DNA of 64,000 nt, taken from Tricharina praecox. Lineage: Eukaryota. Within the stretch, counting starts at the first letter, position 1; each line of letters begins with the position of its first letter. The stretch lies in the NCBI RefSeq assembly GCF_024521635.1, contig NW_026250441.1, positions 62,001-126,000 of the forward strand, in the 5' to 3' direction. A program made the translations under genes and the position numbers. Shown here piece after piece: positions 1 through 64,000 of the stretch. Below the pieces are notes generated by a model. That model saw only the letters and a list, made by a program, of their open reading frames with translations. It was not told where the DNA came from and did no database searches.

Positions 1-569
1 GGTGGCGTTCCAGCAGGTGGCGGGGCTGGGCGGAATCCTGGCCACGCATGGCTCGCACGCGAGTCTGTACAGCGCCCTGCTCGACAGGAATGGAAGGCCC
101 GATATAAAGATCGTGTTCGTCCTGCAGGTGCCCGTGCAGCTGCTGAGCTATTCGATCTTTTTTTATACGCTCGGGTTGGCAGTGCATGTTATCTCGCCGC
201 TCGGGTGGAGCGTGTGGGGTGATGATTCTAAGGTTCGTTGTCCGCTCCGGAGACTGTTGCGTAAGGTGCTGATGCGCGAAGATTGCCGTGTTCTATTGCG
301 TCGGTCTCGCCGTCTCTGTCTCGCTGTTCATGATAGGCAGCCACTACAGCCTGCAGTTGCTGGATACGTCGAGTTTGGTCGGGAAACAGAACGAGGTTAT
401 GGGGAACGAGCATGGAGACAGCGAGGAGAGCTTCTCGAGGAGGCCAACGTTCATGAATAGGGAGACGAGTCTCGAGGAGGCTGCAGATCGTGTCAACGAG
501 GAGCGAACGAGGAATCAAGGCGTGTCGGGTGGCATCGGAGGGTTGCAGACGAGGGAGATCGTCGAGTGA
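1..569 (+). CDS. 3' part of a multi-pass membrane protein (5'-truncated by window)
   Basis: Hydrophobic segments (IVFVLQVPVQLLSYSIFFYTLGLAV; IAVFYCVGLAVSVSLFMIG) are joined by a GTTCGT..GCTGAT..AAG intron at 233-281. Stop at 567-569. Confidence 0.6.
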
Positions 570-924
570 ACCAGGAGCTGGACTCTGGTCACGTGAATGG
601 GAGCTGTACTTCGATCACGTGAATAAGGAGCTGGACTCTGATCACCGTTGGTGGACGAGGGAACGCAGGAGACGAATCAAAGACGCCGGAGTAGGAGGAA
701 CCGCGTTGTGCGAGAGCATATGGCGAATTATCAGGACGGATGATTAGATGGATCAGATACGCCATAGAGTCTATAGCCGCCGAATAGAGAGCTTGAGCAG
801 ATCACCCAGAATCCCTGTCCTCACGTGCCACAGTTATCGCCAGATTTCACCTTCTGCGTGTCCCCCTCCCGTCTGATCATCATCGCTACATCGCACGCAT
901 GCCACCTCTACATCCACGACCGAC

Positions 925-3900
925 ATGACCCCGCCATTCTCCTCGGCCGACCACGCACGGCCTCCCGGAATATACACGCTACTACTACCACTGCTTCTAT
1001 TGCTATGTCACGCGACTACTACCGCGGCGATGACGCCGACGCGAAAGCTCGCCCTGAGGGAGGAAGCGAGGACGATGTTTCGCCATGGGTGGGATAGTTA
1101 CTGGGAGATTGCGTTTCCGGAGGATGAAGTACGGAAGCATGTCCTATCGAGGGATGAGTAGGGATGGAAGTGTACTGACGGCGAGCTTGCGCGTGCAGGT
1201 TAAACCCCTTACGTGCATCCCGCACCACCGCGACCGCGCGAACCCGAAGGACATTGGCACGAACGATGCGATGGGAGAGTTCTCGCTCACCGCGATTGAT
1301 GCACTGAGTTCCATGGCGGTTATGGCGGCGAGTGATGAGGTGGAGGCCCAGAGGTTCTGGGAGACGGCGGAGGAGCTGGTGCGGATCTACTGGTGAGCGC
1401 TCCGTTCTGATGTCGGCTAGGGGACGACTGACGTTGACAGGTATAATAAGCCGAAAGACCAGGAGTCGGACAGGAGGAACGCGTCGTCGTCGTGGGGTAG
1501 GTTTCAAGGCAGGCACAGGAATACGCGCGGGTTCGATATCGATGCAAAAGTGCAAGTGTTTGAGACTACGATTCGCGGGCTGGGGGGACTGTTGTCGGCA
1601 CATTTATTTGCAATTGGATCGCTCCCAGGATTGCCGAAGGAATTTGAGGGGAAGACGAAGACGGGATTTGTTTACAACAACGAGCTACTGCACCTTGCGG
1701 AGGACCTGGGTCGGCGACTACTCCCCGCACTGACGAAATCGCCGACGGGAATCCCGTACCCACGGATCAACCTCCGTCACGGACTCCCGCACGGCATCAA
1801 GAACCCACGGTACTACAACCGGATCCTCGGCTGTCCGCAGTACCACCCTGATCCGGACAGCGAACCCGAGCATCCGTCTGAACGCTTCTGGCGACACCCA
1901 AATCCAAAGTCGATAAAACGGGAGCGGCCGGACGAGGAGATTACCGAGACGTGTACTGCGGGCGCGGGCTCGCTCGTGCTGGAGTTTACTACGTTGTCGC
2001 GGTTGACGGGAGATCCGAGGTTCGAGGAGGCGGCGAAGAAGGCATTCGACGCGATCTGGAGTCGGAGGTCTGCGATTGGTCTCGTTGGCGCTGGGGTGGA
2101 TGCCGAGAGCGGACTGTGGACAGGCGCGAACTCGGGGATCGGCGCGGGGGTGGATAGCTTCTTCGAGTACGCGTTCAAGAGCTATGTATTGCTAGCGGGT
2201 AATGCCGACGAGAGCTACTTTCTGGACGTGTGGGAGAAGGCGCGCACCGCGCTCGAGCGACATGTGCTCGTGCGGGAACCGGCGACGTGGTGGAACAATG
2301 TGCATGTCAACACTGGTGTGGGGATACAAGGCGGGGCGTGGATCGATTCGCTGGGCGGGTTCTTTGCCGGGACACTGTCGCAAGCTGGTGGTGCCTCGGA
2401 AGACGACGATGCTCTAGATCTAGCGGTCAAGGGAAATCTTGTCTATTCTGCGCTGTGGAATCGATACAATGCCCTTCCAGAACGGTTCAACACGCGACTC
2501 TCAACGATCGAAGGTGGCTTGTCGTGGTATCCAGGTCGTCCGGAGTTTGTTGAATCAACCTATTTACTCTACCGAGCCACTAAGGATCCCTTCTGGCTTC
2601 ATGTGGGCGAGATGGCGATGCGCGATTTGAAGCGCAGGTGTTGGGCGAGATGTGGTTGGGCGGGCCTGCAGGATGTCCGCACCGGCGAGAAACAGAACCG
2701 GATGGAGAGCTTCTGGCTGAGCGAGACGTGGAAATATTTGTTTCTCTTGTTCGATGAAGGTTGGTTGTGCCCATGTGCTTGAAGCGACATAGCTGACATC
2801 CTTCCAGCAAATCCTTTGCACACCCTCGATGCACCTTGGGTATTCACCACCGAAGGGCATCCGATCATCCTGCCACGTCCATCCTGCGTAGTTACCTCCT
2901 CTTCGCCCCCACCCCCGAGAACGTGTCGCGCTCCGCCGACGTCGTCCAGCTTTTTCTCTACTACCGCGTCTCGTCCAGATCTATTCCACGCCGCTTACTT
3001 CACCAAGCTGCACCTCTCACAGATCCCCGACTCGACCGTCTCCTCCTCCGACCCGGGCGATCTTTATGTCTCACCAACGAACTCCACCTTCTACCCATAC
3101 ACTCTCCCGCTTCACCTGATACAACCCAACGCCACTAGCGCCCCACTCCCTACCCGCGATTCGCTAGAACTCCTCTTCCCCGAAGGCTTCGCGGCTCCCA
3201 ACGGAGTGGCCACGTCCACGATCCTCTCCCGTTTCACCCCCAAGATTCAACGCGTCCCCAACGGTGTCCGGATCCTTTCGCTCAACGCGTTACGCCTCTC
3301 CCTCATCGACTCGACCGACACCGAGGCACTGCGTATCAACAAAGTCAGCGGCATCCACCTCGGCCGTGAAGAGCTCGTCTATATCTCGCGCGATCTCATT
3401 GACGGTATCAAAGACACCAACTTCGACGTCGTCCCGGACACCGAAGTCCTGGAGCTCCACCTGACCTTCCATGCCGTTCCCTCTCCGCAGGGCAACATCC
3501 TGCATGACCTCCTGAGCTTCCTCAACCCCACCGCCTCCTCATATCTCTCCTCTCTGAGCAAAGACTACGCTATCCCAGCAGTCATCTCTCGCGGCGAGGG
3601 CGCAACCCCAATCTCGGACTTCGACGCCGCCGATATATTCATTTCCTCCTCGACCGCCTGCTCCGGTCCCCTCCCCTACACCGCCCCAATCATCGTCGTT
3701 AAACGCGGCGGCTGCACTTTCGCCGACAAAATCGCCAACATCCCCGACGACCCCAGCGTGCGTCTCATAGTTGTCGAGGATTTCCTTGCCGGCACGGGGG
3801 TGGAGGGGGTTGTTGCGCCGGTTGTCGACGGGATTCAGCGGAACGTTCGGGGACACCGCACGAACCAGGTGGGACTCGTCATGGTCAGGAGTGGCGTACG

Positions 3901-3988
3901 GTGGTGGGAAGTCGAGAGTGTGGCGGTTCGCAAGAGGGTCGGCGTCAGGGTCCAGGGCAGGGAGGTGAGTGGGTTGGTCGTGGATTAG
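925..3988 (+). CDS. MNL1: ER degradation-enhancing alpha-1,2-mannosidase-like protein (GH47, EDEM/Mnl1/Htm1 type) with C-terminal PA-like domain
   Basis: GH47 motifs MFRHGWDSY..AFPEDE, VQVFETTIRGLGGLLSAH, TPTGIPYPRINL-like, GIGAGVDSFFEY, RPEFVESTY, RMESFWLSETWKY and FTTEGHP; PA motif VVKRGGCTFADK. Introns 1129-1198, 1393-1440 and 2760-2807 join the ORFs in frame. Confidence 0.9.
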
Positions 3989-4595
3989 ATTGTAGATGAG
4001 TTTTTTTCCTTTTCGCTTGGATATTGGATATGCACTGTGTTGCATTTAACGAATGGAATGATATGGATTCGATTTTACGATGTTGTTCCAGTATTGGTGC
4101 CGGTGATGGGCTCGGTGTATGCCCCTACCGGCGATTTCTGCAGAGCTGCTAGGTGGCGATATGGCTACAGAGAAATACTTTCGTGAATACGGGTGATGTT
4201 CTGTTAGAAAGCCTACTTCCCGTTGGCCGTATTCGAAGGGAACGAAAGTACAAGCATTCACACGATACCATCGGGTTCTGGTACTACCTGGGTAGCTCTC
4301 GAGCAAACATCGCGATATCACTGGAGTAGCGTCCGCTGAGTAGTGTTCACCCGCACAGGGCGCCGAGTAGTGCCCGCCCGCACAGGTCTCTATGCCCGTA
4401 GAGCGAGCCCCTATTCAAGTCAAGGCAGCGAACTGAGCGATGAGTTGTGGTGGTGGATAGCTGTTTATCCTTCATTTCAAGGACCTCCCATTCCCGTAAC
4501 AACACCACCCCCACCCCCCACCACCCCACAACTCCCCCGCCATAACTACGTTTGTTTCCCTCAAAACAACCCCCAGCTCCCAACCACGCTACAGC

Positions 4596-4984
4596 ATGTC
4601 CGCACAGTCCTCCTCACCCCCACCCCCACCACCGCCCCACGCACCACCAGCAGGACCTCAGTCCCCTACTGCCACTCTCGAAGCCGCCGCTCGACGAATA
4701 ATCGGTGCGCCCATCCTGCCACCCATCTTCCCATCCCAAAAACCAAAACTAACCCAACCCACCCCCTAGCCTCCGACGCGCAAGTCTTCGCGAAGTACCG
4801 TGCCGCTCAGCGCACTCGCGGAACCCCCGGCAATCCCGGCGCTCCCGGTGCTTCCGGCACTCCTGCCGCGCCGGTGGGCGCAAAGAAGGCCGTCTGCGGG
4901 TCCGATAGTTGCATGCACCTGTCTTGCCTATGGGCTGCGGCGGGCGACGCCGCGAGGAAGAATTCGAAGCGGAGGAGGACGTAG
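4596..4984 (+). CDS. small Pro-rich basic hypothetical protein (about 107 aa)
   Basis: ATG at 4596. Intron 4705-4769 (GTGCGC..ACTAAC..TAG) joins MSAQSSSPPPPP..AAARRII in frame to ASDAQVFAKY..CGSDSCMHLSC..KRRRT*. Confidence 0.5.
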
Positions 4985-5799
4985 CTAGGTTATTGCGGCC
5001 GGGGGGAACGGAGAGGCGGGAGATCTTGCGGATATTGAAATCATGATGCGGGTGTGGGGATATTGGTGTTTGGGGATCTCCCGAGTCGAATTGTGATGTT
5101 TGTTGGAATCGTGTATGTATGTATGTGCATGTGTACTGAAGCGCTGCCACCAAGCCAGTGACCGCACCGAATTCACTGCAAAATTCCTGCACCAAAATAT
5201 CTGTTCCCACACGGCTGCCGCGCTAATCGCTGCGTGGGTGACTCCTGTAGTGTACGATCTTCCCGGCTCCAGACGTCATTGCCGGAGATCCTGTTCGCTC
5301 TTCAGCCATCCGAGTGATGATACCACGACGAGTCTGACTAAGGGGATATGTGAGGACCTGAAGAGGTGTGATTTGTGTGGGTTTGAACTGCGAGTGCCCA
5401 TAGCCACCTAAGAGATTATCATCCGCGAGTTTCATTCCATGGCTTGCTGAATTAGTATGATGGTATGGTGGAGTGAAGGAGGAGCTGTCGGCCTGAGGAA
5501 TGAATGTGGTTAACAGTGGGCATCAATGTTGGTGGGCATTGCGGGGAACACCAAACGAGGAGGGGGGGACTTAAGCTGGTACCGGCGGATTATCTTCTTC
5601 TTTGCTGATCATCGTCTATAGAATCGACAGTCAACCTCCCCATCTCTGCTCTTTCCTCTTTGCTTATGAGCGCGTTGACCTCAAGAAACACGGGCACGTA
5701 TCACTTCACAACTCCACATGTAAGTCGATAGAGCAAACAGTCAACTTTTTTCTATTTGTACCCCCGATCACAACACCTTTTTTCCTCCATATTCACAAT

Positions 5800-6471
5800 C
5801 TAATGAACCACAGCTCGCATATTGCCACCCATAATATCCCTACTGAACTTCAACTCTCCACCAGCCCTGCTCTTCGGCCAATCACCACAGACCTCCTTGA
5901 TCAACATAGAAGCTTCGGCAATGATCTGGCAGGGAACCTTGTTCTTGTAGCGGCCGCACAAGGAGATGTCGCCACCCTTCCACTTGTGCATAGTGCTGCA
6001 CTTGCTGCCGCCGATGTTGTCCTGGGTGCAGGTGTTAGAGGCATACGCAGCAATGCGGCCGATGCAGTAGTTGATCTCGTCGAAGGTGGGGGAGGCCCAG
6101 GAAGTCTTGCAGTAGATCTTACCGAGAGCACTGGTGGACTCTACCTCGGACGTGGAGCGGATCGTGACGAGGTAGGCGTTCGGCTCCTCGGTGTCGAGCG
6201 AGATGGTCGCCACCACGCCACCACCTTTCTCGGAGTGGTCGGCGCTCGGGAGAGCGGGCAGCGTGATGTTGTATGGCTTGAAGTCGGAGGGTCCGTTATT
6301 GCCGAAGGTGTTGGCGTCCTTGACCGGCGAGTGGTCGGTGCCGGCGCGAGAGACCACCGGGAGGTCGCGCAGCTTGACTTCGGAAGATACGTGACCGCCG
6401 GAGGGAGCAGTGGAGACCAAAACAGCCATCGTGGAGAGGGCCCCAAAAATGCTGAGGATGTTGATATGCAT
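5800..6471 (-). CDS. small secreted cysteine-rich protein (effector/toxin-like, possibly Ecp2/Hce2-related)
   Basis: Signal peptide MHINILSIFGALSTMAVLVSTAP, a pro-region, then a C-terminal domain CKTSWASP..C..CTQDNIGGSKC..ISLCG..C..C. Confidence 0.7.
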   Translation of the reverse strand: MHINILSIFGALSTMAVLVSTAPSGGHVSSEVKLRDLPVVSRAGTDHSPVKDANTFGNNGPSDFKPYNITLPALPSADHSEKGGGVVATISLDTEEPNAYLVTIRSTSEVESTSALGKIYCKTSWASPTFDEINYCIGRIAAYASNTCTQDNIGGSKCSTMHKWKGGDISLCGRYKNKVPCQIIAEASMLIKEVCGDWPKSRAGGELKFSRDIMGGNMRAVVH

Positions 6472-7003
6472 GTTGATGTGGATTTTATTTTGTTGATTTT
6501 TATGATGGTAATTTCGGGGGTGGGACCAAAAGAGTGGGGGATGTGAGAGGGGAGGATGGAGTTGGGAAAGGGAGTTGTTTATAAACCGAAAAGTTCGAGG
6601 CCCAAAACATTGATTGTATCTAAATCTAGTCTTGCATACAGATCCCGCTAGTGTTGTCGAGTAACAGAACGAGTAGCAAACACCGCATGATTTCACGGTC
6701 AACGTTTGTTTGCAGCTAGTCAACGTTGAACTAGAGGTGATCACCGTCGAAGGGTGGATCGAAGTACATTTTTGGCCGACCACCCGTGGTATCAAACAAC
6801 TGTATGTGTGAAAAAACCAGCACATATCAACCTCGTACCTCCTTCCAGGCAGTAACAAACCTCACAAATCGGTTCATCGAGCACGGAACAATCAATAATA
6901 TCCGAAGTACCTACCTAGCTCGTTTCCGCCTCCATCAGAATCAAGTCTACAATTCTACTTGACGCCACTCTTATGAAAAATTATTAATCCTCACCCGTTC
7001 AAA

Positions 7004-7045
7004 CCCCCCCCCCCCGTCAAACCCCCCCCCCCCCCCCCCCCCCCC
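7004..7045. repeat. poly-C tracts
   Basis: C12 and C24 runs separated by GTCAAA. Confidence 0.9.
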
Positions 7046-8903
7046 TCAACAAAAACAGACAAGAAAAAATGAACAGCGGAAGCCATGGAAGCAATCATCC
7101 ATGCCCACGCATTTACCATCGAGCACCAAACAGTACACCGAGCCTCTCCGAGGCGCATTCCGGAGCACCACACATCTCCCGGTATGAACCAGTCTCGTCC
7201 TCGAGCTCAACCTCCTAAACGTCCCCAATTAGCTCCCCGTGCAAAGCATCGACAATCGAAGGAACAAACGGTACATAGATCTCAATCCGCAGCACCCACT
7301 TCAATTCGGTGTGCGATTTCTCTCTCCCGGTTCTCGCATCTTTCTTGACCAGAAAATCAACTGTTCATCCGCTCCGAGCACGATCGGACGAGATTTTTTT
7401 GTCTTGCTTAATCATCATTACACTCGACCTTGGGGTCCTGGGACGGTTGAATTTCCTTTTCCACGCGGCTATCACAGACCGCTGGCCGCGAGCTCGATAC
7501 CGGTTTCCTATCACATGCTCTCCACCCAGCCCTCTCCCCGAGTCAACACTCCCTGCCCAACCCTCTCCGCTCAACCATCCCCGTTCAATACCCGCAAGAA
7601 GGAGGGAAAGCAACAAAGCAAGACAGAAAACAAGAGCGAAGGAAAGAGAGAATATCCCTGCCACCCGTGTTTTCCATGTCCTCTGCCGGCAGCCCCTCTC
7701 TTCGTTCGTCCAGTCGATAGGCTTTATCCTCTTTCTCGCCCTAGTTCTCACGCTTTCCCAGTTTACCGGCGATGAGGCCGATCATCCATGACTCGGTGAC
7801 TAAGCTGGAAGAAGTGGGGAGGAAGAGAGGTGCGGTCTCTTTCCCCAGCTCTACGATTGGACGAGATTTTCGGGAGCGTCATGGGTCTGTATTCGCTTTT
7901 GGTCCTATCAAGTGCGGGAAACCCCGGTCACGCACATGCGGGCTGAGATTTACCCCCGGGAGTGTCTACTTCCTCCCAAGTCCCTCTCTCGGTATATTGG
8001 GCCTCTGCTACTTCGATTGAAGATAAACAGGAACGTCGAGAAGCGGTGCGGAGAGGAAGGCGAAAAGTAAGTACGTCCGTAGTTGCGCCTAAGGTTAGGG
8101 TTCGCTGCGTAGTCCTCCGTTTTGGCGGTAATAATTCACTTTCGGATCCAACCTGAGACAGTTCGCGCGTGGCAGACACGCAAGGGATGGAGGGAAAATT
8201 ATTATTATTGTCCTCTGCTGCTGCTCGGAGAGCCATCGAGATTCCCATGGCTCCTTTGCCTAACCTGGCTTAGCTTAATAGGCTCATGGTAGCTCCCTTC
8301 TTCTCCAATCTCTTCCGTTTATGACCCCTTTATTAGCGCTTATCTTTATATGTTATCCATCAATCCGCTGTTATCCATCGATCTTATCTACACATCTTAT
8401 CGTACATCCCCCTTCCCTCCCCTCTTAGGTAAGGCAGACGACACTACTGCCCAGAGAGCAATCCATCTATACGGCTGTATCAGGTACCCTCTCCCAAGCA
8501 TGTACGATTATCATAACCACCGACATCCAACGACGCCGCGATGCCACCACTTTCAGTTTGGGACCCCCTTCAGGACGGATTGCTCGAACCATCCCACTCT
8601 GCGCCTTAGTAATCAATTTGTATGAATACGAGCTTTATCCATCATAATTCATTCAAATCGAGACATACTTGGCTAACTAAGCTCACTAAACGAGCGTATG
8701 GAGCAGAACTAAAGGAATCATTGAAAAAGCATCCCTCCCGCAATACCGTATCCCATAACGTCCTCCATACCGCCTACAAGAAAACCACATGACCATGAAC
8801 CGATCCTCCTTCTCCACACCCCCGGAAACCTTTCCACCGTCCCCCTCCCCCTGCCCTAGCCCGCTTCCTCCGCCAAGAGCTACCGTGACATTTGCGGCAC
8901 GAC

Positions 8904-9272
8904 CTAATCCGCGCCACAAGTCCCCGTGTCGCCGTTATTGCACTTGCTGCTCGGGCCGTAGGCGCAGCACCCACCGCGGGTATTACACTCGAACGCCCAG
9001 TCCCTGTAGTCCGTTCCGGGATAGGCACTCGTTCTACCCACGTCGGTGATGTATCCGCAGCCCCAGCAGTAGACGCCGGGGTTGGACACCGGGTAGCACT
9101 TGCAGCCGTTGTTGATGCAGGCACGCTTGGACAACTCGGGGGCGGGCGCCGCGTCGCGCCGCAGGAGTTGCGCCCCGCTGGAGTCGCCGTCGATTGGTGA
9201 GGCGTCGCAGTAGGAGAGCAGCAGGAGGAGGCCGAAGAGGCTGAGGAGGAGGTGGTGCATCGCGGTGTACAT
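8904..9272 (-). CDS. small secreted cysteine-rich peptide precursor (Kex2-processed, antimicrobial/effector-like)
   Basis: Hydrophobic signal peptide, RR and KR dibasic sites, then a mature peptide ACINNGCKC..YCWGC..FEC..GGCC..KC..TC with 10 Cys. Confidence 0.8.
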   Translation of the reverse strand: MYTAMHHLLLSLFGLLLLLSYCDASPIDGDSSGAQLLRRDAAPAPELSKRACINNGCKCYPVSNPGVYCWGCGYITDVGRTSAYPGTDYRDWAFECNTRGGCCAYGPSSKCNNGDTGTCGAD

Positions 9273-12214
9273 GGCTGCTGGTGTGGTGGTTGTTGAGGTA
9301 TGCGACTGCGAAGTGAGGACTGTTAGTGGGTGGCCGTGAGACTGTAAACCCGGAACACAGGGTATTGTACTTGCGTTTGCTGGTCTGGATGCGGGAGTTT
9401 AAGTTGCTGTTTGAGTCGCTTTTGGAGTCGCTTTTGGAGTCGATGTTGGAGTCGATGTAGGATGGATTGCCAGAGACGGAGAGGTGAGTATTTATCCTCC
9501 AGTCATGCTATGACCGTGAGAGTCTTTCGCTGTAGCATTCATACGATCTCTTCCAAGAATCGCTCTCCTAGAGCTCGCCGACGGCTTCCCCGCTCCGCAC
9601 ACCAGCAGAGGCACCACTCCCGGTGCACCACGCAGCACCGTGCTGCTATCTCTGGCATCAACCGGACATGAATACGAGGTCCCACCGGCCAGCCAGGCAG
9701 AACCAATCCTGATTGAGCTCCTCTCGTCCAACGACGCAATGACACTTATGCATCGTAAGCCAGCCATGGAGAGGTTTTTAGGATGGACACCTCGTATTTC
9801 GTATTTGGGGCTGAAGCTGAACATTCGAGCCCTGGACGAATCGTACATGATGCATTGAGCTTGATTCCGTTGGCACTCAGCACCGGTCCGCGGCCTGTGT
9901 GGGTATCGAGTTAAAGTCACGGGGGGAGGGTGCGTGGAATTGCGGGAGTGCGGTGGTTATTCTCAACGAGTCCAAGTGTTCCACCATTGTCAAAAAATTC
10001 TGATCCGGACGGATAGAGAAGATGTTGACCCCCGTGTAAACCGTAGGCAGCGAGGTAAAGCGGACAACTATGGCCGACCTACCTACAGCATGATAGGTAT
10101 ATCGGCTACCGGATACCTTCCGCAGGCCGTAGGAGATGTATCGGTATATACCTCCTCCACCCCAGGAGCGGTAGCCAGTGACTTCATCGGAGCACTTACC
10201 CCGCGCCGACCGCCTGTGTCTATTCTTTGCATTTAGCTATTCATATCTTCCGGTCTAGTCTTGCTCTGCAGACCACAACAGCCGCGGTGCAAGTGGCAAA
10301 CCAATGCCTGCGCATATGTCTATTCCGTGGCTGAAACGTGCAGACACCGATCATGGCACCCCTGCGGACGCGAGTGAGCCAATGGCATACATACTCCATC
10401 TACATTTCTGCAACCGGCGAACTGCGGCGATTCCCATATGGTGTAGACTCGGTACCAATTGCATTGCGGTGACGAGACGGAGTATTTCATTCGGTATTTA
10501 GCAGAGGGCTACAGCCGGGAGACAAAATCAGTACAGACGACGGGACTAGTTGCCTGGGTACCGTGGTACACGAGGACTTTTCGGACCTATAAAAAATAAT
10601 CAATTGCGGAGCGTAAGACACCAGGCCGGACGGAGTGGAGGCCGCAGGAATACGCTGCTCGATGAGTGGGCTTCTGTTTGTCGTTCCAGCATACATGCTC
10701 GCAATTATCATACAGAACATACCTACGTCATAAGTGCATCTGCCAAATCCCATCCATCATCGCTGAAGCCCTGGTATGTCCCGGGCCCGGTGCCCGTACC
10801 CCCATCTCCCCGCCTACGGCTGGGCCACGGGAACTGTATGTATGCAGCGCAGTACAAGAAAAGAAAATAAAAGAAAAGAAAACAAATTGTCGGCTGAGTC
10901 GGCTCACGTCTGACCCTTTCTTGCGCGCCGGGCAGCCCGCCAGCCCCTCATACGGGCCACCGTCGCTACTTATGTGCTAGTACATCCTACCCGTAGATTG
11001 AATATCCAGAGGAAGCTAATGAAAGTGCCGGTACGATGCAGCGAAGCGGTTTGCAATTCCCAAAAACGACGGGTCACGGGGGTGGGCAGGAAATCCCCAA
11101 GGATCAAATTTGGAGTGGTCAAGAAGGGAACGACTCGTGAGGCCTCCGCAGCCACGCAGAAATACGCGAGGCGCACACGTGTGTGTGGAAGGGGGTGGGA
11201 TTGGAATGTGTGCTGTATGATGTACGACGGGAATCGTATCCAAAGATCTGGGTCACGTGGGTAAGAAGCTCGTCCCCTCGCCCAGTCTCAGGGCTGACGG
11301 CGTACTAGCCCAATCTAATCTTATCTCATGGTAGATACCCAACGGCGGAGGAATGATACATGTTTCATTGGTGCGTGCGCCACAGTCGGGTAAGGCCGCA
11401 TGCGGAATGGAACTGAACCCTGGTTGAATGGGTCGCCGCGCCACATCAGCCCCGTGGAGAGCGCCACACCCGTAATCCTTCCCCGTCTGACTGTTCGGTG
11501 ACGATCGCGTTGGCCACTTGGTGACGAAAACGAGTAAAGCTCGGCACAGACAACGCGTCGACAAAGTAACTCGGAGAGAAGGAAACACCATGGCTGCCAT
11601 AACCTCGGACCAGGTGAGCCTCCTGTGATGCACATGTGTGGCGGGAATGTAGTGCGGATATGTGGTGCTGATTCGATGCACAATGCACGGTAAGAGAAAC
11701 CGGTCATAGAAGTGGTCAATATTAAATAGGTTTGCCCGGGAAACGCATCTCTGTACATATAATGAAAGCCCCCCACCGCTCATACAGAATGGTGTGATAC
11801 GTAAATATGTAACTCTCAGCCACTGCCCTTCCATCACACTTCACTCGCGCGCCACCTCCGCCTTACCATTACACCACTAAGTGCTTGCCTCTGGCACTGC
11901 CGGCAATCTTTTGCTTTGCCTATTGTCCCAGCTTCAGATCATTTTACTGCGGCTTAACATGTGTCTTTTTTCCCAATTGCAGTGGAGTTACCTCTCCAAC
12001 CTCCTTTTGCCACGGAAATTTAGCTGCCACCTGAGAAAACCCGTTTGCTAGCTGACCCGCTTCCCTGCGAAACCAAATTTGCAAACCTATTCTACGGACA
12101 CATATTTTGCATTAGGTAGCTTAGCCGATCCCCAGATCATCCTGGGAGTGAGGAAGCCAGTGCCGATAATCCAGGGACCAACGAGCGGGTATTAGTCTAG
12201 TCCCATCCCGTGTT

Positions 12215-15200
12215 TCAAACTGATACCGTCCCATGGCCATCACTACACCCGTCTTTCTCGGCGGGTATGACATCGGCTCCCTTCTCGGCAAGCAGCCGTA
12301 CCACTGCCTTGTGCCCGTTTTGCACGGCTAGATCCAGTGGCATCCGATCATCGTTATCGGCAGTTGACACTTGCGCTCCTTTCTCGATGAGCAGCCGGGC
12401 CACCGCTTCGTTCCCCGAACGCGCAGCCAGATGAAGTGGCGTCCACCCATTTTTGTGGGCGGCGTCGACGTTCGCTCCCCGTTCAACGAGCAGTCGGGCT
12501 ACTACATCTAGTACCTTCTCTAATGCCCGATACAGTGGCGTCCGCCCATACTTATCGGCAACAGAGACATCGGCTCCATTTTTAACAAGCAGCCAAGCCA
12601 TCGACGAGTCCCCCAGTTGCACAGCCAGATGCAGCGACGTCAACCCGCCTTCATCGCCGGCCGAGACATCAGCACCATTCTCGACGAGCAGCCGGGCCAA
12701 TGCCTCGTCTAGCACATCATGGCCACGTGCAGCGGTGTCCGCCCGCTCGTGTCGGCGGTTGAGACATAGGCTCCGGGCCATCGATACGTCCCTCTGTTGC
12801 ACGGCCAGATGCAGCGACGTAAACCCGTCTTTATAAGCGGTAGACAGATCGGTCCATTTCTTGACGAGCAGCCGAGACACAAAATCTAGGTTGCTCGCTA
12901 ACAGTGTTCTCCATAGTCCGGTCCGGACTGCAGTCTAGACAGGACGGCCTGCCAAGATCTAGTCTCATCCGTAACTTTTTGTGGATGGAATAAAAGTAGT
13001 CCGTCCCGTCCGCCAATTTTCAAGACGGGGTTGGACTGCAGTCGACTCCAGTCCGGTAGTGAAAACAAATGCCACTATTTTCAGCACTTACCCCACGAAC
13101 TTTGATAGTATTCCCCACTCTGGTGTGTTCAATTCCGTCCAGTACCAGCAAAACCGTGAGCGGCGACACCACCTTCGTCCCGCACCAGTACGTCCGCGCC
13201 ACAATCTTCGTCCAGTAGCAATAATCTGCGCCACAATCTGCGCCACAATGTTTGTTTAGTACCATGAACGCCGCGCCGTAATCTTGAGCCCATGCGCATA
13301 TGCTTCCCTCAGCCACTATAACCGCCGATAATATGCCGCGGGCTTTCTATCGTGATTTCTATCGCCTTGCACTAGTCTTGGCAGTCGATTGCAGTCCGTC
13401 CCGTCCGACCATACTGGTGGACTAGTCCGTCCGACAGACACCTCCTGACGGACTGGATGTATGTAGTCCAGTCCAGTCCGAGGCTCAGGGCGGGCGGATT
13501 GGACTATGGAGAACACTGCTCGCTAATGCTAGACAAAGTAGCATCTGCCCATCGTTATCGACGGCTGAGACGTCGGCTTTGTTCTCGCCAGAGAGCCGAG
13601 CCACCGCCTCGTGTCCGTTCTAGACGAGCAGCTGAGCCACCGCCTCGTGTCCTTTCTCCCATGCCCGCTGCGAGGACATCATCCCGTCGTTTGTAGCCGC
13701 CGAGCTTCTCCCATCTGTGATCCGGGTTGAGAGATCTACTCCCTTCTGAATGAGCAGCCGGGTAACCGCCTCGTGCCCCCTTTCTACTGCCCTATGCAGC
13801 GGCATTCTCCCATCTTTGGTAGCGAACGAGATCTTGGCTCCATATTCGATGACCAGCCGGACCAGTGCCTCGTCGCTCATCTCCGAGGCGCGATGCAACG
13901 GGGTCCAACCCTCGTGGTCAGTGGCGGAAACGAAGGCCCCACGTCTAGCAGCTTACGGAAAAGATCCACGTCTCGTAATCTGCACGCGTGGTGAAGTAAC
14001 TGGTTGATTCGTGGCATCTCCAATGGTTTGGATTTGAATACACTGGTAAACCTCCGCTTGAGCCCGAATATTCAAACCGAGGCAAGTACGTTGTTTCTTA
14101 CACGGTGTATTTCTATGGTCCTTTTCCAAAACATGCTTCTGGCGGGTCGCCACATAACTCTCCTGCCATGATATTCACGCCATCGTTGGTAGTTTGCCTC
14201 TGACATGAATGAATCCCAAAGAGGAGTCAACATTTCATCTTCGCAATGGCCGAAATGCCACAGCCAAAAGACCGCCGAGTATATCAAAAAGTGGCGACCG
14301 AGATACTGCCCTTCACTTGTAAGGCTAGTTCTGTCGTAATCAATCCAAGAGTCCGAACTGCAGAGGAGCGAGGGGCAGGCTCTCGCGATCTGGGTATGGG
14401 AGTCGATCTTGCGCAGCCGTGTCTCCACGTATTCGTCGACGGAAAGATACGCAAACCGGAAAACGTCAAGATCTTTGTCCAGGACTAGCAGATTCTGACA
14501 AGCCTTTAACAGGTCGTTCGCATTAACCGACAGATCGTGCGAAAAGCCACCCCGGCAGTCGACCTCCGCCATGATCGCATCGAGCAAGGTTTTGCATTAA
14601 ATCAGCTCGTGGGAAGACTGAATCCCCCGGGACGCATTTAGTGCAAACCGCGAAGCGCTGCCTTTCTGCGTGAGAATGCGCTGGGAGGTTTCGTCGTACG
14701 CAGCGGTGAGGATTTCCGGTAGCACCTTGAGACTGGGTCTTACGTCGTTTTGCGTGGCCATATCGCAGAGAAAGGCGATCTGAAGTGCGGCTAGTTGTAA
14801 CCTGAACCGTCAGTTTCTCCGCTTATAAGTGACTGGAGTAGTTACGGTAAACGTACATTCCCTTGGATCGCTGACGAAGGAGGTTGCATATATCGGCTTG
14901 GAGCCCAGGACACCATGGACTAGTCACTCCTCGTCAATGGCCATCTGAACATTGCTTTCTATAAACTCGTTGATGTCGCCGACATTGTCATCAGGTTGCA
15001 ACTCGATGCGGGGAAACATCGCAAGCTGCAGCAGAATATCAGTGTCCATTCGGGTGGTTGCAAAGATCTTGACGAAATTCTTCGATTTTTCGACGACATA
15101 CTTCAACGACTTGAGTAAATCTATCCGGACTTTGCTATCGACTTCGTCCAAGGCATCAATGCAAATTGCCGTCTTCAAATATATGTAGGTTAGTCAAACA

Positions 15201-17319
15201 AGAAGCTCCCGGCTTTCTGCAAGGCTTAGTCTTGCTTTTTTTTGCCCATTTTTCTCCCTCTCCTCGTTGACATGAACCACCGGCTTCAAGAGTGTGTCCT
15301 CTCCGGACCCAGTCCGGGCGAGTTGTTGAATGAGAGTAATGAGAATACTTTCCGGATTTCGGCGATTATCCTCGGCTCGATTGAGGTAGAAGTATGCTAG
15401 TCTCTCGGGGGTTGGACTGGAAACAAAGGAATCGATAACGCGTGATGCGATGTATGTCTCGCCCGCTCAAGCTAAACGACCGGTGAGTCAAGACATCCGG
15501 CAAAAGGGAATCAACACTTACGAATGCCCGTAAGAGCAGCAGCTTGGAAATACTGGATGATCTCCACTCGCAGTGCTCCCTCCTCTCAAAAAGCCATTCG
15601 CAAGTGCCTTCCAAGCGGGTTTCACTGGTTCGCGTATGGTGACTTGAGTAAGGGACAGTGGATATGCATTGCACCTCCGAGTCACTAGAATAGAGTGAAA
15701 AGGTGAGTACAGGCGTAACTACACTGTGGGGAATCGGCTCGCTTTCGTACCCGCAAGTGTTCGCTGCATGTTATCGATTTGAGGTCCAAGCCGTGATGAC
15801 TTCATGTCTTCGGAGTCCTCCAGCAGCGTCTGAAGTCTCTCGAACCTTATCCGCGTAGCTGAATCGCGTCAAAATTTGAATGGTTCGTGAGGCTGACCAG
15901 AACTGGGTTATACGTACATTGAGCTTCGGCAACACAAGCATCGCGTGCAACCGCTTCCTCCAAGTCCTTGACATCATTAATGTAGTTGGAGGTTTCCCCT
16001 GTCGTGAATACCGCCTCGAGGTGGTTGTCTAAGGAAGGATTAGCGGTGGCTCCTCCAACGGCTACTGTCCGCAAAGAATACTATGCCCCTTTCAATCTCA
16101 CTATGGACTTGGCCAGGAATTTCAAGATTGCCGTGTACAGCCGGAGTATTGACTTCTCTAGGTTTTGAGAAGCCTCCGTTGTTTTGTTTAGATAGAGATG
16201 CTCGTAGATCGCGCACCAATCGGTGATGCAGACACTCTTCTCAAGTCCCACCAGGATCGCGTCTACCGTTTCCTGCTTATCCAAGCAAAGCTGTTGGGTT
16301 TATCGTCAGCGGGTTTCTTTAATCGCAAGTGGTTGAAACCAAATTTCACCTGCAGCAGGAATCGGAAGCCCGCCCACGGCAGCGCAGCGTGTCCGGGGTC
16401 GTATTGGACGACAATGTCCCCGATGTCCTTGAATCTCTGAATCCACCGCCCGATCTTCATGGCAATATCTCTCAAGACAATATCATCGCCTTTGAACCGA
16501 ATCTTCCGATCCTTTCCTTTTCTTTCCTCCATAATCCCATTCGTCATGGTCCCCAAAGCGGCCGCAATCTGACGGGTGTCGGTGTCGATGCGAATACCCG
16601 AAAGCGCTCGGCACTCGTGCGCAGACAGCTCACCGCTGTTGAAAGCCCTACTCCACAACGATGGGGCATCGCCACCGCCAGCCGTCGATGTCGGTTCGTC
16701 TTCGTTTCCATTCTGCACGTGTGTCGCATCGACCACCGGAGCCGTGTCATTTGACATGGCCGTGTCCTGTGTCGCATTCGTCACCGGGGGCGTATCCTTC
16801 GACATCGCCGTACGCTTCGGCGTCGCCATGTCCTGCGCAATCGCTGCATTCGCTGTGATTACCGTGTCCGTCGTCGTCGTGTGCGTCACCATCCTCGTGT
16901 TTTGCGTAATCGCTGCATTCGCTACGGCCACCGGGTCTGCCGTAGCCGTGTCTGCCGTGTCTGTGTCCGCCATCGTATCCGTCACCGGAGCAGTGTCCTT
17001 CGAGGTGGCCGAGTCCTGCGCAATAGCTGCATTCGCCGCGGCCACCGTGTCTGCCGCCGCCGTTAAGGATGTTAGCCCGGGCTGACTTGACGGATCAGAG
17101 GGCTGCGTCGTCGGTTGCACCCCCCGATTGCGGCTCTGCCGAGGATCCTGTCGACGGGACAAGCTGTTGAGTCGAGGGCGAAGGTACTCTGGTCGGGGAA
17201 GCTGCTAACGTGAAGTGTAGTCCCACCGGTGAATGTGCGCTTACGGCTGGCGACTTCGATCGTCCGATTTTCAAAGCCGCGCGTAATCGATCTCGTTTCC
17301 TGGCCGTGCCGGGAGCCAT
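12215..17319 (-). pseudogene. degenerate NACHT-ankyrin NLR-like gene (NWD-type N-terminal domain, NACHT, ankyrin repeats)
   Basis: Fragments in several frames: FKDIGDIVVQYDPGHAALPWAGFRFLL (N-terminal domain), RLEGTCEWLF, ICIDALDE (Walker B), LLKACQNLLV..FRFAYLSVDEY, and many TPLHLAA ankyrin repeats. Walker A is destroyed (P*AGET near 15460). Multiple frameshifts and a MITE insertion. Confidence 0.85.
12902..13518. mobile_element. hAT-type non-autonomous element (MITE), 617 bp
   Basis: Perfect 18-bp TIR CAGTGTTCTCCATAGTCC / GGACTATGGAGAACACTG; perfect 8-bp TSD CTCGCTAA at 12894-12901 and 13519-13526; GTCC/GGAC subterminal motifs. Confidence 0.92.
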
Positions 17320-20071
17320 TTTCGTGAAACGATCACGATGCGTTTCGCCGGCGATGGATGACCGATGTAGCTGTGTAGTCGCTAATTGGTCAAGATTTTG
17401 AATGAAAGATCGTCGCCGTATGGAGCTGCAGAGGCTCAGTTCGCGGTTTGCGGGGTTGTGTGTCGACGCGTTTCCAGTCAGGCTTCCCCTCACTTTGATC
17501 TTGAGCACAATCGGGCGACTGTCATACATAGAACTAATAGGCGTTTGGGAATTCCTATTGTATTATGCCGCGCTAGTTACTGCTGCGCAACATCTACAGA
17601 CCTTGGGGCCAGCCGGCTGGCCGGTGCTGCGCACGTACCAAGAATTGCCAGAGAGTGAGCACTCGCGTGAAATATAAGCGGGGAACCCATGAATATGATA
17701 GGACGCTGGGAGGCCGAAGCGTGGCGCAACCCTGTAACTGTATCGCAATACTGTGTAGAGAAAACATTCACTGGTGGTGCTTCTTTACAGTTTCTCTTTC
17801 TTATTTCACTGCTCGGCGTTATCTACGGCTGCGGTATGTACTAGGGATCTAGAGTATCTGGGATGAAGACTTGCAAGTGGCAACTACCTAACTACTATGG
17901 AATCTGGATCGCGATAACCACGAACAGCAACGCAAGAAACGACCGAAGCCCGCATAACTTACCCTTATAGGTACATTGACTGCTCAGATAGCTTCAAACA
18001 TGGGGCCCGTAGTCGGTCCATCGCGATATAAAAAAATTCCCGTTGAGTCTCAGGAGTCCGCAGGTTTCTATACCCCTTCCCGGTGATGAATACGTTACAG
18101 ACCACTAGATACCCGGCCAGCAACAGGAGACAGGGAACCTTCGGACAAACATGCAAGATCATTTGGACGTGCGAGGCTTAGACCTCGGTCCACTACACTT
18201 CGAGTTCCGTGTATTCGATGATCACATGCGATGTTTCGGGTTCCTGCGTGGTCGCCGAAGGGGCAGCAGTCAACGAACGATGAGGCGGCCGAGCACTGAC
18301 TTCTGGCGCATTGTATCGATAAGTGATCGCTTAAAAAGAAAAGAAAACAATCCTATCGCAAGGTGTAACTGACCAAGCCGTTGTGGCAGAGCATCTCCAT
18401 CAAATCGCTGTGGTAAAAACTCCTCGTAACGTAAAGAATAACGGCAATCGCGAAAACTGCCGTTCCGACGCAAGTCAGTCTCCATAAATGCCGTTCCATT
18501 TGAGTCCGAAATTCCAGGTTTTAAGCCGCCATATAGAGCCCAGCGATGACGATTATGCATCATAGCCCTACGATGAACATAGTACGAGAATTCTCCTGAC
18601 GAAGTTGCAGACTGTGTAGTAGCCTCGCCTTCTGTTGGCATTGTTTGGAATCTGGTAGAGAGTTGCTGTATCTAGTCCGGCCAATGAGGGAGGTGTTGTA
18701 AATCACGTAAACCACGATTTTATGGACGGCTCTGTCGGATGTGGCGGATCGGCTCCGGCGGCGGCCGTGATACGGCAATGTGTTCCTGCTGATGAGGAAC
18801 CTGGTTATGCCCAGCAATGCCGACCGCCTCCATCATCAATCACGACTAGTAGCCCTTCTTCGCTGAGATGACGGATTGAATGCAACGGAATCTCCTCACC
18901 GAAATCAGCAAGAATGGGTGTAGCCGTCGGAGACAGGTGCGGAGTCACGTCATCCGTCATCCGTCTGTTGCATCGCCGAGTGAGGCTGGCGGCTGGCAAC
19001 GGTTCGGTTAGACCCTCTTCTTGAGGTCAAGGCGACCGAGCTCGTTGAAGTCCGTTGGCTTCCGCCACCAGCACAAAAAGATGAGCATTGTGCAAGCTAC
19101 CTGTATCCGAAGTTCAGAATATGAAATTCTAACAGAATAAACTCAAGTTAAGGGCGGTTTCTTCATCGGGGGTGCTGCCTCGATACTGAAGAGATTGAAC
19201 CAACAGCCACAAAGTCTGCAAAAAAGGGAAGATCTTCCCGATATGAATCGCATTGTCTTCGTCCACGATTTCGTGGGCATTGAATTGTAGAGGTTTCTCG
19301 AAGTCGTCAAAGTATCCTCGGCCGGTACGGACATCAATACAGCCCGAATGAAGATCCGGGAAGTTTCCGATAGCCGGGGGATGGTGTTCAAGTGTGCACT
19401 ACGGTGCAAACGCAGATCACGAACGTGGCAGTGCGGCTGAAGACGATGCTCCAATTTACGCGACCGGCGAGCTCCGTACATAGCGAAGGTCATGTCACCG
19501 AGGGAGGTTGCATGCATGCCATGAACCTGGACGCCGGCGGCGATATCCTGGTTGTACATATTACCTCGTGAGTGAGATATGACGGTATTGCGGGGTAGGC
19601 CTGATTCAGCCAAGTCAAGTAACCACCATCACCGACGCGAACGTTTTACCATAAACGCGCTGACACGTATGTCTCACAATTTAACCAACCCGCCCAAGGC
19701 TCTCAGTTCACCTTAATTACAAACGCCGTTTTCCATTTCTCGGTGACAATCCCAATTTTCAGATACATACGATTAGATTTCATAAGCGTTCATAGGCAAC
19801 CTAATGGAGACCATCCTAGTTGAGTAGGCACAAGGACACCATCTCCAGACCTGATCAGGTAACGATCGCCTCGGGGCCCGGGTGGCCTGCAGCTGAGTTC
19901 AGAAGCTTTGCGAGAGCGGCGCTCTAATAGGTATCGATACTCGCATAGGGGTTTCGCAATCGGAACGGCCGGGACTATCTGAGGCTGAGGGGGAAGGTCC
20001 GCGCAAGGATCGACTTGAAGGCCTTCAGAGAAGGTGACGTTGCCTGCGAGAAGTTTCAACTGAAGCCAATC

Positions 20072-20409
20072 CAGTGTTCTCCGTAGACCAGTCCCGACGA
20101 AATTTGGGTATGGTCTGATTGGGTCGGGATATATCACGACCGACCAGGCATAGGTTGGGACAAGTCTGACTAAGAAATAACATTTAACGTCGGAAAAGCT
20201 CTAACAACCGGTAGAAACTAAGAAAACATTTGCAGCTGATAGAATTAACAGTTAACCCAACGTCGGCCGACCTAGGCCAACCGAGCCGGGCAAGGTCTGG
20301 TCGGATCTGCTTGATTTTATCCCGACCTATCAAAGCCACTGTCTGGTCGCGATATATCCCGACTGACTTAGACCGCTCGGCCCACCGGTCTGGTCTATGT
20401 AGAACACTG
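20072..20409. mobile_element. older hAT-type MITE with the same TIR family
   Basis: Ends CAGTGTTCTCCGTAGACC and GGTCTATGTAGAACACTG (2 mismatches). TSD is decayed (AGCCAATC / AGCTGCCC). Confidence 0.7.
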
Positions 20410-21931
20410 AGCTGCCCATCTAGATGCCTACGCAGGGGGCTGATACATATTACTCTATGTACTCTACTAAATACGATGTCCTGATTTCGAGAACCATACA
20501 TATGAGAACGTGAAGCGACATCTGCTTGCGGTCCTCCAAAGTACTGGGACTAAGTCGTACAGATACTGTTACGTAAGTAAAAATGTGTGAGCAATCGCGA
20601 GCTCATAGCGGTACATATGTAGGAGAATAAGCTATCGATCTTGCCGACTAACGTGGTGCGGTTGAAATTGATTTTGTCTTGCAATCATGCATAAATTCTA
20701 CAAGCACAAGACAGATGTCACTCTTTCACGGGGCGGGGCCATTGAACGCCGCATGGACGGATGGGGGTACTCTAGTTGAACGTCACCGCCACGTTGTCGC
20801 CGTGAATAGCCGAGTAACTATTATCATATGTCGGCATGTTTGTGCTCCACTCCGCCATTGCAGAATCTAGATTGACACTGACGCAACGATGTGTGTCTGT
20901 TTGACGACCTCCCCGCACCGCGTCACCGAATCACGGACCGTGGCATCCGGGAGCCGTGGAGTGCGCTATCCGCAATCGATAATGACCCGTCACCCTCTCA
21001 TCGCGTGGTTCCGTTGTAATCGTTGATCCCTTGCGCTAGGGAGGAGCGGGAAGCTAGAATACATCTTTAAGAAGTTCAATATCGGCAGCGGATGGATTCA
21101 ACCCCCATTGGCTGCTCGTGGCTCTTGTCAAATCACTGAGTGGGGGGGAGGGCTCAGGAAAATATATTTTCACATAAGCCATGCTAAGCGATGGCATGCC
21201 GCATAGCTCACCTCGCGGATGGCTAAGATTGTCTTGCATGGTGCGTTTACCGTGGTCAAGAATAGCTCAAGCTGCGAAAAACAGACGTATCACCCCACCG
21301 ACCACTCCAACACTGCCATCGCCCTGTGCTGTGGGACACGAGACAGCTGTACCAGTTGACGATGGTGAATGGCCCGTCTGGCCAGCTGGCCGGTTTCAAA
21401 CGTATATACCTCCCGAGTTGCTACACGTGGCGGCGAGGATGCTGATAGAAGTCGGGACGGCGCGATGGTCCGAGGAATGATCGATATCAGTGGTGGTGAA
21501 AAGAGTACTCTACATACGCTGTTGCTCTTCCATATTGCTGCCGATAGGCTGCTGATGGATGCGGTAACGGCGCCAGCACATCTGCCAAGTCACGCTGTGC
21601 TTTTAGGTAAGCCACATGAACCCGATGTTCTTCCGTACATAGGTAAGCCAATAACTGTTGCGGCAAAGGTGAATCATTGATGCCCTCGACGAGGCAATCT
21701 AGAGACTCGGGCATTCGTCAGAGGTCTTCGCCATACACACCCACAGACTAGAAAGAATTATTGTCAGAAAACCGGGGTCACCTCAGCCGAAAACCTAAAA
21801 GAGGGTTGCGAGGCGGGGATTCGGGGCATCCCTGGTTCCTTCAAATATTCGCCCTTCGCTCAAGGACGGTTTACTTCAACTTTATCGACAACAACTGCTT
21901 CTTCAACTTTATCGAAAACAACTGCTTCCCG

Positions 21932-24900
21932 ATGTCAAAACGCCAGAAATCCGACCACCATACGCGAGCGCCTCCGCCAGTGCCAAGTGTCAGGCTATCC
22001 GGTGCGACACCGTCCACGCACCCAACAGACTCTAGTCGCAGGTACCAGGGTACCACACACTTGGAGTTTAGGGGAGGGGAGTTTCATGGCGGGCAGAACT
22101 TCTATTCCAACGGGTGAGTCTCGGGACTACGTTTGGAGATCGCATATTCTACTTAGTTCGAGTAGAGTGGATTTAAGGATGGCTAACCGGAATTCGCTAG
22201 CAGTTCCGACAGTAAGCGACGTTGCTCGATCAAAAACACTTTACTACCCTCCTGGAACTAACTTTGAGCTTTAGCCCCCGAGTCGAAATGTTTGCGCTGT
22301 CTCTACACTTCCGACTATGAATCCCACAAGGACAGAAACCCTAAGCGAGTGGATGGAACGCTTGAATGGTTTCTCCGTCACGAAAAGTATCGGCACTGGC
22401 AAGAAAAAGATTCGAGTCTTCTATGGGTGACGGCAGATCCGGGATGCGGAAAAACCATGCTGGCCGCATTTCTAGTGGACGAGCTGAGTGTCCACTCGGA
22501 ACCTCGCGACACCGTCTGCTTTTTCTTCTTCAAAGATGACAATCAGGAACAGAAATCTGCGACATTGGCTCTTTCCGCCCTCCTCCACCAGCTCTTTTCG
22601 GCGAAGCCATTCCTTCTCCGGCATTCCTTGAAAGATTACAACGACAAGGGCGCGAAATTTACAGAACAATTCGGTACGCTGTGGCGCATCTTCCGGGCAG
22701 CAACCACCGACCCGGACTGCGGCAATGTCATTTGCATCATCGACGCTTTGGATGAATGCGAAGAATCGACTCGAAAGTCCCTCATCGATTCTTTAGTCAG
22801 CAGCTACACACCAGCGATCGGCACAGGGCGCAGCACGGGCGAAACGCTTCCAAAATTCATCCTCACCAGTCGCCCATACGGCTCCATCGAAAAACAATTC
22901 GGTACACAACTTATCAGATTGAAAGCGGAGGAGCAAACACCCGCCATCAGCGAAGACATTGAGCGTGTCATCGATTCCGAAGTTGAGTTGCTGGGGAATG
23001 TGTGGCACCTCACTGATGACGACCGGATAATTATCCGAGACAAGCTCATCCGGGGCGCCGATCATACATTCCTGTGGGTTTCCCTGATTGTCAAAATCCT
23101 CCACGGTAGTCAAGCAGCTTCGCGGAGGAAATTCCTTCAAACTCTCAACAGCCTACCGAGTAACCTCGAAAGCGTCTACGAAAAGATCCTTGAAGATATT
23201 TGTGACCGCGAAGAGGCCAAACGGATTCTCCAAATAGTCGTCGCGGCTACACGACCCCTCACACTCGACGAGATGGACATCGCACAAGCGATTCAGCGGG
23301 ATCACAAATCAATCGAGGACCTCCAGCCGTGCCGCCTGTACTCCTTCGAAAGCACGGTGAAGAACACATGCGGACTTTTCGTGAAGGTCATAGACTCGAA
23401 GATCTACCTTATCCACCAAACGGCGAAGGAGTTCCTGATCAAGGGCACAGCTACCGCCACATCTGCTACGGAAATTACCACGTGGAAGCAATCACTTTGT
23501 CCTATCGAATCAAACCTCACCCTCGCGAAGAGTTGCCTTTATTTTCTCTTGTTTAATGTCTTTGAAACCCACCCTCTGGCACTACGAGCGCAGGGATCGG
23601 ATATAGATGGCTACACCATAGGGCATGTGTTTTTAGATTATGCAGCTAAAAATTGGACGGCTCACGTCCAAGAGGCCAAGATATGGGAGGATGAGAAACT
23701 CTCCGCTATTGCGTTGAAGGTTTACACGAGTGGGTCGGGGCGGCTGCTGACATGGTTCCAAGTTTACATGGCGAGCAACTGTGAGTATTGGAACTTCGAT
23801 AACATGAGTGGGCTTGCAGTAGCATCATATATTGGTCAGGATGCGGTGGTGGAGCTGCTAATAGAACAGGGAGAAGACGTCAACAGTGGCCGTAGCCTAT
23901 ACAACAATGCTTTGAATGTGGCTGTTCGAAAGCGAAATAGGAATGTGATCATGTTGCTGCTCAACAGAGGAGCCATTGTCTTTCTATTCGGAAGTGAATA
24001 TTGGAACCTTTTAGAGGTTAACAGATGTCTTTCCCTTTCCATGACTGAAACCAGAGCTAATAGTTTGCTTATATCGTGCCATAGTCTGTAAGTAGAATTG
24101 CTAGTTGGCAAAAGCGTCTCTCTGATAAAAGACTGACATTCGTGGCCACTTTCCGACAGCGAGTATGAACACTTCCTCCTCCCTACAAGCGCTGGGAGGG
24201 ATCGCTGACATTCATCCCGTTTCTGTCACAGCGGGTGACCTGACCTATTTCACCCCTCCAGTCGAGGTGTACCGCTGACAGTGAGCGCTGTGCGCCTCAT
24301 AGACGGTATGATGCGTATCGTTATACCTTCCTTACTCTCGACTGCACTGACCTTCGGGCACGATGGGAGAAACAGGATGTACGTAAAGCTGATGGCAATT
24401 CGCTATTCTTCGACGACAGTGCTGACACTGACGAACGACTATGATAGTTTGTGAGTGGGCGAGATAGATGCTCATTACCCACGGCAAACATAACGGACAG
24501 CTGACCTCGGGGTTGTTTGTGATGGTAGCGGGTAGACACTCATATTACTCAGCCTAGATTGAGTAAGGAAACAAGACTAACATTGAGTTTCCCATCGAAA
24601 ATAGAAAGTGAGTGCGAGGAATGGGCCTGTTTTGGCTCCTAGAGACTATACGGCTAACGTTCGGTCCACTTTGCAATAAAGTGGGTAAATGAAATAATGA
24701 GGGTCCGTCTACTACATTAAGAGTGTATCACTGATTGTCGGTTCCTGGGGAACGAAGACCGTGAGTGAACCAAATCACTTGGGTGTGCCTCTCCACATGG
24801 CTGACTTTCGGATCGCTTTGCTTTGCAGGAAGTAAGTGAACCAAATCACTTGGGTGTGCCTTTACACATGGCTGACTTTCGGATCGCTTTGCTTTGCAGC

Positions 24901-27900
24901 GCGTAAGTGAACCACATCACTTGGGTGTGCCTTTCCACATGGCTGACTTTCGGATCGCTTTGCTTTGCAGTGGGTAAGTGAACCAAATCACTTGGGTGTG
25001 CCTTTCCACATGGCTGACTTTCGGATCGCTTTGCTTTGCAGGAAGTAAGTGAACCACATCACTTGGGTGTGCCTTTCCACATGGCTGACTTTCGGATCGC
25101 TTTGCTTTGCAGATTGTAAGTGAACCAAATCACTTGGGTGTGCCTTTCCACATGGCTGACTTTCGGATCGCTTTGCTTTGCAGGAAGTAAGTGAACCACA
25201 TCACTTGGGTGTGCCTTTACACATGGCTGACTTTCGGATCGCTTTGCTTTGCAGCGCGTAAGTGAACCACATCACTTGGGTGTGCCTTTCCACATGGCTG
25301 ACTTTCGGATCGCTTTGCTTTGCAGTGGGTAAGTGAACCACATCACTTGGCTGTGCCTTTCCACATGGCTGACTTTCGGATCGCTTTGCTTTGCAGCGCG
25401 TAAGTGAACCAAATCACTTGGGTGTGCCTTTCCACATGGCTGACTTTCGGATCGCTTTGCTTTGCAGGAAGTAAGTGAACCACATCACTTGGGTGTGCCT
25501 TTCCACATGGCTGACTTTCGGATCGCTTTGCTTTGCAGCGCGTAAGTGAACCACATCACTTGGGTGTGCCTTTCCACATGGCTGACTTTCGGATCGCTTT
25601 GCTTTGCAGATTGTAAGTGAACCAAATCACTTGGGTGTGCCTTTCCACATGGCTGACTTTCGGATCGCTTTGCTTTGCAGGAAGTAAGTGAACCACATCA
25701 CTTGGGTGTGCCTTTCCACATGGCTGACTTTCGGATCGCTTTGCTTTGCAGGAAGTAAGTGAACCACATCACTTGGGTGTGCCTTTCCACATGGCTGACT
25801 TTCGGATCGCTTTGCTTTGCAGGAAGTAAGTGAACCACATCACTTGGGTGTGCCTTTACACATGGCTGACTTTCGGATCGCTTTGCTTTGCAGCGCGTAA
25901 GTGAACCACATCACTTGGGTGTGCCTTTCCACATGGCTGACTTTCGGATCGCTTTGCTTTGCAGTGGGTAAGTGAACCAAATCACTTGGGTGTGCCTTTC
26001 CACATGGCTGACTTTCGGATCGCTTTGCTTTGCAGGAAGTAAGTGAACCACATCACTTGGGTGTGCCTTTCCACATGGCTGACTTTCGGATCGCTTTGCT
26101 TTGCAGATTGTAAGTGAACCAAATCACTTGGGTGTGCCTTTCCACATGGCTGACTTTCGGATCGCTTTGCTTTGCAGGAAGTAAGTGAACCACATCACTT
26201 GGGTGTGCCTTTACACATGGCTGACTTTCGGATCGCTTTGCTTTGCAGCGCGTAAGTGAACCACATCACTTGGGTGTGCCTTTCCACATGGCTGACTTTC
26301 GGATCGCTTTGCTTTGCAGTGGGTAAGTGAACCACATCACTTGGCTGTGCCTTTCCACATGGCTGACTTTCGGATCGCTTTGCTTTGCAGCGCGTAAGTG
26401 AACCAAATCACTTGGGTGTGCCTTTCCACATGGCTGACTTTCGGATCGCTTTGCTTTGCAGGAAGTAAGTGAACCACATCACTTGGGTGTGCCTTTCCAC
26501 ATGGCTGACTTTCGGATCGCTTTGCTTTGCAGCGCGTAAGTGAACCACATCACTTGGGTGTGCCTTTCCACATGGCTGACTTTCGGATCGCTTTGCTCTG
26601 CAGTCGGTACGTGAACCAAATCACTTGGGTGTGCCTTTCCACATGGCTGACTTTCGGATCGCTTTGCTTTGCAGATTGTAAGTGAACCAAATCACTTGGG
26701 TGTGCCTTTCCACATGGCTGACTTTCGGATCGCTTTGCTTTGCAGGAAGTAAGTGAACCACATCACTTGGGTGTGCCTTTCCACATGGCTGACTTTCGGA
26801 TCGCTTTGCTTTGCAGGAAGTAAGTGAACCACATCACTTGGGTGTGCCTTTCCACATGGCTGACTTTCGGATCGCTTTGCTTTGCAGGAAGTAAGTGAAC
26901 CACATCACTTGGGTGTGCCTTTCCACATGGCTGACTTTCGGATCGCTTTGCTCTGCAGTCGGTACGTGAACCAAATCACTTGGGTGTGCCTTTCCACATG
27001 GCTGACTTTCGGATCGCTTTGCTTTGCAGATTGTAAGTGAACCAAATCACTTGGGTGTGCCTTTCCACATGGCTGACTTTCGGATCGCTTTGCTTTGCAG
27101 GAAGTAAGTGAACCACATCACTTGGGTGTGCCTTTCCACATGGCTGACTTTCGGATCGCTTTGCTTTGCAGGAAGTAAGTGAACCACATCACTTGGGTGT
27201 GCCTTTCCACATGGCTGACTTTCGGATCGCTTTGCTTTGCAGGAAGTAAGTGAACCACATCACTTGGGTGTGCCTTTCCACATGGCTGACTTTCGGATCG
27301 CTTTGCTTTGCAGGAAGTAAGTGAACCACATCACTTGGGTGTGCCTTTCCACATGGCTGACTTTCGGATCGCTTTGCTTTGCAGGAAGTAAGTGAACCAC
27401 ATCACTTGGGTGTGCCTTTACACATGGCTGACTTTCGGATCGCTTTGCTCTGCAGTCGGTACGTGAACCAAATCACTTGGCTGTGCCTTTCCACATGGCT
27501 GACTTTCGGATCGCTTTGCTTTGCAGGAAGTAAGTGAACCACATCACTTGGGTGTGCCTTTACACATGGCTGACTTTCGGATCGCTTTGCTTTGCAGCGC
27601 GTAAGTGAACCACATCACTTGGGTGTGCCTTTCCACATGGCTGACTTTCGGATCGCTTTGCTTTGCAGATTGTAAGTGAACCAAATCACTTGGGTGTGCC
27701 TTTCCACATGGCTGACTTTCGGATCGCTTTGCTTTGCAGGAAGTAAGTGAACCACATCACTTGGGTGTGCCTTTACACATGGCTGACTTTCGGATCGCTT
27801 TGCTTTGCAGCGCGTAAGTGAACCACATCACTTGGGTGTGCCTTTCCACATGGCTGACTTTCGGATCGCTTTGCTTTGCAGGAAGTAAGTGAACCACATC

Positions 27901-28696
27901 ACTTGGGTGTGCCTTTCCACATGGCTGACTTTCGGATCGCTTTGCTCTGCAGTGGGTAAGTGAACCAAATCACTGGGCGTGCCTTTCCACATGGCTGACT
28001 TTTGGCCGGCCTTCCAATATACAGGAGGTAAGAAAACCTGATCACCCGAACCTCCCGTGACATTCATCTGACCATCGCCTCTCTTTGCGTCGCGGAAGGT
28101 AAGTGAACTGAAGCACCATGCATGTGTGACGCCGGTAGGAAAGTACTGAAATATGGGCTCCGGTTTCGCGCAGATTGTAAGCTCACTTCCTTTGAATGCT
28201 GTTCACTGTGCCCGGCGGTTGGCTCACATTGGCTTGACTTTCTTCGCAGGCGGTAATTGAACCTCCTCGCCGTGATGATCATTGACTGATACTATCTGCC
28301 TTTCCCCCTGGCCTTTTACGTCTTAGAAAGTACGTGACTTGTTCTATGATCCTCTTTGCTTTGTCGGTGCTAATAAAAGGTATCTGATGTCTCAGTTTGT
28401 ATGTATCATTCTTTCGGTTCATTCCGTCTGCGCCACAATTGATCGGTCTGTTGCTAACACACGGTAGCTGGTAAGTAATATGTTCCCATCCGCGCGTCGT
28501 ACTGTGGTGCTAACGTACGGCTGATTGATTTCCGCAGGAAGTAAGTCTTTTCGCTCAGGGCCCTTTTCTTTCTCGGAGCTGTTACCGACTGTAGGCTCTT
28601 CTTGGCCTCTAGGAGGTAAGTGGGGTCTTTTTCTGGTTGCTAGTCGTTTATTTGTCATCGTTGACCTTTTACCAGTTTTGCCTTGATGATGTTTGA
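21932..28696 (+). CDS. fungal NLR-like NACHT-ankyrin protein with a C-terminal tail encoded by about 63 three-nucleotide micro-exons
   Basis: Exons 21932-22113, 22201-22211 and 22275-24016. The third carries Walker A ADPGCGKT, Walker B CIIDALDEC, GADHTFLWV, LIHQTAKEFL, LDYAAKNW and about 2 ankyrin repeats. Then 3-nt exons between canonical introns from 24085 to 28615, and a terminal exon 28676-28696 (FCLDDV*). Confidence 0.88.
24761..28024 (+). repeat. 71-bp tandem array = 68-nt spliceosomal intron + 3-nt micro-exon; 45 full units plus one partial
   Basis: Unit GTAAGTGAACCAMATCACTTGGGTGTGCCTTTMCACATGGCTGACTTTCGGATCGCTTTGCTTTGCAG + NNN, with donor GTAAGT, branch GCTGAC, a pyrimidine tract and acceptor CAG. 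Micro-exons fall at 24829 + 71n (n=0..44). Confidence 0.95.
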
Positions 28697-29555
28697 TCAT
28701 GTTTCATGATCCTCGACATTGGAGACGGAAGTAGGAATGGAGAAGGAGGCAGAGGTGGAATAGGAGGAGCGAAAGCAAGTTTGAGGGACGACGGAGGGAA
28801 AACGATGTTAGAGAACATCGAAATTGATGGTGGAGACTGCTTGTTATCTTGGGGCGGGGCGAACATGGTGGACTAGTGGTGAGCATCGCGGTGTCGCGGC
28901 GGTGGGCGTACTCGTATTCCTGTAATTGGGCACTTGAAGACGGTCATGTGAGATTTTACCCATCGCGACCGTTCGTTTCGCATGTGACTACTGGATCCCG
29001 AATGATTACACCGAGCTCCGTGCATGACTGTCGACAGCAATACTAAGTGGCTATTTGAAGCGGCGAGCGCAGGTATCCGCGTCAAAATGCACCGCCGCCT
29101 CTGGGTCTCGGTGCACCATTCTGTCATACCTCTGTTAAGATTACTCATATCGCCGATACCTATTTTGTATCGGATCCTCTACTTCTCCCAGAGTAAGAGC
29201 ATCAAGCGAATCTATTATATGCTGTCATGAAAGATGGATGTCGGCGAAAGACGTAGACCTGCGTGTGGAGGCCTGAAGCCGAGACGTCCGGATGACTCCC
29301 GACTCTCGGAGGTCCCGACGTGATGGTTCCGGCGAGTGCCATCTTGTGCAGGGCACCCGGAAAAGGTCGATAGGAAGCGGCTCGCACCTCTCGCGCAGGA
29401 CTATCGAGCCCCGAGCTGATAGGGCTTGTACGCTATGTAGAGATGTTATCCCGTCGGACCAGAACCTCGGCATTCTATGTGAAATGTCCTGAAATAGATA
29501 CGCGGATTGGTAGGAAGATAGAAGTACAGGTGGAAAGATAACTGTTTTGTAGCTT

Positions 29556-30046
29556 GCCTCTTCTCTATCGTCCGGTCCGTCCGTCTAAACCTAGGACGTG
29601 GCGGCCAAGGCTTCTTCGGCGGACGGACGAGACGGACGGCCATCCGGCAAGCCGTGGGTAAACACCTGATTTCGGGCGTGGCCTTGGCGGCCAAGGGAGA
29701 TATGATGCCTCTAGCGCTGTGACAGGGGCCGGGCGCCGCAGCTTAGGCGTCCGAGTCAGAATACTGCTACTTTTCGTAGTAACAGCTAGAGGAGGACTGC
29801 CCATCTCTGTGCGCGGTACTGGCCAAAGGTAGTTGATCCCCACACAAAATATATCGTGATATCTCGCTCGCATATCTGCAAACGGCTAGTGAACGCCCTT
29901 ATTGGGACGAGTGATCCGGATGTTATCACATGGTATGGACGGTCGTCCACTGTCGTCGAACGAGGACCGACCCGTCCGTCCCAGGCTCAGACCGTCCGGG
30001 AAAATCGTTTTAGCTATCCGTCCTGTCCGGACGATGGAGAACACTA
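29556..30046. mobile_element. hAT-type MITE, degenerate left end
   Basis: Right end GGACGATGGAGAACACTA; left end TTCTCTATCGTCCGGTCC. Interior 29620-29790 is the reverse-complement homologue of 54060-54260. Confidence 0.75.
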
Positions 30047-30912
30047 CATCAGACCCGAGCCGTGTGCTGTGATTGCTGCTACACACAGTGCTCTCCTTGC
30101 GACTGTCTACATACATTATATGCAGATTCCTCCGTCGTCCCTAAGGTTCTTTCGATTCCCGCCGCTTCACGACTTCTTCGGCGGAGTGCTGCGCATCACT
30201 CATGAGCGACATGGCATTCCGCGCGTGAGCATGAAAAGGTCACATACATACCGAAGCGATGATCCACGCCGCAGTCGAGGAACGTTCAATCGGCTTGCTA
30301 GAAATCTCGCGATCGTTACTACTAGGTGTACACTGGACGACTGATTTCCCATGGTGGCGTGTGGACGGATGTGTCGAAAGTGCGTTCGGGGGATGGAGGC
30401 GTACACAATCGCAGGATACAACAACGGTAACGGCAACGGCAACGGCATCACAGTTCACCAAGCCGGTATACCATCTCCCATGACCCGTGAGAGACCGAAA
30501 CCAAGTCCGTTTTGCGTCAGGGGTTATGTGAGTACTTATCGGATGTAGAACTACAACCCAATCCTCCAACCCTCAGCGCGCCCGCCCAAGCTCCAAGTTC
30601 CAACAGCGCAGTCCTGCTCGCATGATATGTTTACATAACTACCTGCACGCGATGACTGGGGCCCGGTTAAGTACCGAGATGCGAGATGGCTCCGCCACCG
30701 CAGCTCCGCTGCAACGTGCCGCTACTCCCGCCGCTACTCCCGCCACTATATACCCCCGCGGCCGCTCACCCCGGTCGGGAATAAAGGATTTGCACCTTGT
30801 GCCTGCAGACGCCGTGCTGCTAACTAACTACTCACCGGCGGTCAGCCTACGGGTACTTGCTACTATCGATAGATAAGTAGATAAGTAGGTACGTAGGTAC
30901 CGGTAATGATGT

Positions 30913-30998
30913 CGGGACTCCGAACTCGGAGCCGGGACTCGGGACTCCGGACTCGGGAGTTGGAGATCGGGACTCCGGACTCGGGAATCGGGACTCGG
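30913..30998. repeat. short degenerate tandem repeat of about 7 bp (GGACTCS)n
   Basis: Repeated GGGACTC/CGGACTC units. Confidence 0.7.
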
Positions 30999-31373
30999 CA
31001 GTTGGGAGTGCTGCTGGGTAGGTACCTGCAGCTTGGTATCTTACTATCCTGATATCGTGATATCGGCACTGTCTACATGTGTTCGATATTGAGCATCATC
31101 GTTGTCTTCCGGCGATGGCTGTGACTGATTGACTGACTGGCCGGTGTTGCCGGAGTTGGTTCGGCCATGGGCGCCCGGGCAGCCCACTGTTCGGGTCTGC
31201 GGCGCGTTCCGATCACGATGATGGATTATCTCCATTCGCACTATGAGATTCTCTTCATTCGTATGATCGTATCATGGTTTGCGGCCCAAATCCCCAAAAA
31301 TTCCCGCCACAAAACCAATTGAACCCAAAACCCAAACCCCCAAAACACCCCGTCCCCCGATAACCCCTACTGC

Positions 31374-33401
31374 CTACCCAAAAACCCAACTCGCAAACTC
31401 CCACGCCCAGCCCCTCCTCCTCCTAACCCTAGTCCTATCAAACGCCTCGCGATGAATACTATAGCTCATCTCCGCGGCACCCACCATCGGCGTCCTCACG
31501 ACCAGCAGCTTCGTAACCGCATAGATGAGCACAAAGACAAACACCGCGAGATACGCCGCCAAAAAATCCGCCTGCTTGAACGGCCTGAAAATGAACACAT
31601 CAAAGCCATTAAACAGGATTAGCAGCGCGCACCCCACAGCGCCGATATACGCGGCGGCGGGCTGGCCAGGGGAGGCGTATGGATAATCGCCGCTCGCGCG
31701 ATCGTACGGCGCGGTCCCAGTCTGCAATCCGTGATAGAACCGGATAAACGCTAGACACTGGCACAGCCAGACGATGAGGCAGGCGACAGTTTCGATCTGG
31801 GAGAAGACGCCGAGGAGCTCCTGCGCGTTGCCACCGCCGCACTGGAGGTAGGCGAGGGGCGCGAAGATGCAGCTCGCGAAGATGGCGGCGAGCGGGACGC
31901 CATTTTTGGTTGTATGGCGGAACACGGAGAGCACCGGGTGCGTGTCGTGGTCGAGCTTGACGGCCATGCCGTAGAGCGTCCGGCTCGCGACGAAGAGGGA
32001 CGTGTTCGCTGTGCTCATATTCGCGAAGATGAGGGCTGCGCTCACGAAGCCGGGGAGGAAGGTGATCCCCGCGTTCTTGATTGCGATTACGAAGGGCGAG
32101 AGGTCGCCGGTCGCGTTGCGTGGGTCGAAGAGGTTGGAGAGACCGCCGTCCGTGTACGGCACCGCGAGGGAGACGGAGAAGATCGCGGCGAGGTACAGGC
32201 TGAAGGTCAGCCAGAAGATGCGTTTGGTGGCGCGGGGGAGGTCGTCGCGCGGGTATTTTGCCTGGAGACAAGGTGTCAGTTGCTTTCGTCCACGGTGAAG
32301 AGAGCGTAATGGCTTGGGTACATACCTCGCTGGCGGTGACTGCGACAATCTCGATACCGATGTATCCGAAGGCGGCCAGAGTCATACCCTTCCAGATAGA
32401 CAGGAACCGGCCAAGGTCACCATCGAGGTTTTCTTTACCGCCAAAGTTCGGCGAAAAGCGGTACTTAGCCTTCCAATCTGATAATCATTAGCGCCTCCCG
32501 TTGACATGTACCAGGAGTCGGAACTCACAATCGACGCCATGAACCTTCCCCTTCGGCCCAGCGCCGCGATTGATAAACAACATCAAGATGATCAACCCAA
32601 CCAGTAGCACCACCTTCAAAAACCCGATGACATACTCGACCTCACCGAACACACGGATGCCAAAAACATTAATAATAATAACAACCGCCAGAACTCCAGT
32701 AATAATCCAGCCCTGGCTCACATCTGGATTAAACCCGGTCGCTAGAATAGCGGTACTCGTGACCAGCGTCGTCACTCCCATCGAATAGCAGAACCAGTAC
32801 GCAATCCCGACAGTCCATCCGAGCGCGCCGTCCACGAACCGTGTGGGAAAATTCATCAGCGCGCCAGACTCGGGAATGAGCGAGACCATCTCGCCGAGCG
32901 ACGAGACGACGCAGTGCAGGATAAACCCGGTGAACAGGTATGACAGCAGCGCGCCCGCGGACCCGCACAGCCGCAGGATCTGTCCGCTGCCGATCAGAAT
33001 GCCCATGCCGATCGTGCCGGAGAGCGATATCATCTGCACCGGAATATTCAGTATCCAATCGCCGGGCACACGGACACGGAGCGAACCCGCCTAGCACAGA
33101 GTACAATACATACCAGAATATGTCTCCTAACAAGCAGCGGCCGCAAATCGTAATGCGTCCCGAGGCCCTTCCGTGCGCCGGGCGGCACGCGCGGGCGCGG
33201 GCGCGGGCGCGGCTCCATCTCGACGTCGTCGCTCTTGCCTTCGCCCTCGCTGTAGGCCGAGCCGCGCCGGTCCGCGTGCGGCGACAGCTCCGGGACGAGC
33301 GCGGACGTCCAGGGCGGGTGCGTGGGGATGTGCGGGTTCATGGGAGTGGGAGGGTGAGTGTGGGTGTGAGTGTTAGGGTTGCTCATGGGTTCATGGCTCA
33401 T
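31374..33401 (-). CDS. amino acid permease (APC superfamily, YAT type)
   Basis: MISLSGTIGMGILIGSG, SLGEMVS, FPTRFVDGALG, FGEVEY, AAFGYIGIEIVAVTASE, SPFVIAIKNAGI and LFVASRTLYGMA; many TM helices; several introns. Confidence 0.9.
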
Positions 33402-35263
33402 GGCTCATCGGGGTGAGGTGTGTTCGCAGCTGTGGGGGAGGTGGGTGCGAAGTTGTGGGGTTTTCTGGGGCAAATGGGAGGGACAGCGACAGGAGCGAGA
33501 ACGGGCGGTAGATATGTATGGATGGATGGTGTGGATGGGGTGTCGCAGAACATGGCCAGTGGTAGGATGGCAGCACTGCGTGACCTGAACCCATGCGTAC
33601 CTACTAAGGTAACGACTCGACAGTGACACAGCCCCCCAGCCCCCGCTGCTGGCTACCCCAGTCGTGCGCGTCTTTGACATGCGCGCTCCGGCATGCGCAG
33701 GCAGCACGTTAGTTCCCGCAGCGGCGACAGCTTCCTACGTGGGGCGGCTGAAGGCGGTGAAGATACCGGCGACTCGGCACTGGGCTGTGGGCAGTGGGCG
33801 AAGGTGTTATTTTCAAGGAGACTGTGAGTGTGCATATTATTGATTTTTGTTGATGGCGGTGGGCGTACTGGTTATTGATAGAACACACGGATCGAGGAAC
33901 GAGTCTTGCGCTCCAGCCGTCGTACTCATTCGCAGTGTGGGCTGCCATATCGGCGTCACTCTGATCGACGCACTGCAGGGACTGAGTCCATGGGTGAGGA
34001 GGGCCCCGGCACGTGACCGGGAAAGGCGCACTGATCATTGATGGGGCGCACTAGCGGATTCGCATTCGTATCCTCGGTGTCTATTGGGACTACTACTCAA
34101 TAGAACCAATTGCATCCACCCTCCATCTCTATTCTGCCTGCTGTACCGCACCACCCTTTGATGCTGTTCCTGAATCTGGATGTCAGCATTCCCGCCTGTT
34201 GCAGCGGGCTTCACCTGCTTCTAGAGACTGGCAAGTTCGTTGGAATGGTGCGCTTAATCCAGGTGCCGTGCAATCTCTCTCGGCCGCGCAGACGTTCACT
34301 AGTTATCAAGGGGAATCCCGACTCCCGACTCCCGAGCCCTGCTTGACGAGACGAGACGAGCGGGCACACGGACCACTGTTCATGCGCCGCAGCCGAGAGC
34401 TGGCGCCGCGCAACTCGGAACCAGCCTGTGCGTGGCACCGGCGGAAGGAGGCTGGCGATGGTGGTATTGCGCTAGCTTCATTGCGGATAGCGCGGGTGGT
34501 GCAAAGGGGCCGCCCCTGCCAATCGTCTCCTCTCTGTCTCGGGGACTCGTCATTATTCTTCAGAGCTTCGATCCTACTCACAAACATAGGACCGCACGTG
34601 TGCCGGCTGCGAGTGGTGGGCCAAAACACCAACTGTACCACGGACTTCGAAGCTCTACCGTATCCTGGGGTCTATGTATTCCAGTTTCATGACCGAGTCC
34701 ACTCCCGATCTGACACCCCTGCCATCAGGCAGCGAATCAGCCGGCAGTCTGCAAACGATGTCTGGCCCATCCGTAGGCAAAGTATAGCACTCCACCTGTA
34801 CTCGGCTGCGAGTGCTGCGCCACGGCCATCTGCCTATCTACCACGGCCCTGGCAACGGACGGCCCTTCTCCCGCCCGCAACGGCCACTGCTGCATCGACG
34901 GCCGGAACAGGTGGCTCTACAAACACTCGGTGTCTGCCTTGCTTAATACACCCCGCGTCTCCTCCTCTTAGGAGCCTGGAGGCCCGCTTCCCCTACACAC
35001 CCTACACGCACCATCGTTCTGCCCATCCCATCCCATCCCGTCCTGACGTCGTCCGTCCGTGCGGTCGGTACCGGTCTAACTAAATTACACTACTGAGCCG
35101 CTGCCTCGCCGTGCCTGCCCGTCGACAATATCTCCGCCCGTACCGTACCATAACTATCGTCGAAACCGCCGGGCCATCCCAGAACAGCGTTATATAACTG
35201 AATAAATAATCCGCCCGTCGCGTTACTGACGGATCGCAAAGTCTCCCGTCGACCGGTATCCAT

Positions 35264-38200
35264 ATGCAGTCCGCATATGACAGCGATCCGGCGGGGAGCG
35301 CCCTGACGAAGAAGCGGCGCAGAGTCGACAGCAACACCAGCAACCTGAGCGGTACGTACCCTCCCCCGCAACAACCAACTGCAGCCATATCTCCGTACCT
35401 GCAGATCTCCGTCAGCCGCGATCACCTATAGCTAATACCTGTCTCCCCCGCGCAGGCACCTCCGCGACCGCGCAGCCATGCATCCCCACCCTCCCGCTCA
35501 CCACCGACCAAGCGGAGCTCTGGCGGTCCTCGCTGCGACAAGCCAACACGTACTCCTCGTCGGTCGACGAGCTGTGGCCGGCTTTATGGCTACACCCAGA
35601 CATCAACGCGGTGGTCGGGCGCATGACCAAAAAGATCGAGGGCGGGGACTACACGTACCGGCGAGCGTGGCAGCTGATGCAGATCGGGGATCTACAGATC
35701 GTGTACGTTCTGTCCGGACTACCGCAGGCGCTCCGCGACCAGGGCAAAGCGCACAGCAGCCTACTGATCGCGTCAGTGGCGCTGCGGTGCGCGCTCGCCC
35801 TCTCCGCGCCGCAGGTCAAACACCAGATTCCCCCCGACTGCTTCATGGAGCGCGAGATCCAGCTGCGCGCGCTCGGATCGATGCTGAGTCTGCTGCAGCT
35901 GCTGAAGGCACAGGCGCCAGCGCGGAATCCGGTCCTCACCGCCGCCACGGAAAAGCTACTGTGGGAGAACCTGCGTGTCCTCCAGGAGGACCTGAGTAAG
36001 AGCTTGGGAGGCGCCGCGGATAAGGGCGACTGCGAGTTCATGGCGAGGTACGCACAGAATTTGCTCGCCGATCTGCCCGGAGATGATAATGTCGCCACCA
36101 AGTGGGCGAGCAGCATCATGAATATCTTTTTTGCGGCGGGAATGGCGTATCAGTACAATGGGCCCGAGGCGATAAAACTGCTGCGATTGGCCGTGGAGCC
36201 GCTGAGCCATAGGGGCACTAGCTGGCACAGGGAGTTTGATCGATTTCATCATGTGGTGAGCACTCATGGTTCCGGTTTCTAGTATGAACCGATCGCTAAC
36301 GACAATACAGACAATGGTGATAATCTCGTGGTCATTATATCACAACGCGGGGTCGAGCCCGGCGTTCCGCCTCGCGTGCAGCGACATGATCGGGCTGCTG
36401 CGCAACAAGCTTCGCGACGGGATCAACAATCTGAACGCGCAAGGCAGCACCAAGCGGAAGATCTCCGCGCTGTTCCCTAGCACGGAGGCCACCGACTCCT
36501 CCGTGCACATGACCTACGGACTGCTGTACCTTCTCGGACGGCTAGTGGAGCGGTACATGGCTGGCGGCGGGTCGAGCCGCGAAAAGCAGATCGCGCAGCT
36601 GACGGATGTCCTGGTCTGGGCGTGCCAGAAGTCAAAGTTCGGCGAGATCAAGTTCAAGGCCTACGAGATCCTGTTCGCGATACTGGCGCCGGTGCCGTCG
36701 GCAAATACCGCCGGGACGCTGTTGCAGCATCAGCGCATGACCGAGGTCGAGGGCGACTCCCGCATGGAGCGTGAGCGAAGACACGAGGAGTGGGCGACCC
36801 ATGTCGAGTGCATCCTGGAGCGGAAGAGGCTCATCGATAATTCCCTCGCGAAGCTTGATCTCGAGCAGATCAAGCGTGCGAAGGATGATTACGAGCAGCA
36901 GGTGGCACGCACGCCGATGACGCCGCCGACGAAAAGTCACGATATGATCAGGGAGTACTCGCACGATTCGATGCAGAGCGCGGGCACGGGACCGGGCATG
37001 GCTACTGGAGGTGCGGGTGTGTTGCGGCAGGATTATCGATTGGATTTTACGCTCCCCGCGTTCCAGTCCCCGAATCTACTTCCGCCGCTGAGTCCGGCTA
37101 CTTCGTATGCCGAGAGCGACGAGTATGTGTGGCAGCAGAGCCCACCACCGTTTCCGCTCGAAAGAATGACCAGGACCGAACCGGCAGAGATCAAACTGAA
37201 GGGGATACCCGTGTGTACGCAAATCTCCAATACCGGGCACAGCGTTGCATTTCTGTCGCGAGATCATCTTGACGTCTACGGGATAACACTCGAGGAGAAT
37301 CCCACACTGTCCCTGTCATTGACGCAGAAACTCGAACAAAAGCTGCCCAAGAAGTCCGACTTCGTAGCCACCGCTGTCAACGACCAATTCGTCGTGGCCA
37401 TCTCGCGCAACCAGGTGCGTGTAACACCCCCCTCCACACTATCTCACTCGCTGACATTCTCCAGCTGCAAATCTACGACCACTCCACTCCATCGCAGCCC
37501 TCAGGCACGATCGACTTCGACTACCAGCCGGAGCCCGTGCTCCGACTAACCTCCGTAGCGCTCACCTCCACAACACCTCCCACCATTGCGCTCGGCCTCA
37601 TCCTGCACGACAAGCGCACGCGCATCCACCTGTACGAAGCCATCCCCTCACCTGGCCACCTGCCCCTCCACCACCTGCGCACACTCTCCTTCGGCACCTC
37701 AGTGCCCCAACCTCACGGCGCTGCAGGCTCCCTCAGCTTCTCCACCTGTTCCACCCACCTGCTGTGCACGTCCACCCTGCGCGGCGACCTTCTAACCTGG
37801 CCGCTGCACTACGCCTCCGCCACGCCCAGCCACCGCACCGTAATCCCCATCAACGACGGCCTGGGCCACGGCATAGCGGGGATCACCTCCGCCGCGCTGT
37901 TCCCGAGCACACGGTACATCATTGCCACCACCGGCGCGTCCTCGCAGCCCGCTGTTCTGGCAGCACGCAGCTCGGCGGGAGCGGGAGCAAGGAGGCCGGC
38001 TCTGCTGGATATTATGCAGCCGCAGGCGGCGATGAGGGCCTGTGCTGTTGCGCGGCAAGAGAATGCAATAGCGCTGATGACCGAGAGGGGCGCGGTGTGG
38101 GTGGCCAAGTTGTCGGGCGCCGGGGCACAGGTGGGACACGCGGTGGCGCTGCCGGTGTTGGTGCTCGAGAGGGGGGGGGCGGGGGCGGGGGATGTGTCGT

Positions 38201-38304
38201 TTGGCATAAGCGAGGGAGGAAGGCAGGTTCTGCTTGTGGCGAGGGTCGATAGGCCGCTGTTTAAGAGTCGGTGGAGGGGGGATGTGGTGGGGGTTGTGTT
38301 TTGA
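35264..38304 (+). CDS. large hypothetical protein: N-terminal NLS-like KKRRR, helical middle, predicted beta-propeller-like C-terminus
   Basis: Three long ORFs are joined in frame by introns 35352-35455, 36256-36310 and 37415-37464. The start codon is uncertain. Confidence 0.7.
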
Positions 38305-41300
38305 CTTCTTGATTTTGGCGCGGGGTTGCAAGGGGGGTTTGATGCGAGGTGGGGTTGCGTGCATGGTGTATGTGAGGTCTTGTCTTTTGGTAGAATATAG
38401 TAATATCATAGTGGGGGGTGGGGCGGGGGAGCGGGAAAGGGCGTACGGATTGCTTTGTCCTTTTTTGCGTTGTGTTCGGTTTTTGGATTTGGATTTGGAC
38501 TTGGGGACTTGGAGTTGAATGGAATACATAGGTACTTACGCATACCTTGTACATCAAGCGGGGGCAAAGGCGAACAAAATTATGTGTTGGTGAGAGGAGC
38601 TAGATGAAGAGGTTATTGTTCAACTTCGAGGAGCCATCTTATGGCTCTCCACCGCAGCCGACAACCCTCGTTGTCCCTCGATCCAGCTAGTAGTCGGGCT
38701 ATCCCGGTTACCCACTCTACCGTATCTTTTTTTTGGAACGACGGATGTGAGGAGGAAGGCTCCGACTGACTTCGAGGAGGAGGAAGGGGAAAGCAAGCAT
38801 CGGAAGCAGAACCAGAGTGCCCAGCAGGATAGTATGTCTGCGGCCTGTGCTGCTGTGTGGGGAGGTGAGGAGCGACTATATGTGATCATCTGTTCTTGTG
38901 ACTTCCTACCTGTGTGTTTTGTCTGGTAGACCGTAGGCAGCGGCGCCACATCGTATCGGCCGGCAGGAGGGTCTCATCTCCGGCCCACCGGAGTGAGCAG
39001 GAAAGAAGTGTGATGGCTCTCCTAGCTCCATAATCTAGATACGGAACAGCGAAATCAATTAAAGATTTCACTCTCTCTCCCCAACGCAAACTTCTGCCAC
39101 GCCTATCTCCAGTGCGTCACGTGAAGCAGAGCGAGTGATATACCATGCGTACATACGTCGTCCACCTCGGAACCACTCGCATCAGGAGTACCCGAGTATC
39201 GATCAGAAGCGGTACGAAATCGGTGTAGAAAGGATGCACGTGGCGACCGTCGGGCGATGGCGTGGATGGGTGTCGGAGCACTGCGCGCGGCCGAATAATC
39301 GACCTGCTTCTGGCTTCGCGGTTTGAAGCCCGGATACCTCCGGTGTATGTTCCACTATTCGCAGTACTAGCAGTACCAGTGGCTTCAGGGATACTTCTGG
39401 ACTAAAACAGCGGCTCACTACGGCCGGTTCACTCGAAGTCCGACTTTCTGAAAAACATTATATTTTTGAATAGCCAGCTATTCCTTACACTCCTTTCTCA
39501 CACTCCTTCCCAACACAACTCCATAACATCCTCACCTACCACTACCTAAAGGATCGATACAAACCGGCACACGATGCCCACGCCACTCTCGAGGATTGTA
39601 ACATCCACTTCCGGGCCGCCGCCCGGAAGGTTATCAACCGACACGTTCGGTATGGAATCCCCAACCCACCAGCCGGTGGTTTTTGGGAGCACCGCATGAC
39701 CCGGCGTTTGGCTTGGGCCATGTGGTGTCAGGTCTGCTCGGTGTGGACCCGAAGGCAACGGATTTCCGATGGACTTTCGTTGCCCGCGAGGGCAACGCCG
39801 GCTATCCGCTCGACTGTCGTTGCCCCCCGGGGCATCCTCGCGTCAAGCACCAAGACCGACCCGGCGCCATTTCCAAGACCCCAGCCGATCTGGGGATTCA
39901 TACTGTGGTTGTCAAAGCGGGTTTCGTTCGGTCATTTCCGGATTTAGTTCTGGTCTGCAATCACACACTCAATTTGGCGGCGGGTCGGCTTTTCCACTTA
40001 TTGCGGATGAAGAGATGAGGAGATGGATGGCTCGCGAGCCACCCCCACAAGGGGCCAAGCCTCCACAGCACCTCTAACCAACATGCTGAGCTTTGACCGC
40101 CCGTACCTGAAGGGTGTGGTGGGAGGTGGATATCCGACGATGGCACTGTTTTCGAAGTTCATTTTGCTGCGGTTTGTTGCCGCAGAGGCAGAGCAGAATA
40201 TCTGCTCGGCGTGTTCCTAGGAAGTAAGTTCCATTATGAAAACTGGAAAATAGCATGCTGACTTTTTCAGGTAACTATTTGGGGCTGTTTCATTGTCTGG
40301 GCCAGATGGATTAATCCTCCCGAAACCATTCCCGGGATGCCCACGTCCCCAGGGCTCGCGGCCCCTGAGAGCGGCTGCTTTGCCACCTTGGTGGCCGATC
40401 CGGCACCCACTTGTCGGGTCAGCGCTGCGTACTCGTTCACTGTCGGGTCGGCGCTGTTCTCTATTGAAGCGTTTGTTCAGATCTTGGGTATGAAGGGATG
40501 ATTATGGGAAGTCGGGTTGTGTTTCTTTCATGGGGTCTCTATTTCTGTTTTCAGTTTGATGCGTTGGATTCTGTTTTCTGTGTTTTGGAACGCGCTCTGC
40601 GGGGGAGCGTTGCGGCCCGTAGGGCCTTTGTTGTCGGAGCAGCGTGTTTGATCGAATGACGGTTCGTGCACGGTTCACGGGGAAGGTTTTAGTTCGTCTA
40701 GGACGACTATAAGTACAACTAGAACTTCAGCTAGAACAATAACCACTACTTCTTCTTCTTCTTCTTACCATCTTCTGGTCGTATCGCCCACTCAAACCTT
40801 CGCGTGCGCACCTCACCTTCAGATCGTGCATCAACATCTATCCCCCTACTGAGTAGGACTGTGGTGATTATAAGGATATTTCTAGCCGGCATGGCTTTTG
40901 TCTTTGGGTACATAATTCTATCCAGTGCAAATCTATTTAAAGCCTCCGCCTGATGGTCCTCCAGGCTCCAATCCGAAGCTTACGACCCCGACCACCACGA
41001 CCACCACGACAACCGCGACCACCACGAACAACGGCCACGCCGCCGTGTTTTTCCGGCGAGCAGAAAATATGCTCGGCGTGTTCCCAGGAAGTAAGTTCCA
41101 TAAGCCCCGGATACCAAAAACTGGAAAACGGCACGCTAATAGGAGGAAACGCAGAGGCTCGAGAAATTAATGTGGTGGTGGTGGTGGTGGCTGCGGCGGC
41201 TGCGGTGAGGTTACCGCCGCCAAGGGCCGCTCCAAGAAACAGCCCAAGGCCATCAAGTACTGGATGGTTCTCACTCCCGCTGGCGGGAGGAGAATCATGC

Positions 41301-43247
41301 ATGTCGCCTCGAGTGCGGAGGTGCCTGAGGACACGATTTCGGTCAAGATCGTGGTCCCGGCCTCCCACCGGTTCTTGGACTGGCCTGCGGTGGCGAGATT
41401 GAAGGGGAAGGGAGAGGGGAAGGGGGAGGAACAGGAGCAAGAATAAAAGTTTTTTTTCCAAGTGAAACTTCTCGTGAACCATCCGTAGTCTGCCGATGTT
41501 GTCATCTAGAATCAAATCTGAGTCCGCCTTCGTTATGTAGAACAGAGTGGCTCTGCGAGGGCTCTTGTGCCAATGCCTCTCCCGGCCGGCAAGCGGGTCG
41601 AGAGACGGAGAATTGACATGGAGAGAGGGGAGTTAGAGAATGACCTCAACATTTCGAGGACCTACGGCTCCCGTCAGGCGCCGGGATTTTTGTCCCTATG
41701 ACTGGACTGCTCTAGTCCGGCAAATCCTGGCCCCTGGGGCCTGACGGGACCGCGTCGCCGGCCTCAATAGTCTTCCGTCCGACTAGACTATTCTCAGGCC
41801 TGAACCGAAGGACCATTAGCATGTATTTTCGAACACATGTCGACGGGCTTACTCAATATAATCTCTGCTGGAAGCCTGAGCCGTACATAGGTGTCATGAT
41901 GGTAAAGAACCAGGGAACTCACAGTGTTTGCAAAAGCAAGAAAGATTCATACTGTAAAAACGCACAATGATATTTGGAAGCGCCGAAGCGCGCAAAGAAG
42001 CGACCAACAAACCAAGAAACCGGGCAGGCTTTCCAGACGACTGATCCATTCCGTCCGGAAGATGAAATGCCCGGATACCCGGCAGGTACCTATAGGTACC
42101 TGATAGCACTAGCGTGCTATGCTGACTACCAGTTCGCGGAGGACTCTAGTACATAGCGCGGTAGCTACCAACAGAATTTTCAGCCTTGAGCAGAATTTTC
42201 AGCATCGTCAAACAATCGAGCTCAGGAGATAGACACTGGTAGAAGTAGGAACGGGGTGGTGTGAAAGTTCTATACCGTGAGGGACACTGCGAAATGGAGC
42301 CGCATAGCCACACATCCGCACACCTGCACCACTGTGTGGCGCCACGCCGCTTGCATTGTCCTAGTATTGCAGTCAATTTCGGGCCCTGTAGGGTATTCGT
42401 CCTCATTTCTCCAGCCCGGAAGACTGTAGTCCTTGGTCTCCTCTGCCCGACTAATTCCGTCCCGGGCCGGGCAACCTTAAAGACGGACGGGACGGACGGT
42501 TGGCAGCCCTGACGAGAACTGGACTAACATTTACCTCTATTCATTGATTCACTCATTCTCTCTTTCCTTCTTTCATTCTTTCTGGCTTTCTTTGTGTCTT
42601 TATTTCTGCCGGGTTAGGTAGATGGTTGAATAAGGAGGGTTGACTCGCGGGGCGGGCAGGACGAAGAGCAATAGCCTTGAATCAGTATCGATCTCGCAGC
42701 CAGCGGGTGAAAAAGGATATATATGTAATCTGCCGTGCTCTACTGCGGCCGAAAGCAATGATGATTGCACAAAATACCAATAGGGAAAGCAGTGTCACAT
42801 GTCACGTACCGAGTGACATCTAGTGTTTCACTCTTGCTGCCAAAATTAAATATCATCACCACCCCCACTAGGTGGCTTGGAAATCCCAACTGATGTGTGC
42901 CCTACTGCCAATCGCCCCTTACCAACCCTTCCTATTGGCTCGCGTGTCATACATCCTCAACATCTAAACGATTCCACTACTACCCAGCCTCGGTCTTCAA
43001 CAATCTCAACTCTCATTGCTCCTCCCACTATCATCGTTCTACGGCTCCACCGGCTACACTTACAGATTTATATTAGCTAGACAAGCGGACAAGACGTGTC
43101 TGTTATCGTGCCCGGAAGATTTTGTCTAGCGGATCTGAGCAGACGAACGAGTGAGATAAAGATGGAGATGTGATTGCTAGATACCGAACAAAAGAGAGCG
43201 CACAACAGAGAGAGTATTTAAGGAGATACATAGTAGCAAAAAACCAA

Positions 43248-43343
43248 GTCCCACGATATCCGTCTGTCCCATCTTATCAGTCTGTCCCACGACATCCTTC
43301 CGTCCCATCCTATCCGTCCGTCCCACGACATCCGTCCGTCCCC
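43248..43343. repeat. short tandem repeat (about 18/36-bp period, GTCCCACGACATCCGTCC-like)
   Basis: About five related copies visible. Confidence 0.7.
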
Positions 43344-44924
43344 ACTCGGTCTATTGATACCCGAGGACATTAAACCAGATCATCGACAGAAGAGACGGCA
43401 TCGAAGGATGAAAAAGGGTTCGATGTCACCAACCTGAAGGCTGATGGCTTTGTGATTTAGATACCGTACGGCCGCTGCACCGGGTAACAGTAGTAAACAC
43501 ATTACTCCTAAGAACCTCTGCTGTGTGGGGAGTGCGGTACCGGTGGTGGTAGTATGCCATATCACTGTTACTAGTATTTTCTGCGAATCTGCAGTTCGGA
43601 CAGCCTGCTGGTGGCGGCGGTGTAGTCGAGGGGTTTAAAACCAATACCAGTTATCTAATATATTCTACACTACCGCTCTCTAGTTAGTAGATATCTCAGT
43701 TCACCGGACAATCCATTCGTGCGGAGTTAAGTCGTTCTTCCGCGCGTCCTATCAGCGTCCCCTGACCTCTACTTTGGAGTCTACAGAGTTTTGCCGCACG
43801 TTTCGGCGTTCGGCGAGTGATCTCAGATGATGCACATGATCAACCCGACGTGTTAATGTTTTTCCGCTGCCTGCTTCATCGCCGTTCTACCTTCGACATC
43901 TTCACGTCTTGCTATTTTATCATACCCGAAGGGTCCTAATGGCCGAACCTGTTGCGGGTGTCCCACAATTATTCGGCACAAGTGAGATAGTACTGATGAT
44001 AACTAGGTAGTAGCCTTGTTCGAGGTCGCCTCTCCTGCCGTATTACACGTCCGCCCCCCACAAACATGGTTCCCCGCACGGAATGCTGGTGGCAGCCACG
44101 ATGATGTGTTATTTTGGCGCCACGCACTAGTAGAATCATACACACCAGATCCCAGGAACGTAACGATCGACTCATTACTTATGCTTATTTCGCAATGGCG
44201 CCGCGCCGTCTGTATACACATACTACGATTAGACGGTCCATATTACTCGGCGCACACAACGGCTGATCATCCGCCGGGAGAATTCGATTTCTCTCGCCTC
44301 CCCCGAGGTTCCATGCCCTCGGGTTATCGGCAAGCTTTAGCCTATTTGAATTGATCCGAGATTATCAAGCAGGTAACCGGGCCATAAATCTCGCCTTATG
44401 GGGCACGGTTGGATGTGCTGTGAACTGCGTCTAGCCGAGAGGATCTTGAAGCTTTCTCCGGAAATGACTGGTATGGCAGGCAGGCATAGAATGAGCTCGC
44501 GTCGTATCGCTCGCATGCCAGTGCAGCTCTTCGCTTCGTGGTCTCTCATAGCATATGACAGCTTCATTAGCTTCACAGACTTTCTTAGGTACATACCGAC
44601 TTGCTTAGATTCCGTACGGAAAACGCCATATATAGTGCGGGATCTTCGGGAGGGTTTCCCGGGTTCCCTGCAAGCCGTTTTTATTACCCCGGTTAATATC
44701 CCTGTTGATCACCTTTTTGCCGTACACTAACCCGGTCTGCCCTGACACTTCCAACGTTCCCCACCTCGATCACTGTGAAGTCCCGCTGGTGCGCTCCCGC
44801 ATTGCCGGGATAATTTCCCCAGATTACGCCGACAGTGTTCCCAGGGCGCATTGACCTGATAAATATGTCCACCGCTGCTGCTACTCAATCCCTCCAGAGT
44901 TGGCTTCAGTGATATTCACTCCAA

Positions 44925-47900
44925 ATGAAGCTCCCTCACCTCCAGCCGCTGCTCGCTGCAGCCGGACTATTCGTCACCCTCTCCTCCGCCCTCGGCCAGA
45001 AGTCGATAATATCAGCCAACAAACAAGCTGGAGTGCTCACGCTCGTCGAGAACAGTCGCCCAGTCGCCCGCATCCATGTCTCCAGCACCGGTGGGTTATT
45101 CCCGTGCCCGTCTCCTGAGGGAACCCGCGCATCTAAAACCTCACAGACTATCCTGCCGTTATCCGAGCGGCCCACGACCTCGCGGCTGACTTCGGCCGCG
45201 TGACGGGCCACAACATGACATTAACACTCACCAACTCCACCGGAAAAGCCGCCGCTGCCGCCGCCGGCACTTCCGCGATCATCGTCGGGACCATTGGCGA
45301 GTCCGCACTCATCGACTCGCTCGTGGCGAACAAGAAGCTGAATATCTCGGGGATCGTCGGGAAATGGGAGAGCTTTCGGACTACGCTGGTAGACAACCCA
45401 ATTCCGGGAGTCTCGCGCGCGCTAGTGATTGCCGGTAGTGACAAGCGCGGTACCATCTTCGGCGTCTACGAAGTGTCGGAGCAGATCGGAGTTTCGCCGT
45501 GAGTCCCTAGATTTGCGGTCGGATGCTGACCGATGCTTACCAGATCGTGCAGATGGTACTACTGGGCCGACGTGCCGCCGCAGCAACACAAGGCCCTGTA
45601 CGCATTGAAAACGACATTGCAGCGTGGCGAGCCGTCGGTCAAATACCGCGGCATCTTCCTGAACGACGAGCAGCCGGCGTTGACCGGGTGGGTTAACGAC
45701 AACTTTCCGCGCGGCGAGTACGGCCCCGGCTACAACCATGAGTTTTACAGCAGGGTGTTCGAGCTGCTGCTACGGCTGCGCGCGAATCTGCTCTGGCCCA
45801 CCATGTGGGACTCGATGTTTGCCGTCGACGACGCGTTAAACCAGAAGACAGCGGATATGTACGGGATCGTCATGAGTACGTCGCACACCGAGCCGCTGCA
45901 GATGTCGACTAAGGAGTGGAATACGCTCGGCAACGGCACTTGGGACTACACCAGCAATTCCGGGGAAATCTATAAGTACTGGCAGAAAGGCGTCGAGCGC
46001 GCCAAGGATTATGAGAACATATGGACCATTGGAATGCGCGGGAATGGAGACAATAATCTCGGGGAAGGTGTGGTGACGGAGCTACTGAGTAAGGTTGTCA
46101 AGGACCAACGGGAGATATTGGCGAATGTACTGGGAGTAGACGATGTGGCTACCGTGCCGCAAGTCTGGTGTCTCTACAAAGACGTGAGCCTCCTCCACCA
46201 CCATCTCGTAGAAAATTCCGGCATTGATGGGTGCGATCAGATTCAAGCATACTACGAGGCGGGCATGAGGGTCCCAGACAATGTGACCCTTCTTTGGACA
46301 GATGACAACTGGGGTAACGTGAGGAGACTGCCGTCGGCCAACGAAACTCATAACCAGGCGGGGATCTACTACCATTTCGATTGTCAGTTCCTTCCATGTC
46401 CGCCACCGCCTTTCTGCATCTAACAAACAGCTCCAGATGTCGGAGACCCCCGGAACTACAAGTGGATCAACACGGTTTCATTGACGAAGACGGCCCGTGA
46501 GTATCCATGAACAAACTTCCCGTTCCAACTGTAAAATCCTTCTAATATACTTTCCGCTTTGTAGATGAACTACACTTGACGTATGAAAGGGGTGCGCGCG
46601 AAATCTGGGTGGTGAGATCGCTTTTTTACCGTGCCCCCCTTGTCCATAGAGCTAAAGCAAGCGGTTGATGTAGGTAAATGTCGGCGATCTCAAGCCACTT
46701 GAAGTTCCCATCGACTACTTTCTCAATCTCGCCTACGACTTCGACCGCTGGGGTGGAGTCGAGGAGGTGGATGCGTACACGGCACTATGGGCGGCACGCG
46801 AGTTCGGCACCACGCACGCGGCCGAGATCGCCTCGATAATGTCGCTCTACGGCACCTACGCTGCACGGCGCAAGTACGAGCTGGTAGATTCTACGACGTA
46901 CAGCCCCATCCATTACCACGAAGCCGAGCTGGTGCTGTCGCAATGGAGAAACCTGTCTGCGCGGGCAAAAGCGGTGCACTCAGCACTCCCGGCCGCATAC
47001 CGCCCCACCTTCTTCGAACTGGTACTTCATCCCACTAAGGCCGCCTACACGGTCTACGATATCCACGTCACCACCGGCCGCAACAACCTATACGCGTCCC
47101 AGCGGCGCACCAGCGCCAATGCGCTCGCCCAGCACGTGATGAAGCAGTTCGACGAAGACGCCGTGCTGACGCGCGAATACAACGGCTTGTTGGGCGGAAA
47201 GTGGAACCACATGATGGACCAGCCGCACCTGGGCTACAACTACTGGCAGCAGCCAATGCGCAACACGCTGGCGCCGCTTGCGTGGGTTCAGGCTGGCGTG
47301 GCGTCGGTGGCCGGACACATGGGCGTTGCGATCGAGGGCTCGAACGGAACCGTCCCCGGCGACGACCGCTATAACACCGTCGCCTACGGAAACAATACAC
47401 TGGTTCTACCAGCGCTGGATCCGTTCGCCGCCACACCTTACCGGACAATCGAGATCTTCTCGCGCGGTACCGAGCCCTTCTTTTTCAACGTGACGCCACA
47501 CAACTCTTGGGTGCATGTGCAGCCGAAAACGGGGTTTGTCGACCCCCAGGACCCGGCCACGGATACCACGGTGCGCGTATCGGTGGATTGGGACGCGGCT
47601 CCGGAAGGCTACAACATCGGCTTCCTCGACATCACGTCTTCCGCCTCATACGGCGACTTCGGCGCGCCGTCCGTAAACCTACCGATCAACAAGACCGCCG
47701 TGCCGACGGGCTTCACGGGGTTCGTCGAGAGCGACAAGCACGTCTCCATCGAGGCGTCCCATGCATCGCGAAATACCTCCAACGGCGAGGTGCACTACAG
47801 CACACTCCCCAATCTCGGCCGCACCGGTGATGCGGTGACCATATTCCCCGTGACCGCCGACACGCAGGACACAGCCTCCGGGCCCCGGCTAGACTATGAT

Positions 47901-48260
47901 CTGCATCTCTTCACCGTGCCCAGCTACGGCGCAAACATAACCGTATATCTCGGCGGCGCGCTCAACAACCAACCGGGCCGGCCGCTGAAATACGCTATCG
48001 CCCTCGACGACGAGACGCCACAGGAGGTGCAGTACATCCCGAACCTGAAGACACCTCTCGCGATGCCGGATGGGTGGCTGGAGATGGTGGCCGATGGAAA
48101 TGTCTGGAAGCATACCACGAGGCACAATATGACCTCGCCGGGGAAGAAGACGCTCAAGCTGTGGGCGCTGGAGCCGAGTGTGGTATTCCAGAAGGTGGTG
48201 ATGGATTTGGGAGGAGTGAGGCCCAGCTACTTGGGGCCGCCGGAGAGTGTGAGATTGTGA
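44925..48260 (+). CDS. secreted GH115 alpha-glucuronidase
   Basis: Signal peptide; IAGSDKRGTIFGVYEVSEQIGVSPWYYWADV, PSVKYRGIFLNDEQPAL, FELLLRLRANLLWP, GMRGNGD, DDNWGNVRRLP, GIYYHFD, GKWNHMMDQPHLGY and SYLGPPES; about 6 introns. Confidence 0.93.
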
Positions 48261-48920
48261 AGCAGGGTGCGTGTGCATTTGGCGCACGTGGGTTGGCCAT
48301 GACGCTTGGTGAAGTGTCTCGATGATGGCTGCGTGCTTGTTCTATGGCGATCAATAGGCGAATATCTAGTTATCTAGTACATAATAGCAATTACACCAGC
48401 ATCCCATAGTTCCCACTGCCCAATATTCCGGATTACTCATTTCTCGGCTTCGCATGAAATTCTGAATTTATAGAGTCGTCTGTGCCGCACCTGCCGCTCG
48501 AGTGATAGCACGTGGAAGATTGCAGCTCATGTGCAAGAAGTGCAAGCATCTGTGACGTGCTTCGTATCGCACCATTACTATTTGCTGGCCACCATACCGC
48601 ACCATACAGTATCTCGTTGAAAACTCATGGATACCTAGGCCCAAACTAAGTCGCCACATATGAGCGAAACGCGATCGCCGCTCGAGACTGCAATGAAACT
48701 GTGGCTAATGTATTTTGTTTGTTTGATCAGTATTTGCTTGCAACCTAAGTAGATCATACCAATATGTGTACACACTCCGTTTCCCCGCCACTGTCCGACC
48801 CGACTTTCATCGAGTGGCCCGATGTGGCTTTGCCTGCCACCGCCTCGGCCTGTCCCCGCAACGAAAGTAGAGCGCACCAAGGAAACAACACTAGGAAAAG
48901 ACATCTTCCGCTCCCTCTCC

Positions 48921-50823
48921 CTACTCCCCTCCGCTTGCTACCTCTTCAAAAAGGGATGCCATGAAAAAAGGTGTGGTGAGCAACAGCGGGCTTGAGCCCA
49001 GTTCCTCAACTTCGGCACACTCCTCCTCCTCTCGCCTCACTGTAGATATGAGCGATTGCTCATTTTCTCCATCGTCTCTCTGTACGATGTGGTTGCTCGT
49101 ACCAACGAGTGAGCTCCGTACAGATGTGGCGCCGGGTCTTTTCGCTGTAAAATCTAACGGTGTCTTCAGGTAGTCGTATCTGCACCAAAGCTGATCGCGT
49201 GATTCGACGAGGAATCGCGCCCAGTCGTGGAGGTCCTTCGTGTAAAGGCCGTGGTGTCGAATGTCTCGCTCAAACCTGTCGAGGATCGTGTAATCGTCTG
49301 GACATGGTGACGAGAGGCATCCTTGGGGCGAATGCAGCGACCGCCGTATGCAGGCTGATCGGGATTCTTTCCAGTGGAAGTCGGTCTGGAGAATGAACTC
49401 CACCACATCCAGCTGCTTCCTGTGAACCGCACGATGTAGTGGATTGTCGTGTTGGTAGGCGACAGGCACGTCGGATTCTTCGGCCTCCCGTGCACAGGAG
49501 TAATAATAAGCCAGCCTTTCCACGGCCGCTACTCTACGGGGGTTTGTCGGAGCAAGCATTGGAATCAGTCGTTCCGAGGTGGCTTCCGCGGCACAGATAC
49601 TACCGGTAATGCCGTAAAGCTCCGCGAGCTTCCACAATATCGTCTCCAACATCCACAAACTGTCGTGGCACTCACCGATCGCAGATGGTCGGAGCTTCCG
49701 AAAGGCCTCGATATTAGAGAGGAGTTGTTGGTAAATCGATCTGGCTTCCATGTGTAGCTTATTTCTCGAGCATTTTTCAGCTAACGCTATTGCGTAGGAG
49801 ATTTGCGACAGTTGGTCCTCATTAGGCATAGAATGAGCCCAGATGTGCGACTCCGATCCAGCATTGATCACTTTGGTGGCACTAGCTACGGCGAAGTGTA
49901 GTTCTCCGATACTAAATATACCACTCGTCAACTTTCAACTCAATCAGGAGAACAGTATCGAGTCCGTACCATACAAGTGCCGCAACACAATCTCTCAGAT
50001 GATGGGGGTCTCCATGACTGTTTTCGACTACCGAAAAGAAGTCCGAGACCGCCGTACCATAATTGTTGAAATCGGGGCGACCGGGTGCCGGCGTGGTGGA
50101 CTGTCTACCGCCGACAGCAATACCATTTCCGACGCTCACTGCCTCGACTGCCGGCGGTAGGATCGTCGAGGCGATCATGCTCGCACGCTCCTCAGATACC
50201 GTGATCCAATGTAATTCCTGGCCGTTTCGATGCTTGGTGTTCTCTCCGCCGGCTCGGTTGAGCTTGCGTTTCTTTCTACCGTCCTCGAGCCTGGGTCCCG
50301 AGCAAGGAAGACTGCGGATACGACAGTGCTTGCACTCACCGCCAAGCCCCATGTTTCCGTCGGCGAAACGGCACTGCGTCGAAGAGTCAGTATAATGTAC
50401 TTGGCAGACGGGTTTTGGACTCGGTGTGAAGACACATACTCTGCGGTGACCGCGAGCACACTGCGTACATCTCTTCGTTGTGTTAAGCGTCCATCCATCG
50501 GGTGGCTGGTTCGAACACTCGATATTCAAACCGGTGCAACGGTCACACTTCCGTGAGTTCGTGTTGAACTTGCACTGATTGCGATGGACGGTCAGCTTTG
50601 GTGGTAGTATGGGGGTGGAGGGGGGGATGGGTGGCCACGGTGGAGCTAGAAGATGCGTATACTTGCCTACCTTCTTGTGATCGTTCTCACACTTCCAACA
50701 TCTGGGCCGTTTGCCAGGAATAATGGACTGGCCTGGGTCGGCTCTTCCGGTGATGCACATGGGCCAAGCCTCAGCGTATACGTCGGAGGCCGCAAAATAT
50801 CCGAGTGGAATCGAGTTTGACAT
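48921..50823 (-). CDS. protein with two Zn(II)2Cys6 clusters followed by a helical/ankyrin region; apparent +1 frameshift near 49930 (pseudogene or sequence error)
   Basis: CWKC..KK/C..CDRC..IEC and CTQC..RR/C..CKHC..LPC, each split by an intron. The downstream ORF has NPLHRAVHRKQLDVVEFIL (ankyrin-like). Confidence 0.6.
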
Positions 50824-51589
50824 GGCAGGTGTCGGGCTGGAGGATAAAAAAATAAGGAGGATGGAATACTGGCTGTTGAGAAGCAATGTGGTTGATGTGT
50901 ACGAAATCAGATAATTGAAAAGTCAAGGTGGGAAGGAGAAGATATGGGCTTACATCATGACGCGAGAGGCTATTTTTTGTTATGATTCTTTCTACAAGCA
51001 CCTTGCACGATTGGCGTCAAAGAGGCTCGCGATTCGCGACGACGGAGAGAGATAAGAAAAGTTTTTACCCCTGATTTTCGTGTCTGTAACGTAACCACGA
51101 ACCATTCCTACTACTATCACCATATCCAAATAATTTCAACCCCGGTATGACTTCCCTCACATACCATGCGTCGTATTGAAAGAAGCAGCTCTTTCAGTTA
51201 GATAAATCCGTTGATTTACCTGTGGATCAGTTCAACGGAGTTTGGCCGTTGGTGTGCAGTGTCTACGAGTTTCAAAATAGGAGTGTACAGCGGAACGGAG
51301 CAGTATCCAACCATGAGTCGATGATAATCCGATAAACACAGAATCAGCAGCGTCCGTGATAATGATCAGTGTCCGGTTACTGTCGAATTGACGGGTCAAC
51401 TCATCGCACTGCATCCTACCGTTATTCTCGAAGGCGAAACCAAAAATTACCACAGTTACCATTTTGAAACCAGTTGCACGGCGAAAAAGCCAGCCCATCG
51501 CCACAGAAGTCGAGAAGAACTACCTATTCCGCTTCTCATATTATATTTTCGCTTGAAAACCGAAACGAAAATTTTAACCTGATGTCTAG

Positions 51590-52860
51590 CAACTGTTGGT
51601 ATACCTACTCTTATATTTTATGGGCTGAAACAGCTGTGTATGAGGAAAACTAAATGGGAGGCCATCGCCAGCAGCGAGTCTCGAACTTGGATGAAGGAGT
51701 TTAGGGAACTGTTGCACTGTTGGTAAATTAATTTACGACCGAAGGAAATTTTCGAAAGGCAAAGGCCATGGGAGTTGTAAATAATTTCTTTTAGAATAAT
51801 TTTACTATGAGACGAGTAATTGCGGCAAACATCTGAACATTATAATTTGTAGGGTTATTTAAAGGTCATTAGTCGGTATGCTAGTCGTGCTAGACGGACG
51901 ATAGTATTAGGCGGACGAGGGTGTGTACATATGCCGGGGCGACGACTCTTCAACAGGTGACAGTCACACCATCCCTGTAAGTTTAGCGTTGGGCGGCTGA
52001 TTCGTAGCGACTGCGCCGACCGCTAGAAAATATTTCACGGAACAACTATATACCTCGCGTGAGGAGTCCCCCAGTTATGTAGCCGGGTTGTGATACGTAT
52101 CCGGCCCGGCTAACAGGTCTACCTTACTAGGGCAGCCCCCTTCCGTATGATACGACGAAAATTCCGTATCGCCCTACTTCACCGAATTAGTTGGTAGGGT
52201 TCATAGATGGTGAAGGTTGCTCCTGCTTTTCATTGCTATAACTAAAAATGATTCTATGCTTACCGGAGTTTTAATTCTGTCTTGGCCCTCCTTCTCTTCA
52301 CCTTCCCCTGTAATGTCACCACCCCCTTTGGGGAAAGGTGGAGCAAAGGGGAAGGGGAAGACACGGAATAAATTTAATTGATTCCGTCCGTTTAGCGGGT
52401 GTCCGAGTCATTATCGGGATTTTTGTTTTATATATCTATATGTATAAAATAACAAAATGACCACACAAAACTTCTCGTTGGCCCTCCATTCTGGACCAAG
52501 AAAACGAAGAAACATAGAAATAGTACAACACACACGTGATATTAAGTTTTTCCCTTTTTTCTCTCCATCCCCCAGGGGGGAGACAGAAAACATAATTGAG
52601 TATCTAGGGTGTGGGAATCTACACAGAAGAGAGGGTAGATTACTTCCACTATCCATGTAAGTAATCTATCAGCTATACTTGATATTATGATAGCCTTTTT
52701 TGATCGTTATCCTCTACAAGGTTCTAAAAAGGTAAACTATCAAGATTTTTGCCGTGTAGTTTTTATGTTGAGGGATAGAGCTCACTTGACAAAAGAGGGG
52801 TGTGAAGCCATAGCCCAAATTAAATCAGGTATGAACAAACAAAGAGTTTACGAAGTGCCT
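51590..52860 (+). other. NUMT: mitochondrial group I intron fragment with decayed LAGLIDADG homing endonuclease
   Basis: AT-rich island. LVGFIDGEGC at about 52191-52220, IIEYLGCG, and IIAFFDRYPLQGSKKVNYQDF..HLTKEG..IKSGMN match fungal mitochondrial LAGLIDADG ORFs. Interrupted by stops and GC-cluster-like insertions. Boundaries approximate. Confidence 0.85.
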
Positions 52861-53852
52861 GAAGATTCGGACACATTAAACGAGAACCACCAATCTCGAA
52901 CCAAGGCACTCTCATGCTGGAGTCCGGACTGAGGCCCCCAGAAGCCCAGCTCAACAACAGCCATGCGCAGATGAGTGCAACGTCGGCGAGAGGAAACGGA
53001 TGCACTTAGTGTAGCTTCCAGTTAGGGCAGCATGGGGAGGGAGTGAACTTGGGAGGTTGTCCGAGAGGCCTCCTCTCTCTCTCTCTCTCATCATCACCAT
53101 TTTGGGAGGCGAAGGCACAGTCACGATGAACGACGAACTCGCGGCCAAAGCCCATGCGATAGGCTGGTTGAAAACCCGTACGGTCCAGATTTCTTGATGG
53201 ACAAGGGAGGATCTCGGCACGGAAACATATCAAGGTCCACACGGGGCACGTGCACAGCCTACGATGCGCAGTGCGCAACCATTGCCTGAGCAGTGGGCAC
53301 TGGAAGCGGCCTTCAGGAGGATTGGTGAGGACGTTGAAGCACCCTGCCCCCGGCCAGAAGTAGGCCATGCAGGGCACGGAAAAACCCTTCAACACCCTCC
53401 TCCACTTGAGGGAGCCCGAGATCATTTTTGAGATTGGATGAAACAGTGGTGCCGCGGTAGGGCTTGTGGATCATGGTGATCACCACTTTTTTTTTAAAAA
53501 AAAACAATTAACAACCACAGGGCAAATGAGTACATACATCGCCTCCTATCGGTTTGCAATCAATCCACCTTCGATCGAAAATGTTTCGTGGCACTGTTGT
53601 AATGTTTACTGTTACATAGATGGGGCGTTTGCGGTGCGCCGGTGGCCGCTACATACTCTGCATTCAACGCCCGCATCCTGTGTGTGAGGACGTGATTATC
53701 CTACCGACATCAGCACTCCGAACGAAAACATTATAGTACACATCACTCCTTTTCGACGCCACCGAAGCATCGTCGTCGTTTTTGTTCATCGGCACACTTT
53801 TGTGCTGAGTCCCCCACCACATCATACCTCGCCCTCCTTGCACAGTGCAAGA

Positions 53853-54362
53853 CAGTGTTATCCATCGTCCGGTCCAGACGGCCAAAATACCGGACGTCCC
53901 TAGCCTAGGACAGACGGTTGCAAAAATCCCCCGTCAGGTCCGAGCTTGGGACAGACGGATCGGTCCCAGTCCGACCGACGGTGGAGGACAACCGTCCAAG
54001 TCACGTGAATAACTACATTTCTGAGCACCGATTCCAACATCACCGCGTCGGTTTATCCCTTACCGCTCCACAAGCTGTGAAAAGTAGCAGTATTCTAACT
54101 AGGATGCCTAAGGTGCGGCGCCCGGCCCTTACCACCGCGCTGCAGGCACCATATCTCACTCGGCCAACCAAGGTCCACGCCCGAAATCGGGGTTTCAGCC
54201 AAGGCTTAGCGGACGGCCGTCGTCGGCCGTCCTGCGCCGAATATCTCGTTCGCCCCCTGAAAAAACCTTAGCTATCACGTCCTAGGCTCGTACGGATGGG
54301 AGGCACGCCGTCCGTCCTCGTCCGAGGCTCAGGACTGACGGACCGGACGATGGAGAACACTG
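53853..54362. mobile_element. hAT-type MITE, 510 bp
   Basis: 23-bp TIR CAGTGTTATCCATCGTCCGGTCC / GGACCGGACGATGGAGAACACTG (1 mismatch); 8-bp TSD GTGCAAGA / GTGCGAGG (2 transitions). Confidence 0.88.
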
Positions 54363-54909
54363 GTGCGAGGCATCCAATGGTCCTGTGATGTAGTGGTAAG
54401 GCACTCCAGGCATGCGTTGAGGACATGGCCATGATATCGCGGTTCAACTCGTTGCGAGTTCCTGGGTTCAAGCGAGGATGGACTCTATACGCAGTCGACG
54501 TTTCAGCCGGTGGCGACAAGTTATCCAGGCATTTCATCCGACCCTTCTCGATCCGCTTTGGATAACCATTTCGGGCCAATTCGCCAGTCGGTCGTTGTCC
54601 TTGTCGGGATCATTCCCTGCGAATGGCACTTCCCCGACCCAAGATTGGAGAACCGTTTCTTTCCTTGTTACTCTATTACTGTAGATATCCAGCCCCCACA
54701 TCAACTAAACGTACAATCCTCTTCTCTCCACGGATCACCACTGTATGCGTACACCGATCATGATCATAACCCAACCAAAGCAAAAGCAAAAGCAAAACCC
54801 CCAACGCCCAACCGCAGACAAAACTCGAGAATATGCAGATGCAGCAGAAAACAAAAAAGCAGAGACAACCACCACCAACGCAAGGAAAAAAACTCCAAGA
54901 AGATACCAT

Positions 54910-56358
54910 CTACGCCCCCCAACTCCTCCCGTACCCGTAACGATACCCGTACTGCTCACTCGGCCCGGGCAGCCGCCGCTGCTGCCGCACCTCATACGGA
55001 TACCTTTCCTCCTGCTCCCTGAGATCGACATTCCAGTACCTGTTCACCTCCCCGCTACCACTACCACTGGTACTCTCACACTCACTAACACTCTCAGCAT
55101 GATGCCGCTCATCATCCGTCCACTCCGAGCTGCCACTACCACTGCCGCTCCAGTCCTCCTCAAACTCGGTCACGGCACTGTTCCGTACCGCGTTTCCTGC
55201 ACCCGCACCGGCACCGGCACCTGCACCTGCACTTCCACCTCCACCTCCCCCGCCGTAGCCGTAGCTCCGCCCGCTAGGACTGGGCGACGGCGCCGTCACC
55301 CGCACCGCCGGAATGGGGATCGTGGCAGCGTTGATGTCGTCCGGCGAGTAGTAGATCGACACGCGCCGCTGGATCTGGCTCGGTGGCGGCCAGGTGCCGG
55401 CTGCATTGAGCGGCGATGCGATCATGGGCGGCGGCGGCGGCGAGGGCGGCGCGGGGGACGGGGTCTTGGAAGCTTGTGTGGAGGAATTCTGGCGGCGGGC
55501 GAGGAAGGCGCCGAGCAGGAGGAGGATCGTGAATGCGATGAGAGAGCCAACAGCGATTCCGGCTATTGCGCCGGTGGATAGGGAGGATGCGGCGGCGGCA
55601 AATGAGGATGAGGCTGCGGTGGTTGAGGTCGTTGATGATGTGGACTGGGTGGATCCGAAGGTGCTGGTGGTGGTGGTGGAGGTTGAGGTGGTCGAGGCAG
55701 ATGTGGTCGAGGCGGAAGCGGTTGTGGAAGCTCTTACGGAGCTGCGGGAGGAGACTTTTGAGGTGCTGCTGGCGGCGACCGAGCCCGTCCTCGTCCTCGT
55801 ACTCAAAGTCGAGACCCTCGTCCTCGTACTAAGATTTGGTACATTCGGCCGTGTCGAACTCTCTGCCGCAGTGCTCGACGAACGGACCACCGCCGCCGTC
55901 GTGGTCACCATCACCGGCGGCGGCACGGCATTCGTCGCATCGGGCGTAAACGCACCAAACCGTGCCCGATAGTATTCCTCGAACTCAGGGTCCTCGCTCG
56001 CATCGCCGGCACAAACGATATCCTTATACCGCCCCAACAATTCCCTCTGGCGACCAACAACGGCCGGATCGCACGTAGCCAAGCATGCCGCCAGTCGACT
56101 GGTGTATTCCGAAGCGTCGGCGGTGGTGCTACTGCACCAGCAGGATGACTGCTGAAGTGGACTGCGACCCTCGGTGCAGAACAGGCGGAGCGATGTCTGG
56201 CAGGTGTCGCCGCAGATGTCGAATCCGGGACCGTAGCCGACTTCTGCGGCGGCGAGGACGAGGTGTAGCAGGATGAGGAGAACGGCAATGTGAATTCTGT
56301 GGCTGTGGCTGTGGCCGCCGCCGCCACCACCACCACCGGGCGATGGGAGCATCTTCAT
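54910..56358 (-). CDS. type I cell-surface protein (Cys-rich ectodomain, Ser/Thr stalk, single TM; Mid2/WSC/CFEM-like architecture)
   Basis: Signal-like hydrophobic stretch, an 8-Cys domain, an S/T-rich region, TM LSTGAIAGIAVGSLIAFTILLLLGAFLARR and a Pro/Gly-rich tail. Confidence 0.8.
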   Translation of the reverse strand: MKMLPSPGGGGGGGGHSHSHRIHIAVLLILLHLVLAAAEVGYGPGFDICGDTCQTSLRLFCTEGRSPLQQSSCWCSSTTADASEYTSRLAACLATCDPAVVGRQRELLGRYKDIVCAGDASEDPEFEEYYRARFGAFTPDATNAVPPPVMVTTTAAVVRSSSTAAESSTRPNVPNLSTRTRVSTLSTRTRTGSVAASSTSKVSSRSSVRASTTASASTTSASTTSTSTTTTSTFGSTQSTSSTTSTTAASSSFAAAASSLSTGAIAGIAVGSLIAFTILLLLGAFLARRQNSSTQASKTPSPAPPSPPPPPMIASPLNAAGTWPPPSQIQRRVSIYYSPDDINAATIPIPAVRVTAPSPSPSGRSYGYGGGGGGGSAGAGAGAGAGAGNAVRNSAVTEFEEDWSGSGSGSSEWTDDERHHAESVSECESTSGSGSGEVNRYWNVDLREQEERYPYEVRQQRRLPGPSEQYGYRYGYGRSWGA

Positions 56359-59300
56359 GATGTGTAGAGTTTCGTATCGAAGATGTAGGAGCGTGTACGT
56401 GTGGGGTAGAGTGATCGCGGTCGTCCATTAGGTTGTGATTAGGGGCAGATGGGGACGGATTGCTGGAAGGTAAGGGGGGATGGCGATGCAAAAGGACATT
56501 CCAGTTGTTGTTTTCACAGCATTCCCACTTTCCTCGGGCGCCCGCAACTAGAACAGTGCAATCAAGGAGAGAAATTCCACTACTCTCCTAACAGGGGCGG
56601 GCGAGTCGGCGGACAGGGCTGGTGGGGTGTATGGATAGGCGCGCGCGCGGAGAAGGACCGTATCGCCCAGATTAAACGAGGGTTGATGTTGATAAAGACC
56701 GTCAAACAGGTACCGAGATGATAAAGGAAACAAGGCAAGAAGAAGAACAAGAAGAAGAAGATAGCGAGAGAAAGAACGAAGGAAAGAAGCCCAGCGGATG
56801 GGCTGAGGAAGCAGCTGCGGCGGTGCTTGCGCGCACCCAATCGCCCATATATGATATATCGCCACACGAGTGGACCGCCGCCGCCGTCAGTGTCGTGATA
56901 CATGGTGGGCAGTGTGGGGTTAGGAAAAGCACCTATTGTGAGCTGCGTCTACACCCTGCGCGTCCGTGGCCAATCAGCGGCGCCTACCCCTGACGATTTT
57001 TCGGGGATTTGGTGGGAAGGATCTACGACAACGTGCGTGGGCGCCTACTGGTCCATGCCGAGCGAGTACTTGACTCCTACATGAGGTAGTAGGTACTGGT
57101 ACCTGCAGTACTCGCTTCGGTCAGCAGGAATTCAAGACTCCGACCCGGGGCCGCTGCCGCCGGAAAGCAAGTCGATACCGGTTTTCGATCGCGAACTGTA
57201 CATACGAGTGGGAAAGAGAGACTTCCTCCGACCGCCACCGCACCAGCACAAGAACTCCACAGACTCTGAAGAGCAGAGCGTGTCGTCTCGTGCCATTATG
57301 CCATAGTACATAGCTGGCTAGGTAGCTGCTATTATCCTCAGCTTCCGTAAATAGAATCCATCTCCTAGAAGAATCATTCGATGCGCGTCGTTGGGTGGCA
57401 GACGGTCCACAGACGGCGTCCGCCACTCTGTTCGCAACCTGGTGTGGCTGTCATCACTGAACACTGCATAATCGGCAGCCACCACAGCAGTTCCATTGGC
57501 GAAGAGCTGCCATGCGGCCAGGCCATGTCTATCATCCGCGATAAAAATAGATGCAGAAGAACGACGCGTCGAGTCAAGTCGTCAACGCCGTTTGGTGCGG
57601 AATCCGGAACCATATCGCAGGAGTGAGAGAGCCGAGAGGTGTGACCACTGACAGCCTACAGAACATGTGCACTTTCGTTGTGGTGGCGTCGGACGCGGAG
57701 CCGAGATCGCGCCTGTGTGGCGTCGTCATGTGGCGGATACGCCACACCGGAGGTGTCTCGGCAAGGCTAATTGCACAGCCACGAACACTTCACCTCGCTA
57801 TCACTCCTATCGCGATCGCTTCGGTGACAGCGGGATCGCCAGATGATTCGTGGCGCAAAAGCTGTGGCTGAGTTCCGCAGATCAACTGACAACACCACGG
57901 CCAGGCGGGGGGGAATCAACCCCGGCCGGCCGGATCTGCAGCACTGCTGGTCAATGGTCATTGATGCTTATGTACGCAACGCGCTGAGCGCGACTGCTTT
58001 CCTAATCAAACTGAAAAGTTCGCCCAAGACCCAAGTGTGTAATCGATACGGTACCGCTCATCCAGCATTCCGCACTTGTGAACTCCACATTCCGCAAGCC
58101 CGAGGCCGCTACGGTAGCTCCACCTGAATGAGACCGCCCAGTGCCCACCATTCCCGCAGCAGAATGCCAGAATGAGGCGCCTCACGTATGTATTTCCGGC
58201 CAACTCGCCCGGAAACCCTTCCCTTCTTTCTGAATAGTGTGATAGTAGCTCGCTCCAGTAAGAGCCGTACCGCCGACTTTCCCCACACCGAAACAGCCTC
58301 CATCAAGCCAGCTTTACACTCAATAAAAGGTGATCTCATCGATGCCATGCGCTTCGGTGCTCTTTAAGCAGCGGAATTACAGTACAAACATACCTGTACC
58401 CGTTTTCAATTCCTCCGTCGGACATAAGGAGAATCAGGCACTCACAAGTTTCCACCGACGTTGCGCTCGCTAGAGTGCTCTAGAGGAGACCGATCAACGC
58501 TCCGTACTACGCAGGCCATATGTCTCGTTTTTGTTTTTCTGTTTAATCATCTTGCGGTGGGCCATGTGACCGAAGCGAGCGCAACAAGGGGGTCTTCAGA
58601 TCGAGTGACGGCGCATGCTAACTGCATTCCGGCCACCCGCCTCAACTCGCGTGCCGTATTATGAAATTTAATAGATCTAGTCTATCGACTACTGTTAGTA
58701 CAGTCATCCCATCGCATCGCTGCAATAATTTGATCTGTCATTGAAAACCGCGATCCCGCCCTTCGCCCTTCGCCCGGTTAGCATAGAGTAGAGTAGAGTT
58801 GGCCAGGTCCGCCCTGCCACCAGCGTGCCTAACCGCCGACTGATCGCCAACACAACACTCCACGATCCCCCAAGCTCGCTCGCGTTCGCGGGCGCCTCGC
58901 GAAATTAAGGATCTCCCACCCCACCCACCCCACCCCACCCCTCCCCTCGCTTTGTGCTCCATGTAGCATGGCCGTTGATCCAACTGACTAGCAGCTGCCA
59001 ACTGAGACATCGGTCGATAAGCGACTTTGACAGCTGCTGAGTGGTGCACAACTGCGCAAGTGCTGTTCTTTAGTTTCTGGGTAACTATTGCACATCCTTT
59101 CGGCTTTGCACATGCCGGACGGACGGGGGGGAACGGGCCTGGCGTGGTATGGCCTGGGCGACGAGGATGTGATGGTGATGGTGATTTCGATGTTAGAGGT
59201 ATCATACACACATACATGGAGAAGGTAGGCAAATACAAGCAGTTCTACCGTTATATGCTTAATACGACACTTATTATCCCGTCCAGGCTGTCCTGCCCGC

Positions 59301-61092
59301 CTTCGCTTATTCGAACAAACGTCGAGGGCGACTGAAACATGCACACCAGCTGGAGCTGATGCTGCTTGGTGATGTATGCAGGTGGGGGGATCAGTGGTAC
59401 CGGTGACTTGAAATCTCTGCGATCCAGGACCTGTGAAAGCGCGCAGGACTTGGAAATTGGAGTCAGAGTCAGAGTCGGTGGGCGATGCGACCGTGACGGT
59501 GTGACGGACTGAGACCTGACTTGGGCTGACTTGACTTGATGATCTGGGTCTCGTGTGAATGTGAATGTGAATGTGGATGTGGATGTGGATACGTCGCTGC
59601 TAACTACGCCGTGCGACCGATCGATGAGGACTCGGGGAAAATGGTGGTTCCCGGGGGAGCGGGGGAGTGATCTTCTCTGCTCCACACCTCCACCCCCGGG
59701 GGCCGGCGCCCAGGTGAGGCTGCCTCAGTGGTTCTCCATAGCGGTAGGTATGTACGGTCAATACGACGAAACAAACACACAAATGACCGCCGGTGATAGA
59801 GATCGATATATATGATATTCCGTTCGTCCGCGCTGAAGTTCCCGAGCCCGAGAGTTAGATGGTGAGTGATCATTCATGCCGCGCATTGAAGGGCCTACCT
59901 ATCATACCGAACCCGAGCACCGAAAGCTCCCCGCCTGCGCCCATCCCGCTTCGCAAGAACATCATCCACTGACGTCTAAGTTCGAATCAACCCGCAACCA
60001 AGACCGAGACCTCACAGCCAAAACCGGCCAATCCTCGCGCTCAGTCACCCCTCAGCCCCTATAGGTACACGAACCCCAACCAATCCCCGCCCCAACCGAT
60101 AATCGGTACCCCAGCAACGGGTGCACACTCGCGGTCTCGTGACTGCTAACTGCGCGTCGGTAGGTAGGTAGGTACTGTTGAATTAAATGATACAGTAACC
60201 ACTTCGCGAACACTGAACAGCGCGACCTCTCTATATAGATAGATACAAGGCGGCAGACTCTCGGTCGGCGGCGATGTCTTCGGCGGCGCCGCCTTAGTCC
60301 GCCGGCCGGTGCTCCGTCAGCCGTCCTCCGTCCTCCGGCCTATGGGTCCGTGCCCGTGTCCGTGGCCGGTGGATCCTCATCTCCGAATGCCATATTGATA
60401 GGTATTTACCGGATCCACAAACCTCGTGAGCAGTAGTGATGAGCAGTGATGAGCAGCGGGTTGATATGGATGACTTGTCACGTGTGGTTGTGGCCATCCG
60501 GCGTGGATGTTGGGATTAGTTGTTGTGTAAGATGGCAATGTAGTGTGGTTGCGTGTCAGTACATAAGGTGGTGGGTGGATCAGTGCTGGGAGGTGTCGGT
60601 TGAGAGGCATGGGTGGTGAGTACGCGAGGTGGGAAGGAAGGAATGGAGGAGTGAAGGGTGAATGGCAATCGAACGTAACCACATACCCTGAGCGTTTGAG
60701 GGACTTCTGAATAACTGCAAGTCGGAATAGGTAGTACTGCAGCTCATTCGTCGCTCGCTCGCACAAGAGCATGCACAAGATTGTGCTGCGCTCCACCACT
60801 CAGCGTCACTCGGCACCGAGTCGAGTCGGATAGGCTTGGAAAACACAGACTGCTCCGATCGCTTCTGTGAATGAATCGTCAACAGCAATCAAAACCGCTA
60901 TTGAAGCCGCAGCTCACGATCCACGCACCTGTGGAGATTTCCTTCCAAGCTTGTATCACGTGACCCGCCATGACGCGACGCTGCATCCGCTCCTCTAGGC
61001 ACTTATCCCTCGCACTCGCACTCGCACCCACCACTCACCTCCCACCCACCTCCCACCTCCGAACCCACCTCCCACCTCCGAACCCACTCTCG

Positions 61093-61716
61093 ATGACCAC
61101 TTCCACCACCGCGCGCCCTCTCCCCATCCCCCTCCCACCCACCCTAATCCCCGCCCTCCTCGCCTCGGACAGCAGCATCTACCCCTCCCCGCTCACGCTT
61201 TCCACTTTAACCAGCTGGATCACCACTGCGCCCAGCAGCACACTATACTACCCCTCGAGTGGCATCGCGGTCTCGCTGCCACTGCAGCTACCATACTGGC
61301 TCCTGCTGACCTCGGGAGAACTGAAGGAATGGGAGCTCACACCCTCCATGTTCGCCGCGCCTGGTGCTGCGGCGGCGGAGGTCGGCGTGCACGTGTGGCA
61401 TGTGGAGCGGTGGGATGGCTGGCGGAGGGAGTGGGGAGTGTTTGGGGATGTGGTGCGGCAGGACTTGGGGCTGGCGGCGGGAGGAAGGTGGAGCGCGCTT
61501 GTGGTTACGCATGAGGGCAGAAGGATGTTTGAACGCCGCTGGGGAGGACGGGAGGGGGCGTATAGCGGACAAGTTGTTGTGGGGGGTGTGCTCAGGGAGA
61601 GGGAGGAGTGGGAGCGGAAGGGTGGGGTGGGCACGGTCGAGGGGTGGGGAGTTATGATTGTTGGTGGAGGGGGAGGGGGCGTGGGGGAGCAAACCGCGAT
61701 GGAACGCGATGGTTGA
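61093..61716 (+). CDS. hypothetical protein (possibly GNAT-like fold)
   Basis: Open frame with a typical C-rich to G-rich codon gradient; SIYPSPLTLSTLTSWI, GVHVWHVER and SALVVTHEGRRMFE motifs. Confidence 0.6.
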   Translation: MTTSTTARPLPIPLPPTLIPALLASDSSIYPSPLTLSTLTSWITTAPSSTLYYPSSGIAVSLPLQLPYWLLLTSGELKEWELTPSMFAAPGAAAAEVGVHVWHVERWDGWRREWGVFGDVVRQDLGLAAGGRWSALVVTHEGRRMFERRWGGREGAYSGQVVVGGVLREREEWERKGGVGTVEGWGVMIVGGGGGGVGEQTAMERDG

Positions 61717-63072
61717 GTGCCGTGGGGGAGGGAGCCGCGATGGAATTTGCCTGTTGAGTGTAGTGGAGGAGCAAGCCTCGATGGAACTTGCCTTTTGGTT
61801 GCCACGGGGGAGGGGGGCAGGGGGCTAGACTCGACGAAGAGTTCCTCTCCTCGCGCTTTCGGGTATGAACTTTTCCGGCTGGTGTAGCCTTGCTGCACCG
61901 CGTGTAGTAGCTGGTTGGAACTATCGTCGTCTTGCATCAAAGACTACGGTGACGCCCCGGAAGTTGCCGCTATTGATATCGACAGTGGAGACGGGTTGTG
62001 GAGACGGAAGGCATTCCTCTAGGGATAGGGAAAAGTGTATGATTTGTTTCGTGCTTCTGTTTCTTTTCTCCATTGAGCGCATACCATGATGCCACAGCCC
62101 GTTCCAAGCCATGGAGATATAATTATACACCCTCTTCCCTCATTTTTGCTTTTTATGTTTCGAGTCGTGAGTCTGGAGTCTCGGATTGGAATGCACGATG
62201 CAACTCCGTCACTGTCATATGACATCGCCAGCTGCAGCGTATGCAGCGTAGGAAGACCCCCACCGCCCTCTTTTTTCATCTTCTTTGCAATTACCACTGC
62301 ATTCGACCTCCCTAGATCATGGTCAGTTACATAACCAGTCCCTCCCACAGTCCCACTCCTCATGTTCTGTGCCGAGGAAAGCGATGAGGCGTTAAACTGG
62401 CTGGAGGAGTTAGTTGGGGGAAGGGACTTCGATGTGGGGATTTGAAAGACTGGAGGCATGTCGCGCGCGTTTTCCTTTTCCTGTTGACGTCTCCTTTCCA
62501 TCTTTCTTTCTGTCTCTTTCTGTGTGTAGACGGACTGGGCAGAGAGCAATAGGGAACCCCGTCGAGCTCGCGGCCAGTGGCCAGCGTTCGGAAACAGTAG
62601 GGTGGAACCGGATGTGTGTACGGCATAGGTACAGCCATGATCTGCTAAGGTCGAATGCTACCTACTAGGATGAAATCAGAAAATAATCTTCATGTTTTGT
62701 TTCTCCATTGTTTGCATGCGCCCGATCTACCGTAGATCATGGTAATGGGTATACAGCGTACCCACTCCTGAGTCCTCATGTGCCGGCGCCACCCGATCCA
62801 CCAACCCCACTACCCCATCTCCGAGTGACCGCTGATGCGGGATCACCCGGAACCGCCCCGCATCTTCCCGCAGAGTAGCAGAGTAGCAGAGTAGAGAAGC
62901 ACAGTGACATCACCCTGCAGACTGCGTCGATCTTCAAACGTCGATCTTCAGCCTCGTATTCCCCCGCAGCGCATCATTCACTTTCGCGCATTCCTCGCTC
63001 GTGAGTCGTTACACCTGATTTCGATTCCTGAGGGCGGAAACGAGTTCCGGCCGGCCGATGGTGCATTTTCAG

Positions 63073-63252
63073 ATGCATACCTTCGTAGATATGTGTGGAA
63101 TAGATGGAGGCGTCTCCGCAATGTTCATTCCGACAGTTCTCTGCGGTGGGTACTGGGTTTACATGTCACGGAGATTTCTCGAGATCGCGGTACTAGTAGT
63201 TGCGTACTTCGGTGCAATCACTCTTTACGGTATCATGTATTTTCTTGTCTAA
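63073..63252 (+). CDS. candidate 59-aa two-helix membrane microprotein
   Basis: ATG lies directly after an intron-like segment 63001-63072 (GTGAGT..CTGAT..TTTTCAG); two hydrophobic segments. Confidence 0.35.
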   Translation: MHTFVDMCGIDGGVSAMFIPTVLCGGYWVYMSRRFLEIAVLVVAYFGAITLYGIMYFLV

Positions 63253-63521
63253 TCACCATCGCATCCGACCTTAGTACTCTACATACCTAGATCAAGGCCG
63301 ACACGGTACCATGGTTGAAGCGACAGATCTCACGGATCTCACGCACTCGTACATACGCGAGTGAAAGCAGCAGTAGCAGTAGGCACTTGGGTAGACAGAT
63401 GAAAAATAATTATAACCGACCGACCGAAAACTGCCTACCCCAACCAGCTAGATAGGTTCCAACAAAAAAACGCCCGCTCAAAAAAACCATAAACATACAC
63501 AGCTACGGAGATGGCGGGAAA

Positions 63522-64000
63522 CTACCATCCCATAATCTCATTCCCCCTCCAGACCGCCTCCCTCGCGCCCTCCGTCATGTCCTCCTGCACCTCCCACCCC
63601 TCCCCCCCCATCCCCATCTCCCTAGTCCCAGCCGTCTCCCAATCCACCTTCCCGACAAACTTCCCCTCCCCCACAGCCGGATTCCCGGCGCCCGGAAAAT
63701 CCGGGGGCACCTCTCCCGCCAGCGCCGCATCCTTCTGCCTCCTGAGGGCCTCCACATTCCCGGGGGTCAGCGGGGTGGCGGGGATATAAAACACGCTGCT
63801 ATCCGCGCGTCCCGCATGCGTTTTATCAACGGCATGAATCGCATCACAATGCCAGGCGACAAAATCACCGGGCGCCACTTCGGGGATCGAGACCATTCCC
63901 TCCTGCAGCCTCAACCCGGGGTGGTTATCGGACGAAAGCTCCTGGCACGCGCCCATCGCGGCGCCCTCGAACCCCGTGCGAGCCGGGTCCACCCGTCCAT
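63522..64000 (-). CDS. DUF1479 (Gig2-like oxygenase-fold) protein, C-terminal part
   Basis: PEVAPGDFVAWHCDAIHAVD..DSSVFYIPATPLT..RQ..G..PPDF motif. Confidence 0.85.
   Translation of the reverse strand, partial: GRVDPARTGFEGAAMGACQELSSDNHPGLRLQEGMVSIPEVAPGDFVAWHCDAIHAVDKTHAGRADSSVFYIPATPLTPGNVEALRRQKDAALAGEVPPDFPGAGNPAVGEGKFVGKVDWETAGTREMGMGGEGWEVQEDMTEGAREAVWRGNEIMGW

Follow-up and report, generated by a model that had tools for sequence, protein, structure and literature searches.

How a fungal receptor gene can end in a series of introns that leave only one codon between them is the question raised by this locus of Tricharina praecox (Pyronemataceae, Pezizales). In this work, the window, i.e. 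the whole stretch of 64,000 nucleotides, was analysed together with spliced contigs from two public runs (X1 and X2). We infer that both runs are RNA, since a depth of 3-27 upstream jumps to ~1430 and ~900, respectively, on the exons, and because many partly spliced forms are present. It is likely that the locus is the 3' half of a nank-type NLR gene, whose tail is built of one-codon exons and is shaped by recombination of whole units and selection on the codons. The features are the following:

21607..21668, + strand: 5' UTR intron, 62 nt, GT..AG; both runs show the joint 21604->21667 ('cut +2') in their main contig
21669..22113, + strand: first coding exon, ATG at 21932; the main spliced contig spans it in both runs, with 0 other letters
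22204..22211, + strand: 8-nt micro-exon between introns 22114-22203 and 22212-22274
22275..24016, + strand: main exon with NACHT-type NTPase (NPHP3_N/NACHT), winged helix and about two probable ankyrin repeats; unbroken in the RNA contigs
24017..24760, + strand: 10 divergent introns of 68-78 nt, with a 3-nt exon behind each; script walk and RNA
24685..24757, + strand: intron 10, often retained; weak sites (GTAAAT..GAAG); retention leads to a stop at 24718-24720
24761..27955, + strand: tandem array, 45 units of a 68-nt intron and one codon; TRF and script walk
27956..28615, + strand: 8 divergent introns, with a 3-nt exon behind each; script walk, and RNA at the TGG GAG junction
28096..28098, + strand: dead micro-exon within the 146-nt intron 28028-28173; from the sequence, a GTAAGT donor follows it and the acceptor AG has become GG
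28616..28675, + strand: last intron, 60 nt, GTAAGT..CCAG; the metagenome relative L001 has a homologous short last intron
28676..28696, + strand: last exon, 21 nt, FCLDDV (six codons) and TGA at 28694-28696; homologue in L001

The first coding exon encodes about 60 residues of a low-complexity N-terminus, for which a Pfam search returned no matches, and an in-frame stop lies upstream. The joint 22113->22275 carries eight letters, TTCCGACA, in both runs; they equal 22204-22211, which has CAG on one flank and GTAAGC on the other. In the main exon, a NACHT-type NTPase domain is present according to NPHP3_N (135 bits with a cut-off of 24.8, E-value 2.8e-39), and the GPIID winged helix (GPIID_WHD) reached 29.4 bits (1.1e-6). 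The NACHT profile itself, with 26.4 bits (7e-6), was slightly below its cut-off of 26.7. Ank_2 scored 22.0 bits, below its cut-off of 27.3 (2.5e-4), but the final 70-100 residues of the open reading frame (ORF) align with the ankyrin-repeat regions of relatives. The roughly two probable ankyrin repeats include an incomplete final one: the exon end ...GSEYWNLLE falls within a repeat and aligns with ..GxYGNALQ of the relatives, the ORF ending at the ..NALQ position. The gene corresponds to a mis-modelled, truncated public T. praecox gene. The public model ends at the read-through stop 24089-24091, which bears out the assertion of an earlier note on this DNA that gene finders miss the structure.

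The chain itself was found by a script walking GT..AG-NNN-GT from 24017, with introns of up to 199 nt permitted. Between 24017 and 28675 there are 64 short GT..AG introns spaced by exactly 3 nt, which leave 10 + 45 + 8 = 63 micro-exons; the walk reproduced every coordinate and triplet of the chain of about 63 that the earlier note had listed. Micro-exons 1-10 (24085 to 24758) are TCT, CGA, CGG, ACG, GAT, TTT, CGG, AAA, TGG and ACC, and the distal ones (28025 to 28613) are GAG, ATT, GCG, AAA, TTT, CTG, GAA and GAG. The array between them consists of 21 GAA, 10 CGC, 6 ATT, 5 TGG and 3 TCG codons, and all 45 of its introns are 68 nt long. TRF placed it at 24764-28002 with a period of 71, 45.6 copies and 94% matches; the copy number of these 3.2 kb of near-perfect repeats could be mis-assembled. 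The proposed intron length of 60-78 nt applies to all introns but 28028-28173, which measures 146 nt and in which the dead micro-exon represents an in-frame codon death. Of the 63 introns preceding a micro-exon, 58 have a CTRAY branch motif at a distance of 22-26 nt from the acceptor. Among introns 2-63, GTAAGT starts 45 of 62 and GCAG ends 48 of 62.

The window contains one such chain only. As a chance control, the part of the window outside the chain was shuffled 50 times, and the longest chains were 3-7 in the shuffles vs 56 + 7 in the real sequence (63 if the long intron is permitted). After 28613 the walker took two extra steps (160 and 161 nt) that lack branch motifs and were rejected as chance. 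The last exon 28676-28696, proposed earlier with its FCLDDV and stop, is favoured over them because L001 has a homologous last exon. If the last intron (28616-28675) were retained, translation would continue in frame and stop-free. The triplets are indeed all phase 0 and stop-free, as the earlier note stated, but the absence of stops among 63 triplets is uninformative on coding, because stop triplets account for only 9 of 430 AG-NNN-GT sites elsewhere in the window and 63 stop-free triplets are expected at P ~0.26.

Splicing is documented by the contigs. In X1 the main contig measures 2225 nt at a depth of 1429, and in X2 it measures 2252 nt at a depth of 899, with 0 other letters; it links 21669-22113, the 8-nt exon and 22275-24016, and continues with TCTCGACGGACGGATTTTCGGAAATGG in both runs. 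Directly after 24016, both runs read TCT CGA CGG ACG GAT TTT CGG AAA TGG, i.e. triplets 1-9 in order. The RNA joint 24450->24682 has CGGAAA in between, the joint 24306->24529 has ATTTT in between, and the joints 24450->24529 and 24607->24682 are GT..AG. In X1, ACC (triplet 10) is followed by array triplets 11-19, which a loose end behind 24761, AACGCTGGGAAATTGAACGCTGGCG, presents in genome order. Furthermore, in an X1 contig TGG (27953), the last array triplet, is directly followed by GAG (28025) and then by the start of intron 28028. Micro-exons 1-19 and the TGG-GAG junction are spliced as predicted, and the view of the triplets as real exons was borne out by both runs for triplets 1-9 and by X1 also for 10-19. 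With micro-exons 1-19 and the TGG-GAG junction covered by RNA, a full-length mRNA would presumably extend to the FCLDDV exon.

The T. praecox ORF has 40% identity to the Tuber melanosporum 'NACHT-ANK domain protein transcript variant 5' (98% query coverage, E-value 1.4e-129). The nank (NACHT-ANK) family of T. melanosporum is described as having 3-bp mini-exons that number in the tens and are alternatively spliced (Iotti et al. 2012, Fungal Biology 116:261). This precedent, to which the earlier note had pointed, is real: passages in four papers cite it (PMC9815663, PMC4986451, PMC3689799, PMC13449251), and five deposited cDNA-derived variants (AFB35594-AFB35598) differ only in their tails, each of which is different. 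They diverge after ..GRDYSVLY, which aligns with T. praecox ..GSEYWNLLE. The T. praecox gene belongs to this already known nank kind, i.e. a NACHT-ankyrin NLR with codon-sized exons. The two share a homologous protein, the same domain order, tens of codon-sized exons and a tail that starts at the homologous residue inside an ankyrin repeat, as judged for Tuber from the proteins. Unlike T. melanosporum of the Tuberaceae, T. praecox is a member of the Pyronemataceae (both Pezizales). The mini-exons of T. melanosporum are described as alternatively spliced, whereas in T. praecox the listed junctions are collinear, one X2 string is ambiguous and intron retention is seen. A literature search for the one-codon-exon design outside Tuber returned only citations of the Tuber case. 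In a 2026 paper the Tuber mechanism is called lineage-specific, a 2024 abstract states that functional micro-exons are undescribed in filamentous fungi, and the words micro-exon and mini-exon have 0 occurrences in the Pyronema confluens genome paper.

New here is the same architecture in six metagenome relatives, five of them closer and one distant. At L001, L002, L005, L006 and L009 the chains comprise 103-105, 37, 19, 34-35 and 31 micro-exons, respectively, and at the distant locus L070 the chain comprises 11-15. In 5 of 5 loci whose ORF ends at ..N[LI]LQ and then GT, the chain starts directly after this motif. Also new is that the array intron is conserved beyond the coding sequence, that the codon positions are the most variable and that both ends of the tail are conserved. 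Across six loci, 40 of 68 positions of the array intron are invariant, vs an identity of only 51-66% in the last 300 nt of the ORF. The metagenome relatives may be paralogues from few species, so six loci do not equal six independent lineages. The entry motif is DFR/HFR-x-W/F at triplets 5-9, and its arginines include synonymous codons (CGG/AGG and CGA/AGA). The exit motif is IA-x-[FY]-L plus an FCL last exon; the last exon of L001 opens with the same residues FCL, and that of L006 is similar. Several candidate chains were rejected. At L042, L053, L058 and L059, the 99-nt coding period of ankyrin repeats produced false chains of 7-13. A chain of 10 at L007 lies upstream of its match, has introns of non-uniform length and contains one stop triplet, and other chains of 7 are within the chance range.

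Within the T. praecox array, there are 10 intron haplotypes with 7 of 68 intron positions variable. In pairwise comparisons of units, introns differ by 0.018 per site and codons by 0.687, and one intron haplotype precedes TGG, ATT, CGC and GAA alike. Array units were duplicated recently, as is seen from a 759-nt stretch that recurs exactly 14 units away and a 417-nt stretch that does so 5 units away. By comparing the entropy of each unit position, the codon positions rank 1-3 (of 71-83) in T. praecox, L001, L002 and L006, and 1, 2 and 5 in L005. In 5 of 5 relatives, the codon varies least at its third position; this fits selection at the amino-acid level and equally a splice-site constraint on the base before GT. 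The T. praecox array has five codon types only and 0 synonymous variants. Its diversity reflects few duplicated founder units and not many independent changes, and its translated product is a low-complexity string of E, R, I and W. A conserved RNA stem between the donor and the stretch that follows the branch point was also considered. The MFE folds were suggestive, but the z-scores against shuffles were unsupportive (+0.33, -0.88, +0.65, +0.38, +0.44 and +0.91 for six array introns), and the stem was rejected.

The C-terminal tail comprises 69 residues, from 63 phase-0 3-nt exons and the 6-codon last exon. We hypothesize that each short intron is a self-sufficient splicing unit, with a perfect GTAAGT donor, a GCTGAC branch 24 nt from the GCAG acceptor and a fixed length, so that the introns can be recognised one by one and one codon is left between two of them. 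The near identity of these introns would allow whole intron-plus-codon units of the array to be gained, lost and reshuffled by unequal crossing-over and gene conversion, and the reading frame would never shift as a result. Selection would act on the codons, so the centre of the tail would be fast-evolving, length-variable and low-complexity, flanked by conserved motifs at the entry (..DFRKW..) and exit (..IAKFLEE plus FCL..) of the tail. Heterogeneity would also arise from splicing at the RNA level, where retention of weak introns is seen and skipping of micro-exons would be possible. By analogy with other NLRs, the tail would probably be the recognition or autoinhibitory end of the receptor, for which the NLR architecture suggests a possible sensor role. 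The documented variability is at the DNA level (array duplication and hypervariability of the codon positions), together with intron retention.

This picture could be extended, although we do so tentatively and rate the extension a little below an even chance: intron-plus-codon arrays may be an old, conserved and frameshift-proof diversity generator of Pezizales NLRs. A dedicated, conserved 'array intron' would serve as the recombination substrate and would then be spliced away, which would restrict unequal crossing-over to the gain, loss or reordering of whole codons. Diversifying selection would act on these codons between the two conserved tail motifs, and the design would be older than the split of Tuberaceae and Pyronemataceae. 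Such arrays would be missing from the gene models of many sequenced cup fungi. A second, somatic layer would come from retention of weak introns, perhaps with skipping among equivalent sites.

The earlier note had instead placed the diversity in splicing: any subset of the 63 phase-0 triplets could be skipped, and one locus would yield combinatorial receptor tails. The premise stands, as all triplets are phase 0 and skipping is frame-neutral, and near-identical introns offer many equivalent donor-acceptor pairings. The five T. melanosporum variants with differing tails, of which 4 and 5 are one residue apart early in the tail, are in line with it. However, every listed junction over micro-exons 1-10 keeps genome order and omits no triplet (loose ends at 24016 in both runs, at 24162 and at 24375, and four joints), and in X1 array triplets 11-19 follow genome order. 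In X2, the string after ACC, AACGCCGCATTGAAGAAGAATGGG, is contiguous nowhere in the window's array, on which it requires at least two skipped blocks (triplets 13-20 and 26). The loose end with this string runs into an intron start that has 0 matches in the window, and a different array allele could explain the string as well as skipping could. Since rare variants are lost in contigs, such forms can be judged neither present nor absent. Altogether, a somatic library of this kind seems unlikely.

It is more doubtful still that the array is largely untranslated. Here intron 10 would be retained, the stop at 24718-24720 would be used, and the array and downstream exons would lie in a spliced 3' UTR, as a neutrally expanding satellite of an intron-containing unit that perhaps feeds nonsense-mediated decay. 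Retention of intron 10 with its stop appears abundant. In X1, a contig with intron 10 retained and downstream array triplets spliced has a word depth of 1140 vs 1429 for the main contig, and in X2 the values are 670 vs 899, i.e. ~75-80% in both runs, with word depth being a poor measure of abundance. On account of these depths, most steady-state RNA may encode a tail that ends before the array. Intron 8 is retained as well (depth 537 in X1 and 238 in X2), and its sites, GTAGAC..ATAG, are weak like those of intron 10. Moreover, the exact 759-nt repeats point to a very recent expansion, and the lack of stop triplets is statistically insignificant. On the other hand, neutral expansion would explain neither why the three exonic positions vary most in four independent arrays nor why the array intron is better conserved than coding DNA. 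The exit motif and the FCL exon are conserved behind arrays that differ in length and composition, and the main contig ends exactly at the TGG/intron-10 branch, which implies a second continuation. Finally, it is scarcely credible that the triplets are unspliced and that the chain arose by chance, belongs to a pseudogene or is an assembly artefact. Any accidental AG-NNN-GT can be multiplied in a tandem repeat, and ankyrin-repeat coding DNA at other loci gave false chains of 7-13, but spliced RNA contigs from two runs with the triplets in order, 18 micro-exons between mutually divergent introns, shuffled chains of at most 7 and homologous chains at six other loci contradict it.

The preferred reading, in which whole units recombine and codons are selected, can be set beside other known systems. 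Podospora HNWD is an example of NLRs with highly internally conserved (HIC) repeats. For the HIC WD40, ANK and TPR repeats of fungal NLRs, unequal crossing-over and few positively selected positions are described (PMC9815663, PMC13449251). The T. praecox array resembles them in its place at the C-terminal end of an NLR, its near-identical DNA units, the focus of variation at few positions and the recent duplication of units. However, each of its units pairs an intron with one codon, in place of a folded protein repeat (WD40, ANK or TPR) of 30-40 residues, and the conserved part is spliced out, so only the hypervariable part is translated. Micro-exons of 3-30 nt are described in animals and plants, e.g. 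neuronal micro-exons and the 3-bp homothorax micro-exon. These also go down to 3 nt, are in frame and are routinely overlooked by annotation and aligners, but they are single cassettes between long introns in exon-definition genomes, whereas T. praecox, an intron-definition fungus, has 63 of them head to tail between introns of 66-78 nt. Animal and plant micro-exons are regulated by dedicated splicing factors.

Introner-like elements of fungi are near-identical introns multiplied across the genome. The many near-identical short introns with optimal signals are a shared feature, but those of T. praecox are strictly tandem in one gene. Three array-intron motifs, with 42-46 occurrences within the chain, have 0 copies outside it in the 64-kb window on either strand, and introner-like dispersal was rejected on this basis. 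Insect Dscam1 is a splicing-based receptor diversifier with mutually exclusive choice among whole-domain exons. The idea of many receptor forms produced by splicing from one locus is common to both, and for T. praecox a regulated choice would be hypothetical.

A design previously known only from the black truffle is now found in another cup-fungus family, and it provides an extreme natural test case of a spliceosome handling dozens of consecutive 3-nt exons. The conserved intron scaffold, the hypervariable codon and the conserved tail ends give a testable picture of array evolution. Public NLR gene models of cup fungi are truncated at the start of the tail: 17 of the 124 family proteins compared, including Tricharina, Sphaerosporella and Trichophaea models, end by read-through right after the homologous residue.

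Beyond the codon GAG at 24014–24016, which is followed by a GT..AG intron, successive introns lie exactly three bases apart, as established by direct reading of 23800–28900 and by a scripted walk. The walk reproduced exactly the layout proposed in the earlier note, in which 10, 45 and 8 one-codon micro-exons precede a last exon. The parts of the gene that matter here are the following, with micro-exons numbered 1–63 from 24017.

Structure of the micro-exon gene
22204–22211: micro-exon of 8 nt near the 5' end of the gene, flanked by introns of 90 nt and 63 nt; its eight letters lie in the joint from 22113 to 22275 in both sequencing runs
Micro-exons 1–10: mutually divergent introns of 68–78 nt (scripted walk)
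Micro-exons 11–55: tandem array of 45, introns all 68 nt (scripted walk)
Micro-exons 56–63: final eight, divergent introns (scripted walk)
28616–28675: last intron, 60 nt, in frame and stop-free
Last exon: 21 nt, including the stop codon

The array is described by TRF as 45.6 copies of period 71 with 94% matches. Of the 63 introns ahead of a micro-exon, 58 carry a CTRAY branch motif 22–26 nt from the acceptor; among 62 introns, GTAAGT starts are seen in 45 and GCAG ends in 48. In 50 shuffles of the rest of the window the longest chain was 3–7, against 63 in the real sequence. The chain of introns claimed in the earlier note stands, but their uniform short length does not, because the intron at 28028–28173 measures 146 nt and houses a dead micro-exon whose acceptor is mutated to GG. 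It was also right that none of the triplets is a stop. However, this carries no weight as evidence, since in the remainder of the window stops account for only 9 of 430 AG-NNN-GT triplets, and 63 stop-free triplets are expected with P ~0.26. If the last intron were retained, a mostly hydrophobic insert of 20 residues would stand directly ahead of the final six residues. The homologous intron of the metagenome relative L001 does carry a stop, so the stop-free state of this intron may be due to chance.

Splicing was followed in contigs of two public sequencing runs, X1 and X2, which come from two studies (coded organisms A and B). Neither run is recorded as RNA; their contigs, placed on 21000–24831, are clearly spliced, and the word depth rises from 3–27 upstream of the gene to ~1430 (X1) and ~900 (X2) on its exons. 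The main contig of each run joins 21669–22113, eight extra letters and 22275–24016 with zero mismatches, and past 24016 it reads TCTCGACGGACGGATTTTCGGAAATGG, which equals the predicted triplets 1–9 in order. Further contigs join TTT to CGG, AAA to TGG, and TTT to TGG with CGGAAA between them. An X1 contig in which intron 10 is unspliced continues from ACC into AACGCTGGGAAATTGAACGCTGGCG, that is, array triplets 11–19 in genome order, and another X1 contig splices the last array triplet TGG to GAG at 28025. Together these joins document the predicted splicing of no fewer than 20 of the 63 micro-exons. One partly spliced X1 contig (loose end at 24375) differs from the window by one letter in the terminal part of the main exon, with GGTACC in place of GGAACC near 24005; a paralogue, an allele or an error may be the cause.

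Retention of some introns with weak sites looks common. Read-through of intron 1, the ending used by the public gene model, is minor (depth 57–68 against 1429). On the other hand, the contig that keeps intron 10 (24685–24757, GTAAAT..GAAG) reaches 1140 against 1429 for the main contig in X1 and 670 against 899 in X2, and the one that keeps intron 8 (24532–24604, GTAGAC..ATAG) reaches 537 and 238, respectively. Relative to the main contig this is ~75–80% for intron 10 and 27–38% for intron 8, with the neighbouring introns already removed, although contig depth is a poor measure of quantity and a fully spliced continuation would consist only of 3-nt pieces too short to place, so that these ratios are not shares of full-length mRNA. 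Both introns yield early stops if kept (at 24718–24720 for intron 10), so their retention may serve to truncate the tail in a regulated way. The sole non-collinear string occurs in X2, where ACC is followed by AACGCCGCATTGAAGAAGAATGGG. This string is not contiguous anywhere in the array of the window and would require the skipping of two or more blocks. Another loose end of X2 has the same string and continues into an intron start absent from the window. Therefore, the string may reflect either exon skipping or a different array allele, and the combinatorial splicing library put forward in the earlier note is unproven at this locus.

The exon 22275–24016 encodes an NPHP3_N/NACHT NTPase, a winged-helix domain and about two weak ankyrin repeats. 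Its top named match is a Tricharina praecox hypothetical protein with 100% identity across every long aligned block, which on sequence grounds places the locus of that protein in the window. The public model of this locus (21932–24091; 513 aa) differs at the N-terminus, is missing several internal segments, part of the NTPase region among them, and terminates at the read-through stop, just as expected if gene finders miss the micro-exon structure. In the RNA contigs 22275–24016 is one unbroken exon, with the start at 21932; both termini of the public model and its interior are in error. The conceptual coding sequence 21932–28696 gives 713 residues, with a tail of 69 residues (24 E, 13 R, 7 I and 6 W). 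The N-terminal 60 residues (21932–22113) are of low complexity, with a G/N/Q/F-rich stretch just ahead of the NACHT module, and a Pfam match sought for this region was not found. The next matches belong to other Pyronemataceae (Wilcoxina, Sphaerosporella and Trichophaea, 61–62%), and Tuber and Choiromyces proteins named "NACHT-ANK domain protein transcript variant N" follow with 40–44% identity.

A scan of metagenome contigs yielded 80 loci, 11 of which align up to the very end of the open reading frame. The ankyrin repeats simply go on in six of these, and in the other five (50–64% identity) the frame ends in ..N[LI]LQ followed by GT and a chain of 103–105 (L001), 37 (L002), 19 (L005), 34–35 (L006) or 31 (L009) triplets; three of the five chains reach the contig end. 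Every true locus carries an array of its own; modal intron lengths are 80, 80, 68, 69 or 78 nt, and the L001 array has 85.6 copies. A region just downstream of the L001 gene (20330–20560) resembles, by eye, the RNase H part of a retroelement. At 2829–3840, the distant NACHT-ankyrin relative L070 (36% identity) completes an ankyrin repeat before a run of 11–15 micro-exons; the introns measure 78 nt, all of them ending in ATAG, and the third codon position is invariably T. This chain may have arisen independently, or it may belong to an ancient lineage with the same design. The 99-nt period of ankyrin-coding DNA accounts for four further apparent chains, which are artefacts.

In the six loci compared, the array intron has an invariant 11-nt 5' end (GTAAGTGAACC), and most of its last 31 nt, including GCTGAC and GCAG, are likewise invariant. 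In total 40 of 68 intron positions are invariant, whereas the final 300 nt of the open reading frame show merely 51–66% identity. The exonic positions hold variability ranks 1–3 of the repeat unit in the window, L001, L002 and L006, and ranks 1, 2 and 5 in L005. Within the array of the window the pairwise difference per site is 0.687 for codons and 0.018 for introns, and four different codons share an identical upstream intron haplotype. Units were duplicated very recently, as shown by stretches of 759 nt and 417 nt that recur exactly at offsets of 14 and 5 units, respectively. The tail start is conserved (triplets 5–9 read DFRKW, DFREF or HFREW, with arginine codons that are synonymous among loci), as is its end (IA-x-[FY]-L in the last triplets; a last exon starting FCL in the window and L001). 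The middles are not conserved, being rich in E/R/W/I, P/D/E/T or W/S/D.

The precedent cited in the earlier note is real: excerpts of PMC9815663, PMC4986451, PMC3689799 and PMC13449251 describe codon-sized exons in the nank family of Tuber melanosporum. Five deposited nank variants are identical through ..GRDYSVLY and differ thereafter, except that variant 1 lacks the last three residues of this motif; near the start of the tail, one pair of variants differs at one residue. The motif aligns with ..GSEYWNLLE of the window, so by this alignment the two tails start at a homologous place. The nank proteins also have an N/G-rich stretch at the position of the G/N/Q/F-rich stretch of the window, and an excerpt of PMC9815663 describes an amyloid-like motif, specific to Tuber, in five T. 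melanosporum NLR sequences that are nearly identical. Our literature search returned no report of the feature outside Tuber, and a 2026 paper, in the part available, terms the mechanism lineage-specific (PMC13449251). The window gene joins a kind already known from the black truffle; it is thus a further case, from another family, that public records leave unannotated. The conserved array intron with its hypervariable codon and conserved tail ends, and likewise the abundant retention of a stop-bearing intron, go beyond the available excerpts on the Tuber case, although the original Tuber paper (Iotti et al. 2012) may already cover some of these features.

Beyond the observed chain, the splicing of its examined parts and the comparative pattern, we hypothesize the following working of the tail. 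Every intron would be a complete, near-optimal splicing unit, and therefore a single codon could survive intron-by-intron recognition. The near-identical introns would be a substrate for unequal crossing-over and conversion, which would alter the tail in whole codons without ever breaking the frame; the dead micro-exon at 28096–28098 appears to show such a whole-codon, in-frame loss. Selection would act on the codons and not on the intron middles. The scheme is similar to the highly internally conserved repeats of other fungal NLRs, but here the conserved part is spliced away. A sensing role of the tail is putative. A stem between the donor and the branch region was not supported.

No second micro-exon chain was found within the 64-kb window. 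A strong ankyrin-repeat open reading frame (12218–12934, minus strand; Ank_2, 8.6e-36) lies 9 kb upstream of the gene, and the neighbourhood also includes GH47, an amino-acid permease and GH115. Two copies of a 27-nt direct repeat (21874–21928) sit within the gene's 5' untranslated region, and 30912–30998, 2 kb past the gene, holds a degenerate 7/28-nt repeat.

Follow-up and report, generated by a model that had tools for sequence, protein, structure and literature searches.

What kind of gene carries 45 near-identical introns, each followed by a single codon, how did so many copies arise, and does the resulting string of codons reach a protein? These questions are raised by a locus in the window, the 64-kb stretch of DNA analysed here, which belongs to a Pyronemataceae-type fungus.

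A gene made largely of one-codon exons

The 71-bp array forms the 3' portion of a NACHT-ankyrin NLR gene, with exons beginning at 21932, which is the single NACHT-ANK gene with codon exons within the 64-kb window. The gene model comprises 67 exons, 63 of them 3 nt each, and 66 GT-AG introns, in a single open frame of 713 aa. RNA-derived contigs came from three public runs, X2, X3 and X4 (all runs being assembled contigs); X2 and X3 bear the label 'RNA?', X4 'DNA?'; none is on record as RNA, and all three are treated as RNA-derived only because their contigs carry spliced joints. The gene is laid out as follows.

21932..22113, + strand: exon 1, with a putative ATG taken from the open frame and a 3' end set by the RNA loose end before 22275
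22204..22211, + strand: exon 2, an 8-nt micro-exon (TTCCGACA); the RNA loose end in X2, X3 and X4 leads from the end of exon 1 through the 8 nt to 22275, with GT/AG flanks
22275..24016, + strand: exon 3, the main exon, with NPHP3_N/NACHT, a winged-helix domain and about two ankyrin repeats (Pfam and RNA contigs)
24017..24760, + strand: chain head, 10 introns and 10 three-nt exons, reading SRRTDFRKWT (RNA loose end and GT..AG joints)
24761..28024, + strand: array, 46 introns and 45 codon exons at 24829+71i, reading ERWEIERWRERIEEERWEIERWRERSIEEESIEEEEESERIEREW (repeat analysis; RNA for codons 1-9 and the last junction)
28025..28675, + strand: chain end, eight three-nt exons, reading E IAKFLEE (AG-NNN-GT throughout; RNA for the junction TGG/GAG, the rest predicted)
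28676..28696, + strand: putative terminal exon, FCLDDV and stop (from the same peptide in relatives)

Exon 1 codes for the N-terminal ~61 residues and is without a Pfam domain. PF24883 (NPHP3_N) matches the gene at 3.1e-39 and PF22939 (winged helix) is matched as well; the match to PF05729 (NACHT; 7.6e-06) scores 26.3 bits against a cutoff of 26.7, and those to Ank_2, Ank and Ank_5, at residues 511-583, are likewise under cutoff. Homologues in Tuber and Choiromyces are annotated as 'NACHT-ANK domain protein transcript variant' (40-44% identity, E ~1e-125 to 1e-141), and the matches named NACHT-ANK (P0061, P0073, P0075, P0076, P0081, P0089 and others) show 40-42% identity at 98-100% query coverage, with E between 1e-123 and 1e-132. 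The only named protein that is block-identical to the window's is that of Tricharina praecox, and its public model ends in the first tail intron; gene callers stop there, and such tails are therefore missing from protein databases.

On either side of the array the chain continues with introns of another kind. The 3-nt exons of the head start at 24085, 24160, 24232, 24303, 24376, 24448, 24529, 24605, 24682 and 24758, and the introns among them (68-78 nt) are unrelated in sequence. Those of the chain end start at 28025, 28174, 28250, 28327, 28396, 28468, 28538 and 28613, where the introns are diverged and measure 60-74 nt, plus one of 146 nt (28028-28173).

The array and the position of its variation

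Tandem Repeats Finder places the repeat at 24764-28002 (period 71, 45.6 copies, 94% matches, 0% indels, score 5722), and a scan for the donor motif finds 46 starts, from 24761 to 27956, with 45/45 spacings of exactly 71 bp. Units 1-45 each consist of a 68-nt GT..AG intron (GTAAGT...GGCTGAC...TTGCAG) and the 3 nt after it, and unit 46 has a diverged 3' end, its intron of 69 nt being followed by GAG. The splice signals of this cassette are near-consensus: the donor is GTAAGT, the branch site (GGCTGAC) lies 24 nt ahead of the end, and the acceptor is TTGCAG. The 45 units and the codon counts given by the original prediction, which had been made from the sequence alone, matched exactly: GAA 21, CGC 10, ATT 6, TGG 5 and TCG 3. 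Stop codons among these triplets number 0, and the frame is maintained across all 63 codon exons.

The flanking introns had been described as completely diverged, and they are: at 60-78 nt, plus the one of 146 nt, they show 0.49-0.65 identity to the array consensus versus means of 0.52-0.60 for their own shuffles, and are thus no closer to it than shuffled sequence. The last array unit is the exception among these comparisons, at 0.83; of the 20 coordinates compared, two were one base out. Within the array, variation had been placed mainly in the triplet, which stands as a count of positions, 3/3 in the triplet versus 7/68 in the intron; the intron variants, however, are not independent of the triplet but linked to the neighbouring codon. 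Aligning the units and computing variability position by position, as had been proposed, gives a nucleotide diversity of 0.68-0.71 for the triplet versus a mean of 0.045 for the intron. Mean pairwise identity of the introns across the 45 units is 98.2% (minimum 92.6%), with 10 haplotypes.

Splicing of the tail in RNA

Contigs of X2, X3 and X4 span 22275-24016 with 0 other letters (1742/1742 bases in X3 and X4) and end in spliced loose ends on both sides; past 24016 the loose end reads TCTCGACGGACGGATTTTCGGAAATGG in X2 and X3. At the head the RNA contig string is ...GAG/TCT/CGA/CGG/ACG/GAT/TTT/CGG/AAA/TGG, and the joints 24014>24083, 24162>24232, 24450>24529 and 24607>24682 are all GT..AG; since 24014>24083 is GT..AG, that junction is in phase 0. 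Past 24761 the string in X2 reads ...ACC/GAA/CGC/TGG/GAA/ATT/GAA/CGC/TGG/CG, which is array codons 1-9 in genomic order, and the X2 loose end at 24899 reads TGG/GAG with the next intron left unspliced. In RNA-derived contigs, then, joining is seen for all 10 codons of the head, for codons 1-9 of the array and at its last junction; codons 10-44, the chain end and the terminal exon are predicted parts of the model. Because predicted triplets, including array codons 1-9, are joined in frame in RNA, the units are real introns and real codons, in agreement with the claim that each is a spliced intron carrying one codon.

Many contigs are partly spliced. The intron at 24685-24757 has weak signals (GTAAAT donor, GAAG acceptor) and an in-frame stop inside, and if retained it would end the frame 11 codons past TGG. 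The contig retaining it reaches depths of 1139.9, 669.9 and 14.7 in X2, X3 and X4, versus 1429.4, 898.6 and 20 for the main exon; with intron-retaining contigs close to the main exon in depth, it may be that a large fraction of transcripts never encode the array. After ACC, X3 and X4 read GAA CGC CGC ATT GAA GAA GAA TGG GA, which differs both from the genomic order of the window and from X2; this shorter codon string could be an allele or a product of exon skipping. In X3 a retained intron after ...GAA GAA GAA TGG shows 4 differences from unit 2 over 52 nt; the array introns of the window differ from unit 2 at 0-3 positions, or 23 in the last unit, and none at 4.

Growth by duplication and reshuffling

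The array grew recently via tandem duplication, as the original prediction had it, for it contains exact multi-unit duplicates of 759 bp at a 14-unit offset and 417 bp at a 5-unit offset. The accompanying idea of a diversification of the codon is not supported. Codon types are linked to intron SNPs or to a type-specific flank (TCG 3/3, ATT 6/6, GAA 20/21), and since the five types carry linked intron SNPs, it is existing, older cassettes that have been copied and reshuffled; this check of codon-intron SNP linkage gave no sign in the array of codons mutating in place.

Elsewhere, the arrays of loci L001 and L003 are one whole cassette apart and show 2 mismatches in 4451 aligned intron bases; the codon differences expected between them come to 0.1, so that arrays this nearly identical are uninformative on purifying selection on codons. 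In six of eight loci sampled, intron identity is 0.83-0.92 within the locus versus 0.56-0.78 between loci; L007 and L017, which have the same array type, show 0.90 intron identity to each other.

Spread and conservation among relatives

The codon-exon design is present in 16/58 testable metagenome relatives, with arrays of 20-86 units, and its chains reach as many as 103 one-codon exons. Between the window and loci that match it at 43-71% of 4-fold degenerate sites, identity in the cassette ends (16 + 32 nt) stands at 88-94%. The notion of a micro-exon gain caught in the act is not supported as an account of origin, given the same cassette and design in relatives at that distance and, as papers citing the original study describe it, in Tuber since 2012. 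Mass intron gain, for which the locus had been offered as a direct mechanism, survives in a narrower form: introns have multiplied locally, but this is limited to the gene tail, where a cassette 10-mer has 344 copies inside NLR tails versus 12 outside in the 1.03 Mb made up of the window and 80 loci. Ten of the outside copies are one orthologous site, and the other two belong to the terminal part of a short NACHT contig.

In 11/11 arrays measured, the diversity of the triplet exceeds that of the mean intron site by a factor of 1.8-15.6; triplet positions take the top three diversity ranks in 7/11 and the top rank in 9/11. Stops make up 1/622 chain triplets in the window and 15 loci, versus 35.6 predicted by base composition, and control triplets within the same introns hold 49/1866. 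Six further loci were left out of the chain counts, since the AG-NNN-GT patterns behind the 'VVVV' chains of L080 and L053 and the chains of L021, L006, L069 and L072 arise by chance within ordinary repeats, ankyrin or other. Recurring across loci are a head motif (S/T)RR(K/T)DFR, a ..FLE motif and a terminal FCxxD exon; in L005, L007, L043 and L046 an FC(L/V/I)(D/E/G)D peptide comes after the last codon exon and an intron of 57-61 nt.

Measured against dinucleotide shuffles, single and paired units of the window and segments of L005 and L014 show no excess RNA structure (z = 0.33, 0.51, 0.18 and -0.03), and on these values RNA structure was rejected as the cause of intron conservation there. 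A CCGAA/TTCGG pairing in the relatives' consensus is missing from the window and from L007/L014.

A proposed variable tail and the competing explanations

We consider it likely that the gene is a nank-type NLR whose tail of one-codon exons lies in a recombining intron-cassette array and is translated as a variable tail. The frame would run past about two ankyrin repeats and through 63 one-codon exons, each followed by a short intron that would be taken out by intron definition, and the mRNA would encode a 69-residue tail with a conserved head SRRTDFRKW, a hypervariable middle rich in Glu, Arg, Trp, Ile and Ser, and a conserved end FLE-x-FCLDD. The array would presumably change when near-identical introns undergo unequal crossing-over or gene conversion, and such recombination would copy, delete and reorder whole codon cassettes. 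On this proposal the intron ends would stay constant because a 3-nt exon needs them in order to be spliced, leaving the codon as the variable site; conservation of the intron would then reflect a splicing requirement. The tail itself may serve as the variable sensing part of the receptor, by analogy with the C-termini of other NLRs, or as a variable regulatory part.

A plausible competitor, though one we regard as rather less than likely, makes the diversity of the tail mainly post-transcriptional: exon skipping would let one genotype yield many codon strings, with the X3/X4 string being an isoform of the window array. All 46 introns are equivalent, so any donor may pair with any downstream acceptor, and skipping is the mechanism proposed for the mini-exons of Tuber, whose alternative splicing is described in papers citing Iotti et al. 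(2012, Fungal Biol 116:261). The main exon in X3 and X4 is identical to the window at 1742/1742 positions, yet E R R I E E E W E follows ACC, a subsequence of the window codon order that requires at least three skips. Each run nevertheless has a single unbranched continuation beyond the point of divergence, a pattern better explained by a single dominant form in each sample than by random skipping; the 4-difference intron of X3, unlike any array intron of the window, hints at a different allele; and L001 and L003 show that cassette number varies among natural DNA samples.

It is unlikely that the gene tail is decaying and the array a neutral, runaway minisatellite within it, with most transcripts stopping upstream and the codons irrelevant. 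Such a view would accommodate the weak signals and in-frame stop of intron 24685-24757, the near main-exon depth in three runs of the contigs retaining it, and the use of just five codon types; it sits poorly with a frame intact over 63 codon exons, fully joined head codons in RNA, 0 stops in 45 array codons and 1/622 across the family versus about 16-36 expected, and with ..FLE and FCxxD peptides conserved downstream of the variable part in distant relatives, which make sense only if translation runs through. Near-identical 71-bp repeats across 3.2 kb are hard to assemble, and the total of 45 units is as assembled; that the assembler expanded a short repeat, making array length and order an artefact, is nonetheless highly improbable, since X2 RNA repeats the assembled order of codons 1-9 and relatives hold arrays of 20-86 units. 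The higher-order pattern is also non-trivial, 10 intron haplotypes meaning that the units are not all identical copies, and in an independent soil DNA run, X1, contigs with array-intron words have a word depth of 226-383 versus 6.3-7.2 for the flanks, or 31-55x flank depth, which is not copy number and serves as a hint only. Just as hard to credit is a mobile, introner-like element inserted repeatedly as the 68-nt intron. Many near-identical introns in one region and related introns at several loci might suggest one, but the copies follow one another strictly head-to-tail with a constant period of 71 bp and lack excess RNA structure, and the reading was dropped on the cassette distribution in the 1.03 Mb sampled, 344 copies of the 10-mer inside NLR tails versus 12 elsewhere.

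Relation to known systems

A NACHT-ANK design with tens or dozens of 3-bp mini-exons is known from the 'nank' family of Tuber melanosporum, as papers citing Iotti et al. (2012) describe it. The gene of the window resembles nank in its homologous NACHT-ANK protein, in a run of 3-nt exons after the ankyrin part that is joined in mRNA, and in a variable C-terminus; it differs, with nank compared by those citing descriptions, in its Pyronemataceae-type host and in having 45/63 codon exons within a tandem array of 98% identity. Four Tuber-like metagenome loci (L043, L045, L046 and L048), 54-61% identical to Tuber/Choiromyces proteins, have chains of 11-42 codon exons, and Tandem Repeats Finder reports an array in 0/4 of them; introns are diverged in L043 and L046, the two measured (diversity 0.40).

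The original prediction drew a parallel with the high-internal-conservation (HIC) repeats of fungal NLRs, which is apt because the host gene is an NLR. Parts of the literature on HIC WD40, ANK and TPR repeat domains (PMC9815663, PMC4986451, PMC13449251) describe them as near-identical tandem units at the NLR C-terminus. Shared with them are near-identical C-terminal tandem units, few hypervariable positions in a homogenised unit, and growth and reshuffling by multi-unit duplication. Unlike in HIC repeats, it is non-coding intron sequence that is homogenised and a whole codon that varies: the internal identity is at HIC level (98.2% over 45 units), but 68 nt of each unit are removed as intron and no structural protein repeat is encoded. 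A unit yields one residue versus about 33-42 for a WD40, ANK or TPR repeat, and the array is without a repeat fold.

Introner-like elements in fungi and introners in algae form families of short spliceosomal introns that are near-identical and can give rise to many new introns; these elements are scattered through unrelated genes and are reported to fold stably. The cassette likewise consists of near-identical short spliceosomal introns in one genome but, unlike introners, keeps strictly to a tandem arrangement within one gene tail, with no excess in folding energy. The micro-exon genes of Schistosoma have exons of 6-36 nt and unrelated, non-tandem introns and encode secreted parasite proteins, not NLRs, with exon choice generating variation. 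There, as here, a protein is coded largely by strings of very short symmetric exons; the window gene differs in its 3-nt exons, its tandem-copy introns and its NLR product.

Implications for fungal immunity, splicing and intron evolution

Sections of reviews up to 2026 that deal with codon-sized exons handle them as a truffle-specific curiosity. What appears to go beyond the searchable literature is the occurrence of the design in Pyronemataceae and in 16/58 testable metagenome relatives, an intron cassette with ends 88-94% identical between loci, a codon that varies more than any other part of the unit in 9/11 arrays, and growth by exact multi-unit duplications (759 and 417 bp). For fungal immunity, this extends the codon-exon design beyond truffles and shows it evolving like the HIC repeats thought to drive NLR diversification.

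More speculatively, and with some doubt on our part, the conserved intron may be a dedicated 'codon carrier': a Pezizales receptor module in which selection maintains a cassette with one free codon per unit, unequal recombination shuffles the units in the germ line, and splicing possibly recombines them per cell among equivalent sites, so that the repertoire of NLR tails would be open-ended and resolved to single residues. If true, this would be a third route to fungal receptor diversity beside HIC repeats and paralogue expansion, with a far wider spread than the single truffle lineage now credited.

For splicing, dozens of successive, correctly joined 3-nt exons would constitute an extreme natural test of intron definition, and intron ends that are better conserved than the silent sites of the neighbouring coding exon point to specific sequence requirements. 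For intron evolution, the locus offers a clean case of intron number rising via tandem duplication of an intron-plus-codon unit, the window copy being an unusually uniform, recently expanded nank-type example from another fungal family than the truffles. Just beyond the array, the 146-nt intron at 28028-28173 looks like two fused cassettes.

Host gene and architecture of its tail

The array lies in the downstream part of a single plus-strand NLR gene, whose open frame at 22268-24091, directly upstream of the array, encodes an NPHP3_N/NACHT domain, a winged-helix domain and about two ankyrin repeats, so that the parallel originally drawn with fungal NLR repeats is apt. This is the only NACHT gene in the window. 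The neighboring genes are ordinary, and no transposon domains were seen near the array.

Features of the window
1421-2779: glycoside hydrolase 47 (GH47), ordinary neighbor gene
22204-22211, plus strand: exon of 8 nt (TTCCGACA), joined to its neighbors by the loose ends of X2, X3 and X4 contigs
22275-24016, plus strand: main exon
24761-28024: array of 71-bp units
31377-33090, minus strand: amino-acid permease, split by an intron, ordinary neighbor gene
45530-48257: glycoside hydrolase 115 (GH115), ordinary neighbor gene

The open frame has 1883 protein matches at E ≤ 0.001 among 8000 scored candidates, the closest named ones being Pezizales proteins. The Tricharina praecox match (P0002, a public protein model), listed at 79%, shows blocks of complete identity, its differences being confined to places where the model excises several coding pieces as introns; T. 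praecox or a very close relative is accordingly the most likely source of the window. Proteins of Wilcoxina, Sphaerosporella and Trichophaea follow at 61-62%, and many Tuber and Choiromyces proteins, several named "NACHT-ANK domain protein transcript variant," at 40-44%. The end of P0002 reads into the first tail intron (...LLEVNRCLSL...; …EVNRCLSLSMTETRANSLLISCHSL). Since public models translate this intron, the tails of this NLR family are probably missing from protein databases. A Sphaerosporella model and one metagenome model end as P0002 does (…VNRYL…).

Tandem Repeats Finder describes the array as period 71, 45.6 copies, 94% matches and no indels (score 5722). Scanning for the first 11 bases of the unit found 46 unit starts, separated by exactly 71 bp in all 45 intervals. 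Each of the first 45 units consists of 68 nt plus a triplet, the 68 nt beginning with GTAAGT, carrying GGCTGAC 24 nt before the intron end and closing with TTGCAG. The triplets are GAA (21), CGC (10), ATT (6), TGG (5) and TCG (3), so that the unit description, codon counts and diverged flanks of the original prediction are reproduced exactly. Only 7 of 68 intron positions vary, against all three triplet positions. The array introns fall into 10 haplotypes with 98.2% mean pairwise identity, and the position-by-position comparison that had been proposed gives a diversity of 0.68-0.71 at triplet sites versus an intron mean of 0.045. Flanking units share the design and are otherwise unrelated in sequence (identity to the array consensus 0.49-0.65, versus 0.52-0.60 for their own shuffles); the last array unit, unlike these, is half-diverged (0.83). 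Transitions account for only three of the seven variable intron sites (positions 3, 31 and 63). No C-to-T decay of the repeat-induced point mutation type was found in this 3.2-kb near-identical repeat.

RNA evidence for splicing

Four public runs, stored as assembled contigs and none on record as RNA, were aligned to 22100-24902. Contigs of three of them (X2, X3 and X4) cover the main exon without differences and stop at 24016; at its other end, a loose end at 22275 joins the 8-nt exon and an exon ending at 22113, across introns of 63 and 90 nt. The public Tricharina model starts elsewhere and lacks the 8-nt exon. After 24016, X2 and X3 continue with TCT CGA CGG ACG GAT TTT CGG AAA TGG, the triplets predicted at 24085, 24160, 24232, 24303, 24376, 24448, 24529, 24605 and 24682, with GT..AG at the joints. 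The triplets are codons because the joint 24014>24083 sets the first junction in phase 0. Beyond 24761, the X2 sequence (G)AA CGC TGG GAA ATT GAA CGC TGG CG reproduces array codons 1-9 in the order of the genome; a second X2 contig joins TGG|GAG before an unspliced intron, so the last array intron is removed too. Whatever their run labels, these contigs must derive from RNA, and the array units are real introns separated by real single-codon exons, as first read from the sequence.

Many contigs are partly spliced, and one retains intron 24685-24757 although the downstream array is already spliced. This intron has weak signals (GTAAAT donor, GAAG acceptor), and its retention yields W-VNEIMRVRLLH-stop, ending the protein 11 codons later. 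The word depth of the retained-intron contig is 1139.9, 669.9 and 14.7 in X2, X3 and X4, versus 1429.4, 898.6 and 20 for the main exon. The intron may be a detained or regulatory one upstream of the array. Contig depth cannot rank gene parts, so these values indicate no more than that a sizeable fraction of the transcripts may be unproductive or detained.

In X1, a run of soil DNA, the contigs that consist purely of array-intron words reach a depth of 226-383 versus 6.3-7.2 for the flanks; this depth is no copy number. Together with the RNA order of codons 1-9, it gives the assembled total of 45 units partial support, the depth serving as a hint.

Copying and reordering of cassettes

Two exact duplicates lie within the array, one of 759 bp (24845 and 25839, offset 14 units) and one of 417 bp (26536 and 26891, offset 5 units); therefore, whole blocks of cassettes (intron plus codon) have been copied recently, which bears out the proposed tandem amplification. 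Intron variants also travel with particular codons. TCG has C at position 63 before it and GTACGT with A at position 13 after it in 3/3 cases; ATT is followed by A13 in 6/6 and GAA by C13 in 20/21, while CGC is preceded by A33 in 6/10. Each of the five codon types thus represents a cassette type of its own, and these have been copied and reordered. At 1.8% intron divergence, about 0.05 differences would be expected per triplet, and the codon types differ at 2-3 positions; their origin is not recent point mutation of a single codon. The suggested "diversification of the codon" accordingly gives way to a reshuffling of codons with linked intron variants.

X3 and X4 match the window throughout the 1742-base main exon, yet after ACC they read GAA CGC CGC ATT GAA GAA GAA TGG GA (E R R I E E E W E). 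We lean toward an allele with a far shorter array as the source, though three or more exon skips would yield the same string and are only somewhat less probable. Against skipping, each run has a single unbranched form, and the intron that X3 retains after TGG differs from unit 2 at 4 of 52 nt, a distance found nowhere in the window's array, where introns differ from unit 2 at 0-3 sites and the last unit at 23. Allele or skipping, either is variation of the kind that a single-codon architecture predicts.

Two relatives from different metagenome samples, L001 and L003, differ by exactly one cassette (AGA and its intron, at L001 13034), a difference that may be a metagenome assembly error. Their shared codons are identical (71/71), with 2 differences in 4451 aligned intron bases and 7 in 1845 NACHT bases.

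Relatives and the conserved cassette

Metagenome contigs were searched with an alignment built from 28 members of the family. Of the 261 stretches matched, 230 encode a relative, and 80 were retained. Among the 58 testable loci (those with 800 nt or more of sequence beyond the 3' end of the NACHT match), 16 have a chain of at least 8 codon exons just after the match. The pattern itself marked 17, less L080, whose chain is a false pattern within ordinary ankyrin repeats. Twelve of the 16 resemble the window's clade (50-69% identity), and four (L043, L045, L046 and L048) are closest to Tuber/Choiromyces proteins (54-61%). The longest chains have 103 (L007) and 72 (L001) codon exons; that of L007 occupies 11812-20009 with consecutive 3-nt exons. 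Across the window and 15 loci, chain triplets include 1 stop in 622, versus 35.6 predicted by base composition, and control triplets within the same introns include 49 in 1866. Among the 622 residues, Arg (111), Glu (95) and Trp (34; 5.5%) stand out. Codon alphabets are small and locus specific (E/R/W/I/S in the window, R/E in L001, P/L/R/T in L002, S/D/W in L014).

Tandem arrays in relatives (Tandem Repeats Finder)
Locus, unit, copies, matches
L001, 64 bp, 50, 78%
L002, 70 bp, 47, 76%
L005, 78 bp, 33, 85%
L007, 83 bp, 86, 81% (higher-order periods 166 and 249)
L013, 71 bp, 13.5, 88%
L014, 72 bp, 20, 93%
L017, 83 bp, 28, 87%

None of these seven reaches the uniformity of the window's array (94%). 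Units of the window and its relatives have common intron ends, GTAAGTGAACC... and ...GGCTGACGTTCGGCTCGCTTTGCAATGCAG, around a middle particular to each locus. Between the window and loci with only 43-71% identity at the fourfold degenerate sites of the NACHT exon, these ends keep 88-94% identity. In six of eight loci sampled, intron identity is 0.83-0.92 within a locus versus 0.56-0.78 between loci; in L002 (0.65) and L043 (0.62), introns resemble each other no more within the locus than between loci. L007 and L017 hold one array type (0.90 to each other); L017 has the same unit type in a different codon order. Triplet diversity is 1.8-15.6 times that of the mean intron site in all 11 arrays measured, triplet sites taking the top rank in nine and the top three ranks in seven. 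The Tuber-like L043 and L046 have diverged introns (diversity 0.40), and Tandem Repeats Finder detected no tandem array in either.

Relation to known systems

The window's gene shows those defining features of nank, the Tuber-type NACHT-ANK family with codon-sized mini-exons, that could be scored clearly: a NACHT-ankyrin order, homology to the Tuber proteins and a series of joined 3-nt exons. Truffles were already known to carry this design, which is old; of the claim that micro-exon gain had been caught "in the act," the recent amplification stands and the novelty does not. Likewise, intron gain holds up, but as an event local to this gene tail rather than on a mass scale. What the window and its relatives add is that the design is spread through Pezizales, that it is built on a conserved intron cassette, and that its arrays turn over in concert, the codon being their hypervariable site. 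In this the array behaves like the high-internal-conservation (HIC) repeats of fungal NLRs, but HIC calls for a protein repeat, which is lacking here. Identity of the cassette with an introner-like element was rejected on RNA folding and on cassette distribution across 1.03 Mb covering the window and 80 loci.

The Tuber work of Iotti et al. (2012) is cited in PMC9815663, PMC4986451, PMC3689799, PMC13449251 and PMC10197012, where the family is credited with tens or dozens of mini-exons of 3 bp that undergo alternative splicing. A 2026 citing paper presents the truffle single-codon-exon design as a lineage-specific strategy; the Pyronema genome paper cites Iotti for HET-domain counts only. A 2024 Trichoderma abstract, with Iotti among the references, describes functional microexons as undescribed in filamentous fungi. 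In the literature searched, no description was found of such exons outside Tuber or of a tandem intron-plus-codon array.

Gene model and terminal exon

Chaining AG-NNN-GT sites, with the end placed with the help of relatives, gave a model of 67 exons (63 of them 3 nt) and 66 GT-AG introns, with an open frame of 713 residues. After ...GSEYWNLLE, the predicted tail reads SRRTDFRKWT / ERWEIERWRERIEEERWEIERWRERSIEEESIEEEEESERIEREW / E IAKFLEE / FCLDDV. Conservation in relatives suggests the placement of the chain's end and terminal exon: L005, L007, L043 and L046 have ..FLE, a 57-61-nt intron and then FC(L/V/I)(D/E/G)D. Intron 28028-28173, at 146 nt, resembles two fused cassettes, with ...GCGGAAG|GTAAGTGAAC... 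inside it and a good donor right after AAG, leaving no 3-nt exon between. This inner site would mark a codon exon that was lost when its acceptor AG became GG, or else a recursive splice point of zero length.

Follow-up and report, generated by a model that had tools for sequence, protein, structure and literature searches.

The locus raises the question of what a NACHT gene with a short ankyrin stack carries in the place of a long sensor-repeat domain, for which a preliminary description had proposed a charged, E/R/W-rich helical tail read from single-codon exons. We analyzed the window, meaning the whole stretch of 64,000 nucleotides in which the gene lies, which is fungal. In the long frame 22268-24091, Pfam detected NPHP3_N/NACHT together with a winged helix and a single weak stretch of ankyrin type, and the gene was delineated as follows (evidence in brackets):

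21669..22113, + strand: 5′ exon (RNA contigs spanning 21667-22113; frame from the DNA)
22204..22211, + strand: 8-nt exon (letters found between 22113 and 22275 in both RNA runs; AG/GT flanks)
22275..24016, + strand: main exon with a phase-0 end (Pfam; AlphaFold model; RNA joints at both ends)
24085..24684, + strand: head of the tail, nine 3-nt exons at 24085, 24160, 24232, 24303, 24376, 24448, 24529, 24605 and 24682 (RNA runs X1 and X2)
24685..24757, + strand: intron with a weak donor and an AAG acceptor (retained in RNA contigs; DNA)
24758..24760, + strand: tenth 3-nt exon, at the array edge (DNA)
24764..28002, + strand: tandem array, 45.6 copies of 71 nt, with 45 exons from 24829 to 27953 (DNA)
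28025..28615, + strand: end of the tail, eight 3-nt exons at 28025, 28174, 28250, 28327, 28396, 28468, 28538 and 28613, plus a doubtful one at 28096 (DNA)
28676..28696, + strand: last exon, six codons and the stop, phase 0 (DNA)

The main exon encodes a NACHT domain (NPHP3_N), a winged helix, a helical domain and two ankyrin repeats, with a hairpin at the end. The AlphaFold model of the gene body reached a pLDDT of 88.7, its C-terminal part consisting of two ankyrin helix pairs and the hairpin, and the single Ank_2 stretch in the body lies below the Pfam cut-off, in agreement with the about two ankyrin repeats counted previously. A fold search with the protein body returned general STAND and AAA+ matches only. 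The best named sequence matches were from Tricharina, Wilcoxina, Sphaerosporella and Trichophaea (50-79%), genera of the Pyronemataceae, followed by Choiromyces and Tuber (39-44%). The Tuber melanosporum ‘NACHT-ANK domain protein transcript variant 5’ was matched with an E value of 1.6e-129, and variants 1-5 share 40-41% identity with the window protein over 99% of the query. These five variants form a cluster that is identical to about the aligned end of the window's main exon, so that the tails alone differ, by missing residues and by different ends. With its NACHT plus ankyrin architecture, evident from Pfam, homology and the model, and its homology to the Tuber proteins, the window gene is a nank-type fungal NLR.

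At the amino terminus, we infer that translation starts at the first in-frame ATG (21932). RNA contigs link the 5′ exon further upstream across a GT..AG intron, and the spliced leader (21669-22113) has ATGs that precede the main start in other frames and represent possible upstream ORFs. The N-terminal piece encoded by the 5′ exon is 60 residues long and includes a short G/F/H-rich motif; neither a Pfam match nor a known effector domain was found for this piece. The motif (window 21992-22111) has seven matches in the genome, two of them to itself, three upstream of NPHP3_N hits and two others (C47:91463, C85:10604); it is common to C47:85654, C10:256839, C85:10604, C47:91463 and, weakly, C41:164243, three of which lie just upstream of NPHP3_N hits. 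It resembles amyloid-type signalling motifs of the family and may have an amyloid signalling role. In amyloid-signalling NLRs, the N-terminal motif is matched by the C-terminus of an effector; none of the seven genome matches was shown to be such a C-terminus. Elsewhere in the window, a decayed second NACHT-ANK gene with stops occupies 12218-17204 on the minus strand; it is divergent from the micro-exon gene, and its ankyrin part is apparently broken by an insertion near 12900-13500.

Downstream of the main exon, the stretch 24085-28615 contains 64 candidate exons of 3 nt, all of them preceded by a GT..AG intron of 66-78 nt. Their joined translation reproduces the string of the preliminary description, and, as had been stated, all of the 63-64 codons are free of Pro, Gly and stop. 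The exon AAG at 28096, which encodes the Lys given earlier in brackets, has the acceptor CGG instead of AG and is doubtful, leaving 63. A chain finder linked 56 exons in the window compared to at most three in 50 shuffled 10-kb loci. The gene thereby shows the C-terminus of tens of 3-bp exons that characterizes the Tuber nank genes, with 63-64 such exons in the DNA and the first nine spliced in RNA. Head and end zone (28025..28615) have introns of unique sequence, not of the array type, whereas the array unit of 71 nt comprises a 68-nt intron and one codon. Two donors compete at the main exon end, leaving the phase ambiguous from the DNA by itself; RNA fixes phase 0, and the alternative phase 1, which reaches a stop at step 14, was discarded. 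Most introns of the tail (24017-28675), including unique ones, have their branch-point motif at a distance of ~25 nt to the acceptor, farther than in the array of a second gene described below. Window 28096-28104 appears to be a former exon, where the first AG past the branch point abuts the next donor, and may act as a zero-length exon.

The RNA contigs derive from runs X1 and X2 of two studies and are nearly all 99% alike; runs X3 and X4 gave no cover of the gene (two of four runs yielded contigs). The comparison covered the DNA to 24750, and exons 10-64, the whole array and the gene end are described from the DNA only. In both runs, the contigs exit the main exon at 24016, and the nine triplets that come first are spliced together in phase 0. 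Contigs retaining a single intron were found for the introns after 24016, 24087, 24378 and 24531. X1 and X2 both also have contigs that read past exon nine into the intron beginning at 24685, where 11 codons are read before the stop at 24718-24720. Retained forms were observed for five introns of the head, and none of the joints listed for X1 and X2 up to 24750 skips a micro-exon. In X2, the depth of the contig entering the intron after exon nine was 669.9 and that of the body 898.6, contig depth being unsuited to rank gene parts. Together with the retained intron, this depth hints that many transcripts may end the protein before the array.

Within the array, the 45 exons use five codon types, encoding Glu, Arg, Trp, Ile and Ser. 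Per-site diversity over the 44 full units is 0.66-0.69 for the codon positions vs. 0.017 for the intron, where 5 of 68 sites are variable, whereas the codons differ at two or three positions. The units are clean, each 71 nt long with codon-linked intron variants, and all of them keep the splice signals and the 3-nt spacing. An 11-codon run recurs at a lag of 14 units (p 0.0005), indicating block copying, and since only five codon types are used and this run is repeated, the E/R/W richness has been copied and not independently chosen. The repeat unit has no other occurrence elsewhere in the genome. A 13-base pattern searched across the genome matched 149 and 87 times compared to 86 and 82 for the controls, the excess being largely due to this gene and its duplicate. 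Near-identical introns with only the codon varying between them suggest a peptide that changes fast and not a fixed helix.

We compared these features with 61 metagenome loci. In twelve of them, all 50-70% identical, 3-nt exons form a chain that follows the same exon end, and all twelve have a tandem array (period 64-83, up to ~86 copies). L097 (51% identical), L099 and L122 showed no 3-nt-exon chain; chains of 4-5 in L125, L129 and L145 hardly exceed the maximum of 3 reached by shuffling and were left out of the count, and L088, a near copy of L086, was excluded from the totals. The resulting 415 exons in 11 distinct loci, in tail strings with gaps where weak exons were missed, encode 18.8% Arg, 12.5% Glu, 7.7% Pro and 3.6% Gly. 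The single stop among them was a parsing slip, the true exon at that locus lying four bases upstream. In all eight related loci with enough central units, counting L088 as a near copy of L086, codon diversity exceeded that of the flanking intron (0.44-0.71 vs. 0.03-0.36). Restricted to the arrays of the window and the 11 related loci, 317 exons contain zero stops; they correspond to 101 locus-by-codon types, for which ~4.7 stops would be expected (p ~0.008; the loci are not independent). For the nine loci parsed that far, the head positions Phe-6 and Arg-7 are present in nine out of nine, and Asp-5 and Trp-9 in six. The related loci likewise finish in unique-intron exons with hydrophobic residues. 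The longest related array, L092:10554-17507, combines units of 83 and 70 nt in ~86 copies; its micro-exons number at least 94, and it extends beyond the stretch analyzed.

A second NACHT-ANK gene of this genome, on C39 at ~58470-62000 (+ strand; L045:1971-5500), has its own 69-nt intron+codon array of 35 copies, the intron of which is unrelated in sequence to that of the window array. Over 33 units, its codon diversity is 0.38-0.74 vs. 0.024 for the intron. This paralogue probably splices in phase 2, as both its best donor and its next-to-last exon point there; a phase-0 reading as a Pro/Gly-rich tail was set aside, since the likelier phase 2 gives no Pro and three Gly in 36. In phase 2, each residue would be built from two neighbouring exons, the first base of the next exon (C or G) choosing between Phe/Leu, Asp/Glu or Ile/Met. 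Among 50 genome stretches around NACHT hits, 3-nt chains were found in two, the C39 paralogue and an assembly duplicate of the window gene; an expanded paralogous family as in Tuber was not found in these stretches, a set restricted to the NACHT genes that the searches detected. The duplicate, contig C63 (L031, L032, L081-L084), corresponds to window 6342-56344 and contains ~15 units vs. 46, with several codons damaged. Its shorter array may reflect a genuine difference in length or result from the assembly, and with 15 and 46 units in two contigs of one assembly it gives a hint only of length polymorphism. Several ordinary NLRs of the genome (L041, L044, L050-L054, L063, L064) carry highly similar coding ANK or WD40 repeats with periods of 99, 102 and 126 and 88-95% matches.

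The proposed tail in place of a long sensor repeat is thus borne out, as it is coding, with no stop in the array exons and an RNA-spliced head, and is positioned where a sensor repeat would be. We consider it probable that the gene is a nank-type NLR with a three-zone tail of one-codon exons, in which the array is kept as a variable sense peptide by recombination and selection, is varied further by splicing and has a sensor role. In the first zone, a conserved head of ~9 residues is spliced as a block, as seen in RNA, and is likely to complete or cap the ankyrin stack. In the second, unequal exchange and block duplication would homogenise the introns and alter the number and order of the units; the codons stay different, suggesting that a variable sense peptide is kept by diversifying selection. 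The third zone is a short hydrophobic end that is better conserved. Retained introns truncate the tail at various positions within the head and may do so in the array; skipped exons, known from Tuber, may give rise to further variants. Most likely, the tail would serve as a variable surface for recognition or regulation, in the place of the long ankyrin sensor that other NACHT genes of the genome possess. By analogy with NLR biology, binding of a non-self cue would set the NACHT domain free for oligomerisation. It is a reasonable inference that the tail is a candidate ligand-specificity module. Against this explanation stand the reading of both runs into the intron after exon nine, by which much of the protein may end before the array, the lack of a skipped micro-exon among the joints listed and of a known N-terminal effector domain, and the two genes found in the 50 stretches instead of an expanded family.

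The first of these points belongs to the main rival, which we regard as unlikely: the working protein would end after the head via the retained intron, or a few nearby introns, and the array would be mostly untranslated, either as a by-product of slippage and unequal crossing-over or for control at the RNA level only, by splicing delay or nonsense-mediated decay. Retention of this intron in both runs, with its stop 11 codons in, speaks for this explanation; block duplication would also account for the residue order, and the composition differs freely between loci. An untranslated by-product, however, is at odds with the splice signals and 3-nt spacing kept in all array units, with the lack of stops among the 101 locus-by-codon types, with codons that differ at two or three positions against 5 of 68 variable intron sites, and with the conserved in-frame end 3′ of the array.

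Considerably less probable is the model of the preliminary description itself, in which the whole tail was selected as a charged helix and the addition or removal of single residues would rotate its register and change binding. The window tail is indeed helix-friendly, with a mean propensity of 0.38 vs. 0.52 kcal/mol for the body, and the model of a Tuber isoform forms a helix over the first ten tail residues (635-644; block pLDDT 67, then 51). A short capping helix in the head, following the last ankyrin hairpin, is therefore plausible on the basis of this model, and for the first ~10 residues the helix claim may stand. It does not extend to the E/R/W array. Neither the hydrophobic moment at 100 degrees nor i+3/i+4 salt bridges exceeded 2000 shuffles for the tail or the array alone (p 0.25-0.78), and the same held for the head and the retained-intron peptide in the helical-register test (p 0.55 and 0.75). 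When each array type was counted once (n = 23), the lack of Pro/Gly had a p of 0.04 under uniform sense codons and of 0.18 under protein-body frequencies. The array is limited to five codon types copied in blocks, and Pro or Gly occurs in 10 of the 11 related tails, with 12 Pro each in L087 and L092, the middles of which are Pro-rich, and a Pro at head position 3 in L091 and L092; the C39 paralogue in its likely phase adds three Gly. Rotation of a helical register by single residues thus finds no signal, and the micro-exon composition across relatives, which had been suggested as a check, argues against a helix trait and in favour of coding. Because of the Pro and Gly in these loci, the array middle is not a selected helix, and because no stop occurs in the 317 array exons, it is, judged from its sequence, not random DNA either. 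As a family trait, the charged helix is largely refuted for the array. That assembly inflated the 46-unit array is highly improbable. C63, with ~15 units, would speak for it, but its damaged part is the indel-rich one, the window units are clean, 71 nt long and marked by codon-linked intron variants, and independent metagenome contigs (L086, L087, L092) contain arrays of about 47-86 copies.

The intron ends of the arrays are also well preserved between loci. Outside the splice signals, they are 74-90% identical to the window in 21 of 22 between-locus comparisons, the exception (39%) carrying a deletion, compared to 44-80% for third codon positions and 29-71% for the first intron. Pairing of the first 16 bases of the intron with the stretch behind the branch point is stronger than after shuffling in each of the 12 related arrays, with median z values from -0.6 to -4.1, compared to -0.36 for 40 flank introns and +0.6 for the C39 array. 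Compensatory changes were found in 0 of 11 pairs over 36 units, and RNAalifold gave no consensus structure for the array intron. Because of the missing compensatory change, pairing of the intron ends stays a lead only. It would fit into a two-tier diversity generator, a tentative extension of the favoured three-zone reading that we consider possible although somewhat unlikely. Homogenised introns would serve as recombination handles to add, drop or reorder codons, possibly within one mycelium in view of the 15 and 46 units of one assembly, and conserved, partly complementary intron ends would let any donor pair with any downstream acceptor region, thereby determining the choice of codons that are spliced together and the point at which the tail ends. 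The randomised peptide between a fixed head and end would then act as the NLR sensor.

In the literature searched, the codon-sized exons of truffles rest on one 2012 study of an organism that is hard to manipulate, as far as the citing papers describe it. The same layout is now present in a second group of the Pezizales with RNA support for the head, and a visible engine at the DNA level is added, tandem introns kept alike while a single codon varies ~40x more, joining two known routes of fungal NLR diversification, mini-exon splicing and concerted evolution of repeats. The locus also offers a clean system in which to study how the spliceosome copes with dozens of 3-nt exons in a row and by what route these exons increase in number. 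Gene callers run through the first intron and lose the whole tail in most close relatives, so that the layout is probably under-reported.

Among known systems, the closest is the Tuber family, for which the citing passages describe NACHT-ANK genes with tens of alternatively spliced codon-sized exons (PMC4986451, PMC10197012, PMC3689799, PMC9815663), traced to the 2012 study (Fungal Biol 116:261, PMID 22289772) that is cited also in PMC13449251. Owing to this precedent, from homologues and from what the citing papers state, the one-codon-exon layout is already known. The window gene shares with Tuber nank the homologous NACHT-ANK body, the short ankyrin stack and the tail start at about the same aligned place and, by the same passages, the tens of 3-nt exons and isoforms with different end points. 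It differs in that its nearest named proteins are from Tricharina, Wilcoxina, Sphaerosporella and Trichophaea and not from truffles, in that two genes are found here compared to the expanded family those passages report and, going by these citing descriptions, through which Tuber is known here, in that most exons lie in a homogenised tandem intron+codon array. This array is the new element. We found no report of tandem intron+codon arrays, or of this layout outside Tuber, in the openly accessible literature searched; subscription papers, including Iotti 2012 with its supplements, may describe them.

Brown-algal NB-ARC-TPR and ROCO-LRR genes carry one repeat per exon in the account given by PMC13449251. 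Like these, the window gene is a candidate immune receptor diversified by exon-level shuffling and alternative splicing; in the algal genes so described, however, an exon is a whole structural repeat and not one codon, and lineage and domains are unrelated. For the Podospora anserina HNWD genes het-d and het-e, the accessible accounts (PMC13449251, PMC9815663) report near-identical units with hypervariable positions and propose unequal crossing-over. As in such HIC repeat NLRs, according to these accounts, the window array combines near-identical tandem units with hypervariable codons and an apparently changing copy number, and it lies at the C-terminus of a NACHT protein, the sensor end. The HIC unit is described there as a coding WD40, ANK or TPR repeat, whereas 68 of the 71 bases of the window unit, a 68-nt intron and one codon, are intron; the array works like HIC repeats but is not a HIC member. 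Here the conserved part would be spliced away, and the variable codons alone would reach the protein. By analogy, the array resembles the concerted evolution of the Podospora HNWD repeats at the scale of one codon.
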